NCBI GenBank assembly: GCA_032718475.1
Contig: JAUCBJ010009156.1
Span: forward strand, 25,493-89,492
Source of the DNA: Nemertoderma westbladi
Lineage: Eukaryota; Animalia; Xenacoelomorpha
Reading direction: 5' to 3'
DNA: 64,000 nucleotides
Below are positions 1 through 64,000 of this stretch, one piece after another. Position 1 is the first letter of the stretch, and the number at the start of each line of letters is the position of its first letter. The notes below the pieces were generated by a model that did no database searches, was not told the DNA's origin, and saw nothing but the letters and a program-made list of their open reading frames with translations. Made by a program: the position numbers and the translations under genes.

Positions 1-2
1 TA

Positions 3-3000
3 GCGGCGAAAGGGGGGGGGGCAGAGAGTGTCCCACAGCCGTCAGCGGATAATGCGCGGGCCGAAATAGGTAAACCGCAACAACCGGCGACGGAAAGTAA
101 TAGGGGGATTGCGAGTATCCCCAGCGGCGTGCGACCCAGCAGACCATACTGAGCCATAGGCCATACTGAGAGAGGCAATGTAGGCGATGGGATAGCGTGG
201 ACAACGGGATTAAACCCGGAAGTCGCGGAATACATACCGGCGGGTAGGCCAGAAGCTGATAGGCCTATACCGGTACCAGTACAGCAGTATGACTACAGCA
301 TGCAGGGACATAACATATACCCAGGGGAGGGGGGAATTATTGCGGATAGGTGCATGGGCCCCAACATATTAACATCAACCCCAGTACCAAACATACCGGT
401 GGGGGGGGGACAGGGTGACATTCCCCCATCACAATATCAACAATATAACCCGATAGGAGCAAGAACAACGAGACCCTTGGATGAGAATAGGTCGTGTGAC
501 ACAGAAATATGGAGGGGGCCGCTACCCCCGATGACATACCCAAGTCAGAGAAGATCGAGAAATAGGACGGACGAACCGCACCAGACAGGAGAAACTATAC
601 AGCACCCGTCGAATCCATTGGAAGCGCAGGCGATGGGGATGGCCATGTTGATCGATGCGTTGAAAACGAGGATCGAGCTACCACCCGTGGAACCATTCAA
701 ATTCGATGGGAGCAGGCCGGAAGAATATCTACAGTTTCGGCGCATGTATAGTAACGAAATACTAACAAAAAACTTGACGCAGGCGGAGTGCCTAAAGTAT
801 CTGCAAGTGTACACGGGAGGCCCAGCATACGATATCGTGAGGCAATATCAAGGAATAGAGGGCGGCTTCACGACAGCATGGCGGGCACTGGATAGGGAAT
901 ACGGGCACCCGGCCAAGATCATCAGGCAGACGCTGAGAGGCATAACATCGGGTGGCCTACAGGATAATCCCGTTAGCATTAAGACGTTCGCTCACAAAGT
1001 CGAAAAGGCGCTAATCGTGCTGAAGACGCTAGACGCGCCGTACGAGCTCAATGCGTCCAACAACATCACCACGATAGCGCAGGCACTACCAAACTGGCTG
1101 CGCAACAAGTGGAGGAAAATCGCCTTCTCCACTCGAGATAAGAAGGGCGCGGAACCGGGTTTAGAAGAAATGTCAAACTTCTTAAACTACGAGGCTGAAC
1201 TAATAACTGACCCAGTCTATAGTGAAGATAGCCTGGGAAAGGGACCGAAGACAGACTACCATAAACCGAAACCAGAGCACAACACATCAAACGCATTACC
1301 GAGACTTAGGCAATCACTGCCATATGCAGCGACGCAGGGGACTGCAAGTCCACAGCTAGCCGAGGATAAGACAACACCATGGAACAGACAGGGAAACAAT
1401 AACAACATGAATAAACATAACCCCAGTACGTCCAGTAGGCTAAATCCAAACAATAAGAATAGTAGGGACTTTGGTACAAACGCAACTGTGATACGCAATG
1501 CACTGTATAAAGAGGGCTACGACCCAAAGAGCAAATGCCAGCTACACGCAAATGCGCTTCATCAAACCATGAACTGCAGGTACTGGCAGGCGCTACCTAG
1601 GCAAGATCAGATAGATTATGCGTTCAGCAATAAAATCTGCTCACGATGTGTAATGAGTGGACATAGAGCAAGGGAGTGCAAGGAGAAGCCAATAAAATTT
1701 GGTCAAAGGAGAGGCCAAACGATGGCGACGAGCACAGTAGGGGCGAAGAAGAGGGGAACGGTGTTACTTGGAGTAGTACCAGTGCGAGTGATCGGGGAAG
1801 GCAATCGATCAGTAACAACACTAATGCTGGTTGATAGTGGAGCTGCCTTCACATTAGTCGAGGAATGGGTGGCCGAGGAGATAGGATTGAGAACGAGGCC
1901 AAGCAGGATGGCGGTAACAACCATCTCTAGCAAAGATTAGATCCTGGAGATGAGAACAGGACGGTGCGCAATTGCAGCAGTGGCACCAGGATGCGACTAT
2001 GGGGCAACCATCGACCCCATCCAAGTGATAGAGTCAATTAATATTAATGCCAGGCGACCAACCAACATCGAGGTCGAGCAGTATAAATTCCTGGACGACA
2101 TTGACTTCTCAATCCCAGACGTGGACGTTAGGAAGGTGTCCATCATAGTAGGCATGGACTGCCCAACGGCCCATGAAAGAATGCAAACGGTCTTCGGCGA
2201 AGACAAGCAGAGTGACCCGGTGGCCATATTAACACCATTCGGGTGGACGCTGAGTGGTCCAATTAAGAGCAAGATACCATTTAGGATGTCGGAGACATCA
2301 GGATGCATGTTCGCGGGAACAATGCAGGAAATGGGTGACGAGGGAGCAGAGGAGCAGCTTAAAAGACTGCTCAGACAGGATTTCGAGGGACTGAAAGAAA
2401 CCGGAGTCGGGACCTCAGTAGAAGACAAGCAGGCTTTACAAAGCGTGGAGGAATCGATGACATGCGATGAGGGGCGGTATACTATAGGAATGGTATGGAA
2501 ACTACCGAAGATACCGCTGCCCGACAATAGGGGGATGGTACTCACGAGACTCCGCAAGCTGAAACAAACACTAAAACGGAGCCCCGAGAAGAATGAGTAC
2601 ATCCACAGAACGATTAAGAAGTACGTCGAGAAAGGATGGGCCGTGGAGTTACCGGTCGACGAGCCGAACACGGACAGGACATATTACCTGCCACTACACG
2701 TGGCTTTAGATCCAAAAAAAGGTAAACTACGGATGGTAGTCGACGCATCGGCAAAGACCGACGGAAAGTGCTTAAACGACTACCTGTTAGAAGGCCCAAA
2801 CATATACAATTCGGGCATAGAGGTGTGACTTAGATTTAGAAATGGGAAACACGCCTTCACGTGTGACATAGAAGGCATGTTCAACCAAGTCCGTGTAACG
2901 GAAGAAGATAGCGACAGTCAACACTTCTTATGGTATAACGGCGAGGAAGAACCGTCGATAATACCGGCATATAAGATGGTAGTACAAAACATGGGGGCCA

Positions 3001-5741
3001 AGTCGTCTTCATTTACGACGACTATGGCAGTGAGAGACACAGTGAAGGGGAAGGAAGATAGATACAGCAGTAGGGCCGTCGATATGATTCGACGCGGCTT
3101 CTACGTAGACGACGGAATGGAGTCTGGAAATACGGTTAAGGAGATACTGGACACAGGGCGCGAGGTTCGCGACATCCTAAAAGGATCCGGCTTTAACCTG
3201 ACCAAATTCCAATCCAGTTCGGAAGAATTTATTAAGGCGATAGAGGACAGGAGACCAGAATCGACCATGGACAATCCCACAACAGCCAAAGGGCAGGACA
3301 TGGCGATTAAGAGAACAGAATCTCAACAGAAGGCATTGGGAATCGTGTGGGATAGAGAGACAGATGAACTGAAGTATCAGCTGAGCCAGGAGGGCGCAGA
3401 CATCCATACGAAGAGGGGCTATGTATCGTATATAGCAAGGATATACGATCCCCTAGGCCTAGCATCCCCATTATTAGTCACGGGAAAACAGATACTCAAG
3501 AGAGTATACAAATTGAAAGATGAGTGAGACGTAGAGGTACCAGAGGAAATCAAGAAACAGTGGAGCAAGTGGACAGGAGACTTGGAAAAGATGGGAACAT
3601 ACAACATTCCACGGGTGTATTTCCCGGATGGGAACATGACGAATCTGGACCTACACATGTTCTCCGACGCGTCGTTGGAAGCGTACGGAGCGGCACTCTA
3701 CTTAGTACAACGAGCGGGGGCTCATAAGCCAAGACTAGCCTTTAGCAAAGCAAAGTCAACGCCACCAGATTCAGCATCAGTTCCTAAGTTAGAATTGACA
3801 GCCGCAAGACTAGGAGTAAGAGCCACAGCCTACCTAGTGGATACTATTCCCAACATAGTAGAGACACACTACTGGACGGACTCCATGGTAGTGCTTGGTT
3901 GGCTACACAACGAAAGAACGAGATACCCGATATTCGTCGCGAATAGAGTGGACGAAATAAGGGCGAGTACAGAACTGGAAAGGTGGCACTACTGCCCAAC
4001 AGACGATAACCCAGCGGACTTGTTGTCGAGGGGCGTGGTACGCCACACTTTCTTGAAGAAGGAAGTATTGTGGCAACATGGGCCACAATTTCTGAGCGAT
4101 AAGGAAGCCTGGCCGCCGATGAGGAAGGTGGACCCGGGCTCGGAAGTAGTATCAGAAGGAGAAGAGGGAGATTCAGAGGGAGAAGAGATATACTCCCAGA
4201 TGGTGAGGGAGATTAGGGACGTGCAACCAGGATGGGAACTGTGCGATAACCCGACGGATAAACTCCTCAGCTACAGTTCTAGTTGGTATAAGACCAAGAA
4301 ACTAGTGGCGTACTGGAGAGCCTTCGGGAATTTCCTTGCGGGAGTTGGCAAGGACAAGAAGATCAGGACAACCATAGATCTGGAAGGAGCGGCCAAGGCA
4401 GTGATCCGCTATGAACAACGGAAGAACTATGGCGACGAGGTGGAATGCGTCGGTAACCAACAGCTCCTCCGACGGGACAGTGAGCTGATTACGCTGTCGC
4501 CACAACTCAATGACGACGGGATTCTAGTAATGAATTCTAGGGTGGGATACAACAACAGCATAGTCGTACCACCGAAACCCATCATCATTCCTACAGAATC
4601 GCCAATAGTCCACCAGATTATATGGGACTCCCACAAATCGATATTGCATGGGGGCACCAACCGAACCCTCACAGAAATAAGGAGGACCTATTGGGTCAAA
4701 CAATTAAGGAAGAAGGTAAAAGCGGTAGTGGGGCAGTGCCAGACCTGCCGACGAGCGAAGAAGGAGCGAGCCATACAGGAGATGGCGCCACTACCGGCGA
4801 GTAGGGTAAGACAGCACGACCCGCCATTTACGCATTGCGGTGTGGACATGTTCAGGCCGATAAAGATCAAAGTGATGCGACACACGGAGAAACGCTACGG
4901 CATTATCTTCGTATGCAACAATACACGGGCGGTAGGGATAGAACTCGCCCAAGATGCAACCGCATCAGCGTTCATTAACGCCTTAGAAAGGTTTAGGGAC
5001 CGCAAAGGTGGGACGATCGCAGTGATATACAGCAACAACGGCACCAACTTTGTGGGCGCAGAGAGTGAGATGGCAGAGGCCTTGGACATCTTGGAGGGGG
5101 AAGAAGTCAGGGCAGCCATGAGGCGACGACAAGTAAAGTGGGAGAGAAGGACGCCGTATGCACCACATACACTAGGGTGCGTCGAGAGACTGGTGGGCAG
5201 TTCAAAGCGTCTAATGACGAAGCTAATGAACACCCACATGGTCACAGAGGACGTCTTACGGACAGTACTTGCGAAGTGCGAGGGGATTATTAATAGCAGA
5301 CCGCTATATCCGGAGAATGATGACCCTGAGTCATTAGACGTGCTGACGCCTAGCCATTTTCTGATGGAAAGGCCAGCGACCATCGATATGCGGGGTGTAG
5401 ACCCAGATGACATACACTCCCGCCAAAGTTGGAAAGTCGCTAAAGCAATAAGCGCAGAGTATTGGAGGAGGTGGGTCGAGGAATACCTACCCACACTCCA
5501 TAAACGAAGCAAGTGGAGGAAGTCAAACAGGGAGTTAAGAGAGGGAGATCTCGTAATCGTTACGGATGATACTATCATCAACAACCAATGGCGGTTGGCG
5601 AGAGTTGTAGGCACCTACTCCGATGAGGACGGAAGAGTCCGATCGGTAGAAGTGCGGATAGGTGGAAAGATAGGTGTGAAGGACAGAAAAACCTACAGGA
5701 GAGCTGTAGGCAAATGCTGTCTGTTAGAAGGCGCACCTTAG
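3..5741 (+). pseudogene. BEL/Pao gag-pol polyprotein, disrupted by in-frame stops
   Basis: ORFs 300, 1950, 2877 and 3582 share one frame, broken by TGA 150-152, TAG 1938-1940, TGA 2826-2828 and TGA 3525-3527. Motifs seen: gag FDG..EY..F and CSRC..GH..EC knuckle, protease LVDSGA, RT LRFR..CDIEGMFNQV and FYVDD, YDPLG, RNase H FSDAS..AYGA / PKLEL / WTDS / NPAD, integrase H..H..CQTC, GVDMF, YSNNGTNF, VERL, and a C-terminal W..W..EYLP domain. Confidence 0.92.
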
Positions 5742-5867
5742 TAGAGTTAGAGAAAAGTTTAGTCGTCCAAGTTTTGGACTGAGGGGGGTGGGATTGAGGG
5801 CGAGACGCCCTTCCCACGCAAAAAAATAAAATAAAATAAAATAATAGTACATGGTAGGTACGCAGTT

Positions 5868-6765
5868 AGTAGGCAGGAGTTAGTTAAGAGGTACGTAGTA
5901 CCTAGTTAGTCAGTTAGTTAGAAGGTACGTAGTACCGCCAGTTAGAGAGTTAGAAGGTACGTAGTACCGCTAGTTAGTTAGAGTTAGAGGGTACGTAGTA
6001 CCGCTAGTTAGTTAGAGAGTTAGAAGGTACGTAGTACCGATAGTTAATTAGAGAGTTAGAAGGTACGTAGTACCGATAGTTAGTTAGAGAGTTAGAGGGT
6101 ACGTAGTACCGCTAGTTAGTTAGAGTTAGAGGGTACGTAGCACCGCTAGTTAGTTAGAGAGTTAGAGGGTACTTAGTACCGCTAGTTAGTTAGAGTTAGA
6201 GGGTACGTAGTACCGCTAGTTAGTTAGAGAGTTAGAGGGTACGTAGTACCGCTAGTTAGTTAGAGTTAGAGGGTACGTAGTACCGCTAGTTAGTTAGAGA
6301 GTTAGAGGGTACGTAGTACCGCTAGTTAGTTAGAGTTAGAGGGTACGTAAGTACCGCTAGTTAGTTAGAGAGTTAGAAGGTACGTAGTACCACTAGTTAG
6401 TTAGAGAGTTAGAGGGTAGGTAGTACCGCTAGTTAGTTAGAGTTAGAGGGTACGTAAGTACCGCTAGTTAGTTAGAGAGTTAGAAGGTACGTAGTACCGC
6501 TAGTTAGTTAGAGTTAGAGGGTACGTAGTACCGCTAGTTAGTTAGAGAGTTAGAAGGTACGTAGTACCGATAGTTAGTTAGAGAGTTAGAAGGTACGTAG
6601 TACCGATAGTTAGTTAGAGAGTTAGAGGGTACGTAAGTACCGCTAGTTAGTTAGAGAGTTAGAGGGTACGTAAGTACGCTAGTTAGTTAGAGAGTTAGAG
6701 GGTACGTAAGTACCGTTAGTTAGTTAGAATTAGAGTTAGAGGGTACGTAGTACCGTTAGTTAGAA
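5868..6765 (+). repeat. Minisatellite of ~30-33 bp units (GGTACGTAGTACCGCTAGTTAGTTAGAGAGTTAGA), ~27 copies, inside the retrotransposon
   Basis: Directly visible tandem array between the pol stop and the extra ORF. Confidence 0.95.
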
Positions 6766-7257
6766 GAGAGAGAGTAAGAGGTAAAAGGGGATATAGATAT
6801 AGATATTAGTTAGCAGTTAGTAGAGAGAGGGGGGCATATGAGTACAGCTGGGTAAATCGTGTGGCCACACGACGCATACTGCTGTACTGCATAGGCCAGA
6901 ATACAGAGTAGGCCAGAATGTGGATTAGAGAATAGAATAATCCATAGGCAATAGTAAGTAGTAGGACAGTAGAATCAAAGTTAAAATAGATAAATAAATA
7001 GAATAGGGCTGAAAGTTACAAAATAATGGCAACACAAGGAAAGTTATTCTAGAACATAATAAAAGTAACGGACAGAAATTGTAAATTACGCCCATTTACT
7101 AGCTTCAAAATTAATTAGTGATAATTTAGGTTAAAAAGGCGCAGTTAAGTAGGAAATAGGCCATTATCGAACCGTACAGAACATCTTAGATACATCACTC
7201 ATCTGTATTGCGCCTTGGTAAGGCACCACCTTGCAGGTGAGCGAGTGAACGTTCGGA

Positions 7258-9618
7258 ATGGCGAGTAAGTTGATCAGGAAGAGAAAGGCGAAGTCAGGAG
7301 GAAAGGAGATACTGGTGGATTTCACCGAGAGGCATCCGGAAGAGAAGACGAGAGGATACTACGAGAGGTTGGAAAGGGGTCACGCGGCGCGAGCGCTGCA
7401 GGATCACTTCAGGGAGATGCACGAACAGCGGCTGGTCGGGACCTACGGGACGCCGTCGCTGGACAACGCGATCTTCCAACACTTCCACTACGTAGTGAAA
7501 GGGGACGAGGCGAAGTTCGGGATTCCGAAGTACCCGAGGGAATCACCGAGGAAGGACTGGAAGAGATTCATAGAGTCCGTCAACAGAGGAGGATATATGA
7601 TCCTAGACGACGAGGGAACCGTGGAAGACGAGGCGGGTTCGAGACGAGGAACGGCGGGGTCGGCCAGGACCATACTCCTACATTTGGCCGCGCCAAATGG
7701 GGACATCTTCTTATTCGATCTAGGAACGTATGGGAAGAAGGACAGGCCGAAATTAAACCGGTTACCGAAAGCGGTACAAGTCTTAGTAAGAGAGAAGTCG
7801 ACGATGAAAGTGGGATCGGCGATTCGCGAGGACGCGGAGAGGATCATCGGTCCGGACGCCGCCAACCTCCTGGATATGCAGAAAGTCTTTATGGCTATGA
7901 CGGCACCGGATGGGTTGGGGGTAGTCGAAAACACAGGCCAATGCGGGGCGGTGGCGATGGGCCAATTATTGGGGCTCGTATGCCACAAACCGATGGACTG
8001 GGGGAAGTTTAGGGAAGAATACGGAGCAGAACTAGCGAACTCGCTAAAGTGGGGAGCGAGACCGGGAAAGCAGGAGGTATATCAGTTCCGCAGGGGAGCG
8101 ATAAAGGTATATCAGAAGCGATATATCCTGCAGGAGGACTGGATGATGATAAGTTTGCTTAACTTATTCATGACCGTGGTTATCGAGAGGGAACCAGGGG
8201 CATTTCTGTTATCGGGATCACCCCTAAGCTACCGGAGAGCCTTTAAGACGGCCTTTGACGGTCTGGTAGACCACCCGGGGCTGAAGGGCGAGTCGGTGTA
8301 CTACAACAGCCGGCATCTGGTAGACGGGGAGACAGATACACCGTATCAGAGATGGGAGCAGCTAGAGACGGATAGACGAGAAGCAAAGCGACTGGAGGAA
8401 GTCGCTAGACGGGAGAGGATAGAAGCAGAGGAGAGGGAAGAGGAGGCCAGGACACAGAGTTACGGCTTCGAGGAACAGGCAGGCCTAGACGAACTTCATT
8501 GGACTTCATCAGGGAGTTCGGGGGAGTCTCTAGGGCGAGAATTGGGATGGACGGTGGGATCGCCGAAACAGTCGACGTCGGGGTTGCAAACGATGCCCAT
8601 ACCAGCGGGCGCCGAGGGCGACCAACCGCCAAGGAAGTTAAGGGAGCTAGAGGGATGGAGAGCTACGGGCGAGAGCCAAGGCGGGAAGGGACATAGTGGA
8701 TCCATCGGGATACCGGGGTTGGAGACACTGCCAGAAGAGGAGGACGACGACGACGAGTTCGGAGAGATGCCGCCCATCGAGAGGATAGGCCACTCGGACA
8801 CGGACTGGGTTGGCGGAAGGGTGGTGACGGCCAGTGGGGCGAGGGCCTTCTGGAACAGATCCGGCAAGCGGACCTGGGTGCACGAGGAGCCGGCGATGGA
8901 TTTCGCGGGGAGCACCATCAGGTTGGGCGAGCAACCGGGGACGGCACCACGGGTAGTATTCGGGGAGACGATGCCCGAGAGGGGCGGAGAGATCGACGTA
9001 GATAGAGAGACCAACGTAGAGAAGTTCGCCTACCAGCGACTCCACAGACCGCGGAGATCGCTTGGGACGAAAGACGAGGTGGGACGGGAGACATTGGTAC
9101 TCGGCTGCGACTACTGTGGGAGACAGACCCATCGGGAAAGGAGCTGCCTATACCGGTTCCAAAAGGGAACCTTTTGTCTCTACTGCCGAGAACCAAGCCA
9201 CAGGATGGGGGCGTGTCCACGGTTGCATAATCGATGTACAAAGTGCCACTTTCGGGGACACTACGGACGCGAGTGCGACTGGATGAACGACGAGGAGAAG
9301 TTCACAAGATTCGAGGAGTGGGCCGACGTCGGGGCCATGACGCGCCAGCGCATGAAGGCCCAGGAGTTCAAGTGGGGTTTCTTCCTTATCAATCAGGAGA
9401 CTCACATGGAGATCATAAAGCGGAGGCTACCGTTTACCTACCAAGAGGTAGCAACGGCGGCGTCGTACGCCGGAGTGATGAACACGCAAAGGTATTTGGA
9501 CAGGTGGACGCCAGAGAACCGAAGGGAGTTTAGGGATTTCTTGGCGGAGCACGTACCACAAGGCAATGAAAATGATCCTATGGGACGCCACCAGAGGGAG
9601 ACAACCGGGCCACTCTGA
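7258..9618 (+). CDS. Retrotransposon accessory ORF (786 aa): DEDDy-like 3'-5' exonuclease domain, acidic/low-complexity linker, three CCHC zinc knuckles
   Basis: ExoI-like ILDDEG, ExoII-like KVGSAIRED, LLDMQ, ExoIII-like QKRYILQED. CDYCGRQTHRERSC, CLYCREPSHRMGAC and CTKCHFRGHYGREC all fit CX2CX4HX4C. Same strand and purine-rich composition as gag-pol. Confidence 0.75.
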   Translation: MASKLIRKRKAKSGGKEILVDFTERHPEEKTRGYYERLERGHAARALQDHFREMHEQRLVGTYGTPSLDNAIFQHFHYVVKGDEAKFGIPKYPRESPRKDWKRFIESVNRGGYMILDDEGTVEDEAGSRRGTAGSARTILLHLAAPNGDIFLFDLGTYGKKDRPKLNRLPKAVQVLVREKSTMKVGSAIREDAERIIGPDAANLLDMQKVFMAMTAPDGLGVVENTGQCGAVAMGQLLGLVCHKPMDWGKFREEYGAELANSLKWGARPGKQEVYQFRRGAIKVYQKRYILQEDWMMISLLNLFMTVVIEREPGAFLLSGSPLSYRRAFKTAFDGLVDHPGLKGESVYYNSRHLVDGETDTPYQRWEQLETDRREAKRLEEVARRERIEAEEREEEARTQSYGFEEQAGLDELHWTSSGSSGESLGRELGWTVGSPKQSTSGLQTMPIPAGAEGDQPPRKLRELEGWRATGESQGGKGHSGSIGIPGLETLPEEEDDDDEFGEMPPIERIGHSDTDWVGGRVVTASGARAFWNRSGKRTWVHEEPAMDFAGSTIRLGEQPGTAPRVVFGETMPERGGEIDVDRETNVEKFAYQRLHRPRRSLGTKDEVGRETLVLGCDYCGRQTHRERSCLYRFQKGTFCLYCREPSHRMGACPRLHNRCTKCHFRGHYGRECDWMNDEEKFTRFEEWADVGAMTRQRMKAQEFKWGFFLINQETHMEIIKRRLPFTYQEVATAASYAGVMNTQRYLDRWTPENRREFRDFLAEHVPQGNENDPMGRHQRETTGPL

Positions 9619-10517
9619 GGGGCCACCGGCGAAGCGATATCGGGCACTAATAACACCAGCGCCCAAGGAGCCAACGACCGGGATCAGCAAGGAGGTGGCG
9701 GCGAAGGTCCGAAAGCAGAAAGCGGATCCCAGAGGAACGGTGGTAACCAAGAAACGACCCAGGGAAGAGGACGCCAGGGGGAACTATCCCCAGAGGAACA
9801 GATAGGTTCCCAGAGCCGAGGGAGAGAGACTGAGACTTGGACGTGGTGCGCCTGGAAGGCGCCGCGTGGGACGTACGAACTATTAAGTACAAATTTAATT
9901 AATGCAAATAATCATATAAGTGCAATTTGTATGTACGTACGTAGTAATTAGTAATCTACGAATATATACGCTCGAGTAAGTACTATAGTCATACAACCTT
10001 TCTCAATTAGCTACTGGGACTGGGGGATAACTGACTATGGCACTATGGACGAGACACCAGACAATTTCACACTTCTTGAGTGCGACGGCACAAGAGGGGG
10101 GGGGGGAGATTCGTCAGAAGGGATGAGGTAGTCAGAGTAGGGTTGAGGGACAGAGTAGTAGGTGCGAAGTGCGGAGAGAGTGCGGACGCAATTCTAGTGT
10201 GGGGGGGGAGAATAAGAGGCTGAGTGAGGGACGAGGAGGTCCGAGTGTATGAGAGAGTTAGGATGAGAGTGAAGAAGAGATAGGGCGGAAGTGTTGGGGA
10301 AACAAAAGTTGCGTGAGAGGTGAGCGCGATCGGCCCGACATGAGACGCCAGGCACACAGGGTAGCGTTATCATACCCATAGGGAGCGGCCTGGAAAGCCG
10401 GCTCCGAGAGAAAAGAATTCCACCCCACACCCGATACTAGATCGGGATCCAGCGGGATTGTAGCGCACTTTTTTGGTTGATGCTATCTTCTTACCGGGAA
10501 GATAGCATGGGGGGGAG

Positions 10518-11028
10518 TGTTAGCTTATTCAATCCCGCTAACACCCCATAAAGTTATAAGCCGATAAGCAATATTGGGAGCCACGAGATTGGGTAATTAA
10601 CCAACTCGTGCCATCCCAATAAGAATGGGAAGGAGAAGCACACAATGAGGGTCAGGGGCCAAACCCCTAACCCAGAGAGAATAGGTGGAGTGAACGGGAA
10701 CACTCCAAAGGGCGCCAACAAGGGTATCAACCAATCAGAGGGGGGAAAGGCATCGATTAGGTAGAGTAACAAGGCCAACCGTGCAATATAGCCACTTGGC
10801 AGTAATCATACCAATTCAGTTATCTCAGTGCAATACCGGTGCTAGATTAGGTTACATAGTTTAGCTAGGGAAGGACCGGGACTTTAGTTACCGTATCCCG
10901 CCTTCCGTATACGACAATATTATCTCATATCTATATCTATATCTATATCTGCATATCCAAATATTATATACGACAAACAGCACAAACTCATTCACTCCTT
11001 ATACACGGCGGGGACGCGTGAACTAACA
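10518..11028 (+). repeat. Long terminal repeat (~511 bp)
   Basis: Starts TGTTAG directly after the PPT and ends CTAACA (6-bp inverted termini). The partner LTR is not in the window, so the right boundary is inferred. Confidence 0.7.
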
Positions 11029-11146
11029 ACGGATAAACCGGGATCCCTCTTGGATCCCGTCACAGTAACTAAATCGAGCTGCTGCCCTAGTTAAACTGTA
11101 ACAACTGCTGCCCTAGCTAGCTGAACTCCACCGATCACCAACCGAG

Positions 11147-12030
11147 ATGAGTCAGTCGGGAGAGATAACACCGACGCGGACCCCGGACGAAGAGCTAACG
11201 ATCCGCGAGGCCGCAACCAGGCGATATAGGCCCACGACGCCGGACCCATCGGTAACGGGTCATCCGGCAGTTCAGGACGAGGGGGGCCTGGAACCCGAGG
11301 TCGAGCCGAGAGGAAGAGAGAGCGAGACGGAGGGAGACGGAGACGAGTCGACACAAGGCGGGGGTCGACGCACCGGTGTCGCCGGCCAGCCACAGGCCGA
11401 GGGCGACGAACGGGCCACCGAAACGGCGACGGTGGGGCCGACGGTGCGGCCCCGGACGCAGAGAGACGAAGGAGATATCGGTACCGATGTCGCCGGCCAG
11501 CCACAGGCCGAGGGCGACGGACGGCCCGCCGGAACGGCGACGGTGGGGCCGCCGGTACGACGTCGGACCCGGAGAGACGGAAGAGAGATCGGCGACGAGG
11601 ACGTCGGGGTTTCTGATCGACTTCGACGGGCCTACAACGCGACCCAGAGACTACTAAAGGACGCTAAGAAGGAAGGGGCGAAGATAGACGAGGTGAGACT
11701 GAGGAAACGACTAGGTGAGTCGGATAGACACTTTAATTACCTAATGCGTTTTGGGCAGAGAGAACTAGCCGAGGAGAGAGCGAAAGGGATTGCCAGTGAA
11801 CTGTTCGAACTATGGGAATGTGGGAGTATGGAACCTAGCGTAGCGTCAGTGTACATAGGGCCATACTTGGTCGATGCCCGGGGAGTAAAATTAGTGGGTT
11901 GGAGGGGACCAGAAGGGGGCGAATCCGAGGTTAACCCCGAGGATTCGGCCTCATCGGTCGGAGAAAGTTCCGGGAAGCGGGGGAAAGTTAGTAGGTCGGG
12001 AAGGCGGAGGGAGTCCATCGAAACCCTAAT
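11147..12030 (+). pseudogene. Probable truncated gag N-terminus of a second element copy downstream of the LTR
   Basis: 304-aa ORF starting ~120 bp after the LTR with the same purine-rich composition, a PEDSASSV motif resembling BEL gag N-termini, and an internal ~111-bp duplication. It runs abruptly into AT-rich unrelated sequence at ~12025. Confidence 0.55.
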
Positions 12031-12289
12031 TCAAAGTGGAAATGGAGGCCCAAAACCTTAAGTAAAACTGTCATGTAACCCCAACCTTAAATATTTTGGA
12101 TCCTAAATTCCACAAAATTTCTTAGATTAGAGCATGGGACTTTAAGGTTATAGGGTTACTAATGACTGTTTTAATTAGGGTTTGGGCCTGACCAACTAAC
12201 CCAACCACAAAAATAAACGCCTAGGACACCGGCAGCGTTCTTAATGCAGCTGCTTCCAGCATGTCCATTATAGATAGATAATTGAAACC

Positions 12290-12560
12290 TGAAAAAGGTG
12301 GACAGTCCAATCACTAATAAATAGCATTGCTTTAATACGTTTCTGATTGGTCAGGCTATTATCTATGTTTTTTGTGCATGTGTCCAGTCCACCTTTCACC
12401 TTTTTCAAACACACATCTTATTCCCAATTATGTAACTAAGAAAGCGAAAACTTGAAAAAGGTGGACAGACCAATTGCTACAAACTGCTTTACATAATACG
12501 TTTCTGATTGGTCTGTCCGTTGTCCATGTTTTCTGTACATAGTCCACCTTTTTCAAACAC
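12290..12560. repeat. Two tandem copies of a small palindromic MITE-like unit (TGAAAAAGGTGGAC...GTCCACCTTTTTCA)
   Basis: Inverted termini visible in both copies (~12290-12410 and ~12453-12558). Confidence 0.55.
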
Positions 12561-12965
12561 CCCCTGTCAGCCTGTATACACCCTGTACACTCTGGACTAC
12601 AAACCCGCCAGCTGACAAGCAACAGAAGAACCTACTGCAGTAGTGCAGTACTGGCTACTGCTGTACTGCAACTGCACAACTCTGCAACTGTAGTAGTACT
12701 GTAGTACAGTAGTAGGCCTACTGACAGACTGAACTGCTGAACTATGCGATAATGAATAATTAATTTGGAGATAACAGAAAAACAGGATAAACTCGTAACT
12801 CTCTAATTTATGTTCCCAGTTCCAGTTGGCCGTACCGTGCCGGTACAGCGGTACTGTCTGACTGTTATGTAGCAGTCAGACAGCAAGACAATACCGATAC
12901 AAAATACCAGCTGAACAGTGCGGCTGGCTTCGATAGCCTAACACCTGAATTCCGCAAGTGGTAAG

Positions 12966-15900
12966 ATGGAGATTTTGTTGCGGATTCTATGTTTGTTACT
13001 GTTTAGTAATTGCCAATTTAATTGTCAGTCGAACAACAACGCCGTCGCCAATGATTCATCGAGTTTGTATTCGGTTGATATGGGAGGTTTATCTGGCGCT
13101 GGTTATTATGTCGGAGTATCGATTGGAACGCCACCGCAAAAGGTAGGTCAGTAGGTAGGCCTACCCAGGGCTGGCAAAGTAGGTTTTTGTAAACCTAGGT
13201 TTTTGTAGGTTTTTGTCAAAAACCTAAAATTTGAAAAAAGCCTAAAACTAGGTTTTTAGGTTTTTGATTTTTCATCTTTAATTTGCCTTTTAATTTCATT
13301 TGTACACTCAAAACAACTGAACAAGTATACTTGCATTGTCAGCTGATGAGTTCGTTCCAGTCCAGTCCAGTTGTCTTGTCACTACTGACAAGCTGACTGT
13401 TGCAAGGGTCCTACTAATTACCCCAACCTACCACAATCTACCCCAACCTACCACAATCTACCGCAATCTACCCCAACAATTCGATAGAGGCATTTAATTA
13501 CCACAATATTATTTTACATTGGTATCTAATTACCACAATATACAGAACTCAAGTGTCTATTTACCACAAGACTACACTGCATCTAATTACCACAATATTA
13601 TTTTTTATTTTACATTGGCATCTAATTACCACAATATATAGAACGCAAGTGTCAGAGTGTCTATTTACCACAAGACTACACTGCATCTAATTACCACAAT
13701 ATTATTTTACAATGGCATCTAATTACCACAATATACAGAACTCAAGTGTCTATTTACCACAAGACTACACTGCATCTAATTACCACAATATTATTTTACA
13801 TTGGCATCTAATTACCACAATATACAGAACTCAGTGTCTATTTACCACAAGACTACACTGCATCTAATTACCACAATATTATTTTACATTGGCATCTAAT
13901 TACCACAATATACAGAACTCAAGTGTCTATTTACCACAAGACTACACTGCATCTAATTACCACAATATTATTTTACATTGGCATCTAATTACCACAATAT
14001 ACAGAACTCAAGTGTCTATTTACCACAAGACTACACTGCATCTAATTACCACAATATTATTTTACATTGGCATCTAATTACCACATTATACAGAACTCAA
14101 AATAATGTAAAAATGTAAAATATAAAATGTAAAATAATATTGTGGTAATTAGATGCTGTGTAGTCTTGTGGTAAATAGACACTTGAGTTCTGTATATTGT
14201 GGTAATTAGATGCCAATGTAAAATAATATTGTGGTAATTAGATGCAGTGTAGTCTTGTGGTAAATAGACACTTGCGTTCTGTATATTGTGGTAATTAGAC
14301 ACCAATGTAAAATAATATTGTGGTAATTAGATGCAGTGTAGTCTTGTGGTAAATAGACACTTGCGTTCTGTATATTGTGGTAATTAGACGCCATTGTAAA
14401 ATAATATTGTGGTAATTAGATGCCTCTATCGAATTGTTGGGGTAGATTGCGGTAGATTGTGGTAGGTTGGGGTAGATTGTGGTAGGTTGGGGTAATTAGT
14501 AGGACCGACAAAAACCTAGCGAAAACCTTCAAAAACCTGCAAAAACCTTCCAAAAACCTACAAAAACCTTGCAAAAACCTAAAACCTAAAAATTTTTCTG
14601 AAAAACCTATGGTTTTTGCCAGCCCTGGGCCTACCTACAGACAGAGGTGCAGCCAATTGCAGAATTGGTGCAGGCGCAGCCGCAGGACTGCAGCCCTGCA
14701 GGGGTGGGCTCTGGGCTGAGGTGGGGTGGGTTGGCAGGTTGGGTTGATGTTCATGTCCGATTCCGAAATTCCACAAACATTGTCTCATCATTGACCAATA
14801 CGTGAATTGTAGTGGTAGATATGACGCGCTGACGCGACGTCTAAGAAGGTGAGTGAATGTTTACTTTGAACTTTATACTGTTATACCGGTAGACAACAAT
14901 AACTTAGATTGGCCTATTAACGCTACGGAAACTGAGTGAAGGAATAAAATCAAAGAGCCTTCCTGCAATGTAGACATTTATCAACTTCAAGAAAGCATTC
15001 GTCTGAGATTGACTCCATCCATAGCTGCATAGAATTTCCAGCAAAATGCTTGAAATTTTAAGAGCTTAGGCCCTATGAATTATCAGATGCAATCGTTGCT
15101 GACATTCGATTATTATATTGTGATACAGACAGAAGCTCAGGTACTTTCACCAGATGGTGAAACTAGGTTCTTCTCAATCCTGGCTGGTCTACTGCAACTG
15201 CTGCAAGGCGACACATTGGCTTCGTTACCATTTAGTGTTTATAATTGTAAAGGGTTATGAATGAACCATCAGTCTGCTTTTTAATACGAGTTCAGATGCA
15301 CAGCTTCTACTGAACAAAGTGGAAAGGGCTGCTAAGGAGGTTGGATTGCATAAAGAATACATGACTTTTAATGTTTCATGGAAACTATTTCACCAAACTT
15401 TATAATACAGTAATAATCCACTAAGTGAAGTTTATGACTTCCAGTACCTTGCTTTATAAATAAAAAAAGAAAACTTTAGTTAGGAAAGCAAAGGCATGGA
15501 AGCGAACGGTTATGAGACCAACTTGAAAGGGATACTGAACTTGGGAGAAAGGAAAGTGCAACTATGGAGAATCGGGAAGCCTGGAAGGATCTCATTTCCA
15601 CTGAACTAGATTGCTCGACGTAGTAGTATAGGCCCCCAGATTCCATGAAATTCTGTATAGGTCTATACATTGGATTGGTGCTTGAATTTATATGCAGTTT
15701 GGCAAACAGTGTAAAAATTTATGGTTATTAATTGATTATGTATCCGTTTTTTTTTAATTTAGAGAGATAGCCTGGTTTGTTTGTTTATCATACTGCTTAA
15801 AGCAGAAAATGTCAACACATTTTTTATGTTAAAAAAGTATCACTAACTTTAAAATCTTATGCACGTTATGCTGATATGTATATTGAAAGATTGAAATATT

Positions 15901-18900
15901 ATATTTGAAACTCAAATAATGCGATACGTGTTTCGGTTATTGGCGTAGATTAATGGGATATCAATACACTTATACATTACTCAATTAATTTACTCAATTA
16001 CTGTATTTACTTTCATGTACTTTAATTTTTCTATTTCTTCCCTCATCACAACTGTCTGTAATTATTCCAACTATACCGAGAAGGAATAGCGTTATTGCAC
16101 ACAATCCGCAAATTATGAACAAAGCCGGAATATGGAGGGATGGAGCTGATTGAGTTTTACTTCGTGGGGGTTCATATTTATTTTCACTCCGAATAATAGA
16201 TACGTTAAACTTAATTGTTGTGTGTCTCTCTCCATCGACGTTCACGATTCGGTCTCCTTTAATTGTTGCTGAGTACACTCCTTCAACCGTAAACTTTCTT
16301 TCCAATACTCTATTATTGCTCCCATAATTAATTAGTTCACCATCGGGCGCGTACCATAAGAATTGCACCGGACTGGCAGTCATCACGTCATCCAGACTGT
16401 TTCCATGGAAACCCCACTTGATGATGACTTTTGATGTAGTGCTTGCGAATACCTGATTCGATTTACTATCAAGTGATCGTGTTTGAATACCGCGGGCATC
16501 CTGAATTAGTTTCAGTTCTAACTCAGTTACAAGCAGATTTGTTTTTACTACCGGTACTTTAAAATATTGCGTCTCCATCTCACAAACATATTGACCTTTC
16601 ACTTCTTTCCTTGTATCTAAGTTAAATACAGATTCGTTACTAACAGATTTCCTTGCGTCATTGATGTAATACCATTTAACTTTTGGTTCCGGATTTGCTC
16701 TATCGTAATTACATTGTAAAGTGAAAACTCCTGTGATGTTAGATTTCTTAGTTTCATTGCTGTATTGATATGTAACATTATGTGTCATCAGAATAAATAT
16801 GGCGGAGATGAGGTTTCCCTTTGTGTCAGTTATGTTGATGTTGTTTGGGGGAAAGACAGCGGTAACGGTTACAGAGCAGTGTGGAGTTGGTAGAAGAGGT
16901 GGGAGAGCAACATGCTTGGCGACACAAGTAAAGGTTAAATTCCTTCGCAAGGTGATTGAGTCGATGTTATGGGAAGTGTTTGGGATACTGAAATACAATT
17001 GGGAAGCTTTTCCTTCTGGTGTTTTTACATCATGTTTTCTGATTGTAGAGAATTCTATTTGGTCTGTGTTTCCGGTGAATGCATCTTCTATATCGTTTTT
17101 ATTTAATTTTGGCAGGATTTTATCCGAATTGTATAAAAAGCAATTCACCGGCCTCCAAGTATCCCTCATGTACGGAACGATACAGGTTGTAACGTTATCC
17201 GCAGCACTTTCTCCGATGTAACTTATAGGACAAATACACCTAAGTTGCCAGGATTGAGGCACGTAATTGAGACAGTCCACACCATTGCTACTATGCTTCA
17301 TTGTTTGGATCGTGCATGGGTCTAGTGTTCTCATTAGTCTTTTTGAAGTCCGCTGAGAATGATTAAAGTAATTTACATAAGATATATCACTAGTGAGGTT
17401 TTTGAATACACACTTATTATCAGAATGGTAGTATGCTTTAACAATAGATTTCCTTTTTTCAGCAACCTTAGACGGGGCGTTGTACACTATTTCTGCCAGT
17501 TCCCGCGTCACTTCATTGATAAACTCATCAAACGATATAACCCCCCCATTTATGTCTTTATAACCCCTGTTAATTTCTAGAATATTACTTCTCTGCGTTA
17601 ACGATGCCTCATCTGGTATAATTTTCCTATGGGACAGCTTGCTGTTGCAAGGGGAAGAACTTTTACCTTCATTACCACCCTGGTCATGAAACTGCCGAGT
17701 TATCCAGTTCAGTTTATCGTCGTACCTGAACAATATCTTCATGCAGAATGTTTCGTTAGTTCCGAATACTGCCAAAGTATAGGAGTCGTTGTTTAGTGCG
17801 TCGTCCAGGCAACTATCATGAACTAAATAGCGAGCCCCTATAGCGAAGCCGAAGGCAGATGTTTCGTATTTAAAATTAGAGTAGTTGGTTGATAACATGA
17901 TGTTGTTTATGTTGTTGATGTAGCTGTCGATCTCATCTCGAACACTCCACCGATTGGATTCATCACCACATTCGGAAAGTCCCTCATCGATAATAAAGTG
18001 GTCAAGAAAGGATTTATCTGCACCCACATGCATTACACATGTCGTTATGTCGTAAGGGTATGTTTTGAACTTTGCTGAGGTGTGATATTGCCTAGTGAGT
18101 CCAGATGGTTGACCTTTGTGTGTGATTTTATCTGTAACGTTTGGACACTTGAATATTATAGGTGATGTTCCATCAGTTCCATCCAAACTAAAATACCAAT
18201 CCATTCCTGATAACTTTTCCTCGCAACCATTTTGGATTTTTTCCCCATTTGGTTTCCGTAGACCAGAAATTAATATTATGCTTACTAGCAACTCGTAAAT
18301 CATTGTATATATATAATTTAGTGTAGGTTTCTGGTTTATATTATAATAATCAATGACTGGAACAATTGTAATCGATATACACCATGTCCCATAATATAGT
18401 GTCGTAATTCAGTGACACCCCCCCCCCCCCCCCCTCCCCCTAATTTTTCTACAAATCTTAATGAGATTGCATGAAATTTGAAACAGAGATAGTTTCACCT
18501 CCCGACCACTGACTGGGTGAGCCAGAATTTTTATTTTTAGAATCTTTAGCTACAAGCGTTTAAAAAAGTGTCTCCAGCGATATTACACCAGTTACACCGC
18601 AGTTATTCTTCTACCTTATAGCTGTTTGTTGGTACCAATGAAAAGCTGGCCATGCAAGGATTCCAAATATGTAACACAATTTGAATTTCGTTGAAAAATA
18701 GCTGAGATATGGGCGTTCAAATGTTGCATGGTTTTGCAACGACGCGAGGCTATTTTATTCTATTTAATAAATAAACCATGTTCTGGAACATTTTTTAAAT
18801 GTAGGAATAGCTACTTAATAGTATGATTAAAGATGTAATGCATTGTTGCCCAGCTACGTTTTGGATAAACAAAATATTCCAGATTGTGATGTATTTATTA

Positions 18901-21900
18901 AACAGAATAAATAGCCTCGCGTAGGTGCATAACCATGCAAAATTTGAACGCCCATATCTCAGCTATTTTTCAACGAAATTCAAATTGTGTTACATATTTG
19001 GAATCCCTGCACGGCCAGCTTTCCACTAGTACCAACAAATCACTAAAAAAGTTTGAAGAATAACTGCGGTGTAACTGGTGCAATATCGACGAAGACACTT
19101 TTTTTAGACGATTGTAGCTAAAGAATGAAAGCAAAAATGAAACTTCTGACTCACCCACTAAGGAGGAGGGAGGTGAAACTAACTCTGTTTCAAATTTCAT
19201 GCAATCTCATTACGATTTGTAGAAAAATTGGCTGGAGTTCCGCCCGTGGCTACATTTTGATCATAATAGTTCCGCCCGTGGCTACATTTTGTTCTTATAG
19301 TTCCGACCGTGGCTACATTATGTTCTTACAGTTCCACCCATGGCCACTTTGTTCTTATAGTTCCGCCCGTGGCTACATTAAGTTCTTATAGTTCCGCCCA
19401 CGGCTACATTTTGTCCTTATAGTTACGCCCGTGGCTACATTTTGTTCTTATAGTTCCGCCCATGGCTACATTATGTTCTTATAGTTCCGCCCGTGGCTAC
19501 ATTAAGTTCTTATAGTTCCGCCCGTGGCTACATTTTGTCCTTATAGTTCCGCCCGTGGCTACATTTTGTTCTTATAGTTCCGCCCGTAGCTACATTTTGT
19601 TCTTATAGTTCCGCCCGTGGCTACATTTTGTCCTTATAGTTCCGCCCGTGGCTACATTTTGTTCTTATAGTTCCGCCCACGGCTACATTTTGTTCTTATG
19701 GTTCCGCCCGTAGCTACATTTTGTTCTTATAGTTCCGCCCGTGGCTATATTTTGTTCTTATAGTTCCGCCCCTGACTACATTAAGTTCTTATAATTACGC
19801 CCGTGGCTACATTTTGTTTTTATAGTTACGCCCGTTTCTACATTTTGTTCTTATAGTTCCGCCCATGGCTACATTTTGTTGTTATAGTTCCGCCCGTGGC
19901 TACATTTTGTTCATATAGTTCCGCCCGTGGCTACATTAAATTCTTATATTTCCGCCCGTGGCTACATTTTGTACTTATAGTTCCGCCCACTAAAAATATT
20001 TTTTTAGAATATTAGCTAATCTGCTGGCTATAATTTCAAAAAATAGAAGCTAAAAAAGTTCCGTACTCCTCCCCACTAGCTACCATAAATAATAATTTTT
20101 TTGCAGCGGGATGTTTTAGAAAATTAATATGTTAGAAAGTGCTTAAATATAGCTAGTACATTTTTTATAAACACCAGCTAACAGTATATTTTAATCAATA
20201 ACTTACATGTTCTAGAACATTTAAGACAACAAAAAATTAAAATACTTGCTAGTATAAAAATACAGTTAAAAACGCTCTACCGCCAATAAGAAAGCATGTG
20301 GCCCAGATCGTTTATATTATGAACACGCCAAACAAGCACTGCCTCTAATTATCACCATTTTAACTGCACTATTTAACCTTTGTCTCGATGCAGGTAGACT
20401 TCCGGCTATTTGGAAACAGAACTTTATAAAAATCCTATACAAAGGCAAAGGCTCTATAGCGGACCCAAACAGTAGGGTTGGTGACTCAAAAAAAAATTTA
20501 TATAAACACGATCATAAAATGTAAAAAGGTGTGCTGATCACGAATTTGAAAAAAAACCGTTTTTAAATTCATCGAGTTCCGGCTGACATTGAGGGGTTTA
20601 TACACAAGCGCGGGAAAATCTTAGTTTAAACGCTCTGATTTACTCAAGGTGAGGTCATGCAGCGAGCGGATTGTTGAAATTAGCGTGGGCCGATCTTTTC
20701 CCTTTTTATGGCACTATTTTCATAATATTTCCTTAGAAACTTCTTTTATGCTACTTTTGTTAGGTGGATATGATGACCAGGGTTCACAGAAATGTAATAA
20801 AATGTCTCTGGAATTTTTATCTTGTAGTTGCCAAGGTAACCGGGTGCAAAGTTAAAACTTGCCTGTATTTCAAGGCGACAATGGATTCTTCCCTTGAGAT
20901 TTGGTAGGTGATTAAAAGAAATCAAAGTCTATCAAAATATTTTACATTTGAATTTGTTTACATTTCCGTTGCCATGGAAATACGTATAATGAAAAATTTT
21001 AAAAATTGTCTACCAATTCTATAAAACACCATTTTTATTCGGGTTGTCAGTCTAAATAATAAGTTAAAATTGCCAACATTTTATTTTATAATTCGTCAAT
21101 TGTGAATCATATTTTTAAAAGTCAATATTTACCAATAAACTAAACTGTCCAATCAGAGAGCAAGACCTGTGATAGCATGATTTTGACATTCCAGAATATT
21201 AAATTTCGGTTAGCAATTATTAGAAATAAAGGACAGCCACCAGGCATGTTTGTTTAAAATTATATAAGTAGTAAATAGTAGCCCAATTTCTATGTGGCGG
21301 TCATAATGGGAAATTATCGTAATTCCCGTCACCATGGAAACGGGATTGAAAATAAATTTAAATTTACAATATTTTGATAGACTTTTATTCCCTTTACTCA
21401 TATACCAAATCTCAAGAACAGAATCCATTGTCGTCTTGAATTACAGGCGCTCGAAATTTGAACTTTGTACCCGGTTACCTTGGCAACTACAAGATAAAAA
21501 ATTCCAGAAAGATATTTTATTACAGTTCTATGAACCCTAGTCATCATATCCACCTAACCAAAGTTGCATAAGAGAGGTTTCTAAGAAAATATTATGAAAA
21601 TAGTGTCATAAATAGGGAAACGATCGGCCTCCGCTAATTTCAGGAATCCGCGCGCTGCATGACCTGTTATGATTTACTGTACCACTTTGTCGCTAGGCAA
21701 CGCTAACAACATTCACTAGCTAACAGCATACAGTTTACTATTGTTGGATGTAGGCTAATTTTATGCTTCTCTCTGCACTTAAAGAAAAAGAAAGAAAAAT
21801 GTTGCGGTTTAATTGGATCATTCACCAAGCTACACCTGCTTTCGATTGAAACCTGCATGAAAATATATAACGCGAAGATCGCCACAATGCTTTTCTACGC

Positions 21901-24900
21901 TTTTTCTTCATATAGCCGCTTTCTGAAACTCAATCACTTGTAGGAATTAGATAAAGTTAAATCGGGGTGTATTAAACGGGATCTAGGATTGCACATTTCA
22001 GCCTCCTCAACCCTGGCTTATAAACTGGTCGGAGGGGTTCTAGAAGAGCTCATCAGAAGAACGCCTCATCTTATCAAACCTAATGTCCGGGACGCTTTTG
22101 CAGCCTACCGACAAGAGCGGGAATTAAACTTCGACAGGGCAGGGTATTTCAACGGACCAGACTTCATAACGAGCACTTGGAAAAAACCGTGTCAGAAGAA
22201 CCGGCACATATTGACACGCACGACCTCACACGGATTCCACCACAAAATATGCACACACTCACGTCCTTTTCACGAGATATCGGTATCGCTCACAACAGTG
22301 TTCCTACATTTATCACGTCTTGGATTGTCATGAATGCCCCTCGCTATCGGATCTTGCCCGCTCTTAAATTACTTTATTACTGTATTATCAATATTACTAA
22401 CTTATTTATTTACTTAATAATTTTAAATTCTAATTAAGTTCTACTGTATGACCGGATTTCACCATTTACCCCGCGTATATTAAATAATCATCAAAATTCA
22501 AAAATAAAAGACAAAAATGTGTTCCAAAAACTAGCTTGTATAGAAATTATTCTAGAACAAATAATATTTGTTCTAGAACATACATTTTTATTTAATCTAT
22601 AACTGACATGTTCTAGAACATTTAAAACTACAAAAAGCGAAAACACTAGCTAGTATAAAAAAGAAGTACAGTTAAAAATCCAAAAATGTAGCCACGGGCG
22701 GAACTGACCCTGAAATATTTTCTTTAGGGGGGCGGGCAGGTACCTGAATAACGACACGATATTCCAGGACATGTTGTATAAAATAAGAGTTCCGTATAGC
22801 ATTACATTTATAAAACGTATGTCATTGTTACCTTGGCAACTCCTCTCCACCAGTTCCGTACTCCTCCCCACTAATTCCGTACTCTTCCCCACTAGTTCCG
22901 TACTCTTCCCCACTAGTTCCGTACTCCTACCCACTAGTTCCGTACTCCTCCCCACTAGTTCCGTACTCCTCCCCACTAGTTCCGTACTCTTCCCCAATAG
23001 TTCCGTACTCCTCCCCACTAGTTCCGTACTCTTCCCCACTAGTTCCGTACTCCTACCCACTAGTTCCGTACTCCTCCCCACTAGTTCCGTACTCCTCCCC
23101 ACTAGTTCCGTACTCTTCCCCAATAGTTCCGTACTCCTCCCCACTAGTTCCGTACTCTTCCCCACTAGTTCCGTACTCTTCCCCACTAGTTCCGTACTCT
23201 TCCCCACTAGTTCCGTACTCCTACCCACTAGTTCCGTACTCCTCCCCACTAGTTCCGTACTCCTCCCCACTAGTTCCGTACTCTTCCCCAATAGTTCCGT
23301 ACTCCTCCCCACTAATTCCGTACTCTTCCCCACTAGTTCCGTACTCTTCCCCACTAGTTCCGTACTCCTACCCACTAGTTCCGTACTCCTCCCCACTAGT
23401 TCCGTACTCCTCCCCACTAGTTCCGTACTCTTCCCCACTAGTTCCGTACTCCTCCCCACTAGTTCCGTACTCTTACCCACTAGTTCCGTACTCCTCCCCA
23501 CTAGTTCCGTACTCCTCCCCACTAGTTCCGTACTCTTCCCCAATAGTTCCGTACTCCTCCCCACTAGTTCCGTACTCTTCCCCACTAGTTCCGTACTCTT
23601 CCCCACTAGTTCCGTAGTCTTCCCCACTAGTTCCGTACTCCTCCCCACTAGTTCCGTACTCCTCCCCACTAGTTCCGTACTCCTCCCCACTAGTTCCGTA
23701 CTCTTCCCCACTAGTTCCGTACTCCTCCCCACTAGTTCCGTACTCTTCCCCACTAGTTCCGTACTCCTCCCCACTAGTTCCGTGCTCCTCCCCACTAGTT
23801 CCGTACTCTTCCCCAATAGTTCCGTACTCCTCCCCACTAGTTCCGTACTCTTCCCCAATAGTTCCGTACTCCTCCCCACTAGTTCCGTAGTCTTCCCCAC
23901 TAGTTCCGTACTCCTCCCCACTAGTTCCGTACTCCTCCCCACTAGTTCCGTACTCCTCCCCACTAGTTCCGTACTCTTCCCCACTAGTTCCGTACTCCTC
24001 CCCACTAGTTCCGTACTCTTCCCCACTAGTTCCGTACTCCTCCCCACTAGTTCCGTGCTCCTCCCCACTAGTTCCGTACTCTTCCCCAATAGTTCCGTAC
24101 TCCTCCCCACTAGTTCCGTACTCCTCCCCACTAGTTCCGTACTCCTCCCCACTAGTTCCGTACTCCTCCCCACTAGTTCCGTACTCCTCTCCACTAGTTC
24201 CGTACTCCTCCCCACTAGTTCCGTGCTCCTCCCCACTAGTTCCGTACTCCTCCCCACTAGTTCCGTACTCTTCCCCAATAGTTCCGTACTCCTCCCCACT
24301 AGTTCCGTACTCTTCCCCAATAGTTCCGTACTCCTCCCCACTAGTTCCATACTCTTCCCCACTAGTTCCGTAATCCTCCCCACTAGTTCCGTACTCCTCC
24401 CCACTAGTTCCTTACCCCTTTAATGAGTTTATTACTTTTGTTAGAAACTCTTTAAAAAGAATACTACCATTAACAATGTTTTATTGTTTTTTTTAGATCA
24501 ACGTGTTGGTGGACACAGGCAGTAGCAACCTCGCAGTAGCTTGTACATCCTTTCCTATAATACAAGGTAGACATTACGATAGAAAACTTAGTTCTACTGA
24601 CGTGGATGAGAACGTCTCTGTGGATATTGGTTACACTGAGGGCAACTTGTAAGTAATTTTATAGCGAGGGAAATAACAAAACGAGGGCCGTAAAAGCTTT
24701 CTTATTTATTTACTTATAAACTATAAAATACTATAAACTATAACTATAAAATGTTGTTTTATTTAAAATATTCACTTTGAATTAGAAGTTTAACGTCACA
24801 AAGTTATCGCAGATTTGAGGTCAATTCTGAAATTTTGTGTAATTAAATAATATTGACCGCTATAATAGATATACATTGTAATTGAAGATGCAATTTCTAG

Positions 24901-27900
24901 AGTGAAACTTCTAGATCATTGATTGGATAATTATTTTATTGTCCGCAGATGCGGACAAATAAAGTCTTTATTGTCCGCACTTTTGCAGGCAATAAAGGAG
25001 ATATTATAAAGAAATAATATTTGCCATTGACATAAAACTAAAATTGAGAGAATATAAATATATTATAACAAAATGGTCTCACTTGCCGTTTTCTATTGAA
25101 ATATTGTCAACGGATTTCCTTAATTACATGTCCACAATATGTTTTTATTTGCTGGTCTGTTTGTTTGTCCGTTACGGTAGTATTTTAGTTCCAGTCCATT
25201 GGTGTCTGACATTAATTACACTTACCTTTAGATCCGGTCCTTTGGTGTCCGACTTGGTTTCGTATTCCAACAACGATGGTACAGAATTCCCCAACGTTCG
25301 AGCTAACATCGTCTGTATTAACCAAGCTAAGAGTTTCTTTATTAACGGGAGTGGATGGGAAGGGATTATGGGCCTAGCCTACCAACGGTTAGCCAAGGTG
25401 CGCTATATTTTAATCTACAGAGTTACAATCTTTGATACTTCCTGTAAGTTACTATCTAATTATTTGTGGTACAATCCCGTCTGCATTCCATGCTTCTAGG
25501 GGAATAGCTGACCGAACAGCGGGAATAATGGGAGGGGGGGGGGGGGGGGGGGGAGTGCATTATTAATCTGGAAATTTCACCTAAAGTGGAATAGAGAGGG
25601 GCAATTTGAATAATAAAGTAGTTGAAATAAACTTCTAACGAACTTGTACCTTTAATATTTAGCCAACGCCCAATGTAGAACCTTACTGGGATTCCTTGAT
25701 AACTAACAGCGACGTTGCGGATGTGTTCGCGATGCAATTATGCGGTGTAGAAGATCCGGCTTCGTATCAACTCAATGGCGTAATGGTTGGTGAGAAGTGA
25801 TAGTAGTTTATGTCAGAGGTTGTTGGTTTATTATAGATTACCGTGAACGGCCGCGGCCAAATAATATGTGATGTAACTAGAAACTTTCTTAATTTACTGT
25901 TACATTGTTTTTCTTCGCCATTATATTTTGCTCCCCAATGAGTCTAATAATACAATATAAAAACTAAAAAAATTAACAATACTAACTAACAGTGAAACTG
26001 TTTACTGACTGTATGTCACATTTATCGGATTTCTCCCAAACCCTAACGATATAGGCGTATCGAGGTAACAGTACCAACAGTATTAATGTATCACTTTTAC
26101 ATCATCATCGTACCATAATTTATTAATACTGAAAGATTTCCCGCCATTAACACTTAAAATGGTATAATAGCTTAACTATAAATTATGTTTGTTTATACTT
26201 TGTGAAATTTATCGAGCGAGGGCATAGTCAGTGATCTAAACTAAATATAATCTTATGTTTTATTTAGGCCTACCGGTAACCTGTACCACACAATGAATAA
26301 TTATTAACTGGTTTTAGACGTTGGGAGGGGTGTCTGAGAGTCAATACAAAGGGAATATATTGTTTGCCGCAATGTCGAAACAACGATACTACGAAATAAT
26401 TGTAACTGACATCACCGTCGATGGTTCTAGTCTGGAGTTGGATTGCAAAGAATATAACAACGATAGAGCGATAGTCGATAGTGGGACTACCAATTTACTG
26501 TGAGTAGTAGAGCGATAGTCGATATTGGGACTACCAATTTACTGTGAGTAGTAGAGCGATAGTCGATAGTGGGACTACCAATTTACTGTGAGTAGTAGAG
26601 CGATAGTCGATATGGGGACTACAAATTTACTGTGAGTAGTAGAGCGATAGTCGATAGTGGGACTACCAATTTACTGTGAGTAGTAGAGCGATAGTCGATA
26701 TGGGGACTACCAATTTACTGTGAGTAGTAGAGCGATAGTCGATAGTGGGACTACCAATTTACTGTGAGTATGAGTAGTAGAGCGATAGTCGATAGTGGGA
26801 CTACCGATTTACTGTGAGTAGTAGAGCGATAGTCGATATGGGGACTACCAATTTACTGTGAGTAGTAGAGCGATAGTCGATATGGGGACTACCAATTTAC
26901 TGTGAGTAGTAGAGCGATAGTCGATATGGGGACTACAAATTTACTGTGAGTAGTAGAGCGATAGTCGATAGTGGGACTACCAATTTACTGTGAGTAGTAG
27001 AGCGATAGTCGATATGGGGACTACCAATTTACTGTGAGTAGTAGAGCGATAGTCGATAGTGGGACTACCAATTTACTGTGAGTATGAGTAGTAGAGCGAT
27101 AGTCGATAGTGGGACTACCAATTTACTGTGAGTATGAGTAGTAGAGTGATAGTCCATAGTGGGACTAACAATTTACTGTGAGTAGTAGAGCGATAGTCGA
27201 TAGTGGGACTACCGATTTACTGTGAGTAGTAGAGCGATAGTCGATAGTGGGACTACCAATTTACTGTGAGTAATAGAGCGATAGTCGATAGTGGGACTAC
27301 CAATTTACTGTGAGTAGTAGAGCGATAGTCGATAGTGGGACTACCAATTTACTGTGATTAGTAGAGCGATAGTCGATATGGGGACTACCAATTTACTGTG
27401 AGTAGTAGAGCGATAGTCGATATTGGGACTACCAATTTACTGTGAGTAGTAGAGCGATAGTCGATAGTGGGACTACCAATTTACTGTGAGTAGTAGAGCG
27501 ATAGTCGATAGTGGGACTACCAATTTACTGTGAGTAGTAGAGCGATAGTCGATAGTGGGACTACCGATTTACTGTGAGTAGTAGAGCGATAGTCGATAGT
27601 GGGACTACCAATTTACTGTGAGTAGTAGAGCGATAGTCGATAGTGGGACTACCAATTTACTGTGAGTAGTAGAGCGATAGTCGATAGTGGGACTGCCAAT
27701 TTACTGTGAGTAGTAGAGCGATAGTCGATAGTGGGACTACCAATTTACTGTGGGTAGTAGAGCGATAGTCGATATGGGGACTACCAATTTACTGTGAGTA
27801 GTAGAGCGATAGTCGATATTGGGACTACCAATTTACTGTGAGTAGTAGAGCGATAGGCGATAGTGGGACTACCAATTTACTGTGAGTAGTAGAGCGATAG

Positions 27901-30900
27901 TCGATAGTGGGACTACCAATTTACTGTGAGTAGTAGAGCGATAGTCGATAGTGGGACTACCAATTTACTGTGAGTATGAGTAGTAGAGCGATAGTCGATA
28001 GTGGGACTACCAATTTACTGTGAGTAGTAGAGCGATAGTCGATAGTGGGACTACCAATTTACTGTGAGTATGGGTAGTAGAGCGATAGTCGATAGTGGGA
28101 CTACCGATTTACTGTGAGTAGTAGAGCGATAGTCGATAGTGGGACTACCAATTTACTGTGAGTAGTAGAGCGATAGTCGATAGTGGGACTACCAATTTAC
28201 TGTGAGTAGTAGAGCGATAGTCGATAGTGGGACTACCAATTTACTGTGAGTAGTAGAGCGATAGTCGATAGTGGGACTACCAATTTCCTTTGAGTATGAG
28301 TAGTAGAGCGATAGTCGATAGTGGGACTACCGATTTACTGTGAGTAGTAGAGCGATAGGCGATAGTGGGACTACCAATTTACTGTGAGTAGTAGAGCGAT
28401 AGTCGATAGTGGGACTACCAATTTACTGTGAGTAGTAGAGCGATAGTCGATAGTGGGACTACCAATTTCCTTTGAGTAGTAGAGCGATAGTCGATAGTGG
28501 GACTACCAATTTACTGTGAGTAGTAGAGCGATAGTCGATAGTGGGACTACCAATTTCCTTTGAGTATGAGTAGTAGAGCGATAGTCGATAGTGGGACTAC
28601 CGATTTACTGTGAGTAGTAGAGCGATAGGCGATAGTGGGACTACCAATTTACTATGAGTAGTAGAGCGATAGTCGATAGTGGGACTACCAATTTACTGTG
28701 AGTAGTAGAGCGATAGTCGATAGTGGGACTACCAATTTCCTTTGAGTATGAGTAGTAGAGCGATAGTCGATAGTGGGACTACCAATTTACTGTGAGTAGT
28801 AGAGCGATAGTCGATAGTGGGACTACCAATTTCCTTTGAGTATGAGTAGTAGAGCGATAGTCGATAATGGGACTACCGATTTACTGTGAGTAGTAGAGCG
28901 ATAGGCGATAGTGGGACTACCAATTTACTGTGAGTAGTAGAGCGATAGTCGATAGTGGGACTACCATTTTACTGTGAGTATGGGTAGTAGAGCGATAGTC
29001 GATAGTGGGACTACCAATTTACTGTGAGTAGTAGAGCGATAGTCGATAGTGGGACTACCAATTTCCTTTGAGTATGAGTAGTAGAGCGATAGTCGATAGT
29101 GGGACTACCGATTTACTGTGAGTAGTAGAGCGATAGGCGATAGTGGGACTACCAATTTACTGTGAGTAGTAGAGCGATAGTCGATATTGGGACTACCAAT
29201 TTACTGTGAGTAGTAGAGCGATAGGCGATAGTGGGACTACCAATTTACTGTGAGTAGTAGAGCGATAGTCGATAGTGGGACTACCAATTTACTGTAAGTA
29301 GTAGAGTGATAGTCCATAGTGGGACTACCAATTTACTGTGAGAAGTAGAGCGATAGTCGATAGTGGGACTACCAATTTACTGTGAGTAGTAGAGCGATAG
29401 TCGATAGTGGGACTACCAATTTACTGTGAGTAGTAGAGCGATAGTCGATATTGGGACTACCAATTTACTGTGAGTAGTAGAGCGATAGTCGATATGGGGA
29501 CTACCAATTTACTGTGAGTAGTAGAGCGATAGTCGATAGTGGGACTACCAATTTACTGTGAGTAGTAGAGCGATAGTCGATAGTGGGACTACCAATTTAC
29601 TGTGAGTAGTAGAGCGATAGTCGATAGTGGGACTACCAATTTACTGTGAGTATGAGTAGTAGAGCGATAGTCGATAGTGGGACTACCAATTTACTGTGAG
29701 TATGAGTAGTAGAGCGATAGTCGATATGGGGACTACCAATTTACTGTGAGTATGAGTAGTAGAGCGATAGTCGATATGGGGACGACCAATTTACTGTGAG
29801 TAGTAGAGCGATAGTCGATAGTGGGACTACCAATTTACTGTGAGTAGTAGAGCGATAGTCGATATTGGGACTACCAATTTACTGTGAGTAGTAGAGCGAT
29901 AGTCGATATGGGGACTACCAATTTACTGTGAGTAGTAGAGCGATAGTCGATATGGGGACTACCAATTTACTGTGAGTAGTAGAGCGATAGTCGATATGGG
30001 GACTACCAATTTACTGTGAGTATGAGTAGTAGAGCGATAGTCGATATGGGGACTACCAATTTACTGTGAGTATGAGTAGTAGAGCGATAGTCGATAGTGG
30101 GACTACCAATTTACTGTGAGTAGTAGAGCGATAGTCGATAGTGGGACTACCAATTTACTGTGAGTAGTAGAGCGATAGTCGATAGTGGGACTACCAATTT
30201 ACTGTGAGTATGAGTAGTAGAGCGATAGTCGATAGTGGGACTACCAATTTACTGTGAGTATGAGTAGTAGAGCGATAGTCGATATGGGGACTACCAATTT
30301 ACTGTGAGTATGAGTAGTAGAGCGATAGTCGATATGGGGACTACCAATTTACTGTGAGTAGTAGAGCGATAGTCGATAGTGGGACTACCAATTTACTGTG
30401 AGTAGTAGAGCGATAGTCGATAGTGGGACTACCAATTTACTGTGAGTATGAGTAGTAGAGCGATAGTCGATAGTGGGACTACCAATTTACTGTGAGTAGT
30501 AGAGCGATAGTCGATAGTGGGACTGCCAATTTACTGTGAGTAGTAGAGCGATAGTCGATAGTGGGACTACCAATTTACTGTGAGTAGTAGAGCGATAGTC
30601 GATAGTGGGACTACCAATTTACTGTGAGTATGAGTAGTAGAGCGATAGTCGATAGTGGGACTACCAATTTACTGTGAGTATGAGTAGTAGAGTGATAGTC
30701 CATAGTGGGACTAACAATTTACTGTGAGTAGTAGAGCGATAGTCGATAGTGGGACTACCAATTTACTGTGAGTAGTAGAGCGATAGTCGATAGTGGGACT
30801 ACCAATTTACTGTGAGTAGTAGAGCGATAGTCGATATGGGGACTACCAATTTACTGTGAGTAGTAGAGCGATAGTCGATATTGGGACTACCAATTTACTG

Positions 30901-33900
30901 TGAGTAGTAGAGCGATAGGCGATAGTGGGACTACAAATTTGCTGTGAGTAGTAGAGCGATAGTCGATAGTGGGACTACCAATTTACTGTGAGTAGTAGAG
31001 AGATAGTCGATAGTGGGACTACCAATTTACTGTGAGTAGTAGAGCGATAGTCGATAGTGGGACTACCAATTTACTGTGAGTAGTAGAGCGATAGTCGATA
31101 TGGGGACTACCAATTTACTGTGAGTAGTGGAGCGATAGTCGATATGGGGACTACCAATTTACTGTGAGTAGTGGAGCGATAGTCGATATGGGGACTACCA
31201 ATTTACTGTGAGTAGTGGAGCGATAGTCGATATGGGGACTACCAATTTACTGTGAGTAGTGGAGCGATAGTCGATATGGGGACTACCAATTTACTGTGAG
31301 TAGTGGAGCGATAGTCGATATGGGGACTACCAATTTACTGTGAGTAGTGGAGCGATAGTCGATATGGGGACTACCAATTTACTGTGAGTAACAGAGCGAT
31401 AGTCGATATTGGGACTACAAATTTGCTGTGAGTAGTAGAGCGATAGTCGATAGTGGGACTACCAATTTACTGTGAGTAGTGGAGCGATAGTCGATATGGG
31501 GACTACCAATTTACTGTGAGTAGTACAGCGATAGTCTATATTGGGACTACAAATTTACTGTGAGTAGTAGAGCGATAGTCGATAGTGGGACTACCAATTT
31601 ACTGTGAGTAGTAGAGCGATAGTCGATAGTGGGACTACCAATTTACTGTGAGTAGTAGAGCGATAGTCGATAGTGGGACTACCAATTTACTGTGAGTAGT
31701 AGAGCGATAGTCGATATTGGGACTACCAATTTACTGTGAGTAGTGGAGCGATAGTCGATATGGGGACTACCAATTTACTGTGAGTAGTGGAGCGATAGTC
31801 GATAGTGGGACTACCAATTTACTGTGAGTAGTAGAGCGATAGTCGATATTGGGACTACCAATTTACTGTGAGTAGTAGAGCGATAGTCGATATTGGGACT
31901 ACAAATTTACTGTGAGTAGTAGAGCGATAGTCGATATGGGGACTACCAATTTACTGTGAGTAGTAGAGCGATAGGCGATAGTGGGACTACCAATTTGCTG
32001 TGTGTAAATTTAGAAAATTTCCACCACAACCCAACCGCCAACCCTTTACTTTTCACATAATTAATTATTTTTCCCAACTTTCCCCGTTATAGACTAACGC
32101 CTCGTGTTTACGAATCAGTTGTTGAATCATTGGCTGCATCCCGTCCGGACATTCCGGATGAGTTCTGGCGTGGCGAGGACCTTAAGTGTTGGAGTAAGAG
32201 CAGAGAACCTGAATGGGATCGATTCCCTAACATTGAGATCAGTGTAGCCGCCGCTTCCAACTGGACCAACAGTTTAACCCTAACCCTAATCCCCCAGGTG
32301 GGTTGTAACCCTACTCCCCCAGGTGGGTTGTAATCCTACTCCCCCAGGTGGGTTGTATTGTAACCCTACTCCCCCAGGTGGGTTGTAACCCTAATCCCCC
32401 AGGTGGGTTGTATTGTAACCCTACTCCCCCAGGTGGGTTGTATTGTAACCCTACTCCCCCAGGTGGGTTGTAACCCTAATCCCCCAGGTGGGTTGTATTG
32501 TAACCCTACTCCCCCAGGTGGGTTGTAACCCTAATCCCCCAGGTGGGTTGTATTGTAACCCTACTCCCGCAGGTGGGTTGTAACCCTACTCCCCCAGGTG
32601 GGTTGTATTGAACTCCCCCAGGTGGGTTGTATTGTAACCCCACTCCCCCAGGTGGGTTGTAACCCTAATCCCCCAGGTGGGTTGTATTGTAACCCTACTC
32701 CCCCAGGTGGGTTGTAACACTAATCCCCCAGGTGGGTTTTAACCCTACTCCCCCAGGTGGGTTGTATTGTAACCCTACTCCCCCAGGTGGGTTATAACCC
32801 TACTCCCCCAGGTGGGTTGTATTGTAACCCTACTCCCCCAGGTGGGTTGTAACCCTAATCCCCCAGGTGGGTTGTAACCCTACCCCCCCAGGTGGGTTGT
32901 ATTGTAACCCTACTCCCCCAGGTGGGTTGTAACACTAATCTCCCAGGTGGGTTGTAACCGTACTCCCCCAGGTGGGTTGTAACCCTACTACCCCAGGTGG
33001 GTTGTATTGTAACCCTACTCCCCCAGGTGGGTTGTAACCCTACTCCCCCAGGTGGGTTGTATTGTAACCCTACTCCCCCAGGTGGGTTGTAACCCTACTC
33101 CCCCAGGTGGGTTGTATTGTAACCCTACTCCCCCAGGTGGGTTGTAACCCTACTCCCCCAGGTGGGTTGTATTGTAACCCTACTTCCCCAGGTGGGTTGT
33201 AACCCTACTCCCCCAGGTGGGTTGTAACCCTACTCCCCCAGGTGGATTGTAACCCTACTCCCCCAGGTGGGTTGTAACACTAATCCCCCAGGTGGGTTGT
33301 AACACTACTCCCCCAGGTGGGTTGTATTGTAACCCTACTCCCCCAGGTGGGTTGTAACCCTACTCCCCCAGGTGGGTTGTAACCCTACTCCCCCAGGTGG
33401 GTTGTAACACTAATCCCCCAGGTGGGTTGTAACCCTACTCCCCCAGGTGGGTTGTAACACTAATCCCCCAGGTGGGTTGTAACCCTACTCCCCCAGGTGG
33501 GTTGTAACCCTAATCCCCCAGGTGGGTTGTAACCCTACCCCCCCAGGTGGGTTGTATTGTAACCCTACTCCCCCAGGTGGGTTGTAACACTAATCTCCCA
33601 GGTGGGTTGTAACCGTACTCCCCCAGGTGGGTTGTAACCCTACTACCCCAGGTGGGTTGTATTTTGTATTGTAACCCTACTCCCCCAGGTGGGTTGTAAC
33701 CCTACTCCCCCAGGTGGGTTGTATTGTAACCCTACTCCCCCAGGTGGGTTGTAACCCTACTCCCCCAGGTGGGTTGTATTGTAACCCTACTCCCCCAGGT
33801 GGGTTGTAACCCTACTCCCCCAGGTGGGTTGTATTGTAACCCTACTTCCCCAGGTGGGTTGTAACCCTACTTCCCCAGGTGGGTTGTAACCCTACTCCCC

Positions 33901-36900
33901 CAGGTGGGTTGTAACCCTACTCCCCCAGGTGGATTGTAACCCTACTCCCCCAGGTGGGTTGTAACACTAATCCCCCAGGTGGGTTGTAACACTACTCCCC
34001 CAGGTGGGTTGTATTGTAACCCTACTCCCCCAGGTGGGTTGTAACCCTACTCCCCCAGGTGGGTTGTAACCCTACTCCCCCAGGTGGGTTGTAACACTAA
34101 TCCCCCAGGTGGGTTGTAACCCTACTCCCCCAGGTGGGTTGTAACACTAATCCCCCAGGTGGGTTGTAACCCTACTCCCCCAGGTGGGTTGTATTGTAAC
34201 CCTACTCCCCCAGGTGGGTTGTAACCCTACTCCCCCGAGGTGGGTTGAAACCCTACTCCCCCAGGTGGGTTGTATTGTAACCCTACTCCCCCAGGTGGGT
34301 TGTATTGTAACCCTACTCCCCCAGGTGGGTTGTAACCCTACTCCCCCAGGTGGGTTGTAACACTAATCCCCCAGGTGGGTTGTAACCCTACTCCCCCAGG
34401 TGGGTTGTATTGTAACCCTACTCCCCCAGGTGGGTTGTAACCCTACTCCCCCGAGGTGGGTTGTAACCCTACTCCCCCAGGTGGGTTGTATTGTAACCCT
34501 ACTCCCCCAGGTGGGTTGTAACCCTACTCCCCCAGGTGGGTTGTAACCCTACTCCCCCAGGTGGGTTGTAACACTAATCCCCCAGGTGGGTTGTAACACT
34601 AATCCCCCAGGTGGGTTGTAACACTACTCCCTAGGGTCGGTTATGTCGTTAATTTGTTAATTTTACACAATTAAAATATAATAGGTATAATAGTATGAGT
34701 TTATAGAATTATATTTCAATAATATCATTGATCATGACTACACTTTTCCACAGCAATATTTACGCTTACTTCCGCCATCAGAGATGAAGTTGAACTGGGA
34801 TGCAAATGACCAATACTGTTATAAGATTAGTATCAGCCAATCAGTGCACGGTACGGTATTGGGTGCCATGGCAATGACCGGGTTCACTGTAGTCTTCAAC
34901 CGAGCCTCAAAGACAATTGGATTTGCTCACACTACCTGTTCCAGTAAGTAATATTAATTGTACGTACCCTATACATTCTACATTATACAATACATTACTT
35001 TTAGGAGGTTATCTTTTAGCAATTAAATGTGTTTCTGTATATTGAGGGGCGAGCCACGAAGTGAGCGCAACCTTAGCATAGGGGTACCATTAACGAGTTG
35101 TATGTCGTCGTCCAATTTTTGATCGCTAATAGTTCGGTCATTCCTTGATGAAATTAAACTAATCTTAGTACGTATTAGTGTTGCAACGGGATCCCGATCC
35201 CGAAAATTGTGGATCCCGATCCCGTTGCAACACTAGTACGTATCCAGTCCGCCAAAAGTTTAGAAAGAATCTGAAGTTTGGTCAAAAACCAGACAGTGTG
35301 TCAGTCGGTACTGAGTCTAGTGCTGCCTTCGTCTTCGTAGTGTGGGGCCTTCGTCCACGTCCACGTCTACCTACATTTATTATACCAAAGTAAATATTGT
35401 TTGTGTACAAACACACATGAGCAACAATTGCTGGCTTGTTTCCTATTACTAGCCAGTTTCACATAAACATTTATATTATTCTTTTAACAAATAAATATTT
35501 AATTAATCTAATTTTTATTAATTTAAATTAAATAAACAAACAAACTTTACTTACAATATATTTTCCTTAAATTAAATTAAATATTATTCATTTTATTTAA
35601 TTATCATTGAATCTTTTAATAAATACCCGAGTATTTCACCAATCCGTTTCTCTACAAATAGTTAGTTTTCCGTATTCAATGTCGCCTTTTCTTAACAATA
35701 AATCGAGGAATTATCTTAGTTTGTTGCGTTCCGATAATATCAACGGAATTCTTAACGACCGCTATTTGGGTGGCTTTAGCAGGAGATTTAACCTTCTTAT
35801 TTACAGTTTCCAACACAACTGAATGACTTTGTTTATCTTTTACCTTTTTGTGGGAAGGCACGGATGGCACCGCCGTGGTTGCCGCTAAACGGGGCGGTTT
35901 CCTTGGAGTTGAAGGAACAACTTGTTCGAAGTCGTCCATTTCATTATCGCTGGTCGTAAAGAAATTCCCACCAAACACTTGTTTACTATTGTCCGGGTCC
36001 CCGGACACTGTCCGGATATCTTTCTTACCATTTACCTTGGGGGGCCATTTACTTCTACGGTTTATTGATTCTTCTTTCTCTTTTCTCACGGATTTTATTT
36101 CCTTCCCTTTGTATTTATCCCTTCCCACGCTATCTCGCGGTTGGTTATTATCGCTTTCATCTCCCTTTGTATCAACTGCTCCCCCGACATTCGCCTTAGT
36201 TTTACTTCGTTTCGCGGGAGTAAATAATTCCTCGAAGTTATTTTGTCTCTTCTGTTGTACGGGTTTAACGGTCTTGGCAGCCGCAAACAGAGAATCGAAA
36301 TCCACTCGCGTACCCTCAGCGCCGTTTCCTCTCCCTTTGGGACCGCGGACATTCGCTTTACTAAACAGCGAATCGAATGTTGCTGATTTTCCTCCGGATT
36401 GGTGACTATTTCTCACACCGGTTGTGTTACTCGGGGTGGTTGGTGGGTCGGTGTGGGTAGACAGACCCGTCGCTGGGTCGATGTGGGTAGACAGACCCGT
36501 CGCTGGGTCGGTGTGGGTAGACAGACCCGTCGCTGGGTCGGTGTGAGTAGACAGACCCGTCGCTGGGTCGGTGTGGGTAGACAGACCCGTCGTTGGGTCG
36601 GTGTGAGTAGACAGACCCGTCGCTGGATCGGTGTGGGTAGACAGACCCGTCGCTGGGTCGGTGCGGGTTGACAGACCCGTCGCTGGGTCGGTGTGGGTAG
36701 ACAGACCCGTCGCTGGGTCGGTGCGGGTTGACAGACACGTCGCTGGGTCGGTGTGAGTAGACAGAACCGTCGCTGGGTCGGTGTGGGTAGACAGACCCGT
36801 CGCTGGGTCGGTGTGGGTAGACAGACCCGTCGCTGGGTCCGTGTAGGTAGACAGACCCTTCGCTGTGGCTGTAACTCTCACCGCTGCGGCGTCTCCTCCA

Positions 36901-39556
36901 CCGTTGCGGCCCCCCGATTGGCGCCGCTGTGCCGCTATAAAACTTCCCTCTTCGGGTCTACCAACTCTTATTGGTGATAACGTTATTGTGTTTTGGTTTA
37001 GCGTTGCAACAGGTCGGGCGGTTCTACTCAATATGTACTTGGGGTCCAGAGTGAGCCCCGATCTGACTCCAGCGCCCATGGTAATCTGCCCAACAGCGCC
37101 CGTGGCAGTGTGCACAGCAGCGCCCATGGCAGTCTGCCCAGCAGCGCCCATGGCAGTCTGCCCTGCAGCGCCCATGGCAGTCTGCCCAGCAGCGCCCGTG
37201 GCTCCCCCAGCTCGTTCCAACGACACATGAGTCTGGAACGGTGTCTTAGCGAACCGCAACCTGGCCGAGCACAATGATGGCGACTTGGCGTGGATATCGC
37301 CGAGGATTTCGCCTATAATCGCGAGCGGGTCGCATCGCGGGAGCGGCAACGGGCGGCACTTCCGAACGCAGACCGACGGGTAGGTAAACAGTTTCCCTGG
37401 CAACGGGAGGAACGAGACGTTGAAATAAAACAATCCCTGGTCAGACTCGGGGAGTCTATACCCATAGAGATTCTTCCAATACTTTCTGAGTTCCTTGTAC
37501 GTTGTTAACGGACCCTGTTGGTTCACTGAGTGGGAGATACTGCTAACCAATCCTTTCTTACCTGTAGGGAAGACCACGCACCAGGGATTGCCTATAGCAG
37601 ACTCCTGGATATCAGAGGAGGATGTGCTGGATAGGAACTCCTCAATGTCGGTCGAATTTATGCCGAAATCTTGGAGGTTTATTTGTGGGATGTTGACGTT
37701 GTTTGGAATTACTTGGAGGCAGATCTCCCCATCTCTTAGATTCAGGCGAATTCTAAGTGATTCGTGTTTTCCTGGGACAGAGAGAAAGTCTCTGCCTTTA
37801 ACGTAATAGTCTGAGACGCGGTTCCACTGCGGGGCTAGACGAGACAGTATGGTGTAAGACAGGCAGGCTTCCACCACGTGCTTACTAACAGGTAACTCTT
37901 TGGATACTCCGCTCAAACCAATCTTACTCAAATAGTTGAGCGGTTTATCTCTCTCGTCGTTTCTAACAGCCACGTAGAAACGGCGGTCGCTGGACCAGCA
38001 CGGCGAGCAAATTGTACTCGGTACCATGAAGAGCAGCTCCCGGCATCTGATGGTTCGTTGCGTGCAGAGCGGTCGGTCTGCGGTTGAACAGCTTTCCGGT
38101 AGATCCACGGCGTATGACGCGAGGTCGTCGTGTGTAAACGTAGCAAATAGCAATGCCGTGCAAGTATTTGCCATTATCTACTGGTTACGGTACCCGTACC
38201 GGTAGGCCTAGCTTACTTCATTTATTAGTGGATAATGAAAGTAACTTAGTTAGAATAGTGAAAACTGCAGTAATGCAGGCTCTTACTGCAGTCTGTAAGA
38301 CTACATAAAGCCGATGATATCGGTACCGGTAGTCGAAAATGAAACATTTTAACCGTGATCCCAACTCCATTGTTGGTGTTATCAAGTAAAGGGGGGCACT
38401 AAACAAATAGTATTCTGTATGGCCTACCAGTTAAATGTAAAAGCAATTCCAATTGCAACCTTGTTGTGTTTGTATTAGTAGCTCTATGGAAAATTTCCAT
38501 ATTAATCTGCATTTGCTATGATTTAGGCCACATTTAATTTTTTTTTATATTAACAAAATTACTTTATTTGTTTGGGGATTATGAAAACAGAAACAAAATG
38601 AACTAAATTATGTTAAATTTTGATTGGTTAAATGTGTTAAATGTTAAATTTAGATCTTGGTTGACCTGCAGCAAAAAAAACCATGTATAACAACCTCGGC
38701 CTTCGGCCTCGGTAGTTATACGGTATATTTTGCTTCATGTGAACATATCGGATCCGTATACCCTTTAAAGTATGGAATAATATCAGTTTATTTTTTATTA
38801 ATCCTCTTTAAAAAAAATAATTAAATGTGGCCTAAATCAACCACCGTACTATTAATATAAAGTATCACACACTACCCAGCCACAAATTGTATTTTGAATT
38901 ACAATAATTTAATTATGAACTGGAGTTTTTCTGCTCCGAAACTATTATAAAAACTGCGCTTTTTTCTATTAATAATTTCTGCCGCCTTCAAGAACAAATA
39001 AACAAACTGTATAAGTAACTTGTATATTATGTAGCTAATTGTTTATCGTTTGTATATTTATACTTGAAGATGGCCCTAGCGGCATAAAATTATTGAAAAA
39101 TCAGTTTTTATAATAGTTTCGGTGTAGAAAAACAATAATTAATACACAAAAAAAAACAAAAAATAATTATAACTAAATTATTTGAATTCTAAATGGATGC
39201 CCTAAAGTCGACTTATTGTCTTATTGTCGTCTTATTGTAATTGTTATATTAATGTCGTTTATACTTTTCTAGGAATGGCGGAGCTCGATATCCCTTTGGT
39301 ACTCGGTCCGTTTACCGACGTGAACGCTAATTACTCAGACTGCCAGTTTCTCGCTCCAGACATCGACCATTCCGCAGTAACTGTTGTAGCGTACGTTGTG
39401 GTTGCGTTGGGGATAGTCTGCGTGATACCGGTGGTCATTATAGGCCTAATGTCGTTGTATAAGTGGTGGTATGTTAGATACAAGATCCCAGGCAGAAGTC
39501 ACAATGTACGGGTGCAGTCCAATCTATTGGAAGATTTAGACAGTTCAGAGCATTGA
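12966..39556 (+). CDS. BACE1: Beta-secretase (BACE)-like membrane-anchored aspartic protease, 8 coding exons
   Basis: Exons 12966-13142, 24497-24648, 25232-25397, 25663-25785, 26318-26499, 32093-32297, 34754-34943 and 39273-39556, all GT-AG with consistent phases. Translation gives a signal peptide, GYYVGVSIGTPPQK/INVLVDTGSSNLAV, FFINGSGWEGIMGLAY, DCKEYNNDRAIVDSGTTNL, PQ/QYLR, GFTVVFNRASKTIGFA and a C-terminal TM helix. BACE1 versus BACE2 cannot be distinguished for an invertebrate. Confidence 0.95.
13166..14627. mobile_element. Non-autonomous hAT-like DNA transposon (MITE) with 8-bp TSD
   Basis: TIRs CAGGGCTGGCAAA / TTTGCCAGCCCTG. TSD GGCCTACC at 13158-13165 and 14628-14635. Subterminal AAAAACCT repeats. 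Confidence 0.88.
13407..14506. mobile_element. Foldback-type element nested in the MITE: long inverted arms built from ~86-bp tandem units
   Basis: Near-perfect ~85-bp terminal inverted repeats (GGTCCTACTAATTACCCCAACC...). Internal tandem units flip orientation at ~14100. Confidence 0.8.
14950..15620 (+). mobile_element. Degenerate LINE (RTE-like) reverse transcriptase remnant
   Basis: Fragmented RT-like peptides (FFSILAG..QGDTLA, DFQYL) with frameshifts. Confidence 0.55.
15994..18303 (-). CDS. Intronless type-I membrane protein (769 aa) with EGF-like and Ig-like domains, nested antisense in BACE intron 1
   Basis: Long open frame in AT-rich DNA, hydrophobic N-terminus, C..DC....RCICPISYIG (EGF-like), TLQC..ANPEPKVKWY..GQYVCE (Ig-like), many N-x-S/T sites, TM helix IPALFIICGLCAITLFLLGIVGII and a short tail. 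Confidence 0.8.
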   Translation of the reverse strand: MIYELLVSIILISGLRKPNGEKIQNGCEEKLSGMDWYFSLDGTDGTSPIIFKCPNVTDKITHKGQPSGLTRQYHTSAKFKTYPYDITTCVMHVGADKSFLDHFIIDEGLSECGDESNRWSVRDEIDSYINNINNIMLSTNYSNFKYETSAFGFAIGARYLVHDSCLDDALNNDSYTLAVFGTNETFCMKILFRYDDKLNWITRQFHDQGGNEGKSSSPCNSKLSHRKIIPDEASLTQRSNILEINRGYKDINGGVISFDEFINEVTRELAEIVYNAPSKVAEKRKSIVKAYYHSDNKCVFKNLTSDISYVNYFNHSQRTSKRLMRTLDPCTIQTMKHSSNGVDCLNYVPQSWQLRCICPISYIGESAADNVTTCIVPYMRDTWRPVNCFLYNSDKILPKLNKNDIEDAFTGNTDQIEFSTIRKHDVKTPEGKASQLYFSIPNTSHNIDSITLRRNLTFTCVAKHVALPPLLPTPHCSVTVTAVFPPNNINITDTKGNLISAIFILMTHNVTYQYSNETKKSNITGVFTLQCNYDRANPEPKVKWYYINDARKSVSNESVFNLDTRKEVKGQYVCEMETQYFKVPVVKTNLLVTELELKLIQDARGIQTRSLDSKSNQVFASTTSKVIIKWGFHGNSLDDVMTASPVQFLWYAPDGELINYGSNNRVLERKFTVEGVYSATIKGDRIVNVDGERHTTIKFNVSIIRSENKYEPPRSKTQSAPSLHIPALFIICGLCAITLFLLGIVGIITDSCDEGRNRKIKVHESKYSN
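18441..19230. mobile_element. ~790-bp imperfect palindromic MITE-like element
   Basis: AATTTTTCTACAAATC.TAATGAGATTGCATGAAATTTGAAACAGAG at the left is mirrored at ~19165-19229. The arms pair along most of their length. Confidence 0.75.
19236..19990 (+). repeat. 31-bp minisatellite (AGTTCCGCCCGTGGCTACATTTTGTTCTTAT), ~24 copies
   Basis: Directly visible tandem array. Confidence 0.95.
20652..21665. mobile_element. ~1-kb palindromic MITE-like element
   Basis: Termini AGGTCATGCAGCG / CGCTGCATGACCT with long imperfect inverted arms. Confidence 0.75.
22839..24411 (+). repeat. 21-bp minisatellite (AGTTCCGTACTCCTCCCCACT), ~75 copies
   Basis: Directly visible. The unit is a multiple of 3, which explains the long repetitive ORFs on both strands. 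Confidence 0.97.
26464..32004 (+). repeat. 44-bp (some 50-bp) tandem array of the BACE exon 5 3' end plus splice donor, ~125 copies
   Basis: Unit TAGAGCGATAGTCGATAGTGGGACTACCAATTTACT|GTGAGTAG. The first copy is the true exon/intron junction at 26499/26500. Confidence 0.97.
32283..34631 (+). repeat. 25/30-bp tandem array of the BACE exon 6 3' end plus splice donor, ~85 copies
   Basis: Unit ACCCTA(A/C)TCCCCCAG|GTGGGTTGTA(TTGTA). The first copy is the true junction at 32297/32298. Confidence 0.97.
35040..35395. mobile_element. Probable non-autonomous Helentron/Helitron-like interspersed repeat with a small internal palindrome
   Basis: Terminus GGGGCGAGCCACG recurs as the reverse complement (TGGCTCGCCCC) at ~41240 and ~57406. 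Internal inverted repeat TAGTGTTGCAACGGGATC...GATCCCGTTGCAACACTA at ~35176-35235. Confidence 0.4.
35676..38174 (-). CDS. C18orf63: C18orf63/DUF4708-family protein (832 aa), intronless, nested antisense in BACE intron 7
   Basis: Motifs CRELLF, CLSYTILSRLAPQWN....KGRDFL, WCVVFP.GKKG, YWKNLYGYRLP and FTYPSVCV match the family as I recall it. The low-complexity C-terminus has a 10-aa TDPATGLSTH repeat. Confidence 0.88.
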   Translation of the reverse strand: MANTCTALLFATFTHDDLASYAVDLPESCSTADRPLCTQRTIRCRELLFMVPSTICSPCWSSDRRFYVAVRNDERDKPLNYLSKIGLSGVSKELPVSKHVVEACLSYTILSRLAPQWNRVSDYYVKGRDFLSVPGKHESLRIRLNLRDGEICLQVIPNNVNIPQINLQDFGINSTDIEEFLSSTSSSDIQESAIGNPWCVVFPTGKKGLVSSISHSVNQQGPLTTYKELRKYWKNLYGYRLPESDQGLFYFNVSFLPLPGKLFTYPSVCVRKCRPLPLPRCDPLAIIGEILGDIHAKSPSLCSARLRFAKTPFQTHVSLERAGGATGAAGQTAMGAAGQTAMGAAGQTAMGAAVHTATGAVGQITMGAGVRSGLTLDPKYILSRTARPVATLNQNTITLSPIRVGRPEEGSFIAAQRRQSGGRNGGGDAAAVRVTATAKGLSTYTDPATGLSTHTDPATGLSTHTDPATVLSTHTDPATCLSTRTDPATGLSTHTDPATGLSTRTDPATGLSTHTDPATGLSTHTDPTTGLSTHTDPATGLSTHTDPATGLSTHTDPATGLSTHIDPATGLSTHTDPPTTPSNTTGVRNSHQSGGKSATFDSLFSKANVRGPKGRGNGAEGTRVDFDSLFAAAKTVKPVQQKRQNNFEELFTPAKRSKTKANVGGAVDTKGDESDNNQPRDSVGRDKYKGKEIKSVRKEKEESINRRSKWPPKVNGKKDIRTVSGDPDNSKQVFGGNFFTTSDNEMDDFEQVVPSTPRKPPRLAATTAVPSVPSHKKVKDKQSHSVVLETVNKKVKSPAKATQIAVVKNSVDIIGTQQTKIIPRFIVKKRRH
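36440..36865 (-). repeat. Coding 30-bp tandem repeat (TDPATGLSTH x ~14) within C18orf63
   Basis: Visible in DNA and protein. A second 24-bp repeat (GAAGQTAM) lies at ~37070-37200. Confidence 0.9.
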
Positions 39557-40720
39557 CCTCCGTAAAGTTATGAAAACTAAACCAATCCATTCCCTCCAAA
39601 TTGGTTTTTAATGGTCGCTATGTATATATTATGTTGTAAGTTTGGGACTTTATGTATATTAAGTAGACCATCTACGACTGATAAGGATCCATCCATAGGA
39701 CACAGCTTGGTTACCTGCATACCAACACCCGGTATTACAAGATCGGCAATTACTTTCATTTCCCATTACATTCACTGTATACTACATGGGTCCGACCTGC
39801 GTTTATACTGTCTCTAACTATCAATTAGAACACTATGATAATGTTTTACATTTAATTCTTCACAAATAATTATTTTCGTATTAAATATTTCCATAAAATT
39901 ATATAAAATAATCTTTAAATGTATCTTGTATTGGATAAAATTGTCACATGACAGACAGCATTGTCTTTAATACAATCCTGGCTGGATCTTGGATTATTTC
40001 GCGTTGGGCTTCGCACTGTAATCTTATAAAGTGCTAGATTATACGACTGTATTAATTACTTAAATAGTTATATAATTTATAAGATAATATGAATATTTTC
40101 CAAAAGATAATTATTATTGAAATATGTAATACGAGAGGAATTTTTAATTTATAACAATTAATTAATATTTATGTAAATAATTAAATTAAAAATACTTTCC
40201 ACTTGAAATATTTCCCCTTCAAATTTACTTTATTTGTTTATAATAAAATTGCGTTGTTAAACAAATTGGATATATTTAAATATTATTTCTATAAATATAT
40301 ATTTACAATGATTACTTCATATAAGTATTATGTTCAATATTGTATACAAAACATAATTTATTTACCATAATTTGTGAATCCCTAACTGTATTTTGCCTTT
40401 ACTTATCTTCTGAGTTTTTTGAAGCTGCTTGTCCTCACTTCTTTTGGATTGACATAGGTCTCCATTTCTTTATATCCCTTTATTATTAGAATAAATATCG
40501 CACATTGTCATTGATTAAGTAATACAGTTAAAATGCTTTAAACATTATAATTCAGAGCCAACAGCCTTCGCAGCACTGTTGTGCAATTAGGAAGGAAACA
40601 CCATGACAACAATTATCCGATGTTAATAATTATTTGATTATATAAAACGATTACATAATAGTTTGTAGGGGATCTCATAACGAAATGTCCCACCATATAA
40701 TAACTGTTATTTCTCTATAT

Positions 40721-40845
40721 CATCACCGAACCCCAATATTATGTACTTCTTGAGGTTATGGTTTCATCACCGAACCCCAATATTATGTACTTCTTGAGGT
40801 TATGGTTTCATCACCGAACCCCAATATTATGTACTTCTTGAGGTT
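40721..40845 (+). repeat. Three copies of a ~44-bp tandem repeat
   Basis: CATCACCGAACCCCAATATTATGTACTTCTTGAGGTT repeated three times. Confidence 0.85.
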
Positions 40846-41720
40846 GGTTATGTTTCTTCAGAGATAATTTAATTTATTATTTATTTATGCGCTGTTTAAA
40901 CGGGATCGAACGGGATAAATTTCATTATTGAGTTTAAAACTAATTAGTAAGATAAAGTGAATTTAAAATGATATTATTTCTGGATGGTTTACTGACATTA
41001 TCCATACAATATAATTATTCAACTTTAGTACTACTGGCATTGTTCAACTAAATTACTACACTATTTATACTTCGGGATCCCAAAAAGTCGGGACTGGTGT
41101 TGCATTTTTCGTTGGGATCCCGTTTGACATTTACACATTGTATAATTTTATTTACTGTCTCATTGCCCTGATGTAATTGGTGGCATTGCTATCTGAATTT
41201 ATTATTATTATACACAATTGTAAGCCTTACATTATTTCATGGCTCGCCCCATATTAATTTGTGCTTCATAGTTAAGGTGCACATTGTGACACTTGGTGTT
41301 ATTGTTATTATTACATTTTCAGTTTATTGTATATCTTAGGATCTAAAACTTTAGTTTATTTTAACTTTCAGTTGTTTATTTGTGATAATAGTGATTGTTT
41401 AGTTTAGTTTCTTTGAGATATAGACCCACCTTCTATACGATACCGGGCGATGATATATTTGCGTCGTACTAAACTGGCTTTGTTTACATTTATGTATGTG
41501 TTTTAGGTCACTGTAATAAACAGCTGAATTGATTTTTTTTATTTTTGCCGTTGTTATAACTTTGATCTGAACTATACTGTATACTACTACAATAACCTTA
41601 AAGTATTCAATTTAAGATCCCTAGTTTTAAGTGATAGATAAATCAAAATAATCAAATGTTATAATGAAATGCTATATAACGGCATCTTGTACATTTAATT
41701 AATGTATTATTATGGATGAA

Positions 41721-41965
41721 GGAGGGTTAGCTCAGTTGGTTGAGCGCCGGGTCTGTAATCTATTGGTTGTAGGTTCGAGCCCCGGCCCCGCCACGGTCCA
41801 CTTAACCTATCATCCATTGGATAAATTAGGACCAGTTTAATTCCTGGGAGCAAAACTTTGGATAGGAGTAGCGTCCACCCCTACCTTCGGGTAGCAGCTA
41901 TTGGATGAGGAGCCTTCGGGTCGCCTCCGGTCTCGGCCGACTGTTTGCTTGCGTGCATGTATGTT
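41721..41965 (+). mobile_element. tRNA-derived SINE
   Basis: A box TAGCTCAGTTGG, B box GGTTCGAGCCC, poorly paired cloverleaf, followed by a TCATCC...GATAAAT.AG.ACCAG central block resembling the Nin/Deu SINE domain. Confidence 0.7.
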
Positions 41966-42533
41966 ACAAAATGAACCTGCTCTGCTATTTATGGTGCTGT
42001 ACTTTGCGTTTGTATTTAGTATTAAATAATTTATTTATTGGTTAGATATAACATGGTTTATGTTTCTTTTTTATCGTCTATATCTAAACCGATATGGATT
42101 TGCAGTGTAGTGCAAGATGTGTGCTATTCACTATATTGACTTCATCGTTATTAAAATATGTTCTCTATGTCACTGAATTTTTATTTTCTCATGTAATTGT
42201 TTACAACGATGGTAAATCTAGGAAACCCTTTAAGAAAACTCTTGCTGATTTCAACCGGGATTTGATATATAATTAAAACATCATATTGCTTCAATTTTAG
42301 GCAACCTGGAAATATTTTTATTATAACCGACTTTATTTATTTACGTTTAAGTTACATTTACTATTTGGTGGACCTTTATTTCCGCATTGAATATCATTCC
42401 AAATTTATAGATGCAATCATTGATAACAAGATAACTGTATTATGTTAATGTTACCTAATTTAATTACATGAAAACAATTTTAACGCTGATTGGTCCGAGT
42501 ATTAATATGTTCTCCTTGTAACCACTAGGATCG

Positions 42534-43436
42534 CTATGTTCCTTGGACTTTCTCGGTGTCCTTTATGTTATCGAGTTCTAACACAATTCGTTTAACAATA
42601 TCTTCAACTGTTGCCATGGCGCCCATACCCTTATCCCCGCAAACCAACGTTGTATCCCTAGCAACGACGTGTTTGTACCCATAACGACACAGTGTTTCTA
42701 TGTGGTGATTGGTCAGGGGGTGATTATACCTGTAATAAATCGTAGGCCCTATATGGAAATTTAATTGTTATTTATTCTAAAGTTCTAATAAAATGAAAAC
42801 AGAATAAAATTTATAAGTTGAAGTGATTCCACTTACATGTATGTGTTCATTGCTGGGCAGAATATAATTGGTTTGGTGAGGTCCCAAGCACGAACGATGC
42901 ATGTTAGTAGGTTGTCACACAAACCGTTAGCTAGTTTAGCTAATGTGTTAGCATCAAGAGGAGCTAACAGAAATATATCAGCCCACCTCCTAGAATATAA
43001 TTTAAATGAATCACCGTTGAATTACTAAGTCATTCCTCCTTATTTGAACATATCGTTGGTTGATGTTGCTATGACATGGCCTACTTCAGTACATAGTAGG
43101 CCATGGCTATATGAACAGGTACAGTAGTTGATATTGCTATGAAACAGTTTGGCTTTGGTTACTGTACCTTAGTTCTATGTGTAATACCGGGTCGCCTCGT
43201 GTTTTCCATAACTCCCACTCGTCTTTGTCAGTAAATATTTGACTCTCATTATTATTTCGAAATATTTCATCGAAGAAGTACATAGCTCGTTCTGTTGGAA
43301 CTATCCGAACTTCCTTAACACCATGTAAACTCTGTAATTCTTCGAACAGCTGAGGTATTTTTATAGTCGCTACACTCCCAGTGCATCCAATTAAAATATT
43401 ATAACCATGTTCCCTTTGAGTGCTTGTAGTAGCCAT
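42534..43436 (-). CDS. PPCDC: Phosphopantothenoylcysteine decarboxylase (HFCD flavoprotein), 3 exons
   Basis: Exons 43436-43168, 42989-42837 and 42729-42534 with GT-AG and consistent phase. Motifs [47 protein letters not shown] and [11 protein letters not shown]. Confidence 0.95.
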
Positions 43437-43555
43437 GTTTACTTTAGATGGCAGTTATATACTGTACTGCAATCAAGGCGTACTATATATAGTACGCCTT
43501 GACTGCAATTGCACACATTGGATATATTCAACCAGTAATTCAATTATAATAATAA

Positions 43556-45118
43556 CTGGGTCGGTGCGGGTTGACAGACACGTCGCTGGGTCGGTGTGAG
43601 TAGACAGAACCGTCGCTGGGTCGGTGTGGGTAGACAGACCCGTCGCTGGGTCGGTGTGGGTAGACAGACCCGTCGCTGGGTCCGTGTAGGTAGACAGACC
43701 CTTCGCTGTGGCTGTAACTCTCACCGCTGCGGCGTCTCCTCCACCGTTGCGGCCCCCCGATTGGCGCCGCTGTGCCGCTATAAAACTTCCCTCTTCGGGT
43801 CTACCAACTCTTATTGGTGATAACGTTATTGTGTTTTGGTTTAGCGTTGCAACAGGTCGGGCGGTTCTACTCAATATGTACTTGGGGTCCAGAGTGAGCC
43901 CCGATCTGACTCCAGCGCCCATGGTAATCTGCCCAACAGCGCCCGTGGCAGTGTGCACAGCAGCGCCCATGGCAGTCTGCCCAGCAGCGCCCATGGCAGT
44001 CTGCCCTGCAGCGCCCATGGCAGTCTGCCCAGCAGCGCCCGTGGCTCCCCCAGCTCGTTCCAACGACACATGAGTCTGGAACGGTGTCTTAGCGAACCGC
44101 AACCTGGCCGAGCACAATGATGGCGACTTGGCGTGGATATCGCCGAGGATTTCGCCTATAATCGCGAGCGGGTCGCATCGCGGGAGCGGCAACGGGCGGC
44201 ACTTCCGAACGCAGACCGACGGGTAGGTAAACAGTTTCCCTGGCAACGGGAGGAACGAGACGTTGAAATAAAACAATCCCTGGTCAGACTCGGGGAGTCT
44301 ATACCCATAGAGATTCTTCCAATACTTTCTGAGTTCCTTGTACGTTGTTAACGGACCCTGTTGGTTCACTGAGTGGGAGATACTGCTAACCAATCCTTTC
44401 TTACCTGTAGGGAAGACCACGCACCAGGGATTGCCTATAGCAGACTCCTGGATATCAGAGGAGGATGTGCTGGATAGGAACTCCTCAATGTCGGTCGAAT
44501 TTATGCCGAAATCTTGGAGGTTTATTTGTGGGATGTTGACGTTGTTTGGAATTACTTGGAGGCAGATCTCCCCATCTCTTAGATTCAGGCGAATTCTAAG
44601 TGATTCGTGTTTTCCTGGGACAGAGAGAAAGTCTCTGCCTTTAACGTAATAGTCTGAGACGCGGTTCCACTGCGGGGCTAGACGAGACAGTATGGTGTAA
44701 GACAGGCAGGCTTCCACCACGTGCTTACTAACAGGTAACTCTTTGGATACTCCGCTCAAACCAATCTTACTCAAATAGTTGAGCGGTTTATCTCTCTCGT
44801 CGTTTCTAACAGCCACGTAGAAACGGCGGTCGCTGGACCAGCACGGCGAGCAAATTGTACTCGGTACCATGAAGAGCAGCTCCCGGCATCTGATGGTTCG
44901 TTGCGTGCAGAGCGGTCGGTCTGCGGTTGAACAGCTTTCCGGTAGATCCACGGCGTATGACGCGAGGTCGTCGTGTGTAAACGTAGCAAATAGCAATGCC
45001 GTGCAAGTATTTGCCATTATCTACTGGTTACGGTACCCGTACCGGTAGGCCTAGCTTACTTCATTTATTAGTGGATAATGAAAGTAACTTAGTTAGAATA
45101 GTGAAAACTGCAGTAATG
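43556..45118 (-). other. Apparently identical partial duplicate of the C18orf63 locus (36713-38275), ending at the scaffold gap
   Basis: Constant offset of 6843 bp and identical translated ORFs. It begins inside the 30-bp coding repeat and ends at the Ns. Confidence 0.9.
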
Positions 45119-45218
45119 NNNNNNNNNNNNNNNNNNNNNNNNNNNNNNNNNNNNNNNNNNNNNNNNNNNNNNNNNNNNNNNNNNNNNNNNNNNNNNNNNN
45201 NNNNNNNNNNNNNNNNNN
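45119..45218. other. Assembly gap (100 N)
   Basis: Run of exactly 100 Ns. Confidence 0.99.
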
Positions 45219-46197
45219 TTATTTTAATTATACTTTTAAAGTAAAGTAAAATAATTGTCGGAATTTAAATACTAATTGGCCTATAACCTTTTATTTTACA
45301 ATTTAAATATTATTTTATTTTTTACATAGGAATGCAATCATTTTATATTAGATTTCAGAACATTAGATGACTACTTTTTACAGTACATGATTGTGCAATA
45401 TTACATTGCAATAAGAATAAACCTGGCTCTCTGGACATGGTGCGATGCGCTGTTTAAACCTTTCAGTCCTTGTCCTTGGCTAACCAGATTGACACAAATT
45501 AACTGCAATTAGATAAGGTACATAGTATCTCATGCGCAAATTGGCAGCAAAATGAAGTAATGTTTCGTTTATTGTTATGATTAGATACAGCGACACTTTA
45601 ACCTGCTCCACACCCTCCACTCCCTGTCATGTTTTAAATTAATTTTTAAACAAGTGTTTGCGGCAGGGAGTTCTGTAGTTGAACAACGGTTGGACGGGAC
45701 AACCGTAGCTGGAATGTAGATATCAAATTGGGGTGCTACTTCAGCTTGTCAATTGGAAAGGCTCTTGGTCCAATTGAAATAGGCCTATTGAAAATTAGTA
45801 GGCCTACCTGCTGGGAGGGAGTATAATTATACTGTAAATTGTTCATAAATTTACCTCATTGTTATTGTTAGCAAGCCCTGACAACGCAACCATATCCCCC
45901 CTCCTTCCCCTAATAAATCCTTCCCCTTTCTGAACCGGTAGGTCTGTAGTCTATAGAGAGCCCACTATTACAGTATTACTGTATTACCAATCAGCCAATA
46001 CCTACCTGTGACTACTGAACTACGGCCTAACAACCTAAAGCGGCTTTTGCAACCTGCTCCCCTGTCAAAGCTGTCATGCCTGTACTGCTGTAGGCCTACT
46101 TCCTACAAGCCTACTGTACTGTTGTACTGGCCTACAGTAGTGTACAGCACAGCACGGTCTGACGGTGTATGTAACAGCAGCAGTCTGGCAGTGATTC

Positions 46198-46253
46198 GGG
46201 TAAATCTTTTCGACCTACGCGTAGGCCTACGCGTAGGTCGAAAAGATTTACCC
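46198..46253. mobile_element. 56-bp perfect palindrome with 8-bp TSD (minimal MITE, Merlin-like GG termini)
   Basis: GGGTAAATCTTTTCGACCTACGCGTAGG|CCTACGCGTAGGTCGAAAAGATTTACCC flanked by AGTGATTC on both sides. Confidence 0.85.
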
Positions 46254-47035
46254 AGTGATTCCTCGTCTGCAGTGCAGCTAACAGGCTAGTGTAGTCTGGC
46301 AGTAGTGTAGGCAGGTAGGCCCTATAGCCAGACTGCCAGACACTGAGACAGCTTCAATAAATAAGACATCAGGACATTGCAGTACCGGTACCGGTAGTAC
46401 ATAGTAGGTATCTTATTTCCTTAACTGCTTAATACTGTAATAGGGCCTATACTCAATTCAATAGGATATACGGATATACTAATACTGCCAATTGAGGGAA
46501 ATGAGTACCCTGGCTGCCTGGAGTACGTTTTTAACTGCAAATTATACACCATGTCCTGGAATATTGTCTAGACATTACAGCATTACTGCATTATACTACA
46601 ACTGCTGTATTGTACTACTGTATATACTATAACTCAGTAACTGTAAAATCAGATAATGTAGGCTATGCACGGCACGTACAGATTCTGGACAGTCGACAGA
46701 TATACCGATAGACCTATCAACTAGGCAGCTAGGCCTATACTGGTATACAAATCTGCAAATACAAGTATACAGGTAACGCTATGCTACTTTGTTTTGACAA
46801 TGTTGACAAATATTAGTAGGCCTATTAAATTAAAATATAAATATCTGAATATCTAAATAAATCTGAATATCTAAGGCATACGGTACTACGGTGTACAGTC
46901 AAGGAAGGCCTACCCTACAGCCCTACAGTCTGACAGTCTAACTCAGTGCAATTCGATATTGGGAATTTCAATGAGCTGATAGATAATTGATTTAGTTATA
47001 CTTTTTCGATATTGTAGACCCCAACTTACTTCACC

Positions 47036-50000
47036 ATGCCGATGTACTTCCAAAATCCTAAGAACGCTCTGCGACGGGCCAATGAATTCAATGTTCTTGA
47101 TAAGAAGCAGGCGGCACTGGATGTTCTGTACGAAGTAATGAAGAGTAAACGACATCGTCAATACAGCAATGATTACCACCCCGATATAATGAAACTCTAT
47201 ATAACTCTTTGCGTCGACTTAAAGAAAAGTCACATCGCCAAGGAAGGAATGTATCAGTACAAGATTATATGTCAGCAGGTCAATATTAAAGCTTTAGAGG
47301 AAGCGATTCGTTTCTACCTCACTATCTCCAAAGAGCGCACTGAGGCTGCTAAGAGTGCTTCCCATAAGTCTGTTCTGGATGCCGACGACGACTTAGACCA
47401 ACTGAATAGCTCGGAGGCGTTGCTAATGAGTGTAGTCTCTGGGGAGGACAGCCAAGACCGCAGCGATCGCCACATTCTGGTCCCCTGGGTTAAGTTCCTG
47501 TGGGAGGCGCATCGCCAGTCGTTGGATCTTCTGCGTAACAACTCGTCGATGGAGCGGCTTTATCAGGAGATCGCGCTAAGCGCCTTTAAGTTCTGCTCGG
47601 ATTACAACCGGAAGACGGAGTTACGTAAACTCTGTGATAACCTGCGTACCCATCTGGATGACGCGATTAAATACCAGTCGCAGCAAACTGCTATCAACCT
47701 TAACAACCCAGAGACCCAGCATATGTTAATGGAGACTCGTCTAGAGCTACTGGAACACTCAATCTCTATGGAGTTATGGCAGGTGGCGTTTAAAGCTACA
47801 GAAGATATACACAGCCTCATGCAGCTTGCTAATAAACCACAGATTCCCAAACTTCTAGCTATTTATTATCAGAAACTCGCCTTGGTCTTCCACAAGTCCG
47901 GCAGTCCCGTGTTCCACGCCTCCGCACTCCAACGATTATTCGTTCTGTCCAAAGAGATGAAGAAGAACGTCTCCAACGAGGAACTGCAACGCCTGGCTTC
48001 TCGCGTCATATTGGCTACGGTATCGGTTCCCTTGGTTACGCGACGCAGCGAGTTTATTCAGTACCTGGACATCGCCGACTCGCAGGACGAGAAGCAACGA
48101 AAGCTCGCGAATCTCCTGAGCCTCAACTCGTTGCCGACTCGCGGCTCCTTGTTACACGACCTCGAACGGTTCAACGTGCTCCAACACTGCCCCAAAGAGT
48201 TGCTCGAGTTGTATTCGCTACTCGAGAAGGAATTCGATCCACTGCGACTCTGCGTTAAAGTCGCCAACGTTCTCAACTACATCAGGGAGCAGAGCAACGA
48301 GGATAATGTTTCCTACATCCCGAATATTCAGTCGGTCGCTCTCAATAAACTCATCCGCCAGCTCTCCGAGGCCTATAAAACGATATCGTTCGATCGCTTG
48401 ATGGAACTCGCCCCATTCGCCAATCGGTTCGTCTTAGAGAATATTATAGTTGACAGCTGCCGGGAAGGGGAGGTCCCCATTCGGTTAGACCACAGGACCA
48501 GGAGTTTACACTTCGGTAAGGAGTTGTGCGTCTCCCAGCAACCTGAGAATCTCCGCTCTATCGATAATTATAACCTCCAGCCGATGGGTTCTGAGTTGCT
48601 AAGGAACCAGTTGGTGAAGACTGCGACCGTGTTGCAGGACGCCGTGGCGACGGTGTTGCCTAACCGACACCGAAACGAGAGGGCTCTCGCCAAGGAGGCT
48701 GCCTTGCGTACCTACATACGGAACATGAAACAGGAGCACAAAGAGATACTCCAGAGGAAACATCTAATAGAGAAACGGAAGGAACACATCGAGACGATTA
48801 CGGAACAGAAAGAGAAGGAGGAACAGCAGATAGCTGATGCTAAAGCTAAAGCATTAGCCGAGGAAGAGAAGAGGAGACTAGCAAAGGAACAGGAAGAGAG
48901 AGAGAAACAGAAGATCGTGGAAGAAAGACAAAATTTAAAGAAGCAACAGGTGCAAGAGAAGTTAGAGCAGCTAAAGAAAACGGCGCTGGGTAAGAAAGCA
49001 TTCGAGAATGTTAAGGTTGAAGAACTACAGGAAATGGATCCGGATGAGATTATGGCGAAACAAGTTGAGCAGTTCGAGAGAGAGAAGAAAGAGTTGAACG
49101 ATAGACTCAAAGCGCAGGAGAAGAAGGTTGATTACTTCGAGAGAGCCAAGAGATTGGTCGAGATTCCCAAACTACAGGTGTTGTTCGCTGATAACAAACA
49201 GAGGGAGAAGTTGGAGTGGGAGAAGTCTGAGGAGACTCGGATACAGAAGGTTGTGGAGGAGCATCGTATGGGGGTGAAGCAGAAGGAGAGGATGTCGAGA
49301 ATGTTGGAAGACAGTCGGGGGTTCATCGCGACGCTGACCGCGGCGTCAAGCGAGTCGTATGAGAAGGAAGTCGAGGTGTTCGAGGAGAAACTGAAAGCGG
49401 CACGCGCGGAACGGTTGAACAAACGGAAGGAACAGCGGAAGGAGGAACGCAAGAACAAGTGGTTGTTGGAGAGAGAGGAGGAGCGACAGCGGCGACGAGA
49501 CGAGGATGCGAAGCGAGAGAGGGAGGAGTTGGAGAGGATAAAGGAAGAGGAGCTGAAGGCGATGGTTGCTCAGCAACGGGAGGAAGAGGAGATGAAACAG
49601 AGACAGCGAGAAGATGAGCTGAGGAGGAGTGAGGAAGAGGCTGCAAGGCGTCGAGAGGAGTCAATGCGTCCGTCGGAACGGGACCAGTGGAGGACCCCTG
49701 TGGAGAAGGTACCCGATACCCAATGGAGGGGTAACGTCGTCAGATCGCCGAGTAGGGATGCGGATTATGGGTCGCGTGACCGGGATTATACACCACATGA
49801 CAGGGATTATCCCCCCCGTGAGAGGGATTATCCACCTCGTGACAGAGATAATCCCCCTCGGGAGAGGGAATATACACCTCGTGACAGGGATTACCCGCCG
49901 CGTGACAGGGATTATCCACCTCGTGACCGAGATTATCCCCCACGTGAGAGGGATTACCCTACTCGTGACAGGGATTATCCTTCGCGTGACAGGGATTATC

Positions 50001-50539
50001 CTCCTCGTGACAGAGATTATCCCCCTCGTGAGAGGGAATATACACCTCGAGACAGGGATTATCCCCCCCGTGAGAGGGATTATCCACCTCGTGACCGAGA
50101 TTATCCCCCTCGTGAGAGGGATTACCCTACTCGTGACAGGGATTACCCTACTCGTGACAGGGATTACCCTTCGCGTGACAGGGATTATCCCCCTCGTGAG
50201 AGGGAATATGCGCCTCGTGAGAGGGATTACCCTCCCCGTGACCGGGGATATACTCCACGCGACAGGGATTACGCGCCACGTGACACGCAGAGGAACTACC
50301 CCCGGGGTGAGCGGGATTACGGAGAGTTCCGTCGCGAGGAACCACCTCGGGATGGGTGGAGACGCGACGAGTCGGGGGGAGGGGGCGGGAGTTGGCGAGC
50401 CGAGAAGCCCACCGGAGGTACAACCGGTGGGAGGGACGAGTGGAGGAGGAATGAATACCCGTCGTCGACAAAAGAAGAAGTAAGTAAACCGAAACGTAGT
50501 GATGAAGACGAAGACGGCTGGACCAAAGTTAAACGATAA
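47036..50539 (+). CDS. EIF3A: Eukaryotic translation initiation factor 3 subunit A (1167 aa), single coding exon
   Basis: MPMYFQNPKNALRRANEF start, LCVDLKKSHIAKEGMYQYK, PWVKFLWE, LDLLRNN, ELRKLCDNLRTHL, PCI region, coiled coil QEKKVDYFERAKR, R/D-rich repeats and a DGWTKV end. A possible 5'UTR intron acceptor (TTGTAG) lies at ~47017. Confidence 0.97.
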   Translation: MPMYFQNPKNALRRANEFNVLDKKQAALDVLYEVMKSKRHRQYSNDYHPDIMKLYITLCVDLKKSHIAKEGMYQYKIICQQVNIKALEEAIRFYLTISKERTEAAKSASHKSVLDADDDLDQLNSSEALLMSVVSGEDSQDRSDRHILVPWVKFLWEAHRQSLDLLRNNSSMERLYQEIALSAFKFCSDYNRKTELRKLCDNLRTHLDDAIKYQSQQTAINLNNPETQHMLMETRLELLEHSISMELWQVAFKATEDIHSLMQLANKPQIPKLLAIYYQKLALVFHKSGSPVFHASALQRLFVLSKEMKKNVSNEELQRLASRVILATVSVPLVTRRSEFIQYLDIADSQDEKQRKLANLLSLNSLPTRGSLLHDLERFNVLQHCPKELLELYSLLEKEFDPLRLCVKVANVLNYIREQSNEDNVSYIPNIQSVALNKLIRQLSEAYKTISFDRLMELAPFANRFVLENIIVDSCREGEVPIRLDHRTRSLHFGKELCVSQQPENLRSIDNYNLQPMGSELLRNQLVKTATVLQDAVATVLPNRHRNERALAKEAALRTYIRNMKQEHKEILQRKHLIEKRKEHIETITEQKEKEEQQIADAKAKALAEEEKRRLAKEQEEREKQKIVEERQNLKKQQVQEKLEQLKKTALGKKAFENVKVEELQEMDPDEIMAKQVEQFEREKKELNDRLKAQEKKVDYFERAKRLVEIPKLQVLFADNKQREKLEWEKSEETRIQKVVEEHRMGVKQKERMSRMLEDSRGFIATLTAASSESYEKEVEVFEEKLKAARAERLNKRKEQRKEERKNKWLLEREEERQRRRDEDAKREREELERIKEEELKAMVAQQREEEEMKQRQREDELRRSEEEAARRREESMRPSERDQWRTPVEKVPDTQWRGNVVRSPSRDADYGSRDRDYTPHDRDYPPRERDYPPRDRDNPPREREYTPRDRDYPPRDRDYPPRDRDYPPRERDYPTRDRDYPSRDRDYPPRDRDYPPREREYTPRDRDYPPRERDYPPRDRDYPPRERDYPTRDRDYPTRDRDYPSRDRDYPPREREYAPRERDYPPRDRGYTPRDRDYAPRDTQRNYPRGERDYGEFRREEPPRDGWRRDESGGGGGSWRAEKPTGGTTGGRDEWRRNEYPSSTKEEVSKPKRSDEDEDGWTKVKR
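49770..50285 (+). repeat. Coding 21-bp repeat (R-D/E-R-D-Y-P-P heptad, ~24 copies) in the eIF3a C-terminus
   Basis: Visible in DNA and protein. Confidence 0.9.
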
Positions 50540-51143
50540 ATAAACTACCTTATTAATTATCTGCAGGACTTTATTAATGTGGAATAGCATTTGAGGTGCT
50601 CGGTGTTTACAGAAGCAGTTAAAAAGAGTCGAGTGTCTATCATTACTGTTGCTAAAGGTACTAATTTTGTTATTAACAATTACCTAGAATGTTCTGGTTC
50701 ATCTGTATGTAGTTTCTCACTGGTCTTCTTAATATATCCCCTTGGTGGTTGGTGGCTGTTACAGTTATTACAATCGGTTACTTTTCAATTCGTATTAATT
50801 TAATGTGAAAATTGGAACTTAGGAAACAAACAATTATTTCAAATACAAATCAATGATATAATATGTTATGTAATATTAGTGGTTGTTTGTTTGCGTTGCG
50901 ATAATTATTCATTATTGTTTACGTCATTAATAATGGTCGTCATTTATCGACCTACTGAAAAATAATCATTTATTTTAACAGAAAGAAACACAAAAAAACG
51001 ATTTATCTTATGTACTTGAATTAAAGATAAAAAAATTATTTTGAAAATACCGCTTATACTAGTACTTATTCCACTATAAGCGCTATCAAACAACATGTAA
51101 CCGACGCTGGAGCTGCTGGGAACTTCCCCAATCTCCATACCTA

Positions 51144-53720
51144 CAGGGTGTCGAACGACCAGGAAAAACCTGGAAAATTCCTAGGAAAAAATATCATGTA
51201 ACCGGGAATTTTTCATATTTTAAACAACATGTTCAAAGTTAGTAAAATAATTATCGATTTTTAATTTATTTTTATCTATTTACTATTTATTTATTAAAAA
51301 TTAATTTAAACCATATTCCACCCGTTTTATCAAAGAAGGCAGTCGTTAAAAAGAGTAATGTTAAAAAATGCTAAAGATAATACTGTTAAAAAAAAGTACT
51401 AATCAGCCACTACATAGGCCACTATTAAACAACACACATGTCAATAAAATAAACCACACAAATAAAAGGTATTGGGGCAGGGTTGTGCTCGTAGATTAAA
51501 CAAGCCTTTTATGGATAAGAAGTTTTTTATTGATAAACTTGTGAATTGTTGCTAAAACTTTATGCTAAAACAGTAGACAGGCTGAACGATGAGATAGCTG
51601 AGCTAAATCGACTCTGAGTTTAGTATTTAATAAAACATACTAACTTGAGAGCTAAAATTATAATTCAATATAATGCACATTATTATTATATAATTATATT
51701 ATGCAATTAAATTGAATACAATAAAATAATATTTACAATAATATTTTGTACATAAAATTTTTTTGACAACATATAATTTGATAGGAAAGGTTAACATAAA
51801 TTTAGTTGAAGTGGAAATCAAAGATAGATTTTATTTATACATTATGTAAAAACAATAACAAATACACCAAACAATGTACCGGTATAAAGGTATTGTCCAA
51901 CATAACATATAGGATTACCCCTAAAGCTTTGCAGCTTATTTCCAAGGGGGTCCTTTATGTTACTTGGTTACAAATACAATATTACACTACGCTAACCTAA
52001 AACCAATATAAAACGTAATTACACTATGTACATGTACAACTTTACCGAGAGCGTGACAATGCCCGACTCAACGATAAAGATGTAATTAATGTACAGAACA
52101 ATTTATTATAAAACGTAATTACAGTATAAATAGTAAATAATTAATAAACTAATAACTTACTGTAGGACTATTGTACCTATTTTTACATTGCACACGGAGA
52201 TGAGATTTAACTGCAGATTTAAAAGAATGTTGATTATTTAGGTTTTTAATTTCATTAGGCAGAGCGTTCCAATTTTTTATGCCGTTAAAAAAGAAAGTAT
52301 CAGATTCAAAGGATTTACAATTCGGGAGGTAGAAGTTTGAAGCACTAGCTCTGGTACTGTAAGAGTGTGTATCGCGTACTCTGTTGAATTTTTGTTTTAG
52401 GTAATTGGGACATTTACCATTATACACTTTATGCACATGGTTAAGGCGTAGCTGCTTAACTCTACTATCTAAGTTAAGTAGTCCAGATTCAGAAAAGTCA
52501 TCCGGAGTTAGGTGGTGCCTAGGTTTGTAGTCTTTAATAAATCGTACTACTTTATTCTGAGCTACTTGTAATTTACATTTAAGCTGTTTGGTTAAGCCTT
52601 CATACCAAGAAGAGCACGCATAGTCCATGTGACACTGTATTAAAGAAGAGCAAAGTAACTTGCGGGAGTCGGTGTTCAAACTATTTTTATTTCTGTATAG
52701 AAACCTAAGCCTACTGTTAACTTTCGAGAAAATATTTTTCACTGTACTTTCTCCTGATAAGCAGTTATCCAATGTGGCGCCTAAATATTTAACTTCCTTT
52801 TTATTTGCAATCTTATGTCCATCACTAGTGACTTCAAACTTAGTTACCTTCTTTAACTTTCTTTTGGAACCAAACAAAATACTTTCAGTCTTACCGTAGT
52901 GAATGGATAGCTTATTATCAACCAACCACTCATTACAGGATTCTAGAACTGCACTTAACTTTTGGGAAATATGGATAGGATCTTTATGAGAGAAAATAAG
53001 GGCACTGTCGTCGGCATATAAAATGAGTTTAAAATCGGGATCTATACTACTTATCATATCATTTACATAGCATACAAAAAGCAGAGGACCTAATATACTA
53101 CCTTGCGGTACACCACAGGTAATCTCTTGTACAGTAGACAGCGATTTGCTAATGACTACAGTTTGACCTCTGTCTGACAGGTAGGACTTGAACCAGTCTA
53201 TAGAACCTACACCCATCAGGCCTAACTTACCAAGCAGAATTTCGTGATCTACAGTATCGAAAGCCTTTTGTAGGTCCAACATTACCATACCAGTATATAA
53301 ACCCTTTGCGTTATTACATCTAATTGTATCAGTTAAGTTAATAAGGCAGGTGTCTGTAGAATATGATTTACGAAAACCGGACTGAAGTTCATAGATCAGA
53401 TTTAGCCTACTAAGATGTGCCTCCAGCTGTAGAAAAACAGAACGTTCTAGAATTTTAGATACAATACTTAAGATACTAACAGGTCTGTAATTACAGGGTT
53501 CTACTTTACTATTCTTTTTATACAGAGGAACAACCTTAGCTAATTTCAGTTCGTCTGGTACTACATTATCTACAATAGAGTAATTAATAATAAAAGTAAT
53601 TAGATATAATTAAAATATAATATGTTTTTATGTATTACATTATGTCATCTAAACCGGGAAAATTCACAAATGAATCTGGGAAAACCGGGAAAAATAATGT
53701 CAAAATCGTTCGACACCCTG
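51144..53720. mobile_element. Non-autonomous DNA transposon with 15-bp TIRs and 5-bp TSD, carrying a nested LINE
   Basis: CAGGGTGTCGAACGA / TCGTTCGACACCCTG, with ACCTA on both flanks and subterminal GGAAAA repeats. Confidence 0.8.
51815..53600 (-). mobile_element. 5'-truncated LINE (L2/Crack/CR1-group) with an open RT frame and 3' UTR
   Basis: Frame open from ~53600 to the stop at 52149: [56 protein letters not shown]. The 3' UTR has a GGA..TGGAAATAAG stem-loop. Confidence 0.92.
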
Positions 53721-54640
53721 ACCTACGCTGTATTTGTTGACTTTCGTAAGGTGATTCACCCAATAAGTGTTGAAATCCAAACCACAAATTTGGAATTGAA
53801 GGAACAACATTAGAATATTCGACGGTATAAACTCAACTAAACTCATCCGGCAACTCTGTGGAATTCTACAGGGAGACGAGAAGTTAGACTAGCTCAAATT
53901 GAAAAGTTTATATACAACGGTCACAAGTTATAATAAAAATATCAAACGATTATGAATATTGTTTAGGATTGGGTGTAGGCCTAACTCTACAATCTACCTT
54001 GCGTTTTACGCAGCAAATCAAATCGAAAAATAAATTGGTTTACAGTACTGTATCATTGGATCGGTCAATCAACTACCACTGATATCCGTGGAAACGGGTT
54101 TGAAAATATCTAATGAAGATAGCACCCTTCGGTTCCTATACAATTCTGGAATTAGGGCGATTCGTCCTTCTACAAACCCTAAAGGACATTGAAATCAAAT
54201 TATCAAACGTATCATCAATATCAACTCGGACTTCACACCTCGGCGTCCCCTGCACTAGCCCTCCACCTCGTAGACGAAAAAAAATTTCATCATTTGTGCA
54301 CAATGGCATCATGAAATGACCCTATGATGATTATTTTTATAAATTCTTATGTTCGAAGATTGTTATTTAAAAAAACATATTTTTTGCCAGATTATATTTA
54401 CACAAATTTACTTTTATTTCAGCTACAACGAAGGGTATTAAAAACGTGGTCATAGGGGGTGTTAAGTATCACCCAGTCATCATTCATGCCAAATATCACA
54501 CAAATTTGTTCACTTTTGGAAAAGCCTTATTTGCATTTTTAAATTTAAAATGTGCATTCTTCAGAAAACGCTTACACTGTAAAGTTTAAGGTTAGGGTAA
54601 TTTAATTAAGTATTTCCAATAAAATGTTAGAATGCATATT

Positions 54641-54921
54641 GTTCCACCTTGGTGTAGTGGTTGCATTGAATTCACATCTCCTGTAGGTCGTGGGTTCGAT
54701 CCTCACATGGGCCAGGGCAGTTTTCGTTTCGGCACGTATGCTTTAAAGGGACCAGCCAGGGCGCATCTCTGCCTTGCATCCTTAAGTGGTAGCTAAATGA
54801 GTACTGGAGTTTCCTCTGGGGAGTAAAGTTCTGGGGGGACCGCACTGGAAATAAGTCGTCAGACTTTGTGCGTAATCCCTGGCCTAGCGGCCAAAGAAAA
54901 TTTACTTTTTTACTTTACTTT
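54641..54921 (+). mobile_element. tRNA-derived SINE with Nin/Deu-like central domain and LINE-derived 3' tail
   Basis: A box TGGTGTAGTGG, B box GGTTCGATCC, central GCCTTGCATCCT...TAAATGAGTAC, tail GGACC..TGGAAATAAG..TAATCC, and a (TTTAC)n end. Confidence 0.8.
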
Positions 54922-54924
54922 GCA

Positions 54925-55535
54925 CCCAGTTGAAAATTGTGTTGTAAAGCTTTTCCGGGTCGGTGATTTAATTTCCTGAAGTCAGTTTTCACATTTGACA
55001 GCGTAATTTATCTGTTTGTCAGTCAAAATATAACCATAACTGCCAGTTGAACAGACAATGTGGACGATGTCAAACATGAAAACTAACATCGCAAATGAAA
55101 TCCCCAACCATGAAAACCCCCATAACAAATTTTTTAGCTAGTTGGTATGCTTTCCTATTACTTTGACAGACAGATTTCCGGGCAGACAGAAAAACGAAGA
55201 CAGACAGACATAGTACATAGGTTTTGATAAAAGTACAAACTGACATCGGAAATTAAATTCAGCAACCAGGCTAACCCCCATAACAAAACTTTTAGCTAGT
55301 TGGAATGTGCTTTCCTTACAGCCTTATATATTGACAGACGGACATACAGATAGACAAAATACTGTAGACTTCACTAAAAATTAAAACTGACTGGGGAAAT
55401 GAAATCAGCGACAAAGAAAACAACAACGAAACGTTTTAGCTACAGTAGTTTGTATGATATTATTATATTTCAACAGACAGATCGTCGGACAGACAGACAT
55501 AGATATATTTTACAGAGTTTTCGTTAAAAGTGACC
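54925..55535. repeat. Degenerate ~150-170-bp tandem units with GACA microsatellites (Helitron/HINE-like repeat)
   Basis: Three diverged copies of AAACT.ACATCG.AAAT.AAAT....TTTTAGCTAGTTGG...GACAGAC, plus an inverted copy at the left. Confidence 0.45.
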
Positions 55536-55927
55536 CCCTCCCCCCCCCCCAATATCTTGTGATGGAGCATTGGATTGACAATCGGTACCGGTATTCAGAA
55601 TACGGAAAGTGAAACAGTGTGCTGACTGCTGATTGATATGTATCTGTGTACCGGGTTCACGGATAAAGCCTTATCATTGTACAGGCGGTTTATAAATAAA
55701 ATTATTATTATAAACCAATGAAATGCCTATTATATTTAGTGGTACAGTATATTCGAAATTTCTAGCAGAAACACTAACACCACCCACAGTCAGAACTATG
55801 TTACAGTTACAGTTCAATGACAGTATTTCACTACCGGTACTAAATGCACGGGTAGGCAAGCATAGTTCCCGACTGATTGATTGAGTGTACTCTTGCAATT
55901 ATTATTAACCTTATATTATTGTCAATA

Positions 55928-56476
55928 ATGCCTCAAGAGTTTATGGTTGCGAAATGCAACCAATTCCAGTGCTCCGTATACCAGGTACACCAAGTCGGTA
56001 AACGTAAATCGTTTCAGTGCAAAATGTGCGGTAACAAACAACAAATTAAACAGGTGTTCTACCAGGGGAAGGCTGCTGATTGCAGAAGTCACACTCAACG
56101 CCTAAATATGATGAGAGGGAATGCGGAGACCAGCCAGGACCTGGGTGATATAGACCCTACGCTTGACCCTCACCAAGCCATGACTTATTTCCATGGTAAC
56201 ACTGGCAGTTACGTCGTGGAGTCCAAGGAAAATATTATGTCAGTGTCTGCGACTACCAAACTCCCTTCCTCCAGTATACAACCAACGAACGAGTACAACA
56301 ACGATGAGGTTGCTGGAGGAAAGAAGTTAAATGTTTCGCCGGTTCCGGGAGAAAATGGTTCCGACTGTTTTCGAGACGTGGAAAGGAACCGTTCTGAAAC
56401 AGTTGAGATAAATAAATTCGCTTTTATGAAAGCGAAACCATGCAAACAGTTGGATACCGGTACTACAGATAATTAA
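55928..56476 (+). CDS. MRNIP: MRN complex-interacting protein (C5orf45 family)
   Basis: N-terminal zinc-ribbon motif C...C..YQVHQV.K...FQCKMCG.KQ......G.AADCR.H.Q.LN..RG. The first ATG of the frame is at 55928. A further 3' exon cannot be excluded. Confidence 0.88.
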   Translation: MPQEFMVAKCNQFQCSVYQVHQVGKRKSFQCKMCGNKQQIKQVFYQGKAADCRSHTQRLNMMRGNAETSQDLGDIDPTLDPHQAMTYFHGNTGSYVVESKENIMSVSATTKLPSSSIQPTNEYNNDEVAGGKKLNVSPVPGENGSDCFRDVERNRSETVEINKFAFMKAKPCKQLDTGTTDN

Positions 56477-56769
56477 GGTTGAAACTTGGTGAACGTTTGT
56501 TATAGAACAGAACCTTCAGCATTTTCTGAAATATGTTGCGTGGTAGGTGTTCTAATTCAGGGGATGGAATACTCCATTTCCGAGTTGAGAACGATACATC
56601 ACATCAACTGGTAAATTTCGTGTTCCGTTGTCAGTCTCAGTACTTATGGCAGCAACTTTGCAAGGCTCTTTAAAAAAAACTATTTTTATCAAGTAACTTT
56701 TTCTCCTTAATTCTTTTACAATATGATAGGGCTTACAAATTTTTGATATAATTACTTGTGGCACTCAGT

Positions 56770-56950
56770 TATTTTTTTTCTGGCATTTATATCTGGGATC
56801 TGGCATACAGTTTCCTATTATGAATTTTAATATCAGGATCATCATGAAATGTCTAGTTATGATATGTCCTAAATATTTAAACTGACTAACATTATCTAAA
56901 ATTATTCCGGCCATATTAAAAGACATTCCAATGTTATTTGCTTCCCGACG
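56770..56950 (-). mobile_element. Short LINE RT remnant
   Basis: LDNVSQFKYLGHIIT motif with frameshifts. Confidence 0.5.
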
Positions 56951-57079
56951 CCCGCTAATGAACTGGTCGTTGGTAGCAGTTGACAAAACTAGCTTCGGCT
57001 ACTGTCAGCTACTACCAGTGCACTATCAACCCTCAAAAACGAAGTCCTTTTAATGCAAATTTTTAAATTCTAAAATGCT

Positions 57080-57165
57080 TCAAGTTCGCGTGCTGCGCGA
57101 CGCCCCACGAACGCGAATTATATATAATAATACGTTCGTGGGCGTCGCGCAGCACGCGAACTTGA
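57080..57165. repeat. GC-rich ~33-bp inverted repeat with AT-rich loop
   Basis: TCAAGTTCGCGTGCTGCGCGACGCCC..ACGAACG / CGTTCGTGGGCGTCGCGCAGCACGCGAACTTGA. Confidence 0.8.
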
Positions 57166-58605
57166 GCACGTTCGAAACAAGTTCGATTTTATCTAGTCAA
57201 TAGTTTGAGAGATATTTTCCCGTATCTTTAAAAAATGTTGGAACTTTTTCTCTGGTATGCCCTACAAAATTTGGTTGAAAATGGTTAAAATCTTCAAAAG
57301 TTATTTACGAGTGAATTTTTCATTACAGACGGGCAGACAAACGGACATGAAATTTTGTCCTATTTACTAATTATAATTGTGCGGTAAGGCTCGCGCCCTG
57401 ACTGCGTGGCTCGCCCCACAAATCGAAAATATTTAAAACAATATAAATTTCAATTAACGAATATCCGCATTTGTTTAGTTTTTTAAAGGTAGTTATTTTA
57501 GTTTGGTTGCTACAACAGTTAGTTACAGTATATCACCTAGTTTTTGAGCTTCATGTTATGGATTGTGCCTCACTCAAACCTTTTCTATAGAATTCCAAAA
57601 TTGGTACCTGTCGGCTGGCATTATCTTTCCGATGCTTTGAATCATTTCATTGATACGATCAGTGATAGAACTCTCGGCTTGGATAGAGGACTCGGCACCG
57701 TCATGTAGTTAGCGTTACGTTTCGTTGCATTTCTCATGAGACGATGAACCAATCTCCATGTTGTACTGTACTTCCGGTCAAAGCTGCCTTTTATCTAATC
57801 GCATGGCTACAATATTCTTTAAATATGGAAATGTGCCATTCTCTCGGTTTTGTTATAGTTTGGTTCTATCGTGGAAATCATAATAAATCTCAGACTTGAC
57901 CTGGTATTTTTCTCCTCTTCTAATATAGCTTGAAAGTCGTAGACTTTCTTCCTGAAGTCAAGCTCCTTATTGACCAATACGTAGACATTATCAGCATTCA
58001 TGACTGAGTTGAGTGGTTCGAAATACCATAATTCAATTGCCCCAGGACCAAGAACTTGAATAATATTTATCAAACAGCTGAAGATTGTAGGCCTATAGTT
58101 TTTATTATGGTGCTGTACAATTATCTAAACCAGTGATTTATATGAACGTATCTGCGTGCGTAGATAATGTTCAGCATTATGTACTGGAAATGTCTACATC
58201 ATTGCGCCCATTTTCGCCTTCATGCCATATAACACTCTGTATATCATTATCGGATCGATTCTTGGTCTTGCCCACAGGCAGAAAATTATCAAGATAGACT
58301 CAGTCAACTCGTTTAAGAAACTGGATATCTTTAATGGATTCCAGAACAGGAAACATTATGATTGCCTGCCAGTCAGCTGATACAATTGATGTAAATCCAA
58401 CTGACCCTTGATTACTTTAACAGCACGATGCTTATGGTGGGTGTCTTCGAGGCACTCGTGCTACACCAATCGCTAGACGACTGGGGGAGGGGGGTGCTTC
58501 CTGGTAAAGATGCTCATTCGATTCAAAACGTATGCTTCATTTACTAATATTTTTAAGGAAATATTCATAGATCGGAATACTTCAACGTGCTTCGACAACT
58601 TCGAC

Positions 58606-59059
58606 AATAAAGTCGCGACTTTAATAATAAAGTCGCGACTAAAATAATAAAGTCGCGACTTTAATAATAAAGTCGCGACTAAAATAATAAAGTCGCGACT
58701 TTAATAATAAAGTCGCGACTAAAATAATAAAGTCGCGACTTTAATAATAAAGTCGCGACTAAAATAATAAAGTCGCGACTTTAATAATAAAGTCGCGACT
58801 AAAATAATAAAGTCGCGACTTTAATAATAAAGTCGCGACTAAAATAATAAAGTCGCGACTTTAATAATAAAGTCGCGACTAAAATAATAAAGTCGCGACT
58901 TTAATAATAAAGTCGCGACTAAAATAATAAAGTCGCGACTTTAATAATAAAGTCGCGACTAAAATAATAAAGTCGCGACTTTAATAATAAAGTTGCGACT
59001 TTAATAATAAAGTCGCGACTTTAATAATAAAGTCGCGACTTTAATAATAGAGTCGCGAC
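58606..59059. repeat. 20-bp minisatellite with alternating TT/AA variants (40-bp higher-order unit) and palindromic core AGTCGCGACT, ~23 copies
   Basis: Directly visible. Confidence 0.95.
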
Positions 59060-60407
59060 AATATTCGTGAATAAATAGCATGAAATTTGGGACGAATATA
59101 ATTAGCGAATAAAAATACAAAATGTATACCATAGACAAATGCGTGAATCCGTTATTGGCTAAAATATATGTTCTACAGTACATGTACCGTACATATATAC
59201 TGTATAAGATATCTATCTACACGTATAATGAAATAATAATATAAACAGATATGTCCTTATCCATCATAATGAAGATGGTAACATCCCATACTGTATACTC
59301 TGGTTCCAGGAAATCCCACCAATCTCTTAACTGATCTGCATTAGACTTTGCTCCCAGTATCACACAGAAGCCCAACGGCTCCTCAGCTCATTAGAACATA
59401 CCGCTTCTTTTTGTTAACTTCAAGAAGAACAACATTTTTACATTTATCTTAGACAGTCCCAAGGCGACTTGGACAGTCCTCAGGAAAATGTATGGTCGTA
59501 TGAGCATAAACTCTAAGAATGGTGTAGGGTAGGCCCACAGTACATGAGCATGGGGATGACTTTCTGCTTCCTGGAATCATGGATCCGGAAGTCAGGTGAG
59601 GACCTTTAAATAAGGGAAAGGAGATGAGCACAATTGAATGGGATGTCCAGGATTTGATATATATACAAAATCTCACAGAATACATCCGAATCTAAAGGTT
59701 AGAGCGGCAGTAAAACCAGTATGGGAGTCCATGCCGGGCTCTAACTACTGAGGACAGGACACCAAATATGTAAATGTCACATACACAAGAATGGTATGTA
59801 GGTAGGCCTCACTTTGTCAATTTCAATGCACATTTCACACATCTCTAACCAGGCAGCATAGCATTGGATGCGTCTCATTTGGTCTGTCCCCTCAAGATTC
59901 ACAGTTGAACAGAACCGCCTCCGCTTCACAAGACATTTGTCAAGCAATGAGGATCAGCCTGGTGTAGAGTACAGTGCACAATCCTGTACTTTGACAGACT
60001 CATGGAGAGAATAAGCATGGTGGACCTGGACATCCTTTGACTTGAGGCGTCTCTTAAATATGCGGATTGTAGCTGGCTTTGGTGATGCGGATAATCTCGC
60101 GAAAATCATGGGGGATGGGGAGTTATGGAAACGGAATTGTGTCGATAAGCCGGCATATCATTCTTAATGCAAACAGTATTGCAGAAAGTCGATTTGTATT
60201 TTATGATGGGGGGGGGGGGGGGGGGGGGGGGTGGCAGCACAGTTTGTTTTTTATTTAAGCCGGCATTGGCATAGCAAAATCTCAATAGCAATAATGCAGC
60301 AATACAGTAGCGGCATGCGGACTATAGTAGGAGTACAATATATGTAGTAAGTAAGTATTATTATATTGTAATATCCGTTGAATGCAGCTAACCAAAGTTG
60401 ACATTAT

Positions 60408-60478
60408 CGCCCAGGTGGGATCGAACTGGTGACCTCCAGGGTGTAAGTCCTGGAACTCTATGGCCATTCCGATAGCGT
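60408..60478 (-). pseudogene. tRNA-like sequence (pseudogene or SINE head)
   Basis: On the minus strand there is a TCCAGG/CCTGGA stem and a GTTCGATCC B box. The D arm and acceptor stem are poor. Confidence 0.4.
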
Positions 60479-61244
60479 ATATGACTATTACGTCATATAT
60501 AAAATTGTATACAGTGTGAAGATTTGGCACCGTTCTCAATATATTTGTTGTGAACCATATCCAAGAGATAGTAACTTTTACCAGTTTACATACTGTATGT
60601 ATGTAGAGAGCTACAGAGCGGTACTCTCTCTGTTTGTTAACTGTGCCAACTACTGTACAACGTAAAGTAAAGTATAAGGTAAAGCATAATTCGTTGACAG
60701 CATAAGGATAATACGGAAGTTGGATAGGGCTATATAATCCCACCCAACCAAGAAATCAACGTTGTGCGGGAGTATACTACTGTACAGTACAGTCGACCAG
60801 TAGTTTTACTTTCTGACCACTGGAATAGTGGCCAGTCTGCCAGTGGGCCTATAAATAATTTAAACATATTTCTGTATTTTCTGGAATCCAATGGTCTACC
60901 CAATCTAACCAAACCCAAAAGTTCAACTACTGTAACGTTGTAATTTAGATTGGAATATTCAGGTTTACCAATCACAGAATTAGGCTGACTGTCTGACTGT
61001 TTTACTAGGCTACTTGCTGAATTGTGTAGGCTCATAATAATTTCATAATGATGAATAACAGACAGACAGAATAATACTACTTTATCTGAATAGTGGAATA
61101 CAGGAATATAATACAGTAATACAGTAATAATAGGCCTACACATAGAATAGGCACTGTTAGAATACAGTATAGGCCTATTATTTTAGGTTAGTTAAAAATC
61201 TGTTATATTGCTGTATTGCGGCTGGGAACTTTTCAATTTTTTTT

Positions 61245-61495
61245 TGTGTTTGATGTGATATGTTGTGATTTGGTATCATTCGGCAGTTCGGTGTGGTGTG
61301 ATTTGGTTTGGTGTGATTTGGTTTTGGGATTGTTTTTTGTGATTTAATTTGTGATTTGGTGTGATTTGGTTTGTGATTTGGTGTGATTTGTTGCAGTGTT
61401 GTGTTGGTACGAGTTGGCAGGTTGGGTTGGTATTATCAGATTATTCAGTGTGATTTGGTTTGGCTGTTTGGTCAGTTGGTGTGATGTGGTTTTGG
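61245..61495 (+). repeat. Low-complexity (TGTGATTTGG)-like degenerate repeat
   Basis: Visible G/T-rich repeats. Confidence 0.7.
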
Positions 61496-62054
61496 GGCTC
61501 ATTCCTGTTTGAGTTTGGCTGTTTGGGGGCATCCATCCTCACTGCCTCAGATCCTACTGTTTTAAAAGTGGTTTGGGGGCGGTCTGGCGGTAGCTCTCTA
61601 ACTAAATAGGCAGATGAGTGGGGGTTTGGGCAGTTGTGAGCAGCTTATTTTGAATCAAAATAGTCCTAGTTTGTTAATATTTTGTTAATATAGGCCTAGT
61701 TTGCGATTTGGTGTGATTTGAGTGTTTACTGGTTTAGACGGACCCTTACTGCCTTATCAGCTTATGTCGGTAATTAATTAATTTATCTGATGGTGTGATT
61801 AGCCAAGTCAGCTAAGTGCTGTCCTGTCGTGGTTGTTGACCAGTCAGTCACATACCGGCAACCGGTAAGGTTTTCTGACTTGATAGCCTGATAGCGGATA
61901 CCACTACACCCACTGACCCAGACACCAGCTAACTACTGAACTACCGGTACTGACTCTACAGACAGATGATGAAACCGGATAGAGCCTACGACAGCGACAG
62001 AGTAGCTCTGTAGCTGCTAGGAATTCTACCGAAGTATTTATGATTTACTGATTT

Positions 62055-63859
62055 ATGTCTGCAACAACACCGTCATCTACCAGCGGAATTAAGATGTTAA
62101 TCACAATTATATATGTGTTGATTATGGTAAGTAAGAAAATAAATTAAGAACTAAGCAGCCAATTAGGCCTACGGCATATAGCTGTATAGGGCTGGGGCTG
62201 GGCATAGTTGCATAGGCCCAGGCCCCTAAGTAATAGTAAGTAATAGCCCAGTAATAAGTACCGGTAGCGGGTCCACTGTGGTCCAGGGTCTGCTGACGAT
62301 TCTCGACTCTCACTGTCTGACGTACACAAACCCCTGAGCCTGAACCCAAGCACCAAGTCTAGTCAGATAAGGTAGTTTTTTTCGAATTTTACAAACTCCC
62401 CTTCTGCCCTTCATGCATGTCATCAAATTGGTCCAAACTTTGGTAGATACCACTATTTTGGTTTGGCAGTTTGGGGATAACTATAACTGCTGAACTGTAT
62501 AACACGAACTAGACCTATCACTGTATCAGCCTATCCCTATATACAGATATATAACAGATAACTTTTACTACTTTGGTTAGACAGGACAGCTGGAAGAACA
62601 AGAACGTATACAGGTATAGGTTTAATAAGCAATAAGGTCCTGTAGGCCTACTCAGTTCTTAAATACGGTAGCGTACCGGTTCGGTATACTCCAAACCCAA
62701 CATATTAGGTCTACAGTTTGTTGTGAGTAGTACGACTTTTAAGTTGCTACCGGTACTGCAAATAATAGTATTGCAGAGTGTTTGCGTTTGTCATTTTTGG
62801 CTTTTCCGCTACCTTTTCCACATATGTTTCTTTCTCTCCGTTTTCTGCTGCTTTTTTTTTTACCTAGATCGGTTCCCGTTGTTATCTACTTTTATTGTTA
62901 AAGATTATTTCAAAAATTAAACTTTTAATAATATTCCTGTTCTTAAAAGGCTGAAAGGATGTTGTGAAGAAGGGCGCAAACATTACAACCGAAAACTTCC
63001 TTACGCGATTTGGAAATAATGAGTTTATTTGTTTCCCATTTCATTTACTATTTTCCCTTATTCCTTCAGGTCGGCCATTGTTGGGGTGCTGGTGAACTAA
63101 CTGTGGACTACAACACTACTCCAAAATCCGTTACATTGATCGGTACTGACATGCCGGAAGTGACGAAATATACCGTAGTGTACGACTATCCATCCGATGG
63201 CTCACCGACTACTCCCATAGATTGCCTTGATACTACAAGCGGAACCGATTGGGAATGCACTATTACCGGGCTGACTCCACAAACTTCATACGAATTTACC
63301 GTTAAAGGATTAAACTCTAAGGAAGAGTTAGTTGGAGACGCTGTGATTGTGTCAGTCACAACTCCTACCGAATCAGCTCTGATTCTTACCCAAAAGGCGA
63401 CGCCTACAACAGTGACTATATCCTGGGATCCGATCCAAGGGGCCACTACTTATACTGTAACTGAAGAGGATACAGATGTAATCAGATGTGCGGGTGTAAC
63501 TGATACGAACTGTGAGATTTCTAGCTTATCTCCAGGCACAGACCACTCGTTCAATGTAACAGCTTATCATAACCTAATAGCTATCGATACCAACTCTATT
63601 GCAGTAACAACAACTCCAGCGAATGTGGAAGTTACTGTCGCTAGTATTGGATTACAACAAGTAACTCTAAAATGGAACACCGTTGATGGTGCTGTAGAAT
63701 ATATTATTTGGTTCGAACCTTCTAATAACACCGAAGTCGACTGCCCTAGTCCTTGCGATGTGGACGGGTTAGCAGCTGCTACTAAGTATACTTTCAATCT
63801 CAATGTTATAGACGTCGATGGTAATGTAATAGGTACAGGAACCGTCGACCAAACTACAC
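62055..63859 (+). CDS. 5' part of a secreted or receptor protein with tandem fibronectin type III domains (continues beyond the window)
   Basis: Exon 62055-62126 (ATG...ATG|GTAAGT) splices in phase 0 to exon 63070-63859 (ends phase 1, GTTAGT). This gives the signal peptide MLITIIYVLIMVGHCWG and three FN3 repeats (ITGLTPQTSYEFTV, ISSLSPGTDHSFNV, VDGLAAATKYTFNL). Confidence 0.85.
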
Positions 63860-64000
63860 GTTAGTAACCAAACCATGTCCTTAATGAGTAGTTCCCTTTA
63901 TATTAATTGAATTGTTATGTAGAAACGGTTCAGATTAACTTGGTGCAAAAATCAGCTGTTACTTACGTCGATTATATCCTAGACGGTTGCTCCCAGCCCC

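Follow-up and report, generated by a model that had tools for sequence, protein, structure and literature searches.

The window, a 64,000-nucleotide stretch of DNA, contains an uninterrupted 786-codon open reading frame (ORF3) that is maintained by purifying selection and that we strongly infer to belong, as an intact third gene in the env slot, to a BEL/Pao retrotransposon family of high abundance. By analogy with a trypanosome RNA trimmer, TbRND, we assign a probability of about 0.5 to the reading that its product is a 3'-5' exoribonuclease tethered to RNA by zinc knuckles and retained as the selected third gene of the family. Papers are cited by PMC number, and the citations refer to the accessible text of each.

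The element around ORF3

Features of the element, with window coordinates:

153-5741, forward strand: BEL/Pao gag-pol in one frame with in-frame stops, its start lying upstream of the window (Pfam, frame reading)
5781-5793, forward strand: G-rich purine tract directly behind pol (sequence)
5882-6770, unstranded: 36-bp tandem array between pol and ORF3, 25 copies with 90% matches (repeat finding)
7226-7236, forward strand: candidate splice acceptor CCACCTTGCAG; the ORF3 ATG follows 21 nt later (seen in the sequence)
7258-9618, forward strand: the intact ORF3 (786 aa), on which purifying selection acts among copies (frame reading, variants)
10509-10517, forward strand: polypurine tract (PPT) GGGGGGGAG, abutting the candidate LTR (sequence)
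10518-11028, forward strand: candidate LTR, 511 bp, with 6-bp inverted ends TGTTAG...CTAACA (sequence)
11147-12061, forward strand: 304-codon ORF 3' of the LTR (frame reading, depth)

The gag-pol frame comprises gag DUF1759, a knuckle, a protease, a reverse transcriptase (RT) with YVDD, an RNase H, an integrase and DUF5641, with Pfam E values of 1e-10 for DUF1759, 4e-24 for Peptidase_A17, 8e-13 for Integrase_H2C2 and 3e-24 for DUF5641. A PR-RT-RNase H-IN pol with Pao-specific domains and YVDD is found directly in the frame upstream of ORF3, which also holds LVDSGA and DAS; YVDD, DSG and DAS are listed as BEL/Pao family motifs (PMC554778). Gag in this decayed copy has one canonical Cys-His knuckle (aa496-511) preceded by a CHHC variant, and no third box; Tas is likewise described without a triple Cys-His box in Gag (PMC554778). 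Four in-frame stops interrupt gag-pol (150-152, 1938-1940, 2826-2828 and 3525-3527), so the window copy of the element is dead, and ORF3 is its only intact gene. Between the array and ORF3 lies an AT-rich spacer that carries the candidate splice acceptor. The array itself is strongly G-skewed and possibly enhancer-like or recombination-prone.

Downstream, about 900 bp of non-coding DNA separate ORF3 from GGGGGGGAG, which is the sole purine run of at least 9 followed by TG within 5742-11200. The 9-nt PPT and the 511-bp candidate LTR fit BEL/Pao sizes, given in the ICTV profile as about 10 nt for the PPT and 0.2-1.2 kb for the LTR (PMC8742986), and an indel together with the loose ends of other copies falls at 11029-11030, at the edge of the candidate LTR. 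The identity of the LTR is inferred from one side and one copy; no second LTR is present within the window, which starts inside gag, and the 5' LTR lies outside it. BEL/Pao elements carry behind the LTR an 18-nt primer-binding site (PBS) for tRNA-Arg or tRNA-Gly. The bases after 11028 show no TGG start at the expected PBS position, and the window contains 0 tRNA; a short hairpin, GGGATCC-N4-GGATCCC, occupies 11036-11055 behind the LTR, in the expected place of the PBS. An Rfam search over 1-14000 gave nothing credible. The first-pass annotation had put ORF3 between pol and the PPT/LTR: its position stands, while the PPT and LTR are recognized one-sidedly, the upstream gag-pol is broken and the tandem array intervenes.

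Depth and selection across the family

Contigs of four out of seven listed runs were placed on 6790-13300 and 3600-5870, three from organism A in three studies (X1, X3 and X5, X1 possibly being the sample behind the window) and one from organism B (X6). Median summed contig depth, which is a coarse measure and gives no copy number, was 50,395 for ORF3 vs 73,199 for pol in X1 and 46,535 vs 48,993 in X3, and that of the flank bin 12894-13111 was 24 (X1) and 13 (X3). In the contigs of two studies, ORF3 clearly reaches a repetition similar to that of pol. X6, which we guess to be an RNA run, yielded a few short pieces at a depth of 2-7, which are no evidence of expression. The synonymous codon usage of ORF3 correlates with that of pol (r = 0.74) and gag (0.63), compared with -0.10 to 0.29 for three host ORFs.

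Forty of the 921 variant places in the ORF3 region were listed, 34 of them inside ORF3, and among these 34 listed variants 27 are synonymous, where 9.3 would be expected (p = 4e-10; omega roughly 0.1); selection therefore keeps ORF3, and the gene is under purifying selection among copies. Synonymous changes account for 4/5 listed variants in the N-terminus, 16/19 in the exonuclease and 7/10 in the knuckle region, with none listed in the linker or in catalytic or zinc-ligand codons. Read in the two shifted frames, the same variants would be synonymous in 11/34 and 1/34 cases. For pol, 28 of the 40 variants listed (of 415 places) are synonymous. Of 148 indels 12 were listed, none of them inside ORF3; of 69 joints 15 were listed, and 8 of these begin inside ORF3, at depths of 16-580, so decayed copies with internal ORF3 deletions do exist. 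The first-pass annotation had regarded ORF3 as element cargo in the env slot and had proposed a look at selection among copies; position, pol-like depth, codon usage nearest to that of pol and the mostly synonymous listed variants (27/34) all support its place as element cargo.

Two further observations concern the flanks. Behind pol, a hairpin (GTCCAA-GTT-TTGGAC) is followed by the G tract at 5764-5793, where summed contig depth in X1 peaks at about 400,000 (at 5783); the hairpin and G tract may be common to other families. Behind the LTR, the 304-codon ORF probably represents the beginning of gag in a second unit, arranged in tandem, that shares the LTR and is cut near 12025. Depth drops about tenfold after 12021, and 11 X3 contigs share one other continuation at 12025 (agreement 0.93). 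The ORF has no Pfam match and no overlap with the window's gag; its PEDSxS motif is, we presume, that of BEL gag starts. A 111-bp duplication (11372-11592) lies inside the same ORF.

A predicted exonuclease with three zinc knuckles

Features of the ORF3 protein, with window coordinates:

7525-8214, forward strand: predicted DEDDy-type 3'-5' exonuclease domain, aa 90-319 (remote homology, guided model)
7606-7614, forward strand: ExoI, D117/E119
7831-7833, forward strand: ExoII, D192
8122-8139, forward strand: ExoIII, Y289 with E293/D294
8215-9105, forward strand: charged helix-like stretch, then an acidic G/S/P/E/D-rich linker, aa 320-616 (composition)
9106-9276, forward strand: three CX2CX4HX4C zinc knuckles, aa 617-630, 640-653 and 660-673 (motif scan and shuffles)

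ORF3 starts with an ATG at 7258 and runs to 9618 on the forward strand free of internal stops, as first described. All five motifs quoted at that stage were recovered (KLIRKRKAK at aa4, ILDDEG at aa115, KVGSAIRED at aa184, LLDMQ at aa204 and QKRYILQED at aa286), and so were the three canonical knuckles (CX2CX4HX4C at aa617, 640 and 660), not even one of which arose in 10000 shuffles of the protein. The linker (aa 320-616) is likely to be largely disordered, judging from its composition. Where an env protein would have a signal peptide and a transmembrane (TM) anchor, ORF3 has a basic N-terminus and a 19-residue hydropathy of at most 1.3, the maximum being at the ExoIII helix; having no TM segment, it is not env-like, in agreement with the original claim. 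Overlapping ORFs in other frames of the region were rejected as shadows rather than genes.

Residues ~90-320 very likely form a DEDDy domain of the WRN/EXD2/RNase D type. The domain has no match in Pfam, NCBIfam or PDB sequences, and the call therefore rests on remote methods. In the ESM Atlas the first matches scored 0.94-0.95 and 24 of the 30 matches belong to the PF01612 set; WRN/EXD2-like and mixed profiles gave 6.1 and 6.7 bits, with 0/1000 shuffles as high; and HHalign reached 54.6% (E 1.2e-4), with 0/100 shuffles as good. The profile scores amount to only a few bits, and two of the five profiles gave little or no support (219/1000 and 35/1000 shuffles as high), among them a set of short RNase D-type proteins, which gave none. 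In a MAFFT alignment of 55 sequences, D117, E119, K184, D192, K244, W265, Q286 and Y289 occupy invariant columns, although as a test this is modest (9/15, equalled by 1/60 shuffles). Together, these results support the DEDDy-type domain named in the first-pass annotation.

HHalign places the ExoI D-x-E and the ExoII D in the same register as MAFFT. For ExoIII the two differ: in MAFFT, Y289 is invariant, E293 stands in the D column and D294 is next to it, whereas HHalign aligns Y275-QFRR, without an acid. The atypical ExoIII noted earlier (YxxxE-D) appears in one alignment and not in the other. MAFFT also shows two 12-residue insertions flanking the W265 motif, and identity to the reference rows is 13-22%; no subfamily can be assigned. 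Unguided single-sequence folding gave a pLDDT of 31.9 and no usable fold; an alignment-guided model reached a pTM of 0.76, and this model and the fold searches are partly circular and name no subfamily.

Homologue searches with ORF3 were all negative. The exonuclease domain had 0 matches at E<=0.001 against 1.84 billion representatives, the whole ORF3 protein and aa575-770 had no homologue among proteins of 432-1376 aa, and no ORF3 homologue was found in metagenome, viral or prokaryotic contigs or in phages. With pol as bait, the sole match was a contig of 1459 bp, whose length does not suffice to reveal a third gene; viral contigs gave no match. Searches of ORF3 sub-domains in Pfam and NCBIfam returned weak knuckle matches only, the ESM search with the knuckle region gave only leads below 0.9, and PDB sequences gave no significant ORF3 match, the top one being TbRND over the knuckles only (phmmer, E 0.64). 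The DEDDy ORFs of the rotifer elements Juno, Vesta and Athena are absent from the matches to ORF3.

Other features of the window

A foldback at 13407-14506, in which an 89-bp unit forms inverted arrays with 10-bp repeats on their flanks, is MITE-like or foldback-like. The reverse strand carries an intronless 804-codon ORF (15994-18408) with Ig-like motifs, a C-terminal hydrophobic segment and, by eye, the look of a surface receptor; near-identical intronless ORF copies that carry a THTDPATGLS repeat and span 833 and 515 codons (35676-38177 and 43473-45020), which represent a local duplication or an assembly artefact; an intronless ORF, eIF3a-like by eye, with DRDYPPR repeats (47018-50539); and a 486-codon fragment of a non-LTR reverse transcriptase, CR1/L2-like by eye (52149-53609). 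Tandem repeats comprise a 21-bp array open in the coding frame and a 44-bp satellite of more than 100 copies (22650-24423 and 26318-32000), and an array of a palindromic 20-bp unit (58596-59065).

Proposed mechanism and competing readings

If ORF3 encodes a knuckle-tethered exoribonuclease, the knuckles would grip single-stranded RNA, as they do in TbRND, and a two-metal site formed by D117, E119, D192 and E293, the last replacing the final Asp, would nibble the RNA 3' end together with Y289. Catalytic activity, substrate and expression are all proposed with low confidence; for its transcript, ORF3 would rely on an RNA of its own or on a spliced subgenomic one, as env genes do. The linker measures about 300 aa, compared with 28 in TbRND (PMC7797062), so tight coupling is less certain, and this acidic stretch may let the exonuclease and knuckles act more loosely than in TbRND. 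The most likely benefit to the element would be interference with host 3'-end control, either by degrading or mis-trimming piRNA/siRNA or by stripping destabilising tails off element RNA, between which we see little to choose. The more specific proposal that an active, knuckle-guided small-RNA exonuclease destroys or mis-trims piRNAs/siRNAs, and so is a transposon-encoded silencing suppressor that aided the very high copy number, we consider unlikely.

The same cargo with the same fold could instead be a binding-only pseudo-nuclease, like EXD1 or Maelstrom, which with its knuckles protects the 3' ends of RNA or ties up small RNAs or partners from the host. Such a decoy is possible, if on balance doubtful. 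It would suit the E in place of D in the ExoIII column (MAFFT), the HHalign register lacking an ExoIII acid, the two insertions around the W265 motif and the existence of inactive DEDD derivatives in piRNA biogenesis (PMC5408684). However, D117, E119, D192 and Y289 are kept on invariant columns and E293/D294 can supply the missing acid, an exchange of one D for E is seen in the ORF3s of rotifers too (DEED; PMC5408684), and the retention of three exact acids would be less expected in a dead enzyme.

A role on DNA inside the particle, proofreading for the RT or trimming the ends of cDNA while the knuckles provide a second, nucleocapsid-like tether, is quite unlikely. In the sole solved case, TbRND, the combination of exonuclease and CCHC knuckles is an RNA trimmer; ORF3 is a separate gene, outside the packaged polyprotein; and, as a weaker argument, the copies are diverse (many contigs are only 90-95% alike), with no hint of high fidelity.

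ORF3 and the LTR could also form a different, nested or adjacent element, with the BEL element ending at the purine tract 5781-5793. That tract lies directly behind the pol stop, the tandem array intervenes and, the 5' LTR being outside the window, there is no LTR pair to compare. Yet nothing LTR-like follows the tract (score 18 vs a shuffle mean of 18.6), which is possibly a relic or internal PPT. The two flanks of ORF3 share no 11-mers and show no LTR-like or repeated ends, the depth and codon usage of ORF3 match those of pol, 0/18 loose ends listed (of 437) behind pol lead into the LTR, and the ORF after the LTR resembles a BEL gag start by its motif; we regard two separate elements as very unlikely. 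That the N-terminal domain lacks a DnaQ fold altogether, its motifs being chance occurrences in some other knuckle-bearing accessory protein, would accord with the lack of a curated family match, of a homologue among the 1.84 billion representatives and of a single-sequence fold, but is hardly credible given the independent agreement of language-model features, HMM and HHalign scores against shuffles, and the order and spacing of ExoI-II-III.

Comparison with known systems

The rotifer elements Juno and Vesta, which we take to be gypsy-type, provide one comparison. DEDDy ORF3s are described in these bdelloid LTR retrotransposons (PMC5408684) and in Athena/Terminon elements (PMC6431247), and the first-pass mention of a rotifer precedent was right (PMC5408684). 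Like the window's ORF3, they are stand-alone RNase D-like DEDDy ORFs 3' of pol, in the env slot and without a TM segment, with one D changed to E and a function that is predicted. The rotifer change is DEED, whereas the last acid is changed here; the rotifer elements belong to other lineages and have low copy numbers, whereas the window's family is deeply repeated. In the accessible text of PMC5408684, knuckles are mentioned for gag and pol rather than ORF3, a Cys-His-Cys motif occurs only in Vesta2/5 ORF3, and the DEDDy ORFs show no departure from neutrality, in contrast to the clear selection on the window's ORF3.

The fusion of exonuclease and knuckles had not been recognized by the earlier annotation, but TbRND has this layout: it is an RNase D with a single DEDD domain followed by four CCHC knuckles, solved with RNA (PMC7797062; PDB 7C42 series), and acts as the host mitochondrial gRNA trimmer of Trypanosoma brucei. 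All of its knuckles contribute to trimming and raise its activity, and they contact the RNA at 5-9 nucleotides from its 3' end (PMC7797062). ORF3 likewise has the exonuclease first and then tandem CCHC knuckles, three instead of four. The residue after the last Cys is aromatic or His in TbRND and L, P or D in ORF3, and a further ~110 C-terminal aa beyond the knuckles and the setting in a mobile element are peculiar to ORF3. Because there is no significant sequence similarity, the two layouts are probably convergent; ORF3 likely works like TbRND, by analogy, and is not a member of the TbRND family.

With WRN, EXD2, Nibbler (Mut-7), EXD1 and RNase D (PF01612, DNA_pol_A_exo1), ORF3 shares ExoI DxE, ExoII KxGxxxxxD and ExoIII QxxY in this order; unlike them, it lies below Pfam detection, with 13-22% identity, an ExoIII of YxxxE and insertions. 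Belpaoviridae with env-like third genes have in common with the element a YVDD gag-pol, Pao-specific Pfam domains, a PPT and an LTR of 0.2-1.2 kb, and a gene 3' of pol (PMC8742986, PMC9094657, PMC554778). ORF3, however, is a predicted nuclease-knuckle protein and not a fusogen, and the element would be longer than the 4.2-10 kb given for the family (PMC8742986).

A DnaQ-like domain is a well-known accessory domain of LTR elements (PMC6338049), and the accessible text of PMC9094657, PMC2774666 and PMC13524379 has nothing on exonuclease cargo. In the running text of mostly open-access papers, we came across no BEL/Pao ORF that joins a DEDDy domain to knuckles. Neither half is new; what is absent from the papers searched is the pairing of exonuclease and knuckles as cargo of a BEL/Pao element. 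Malik et al. in 2000 reportedly described RNase D-like domains in nematode Cer elements, which our literature search did not confirm; if true, the BEL/Pao setting itself has a precedent.

Retroelement DEDDy cargo has been known since 2017, with predicted activity and, in rotifers, few copies and no clear selection. In the window's family, which is deeply repeated, selection preserves a gene of this kind as strongly as it does pol, and the RNA-binding module has a role that is structurally understood in TbRND, so that 3' trimming assisted by the knuckles can be predicted and put to the test. Were binding its sole function, or the element's own RNA its substrate for processing, the protein would be the product of a useful, more ordinary accessory gene. 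Set beside the rotifer ORF3s and TbRND, the family is a good system in which to ask whether animal retrotransposons fight small-RNA defence enzymatically.
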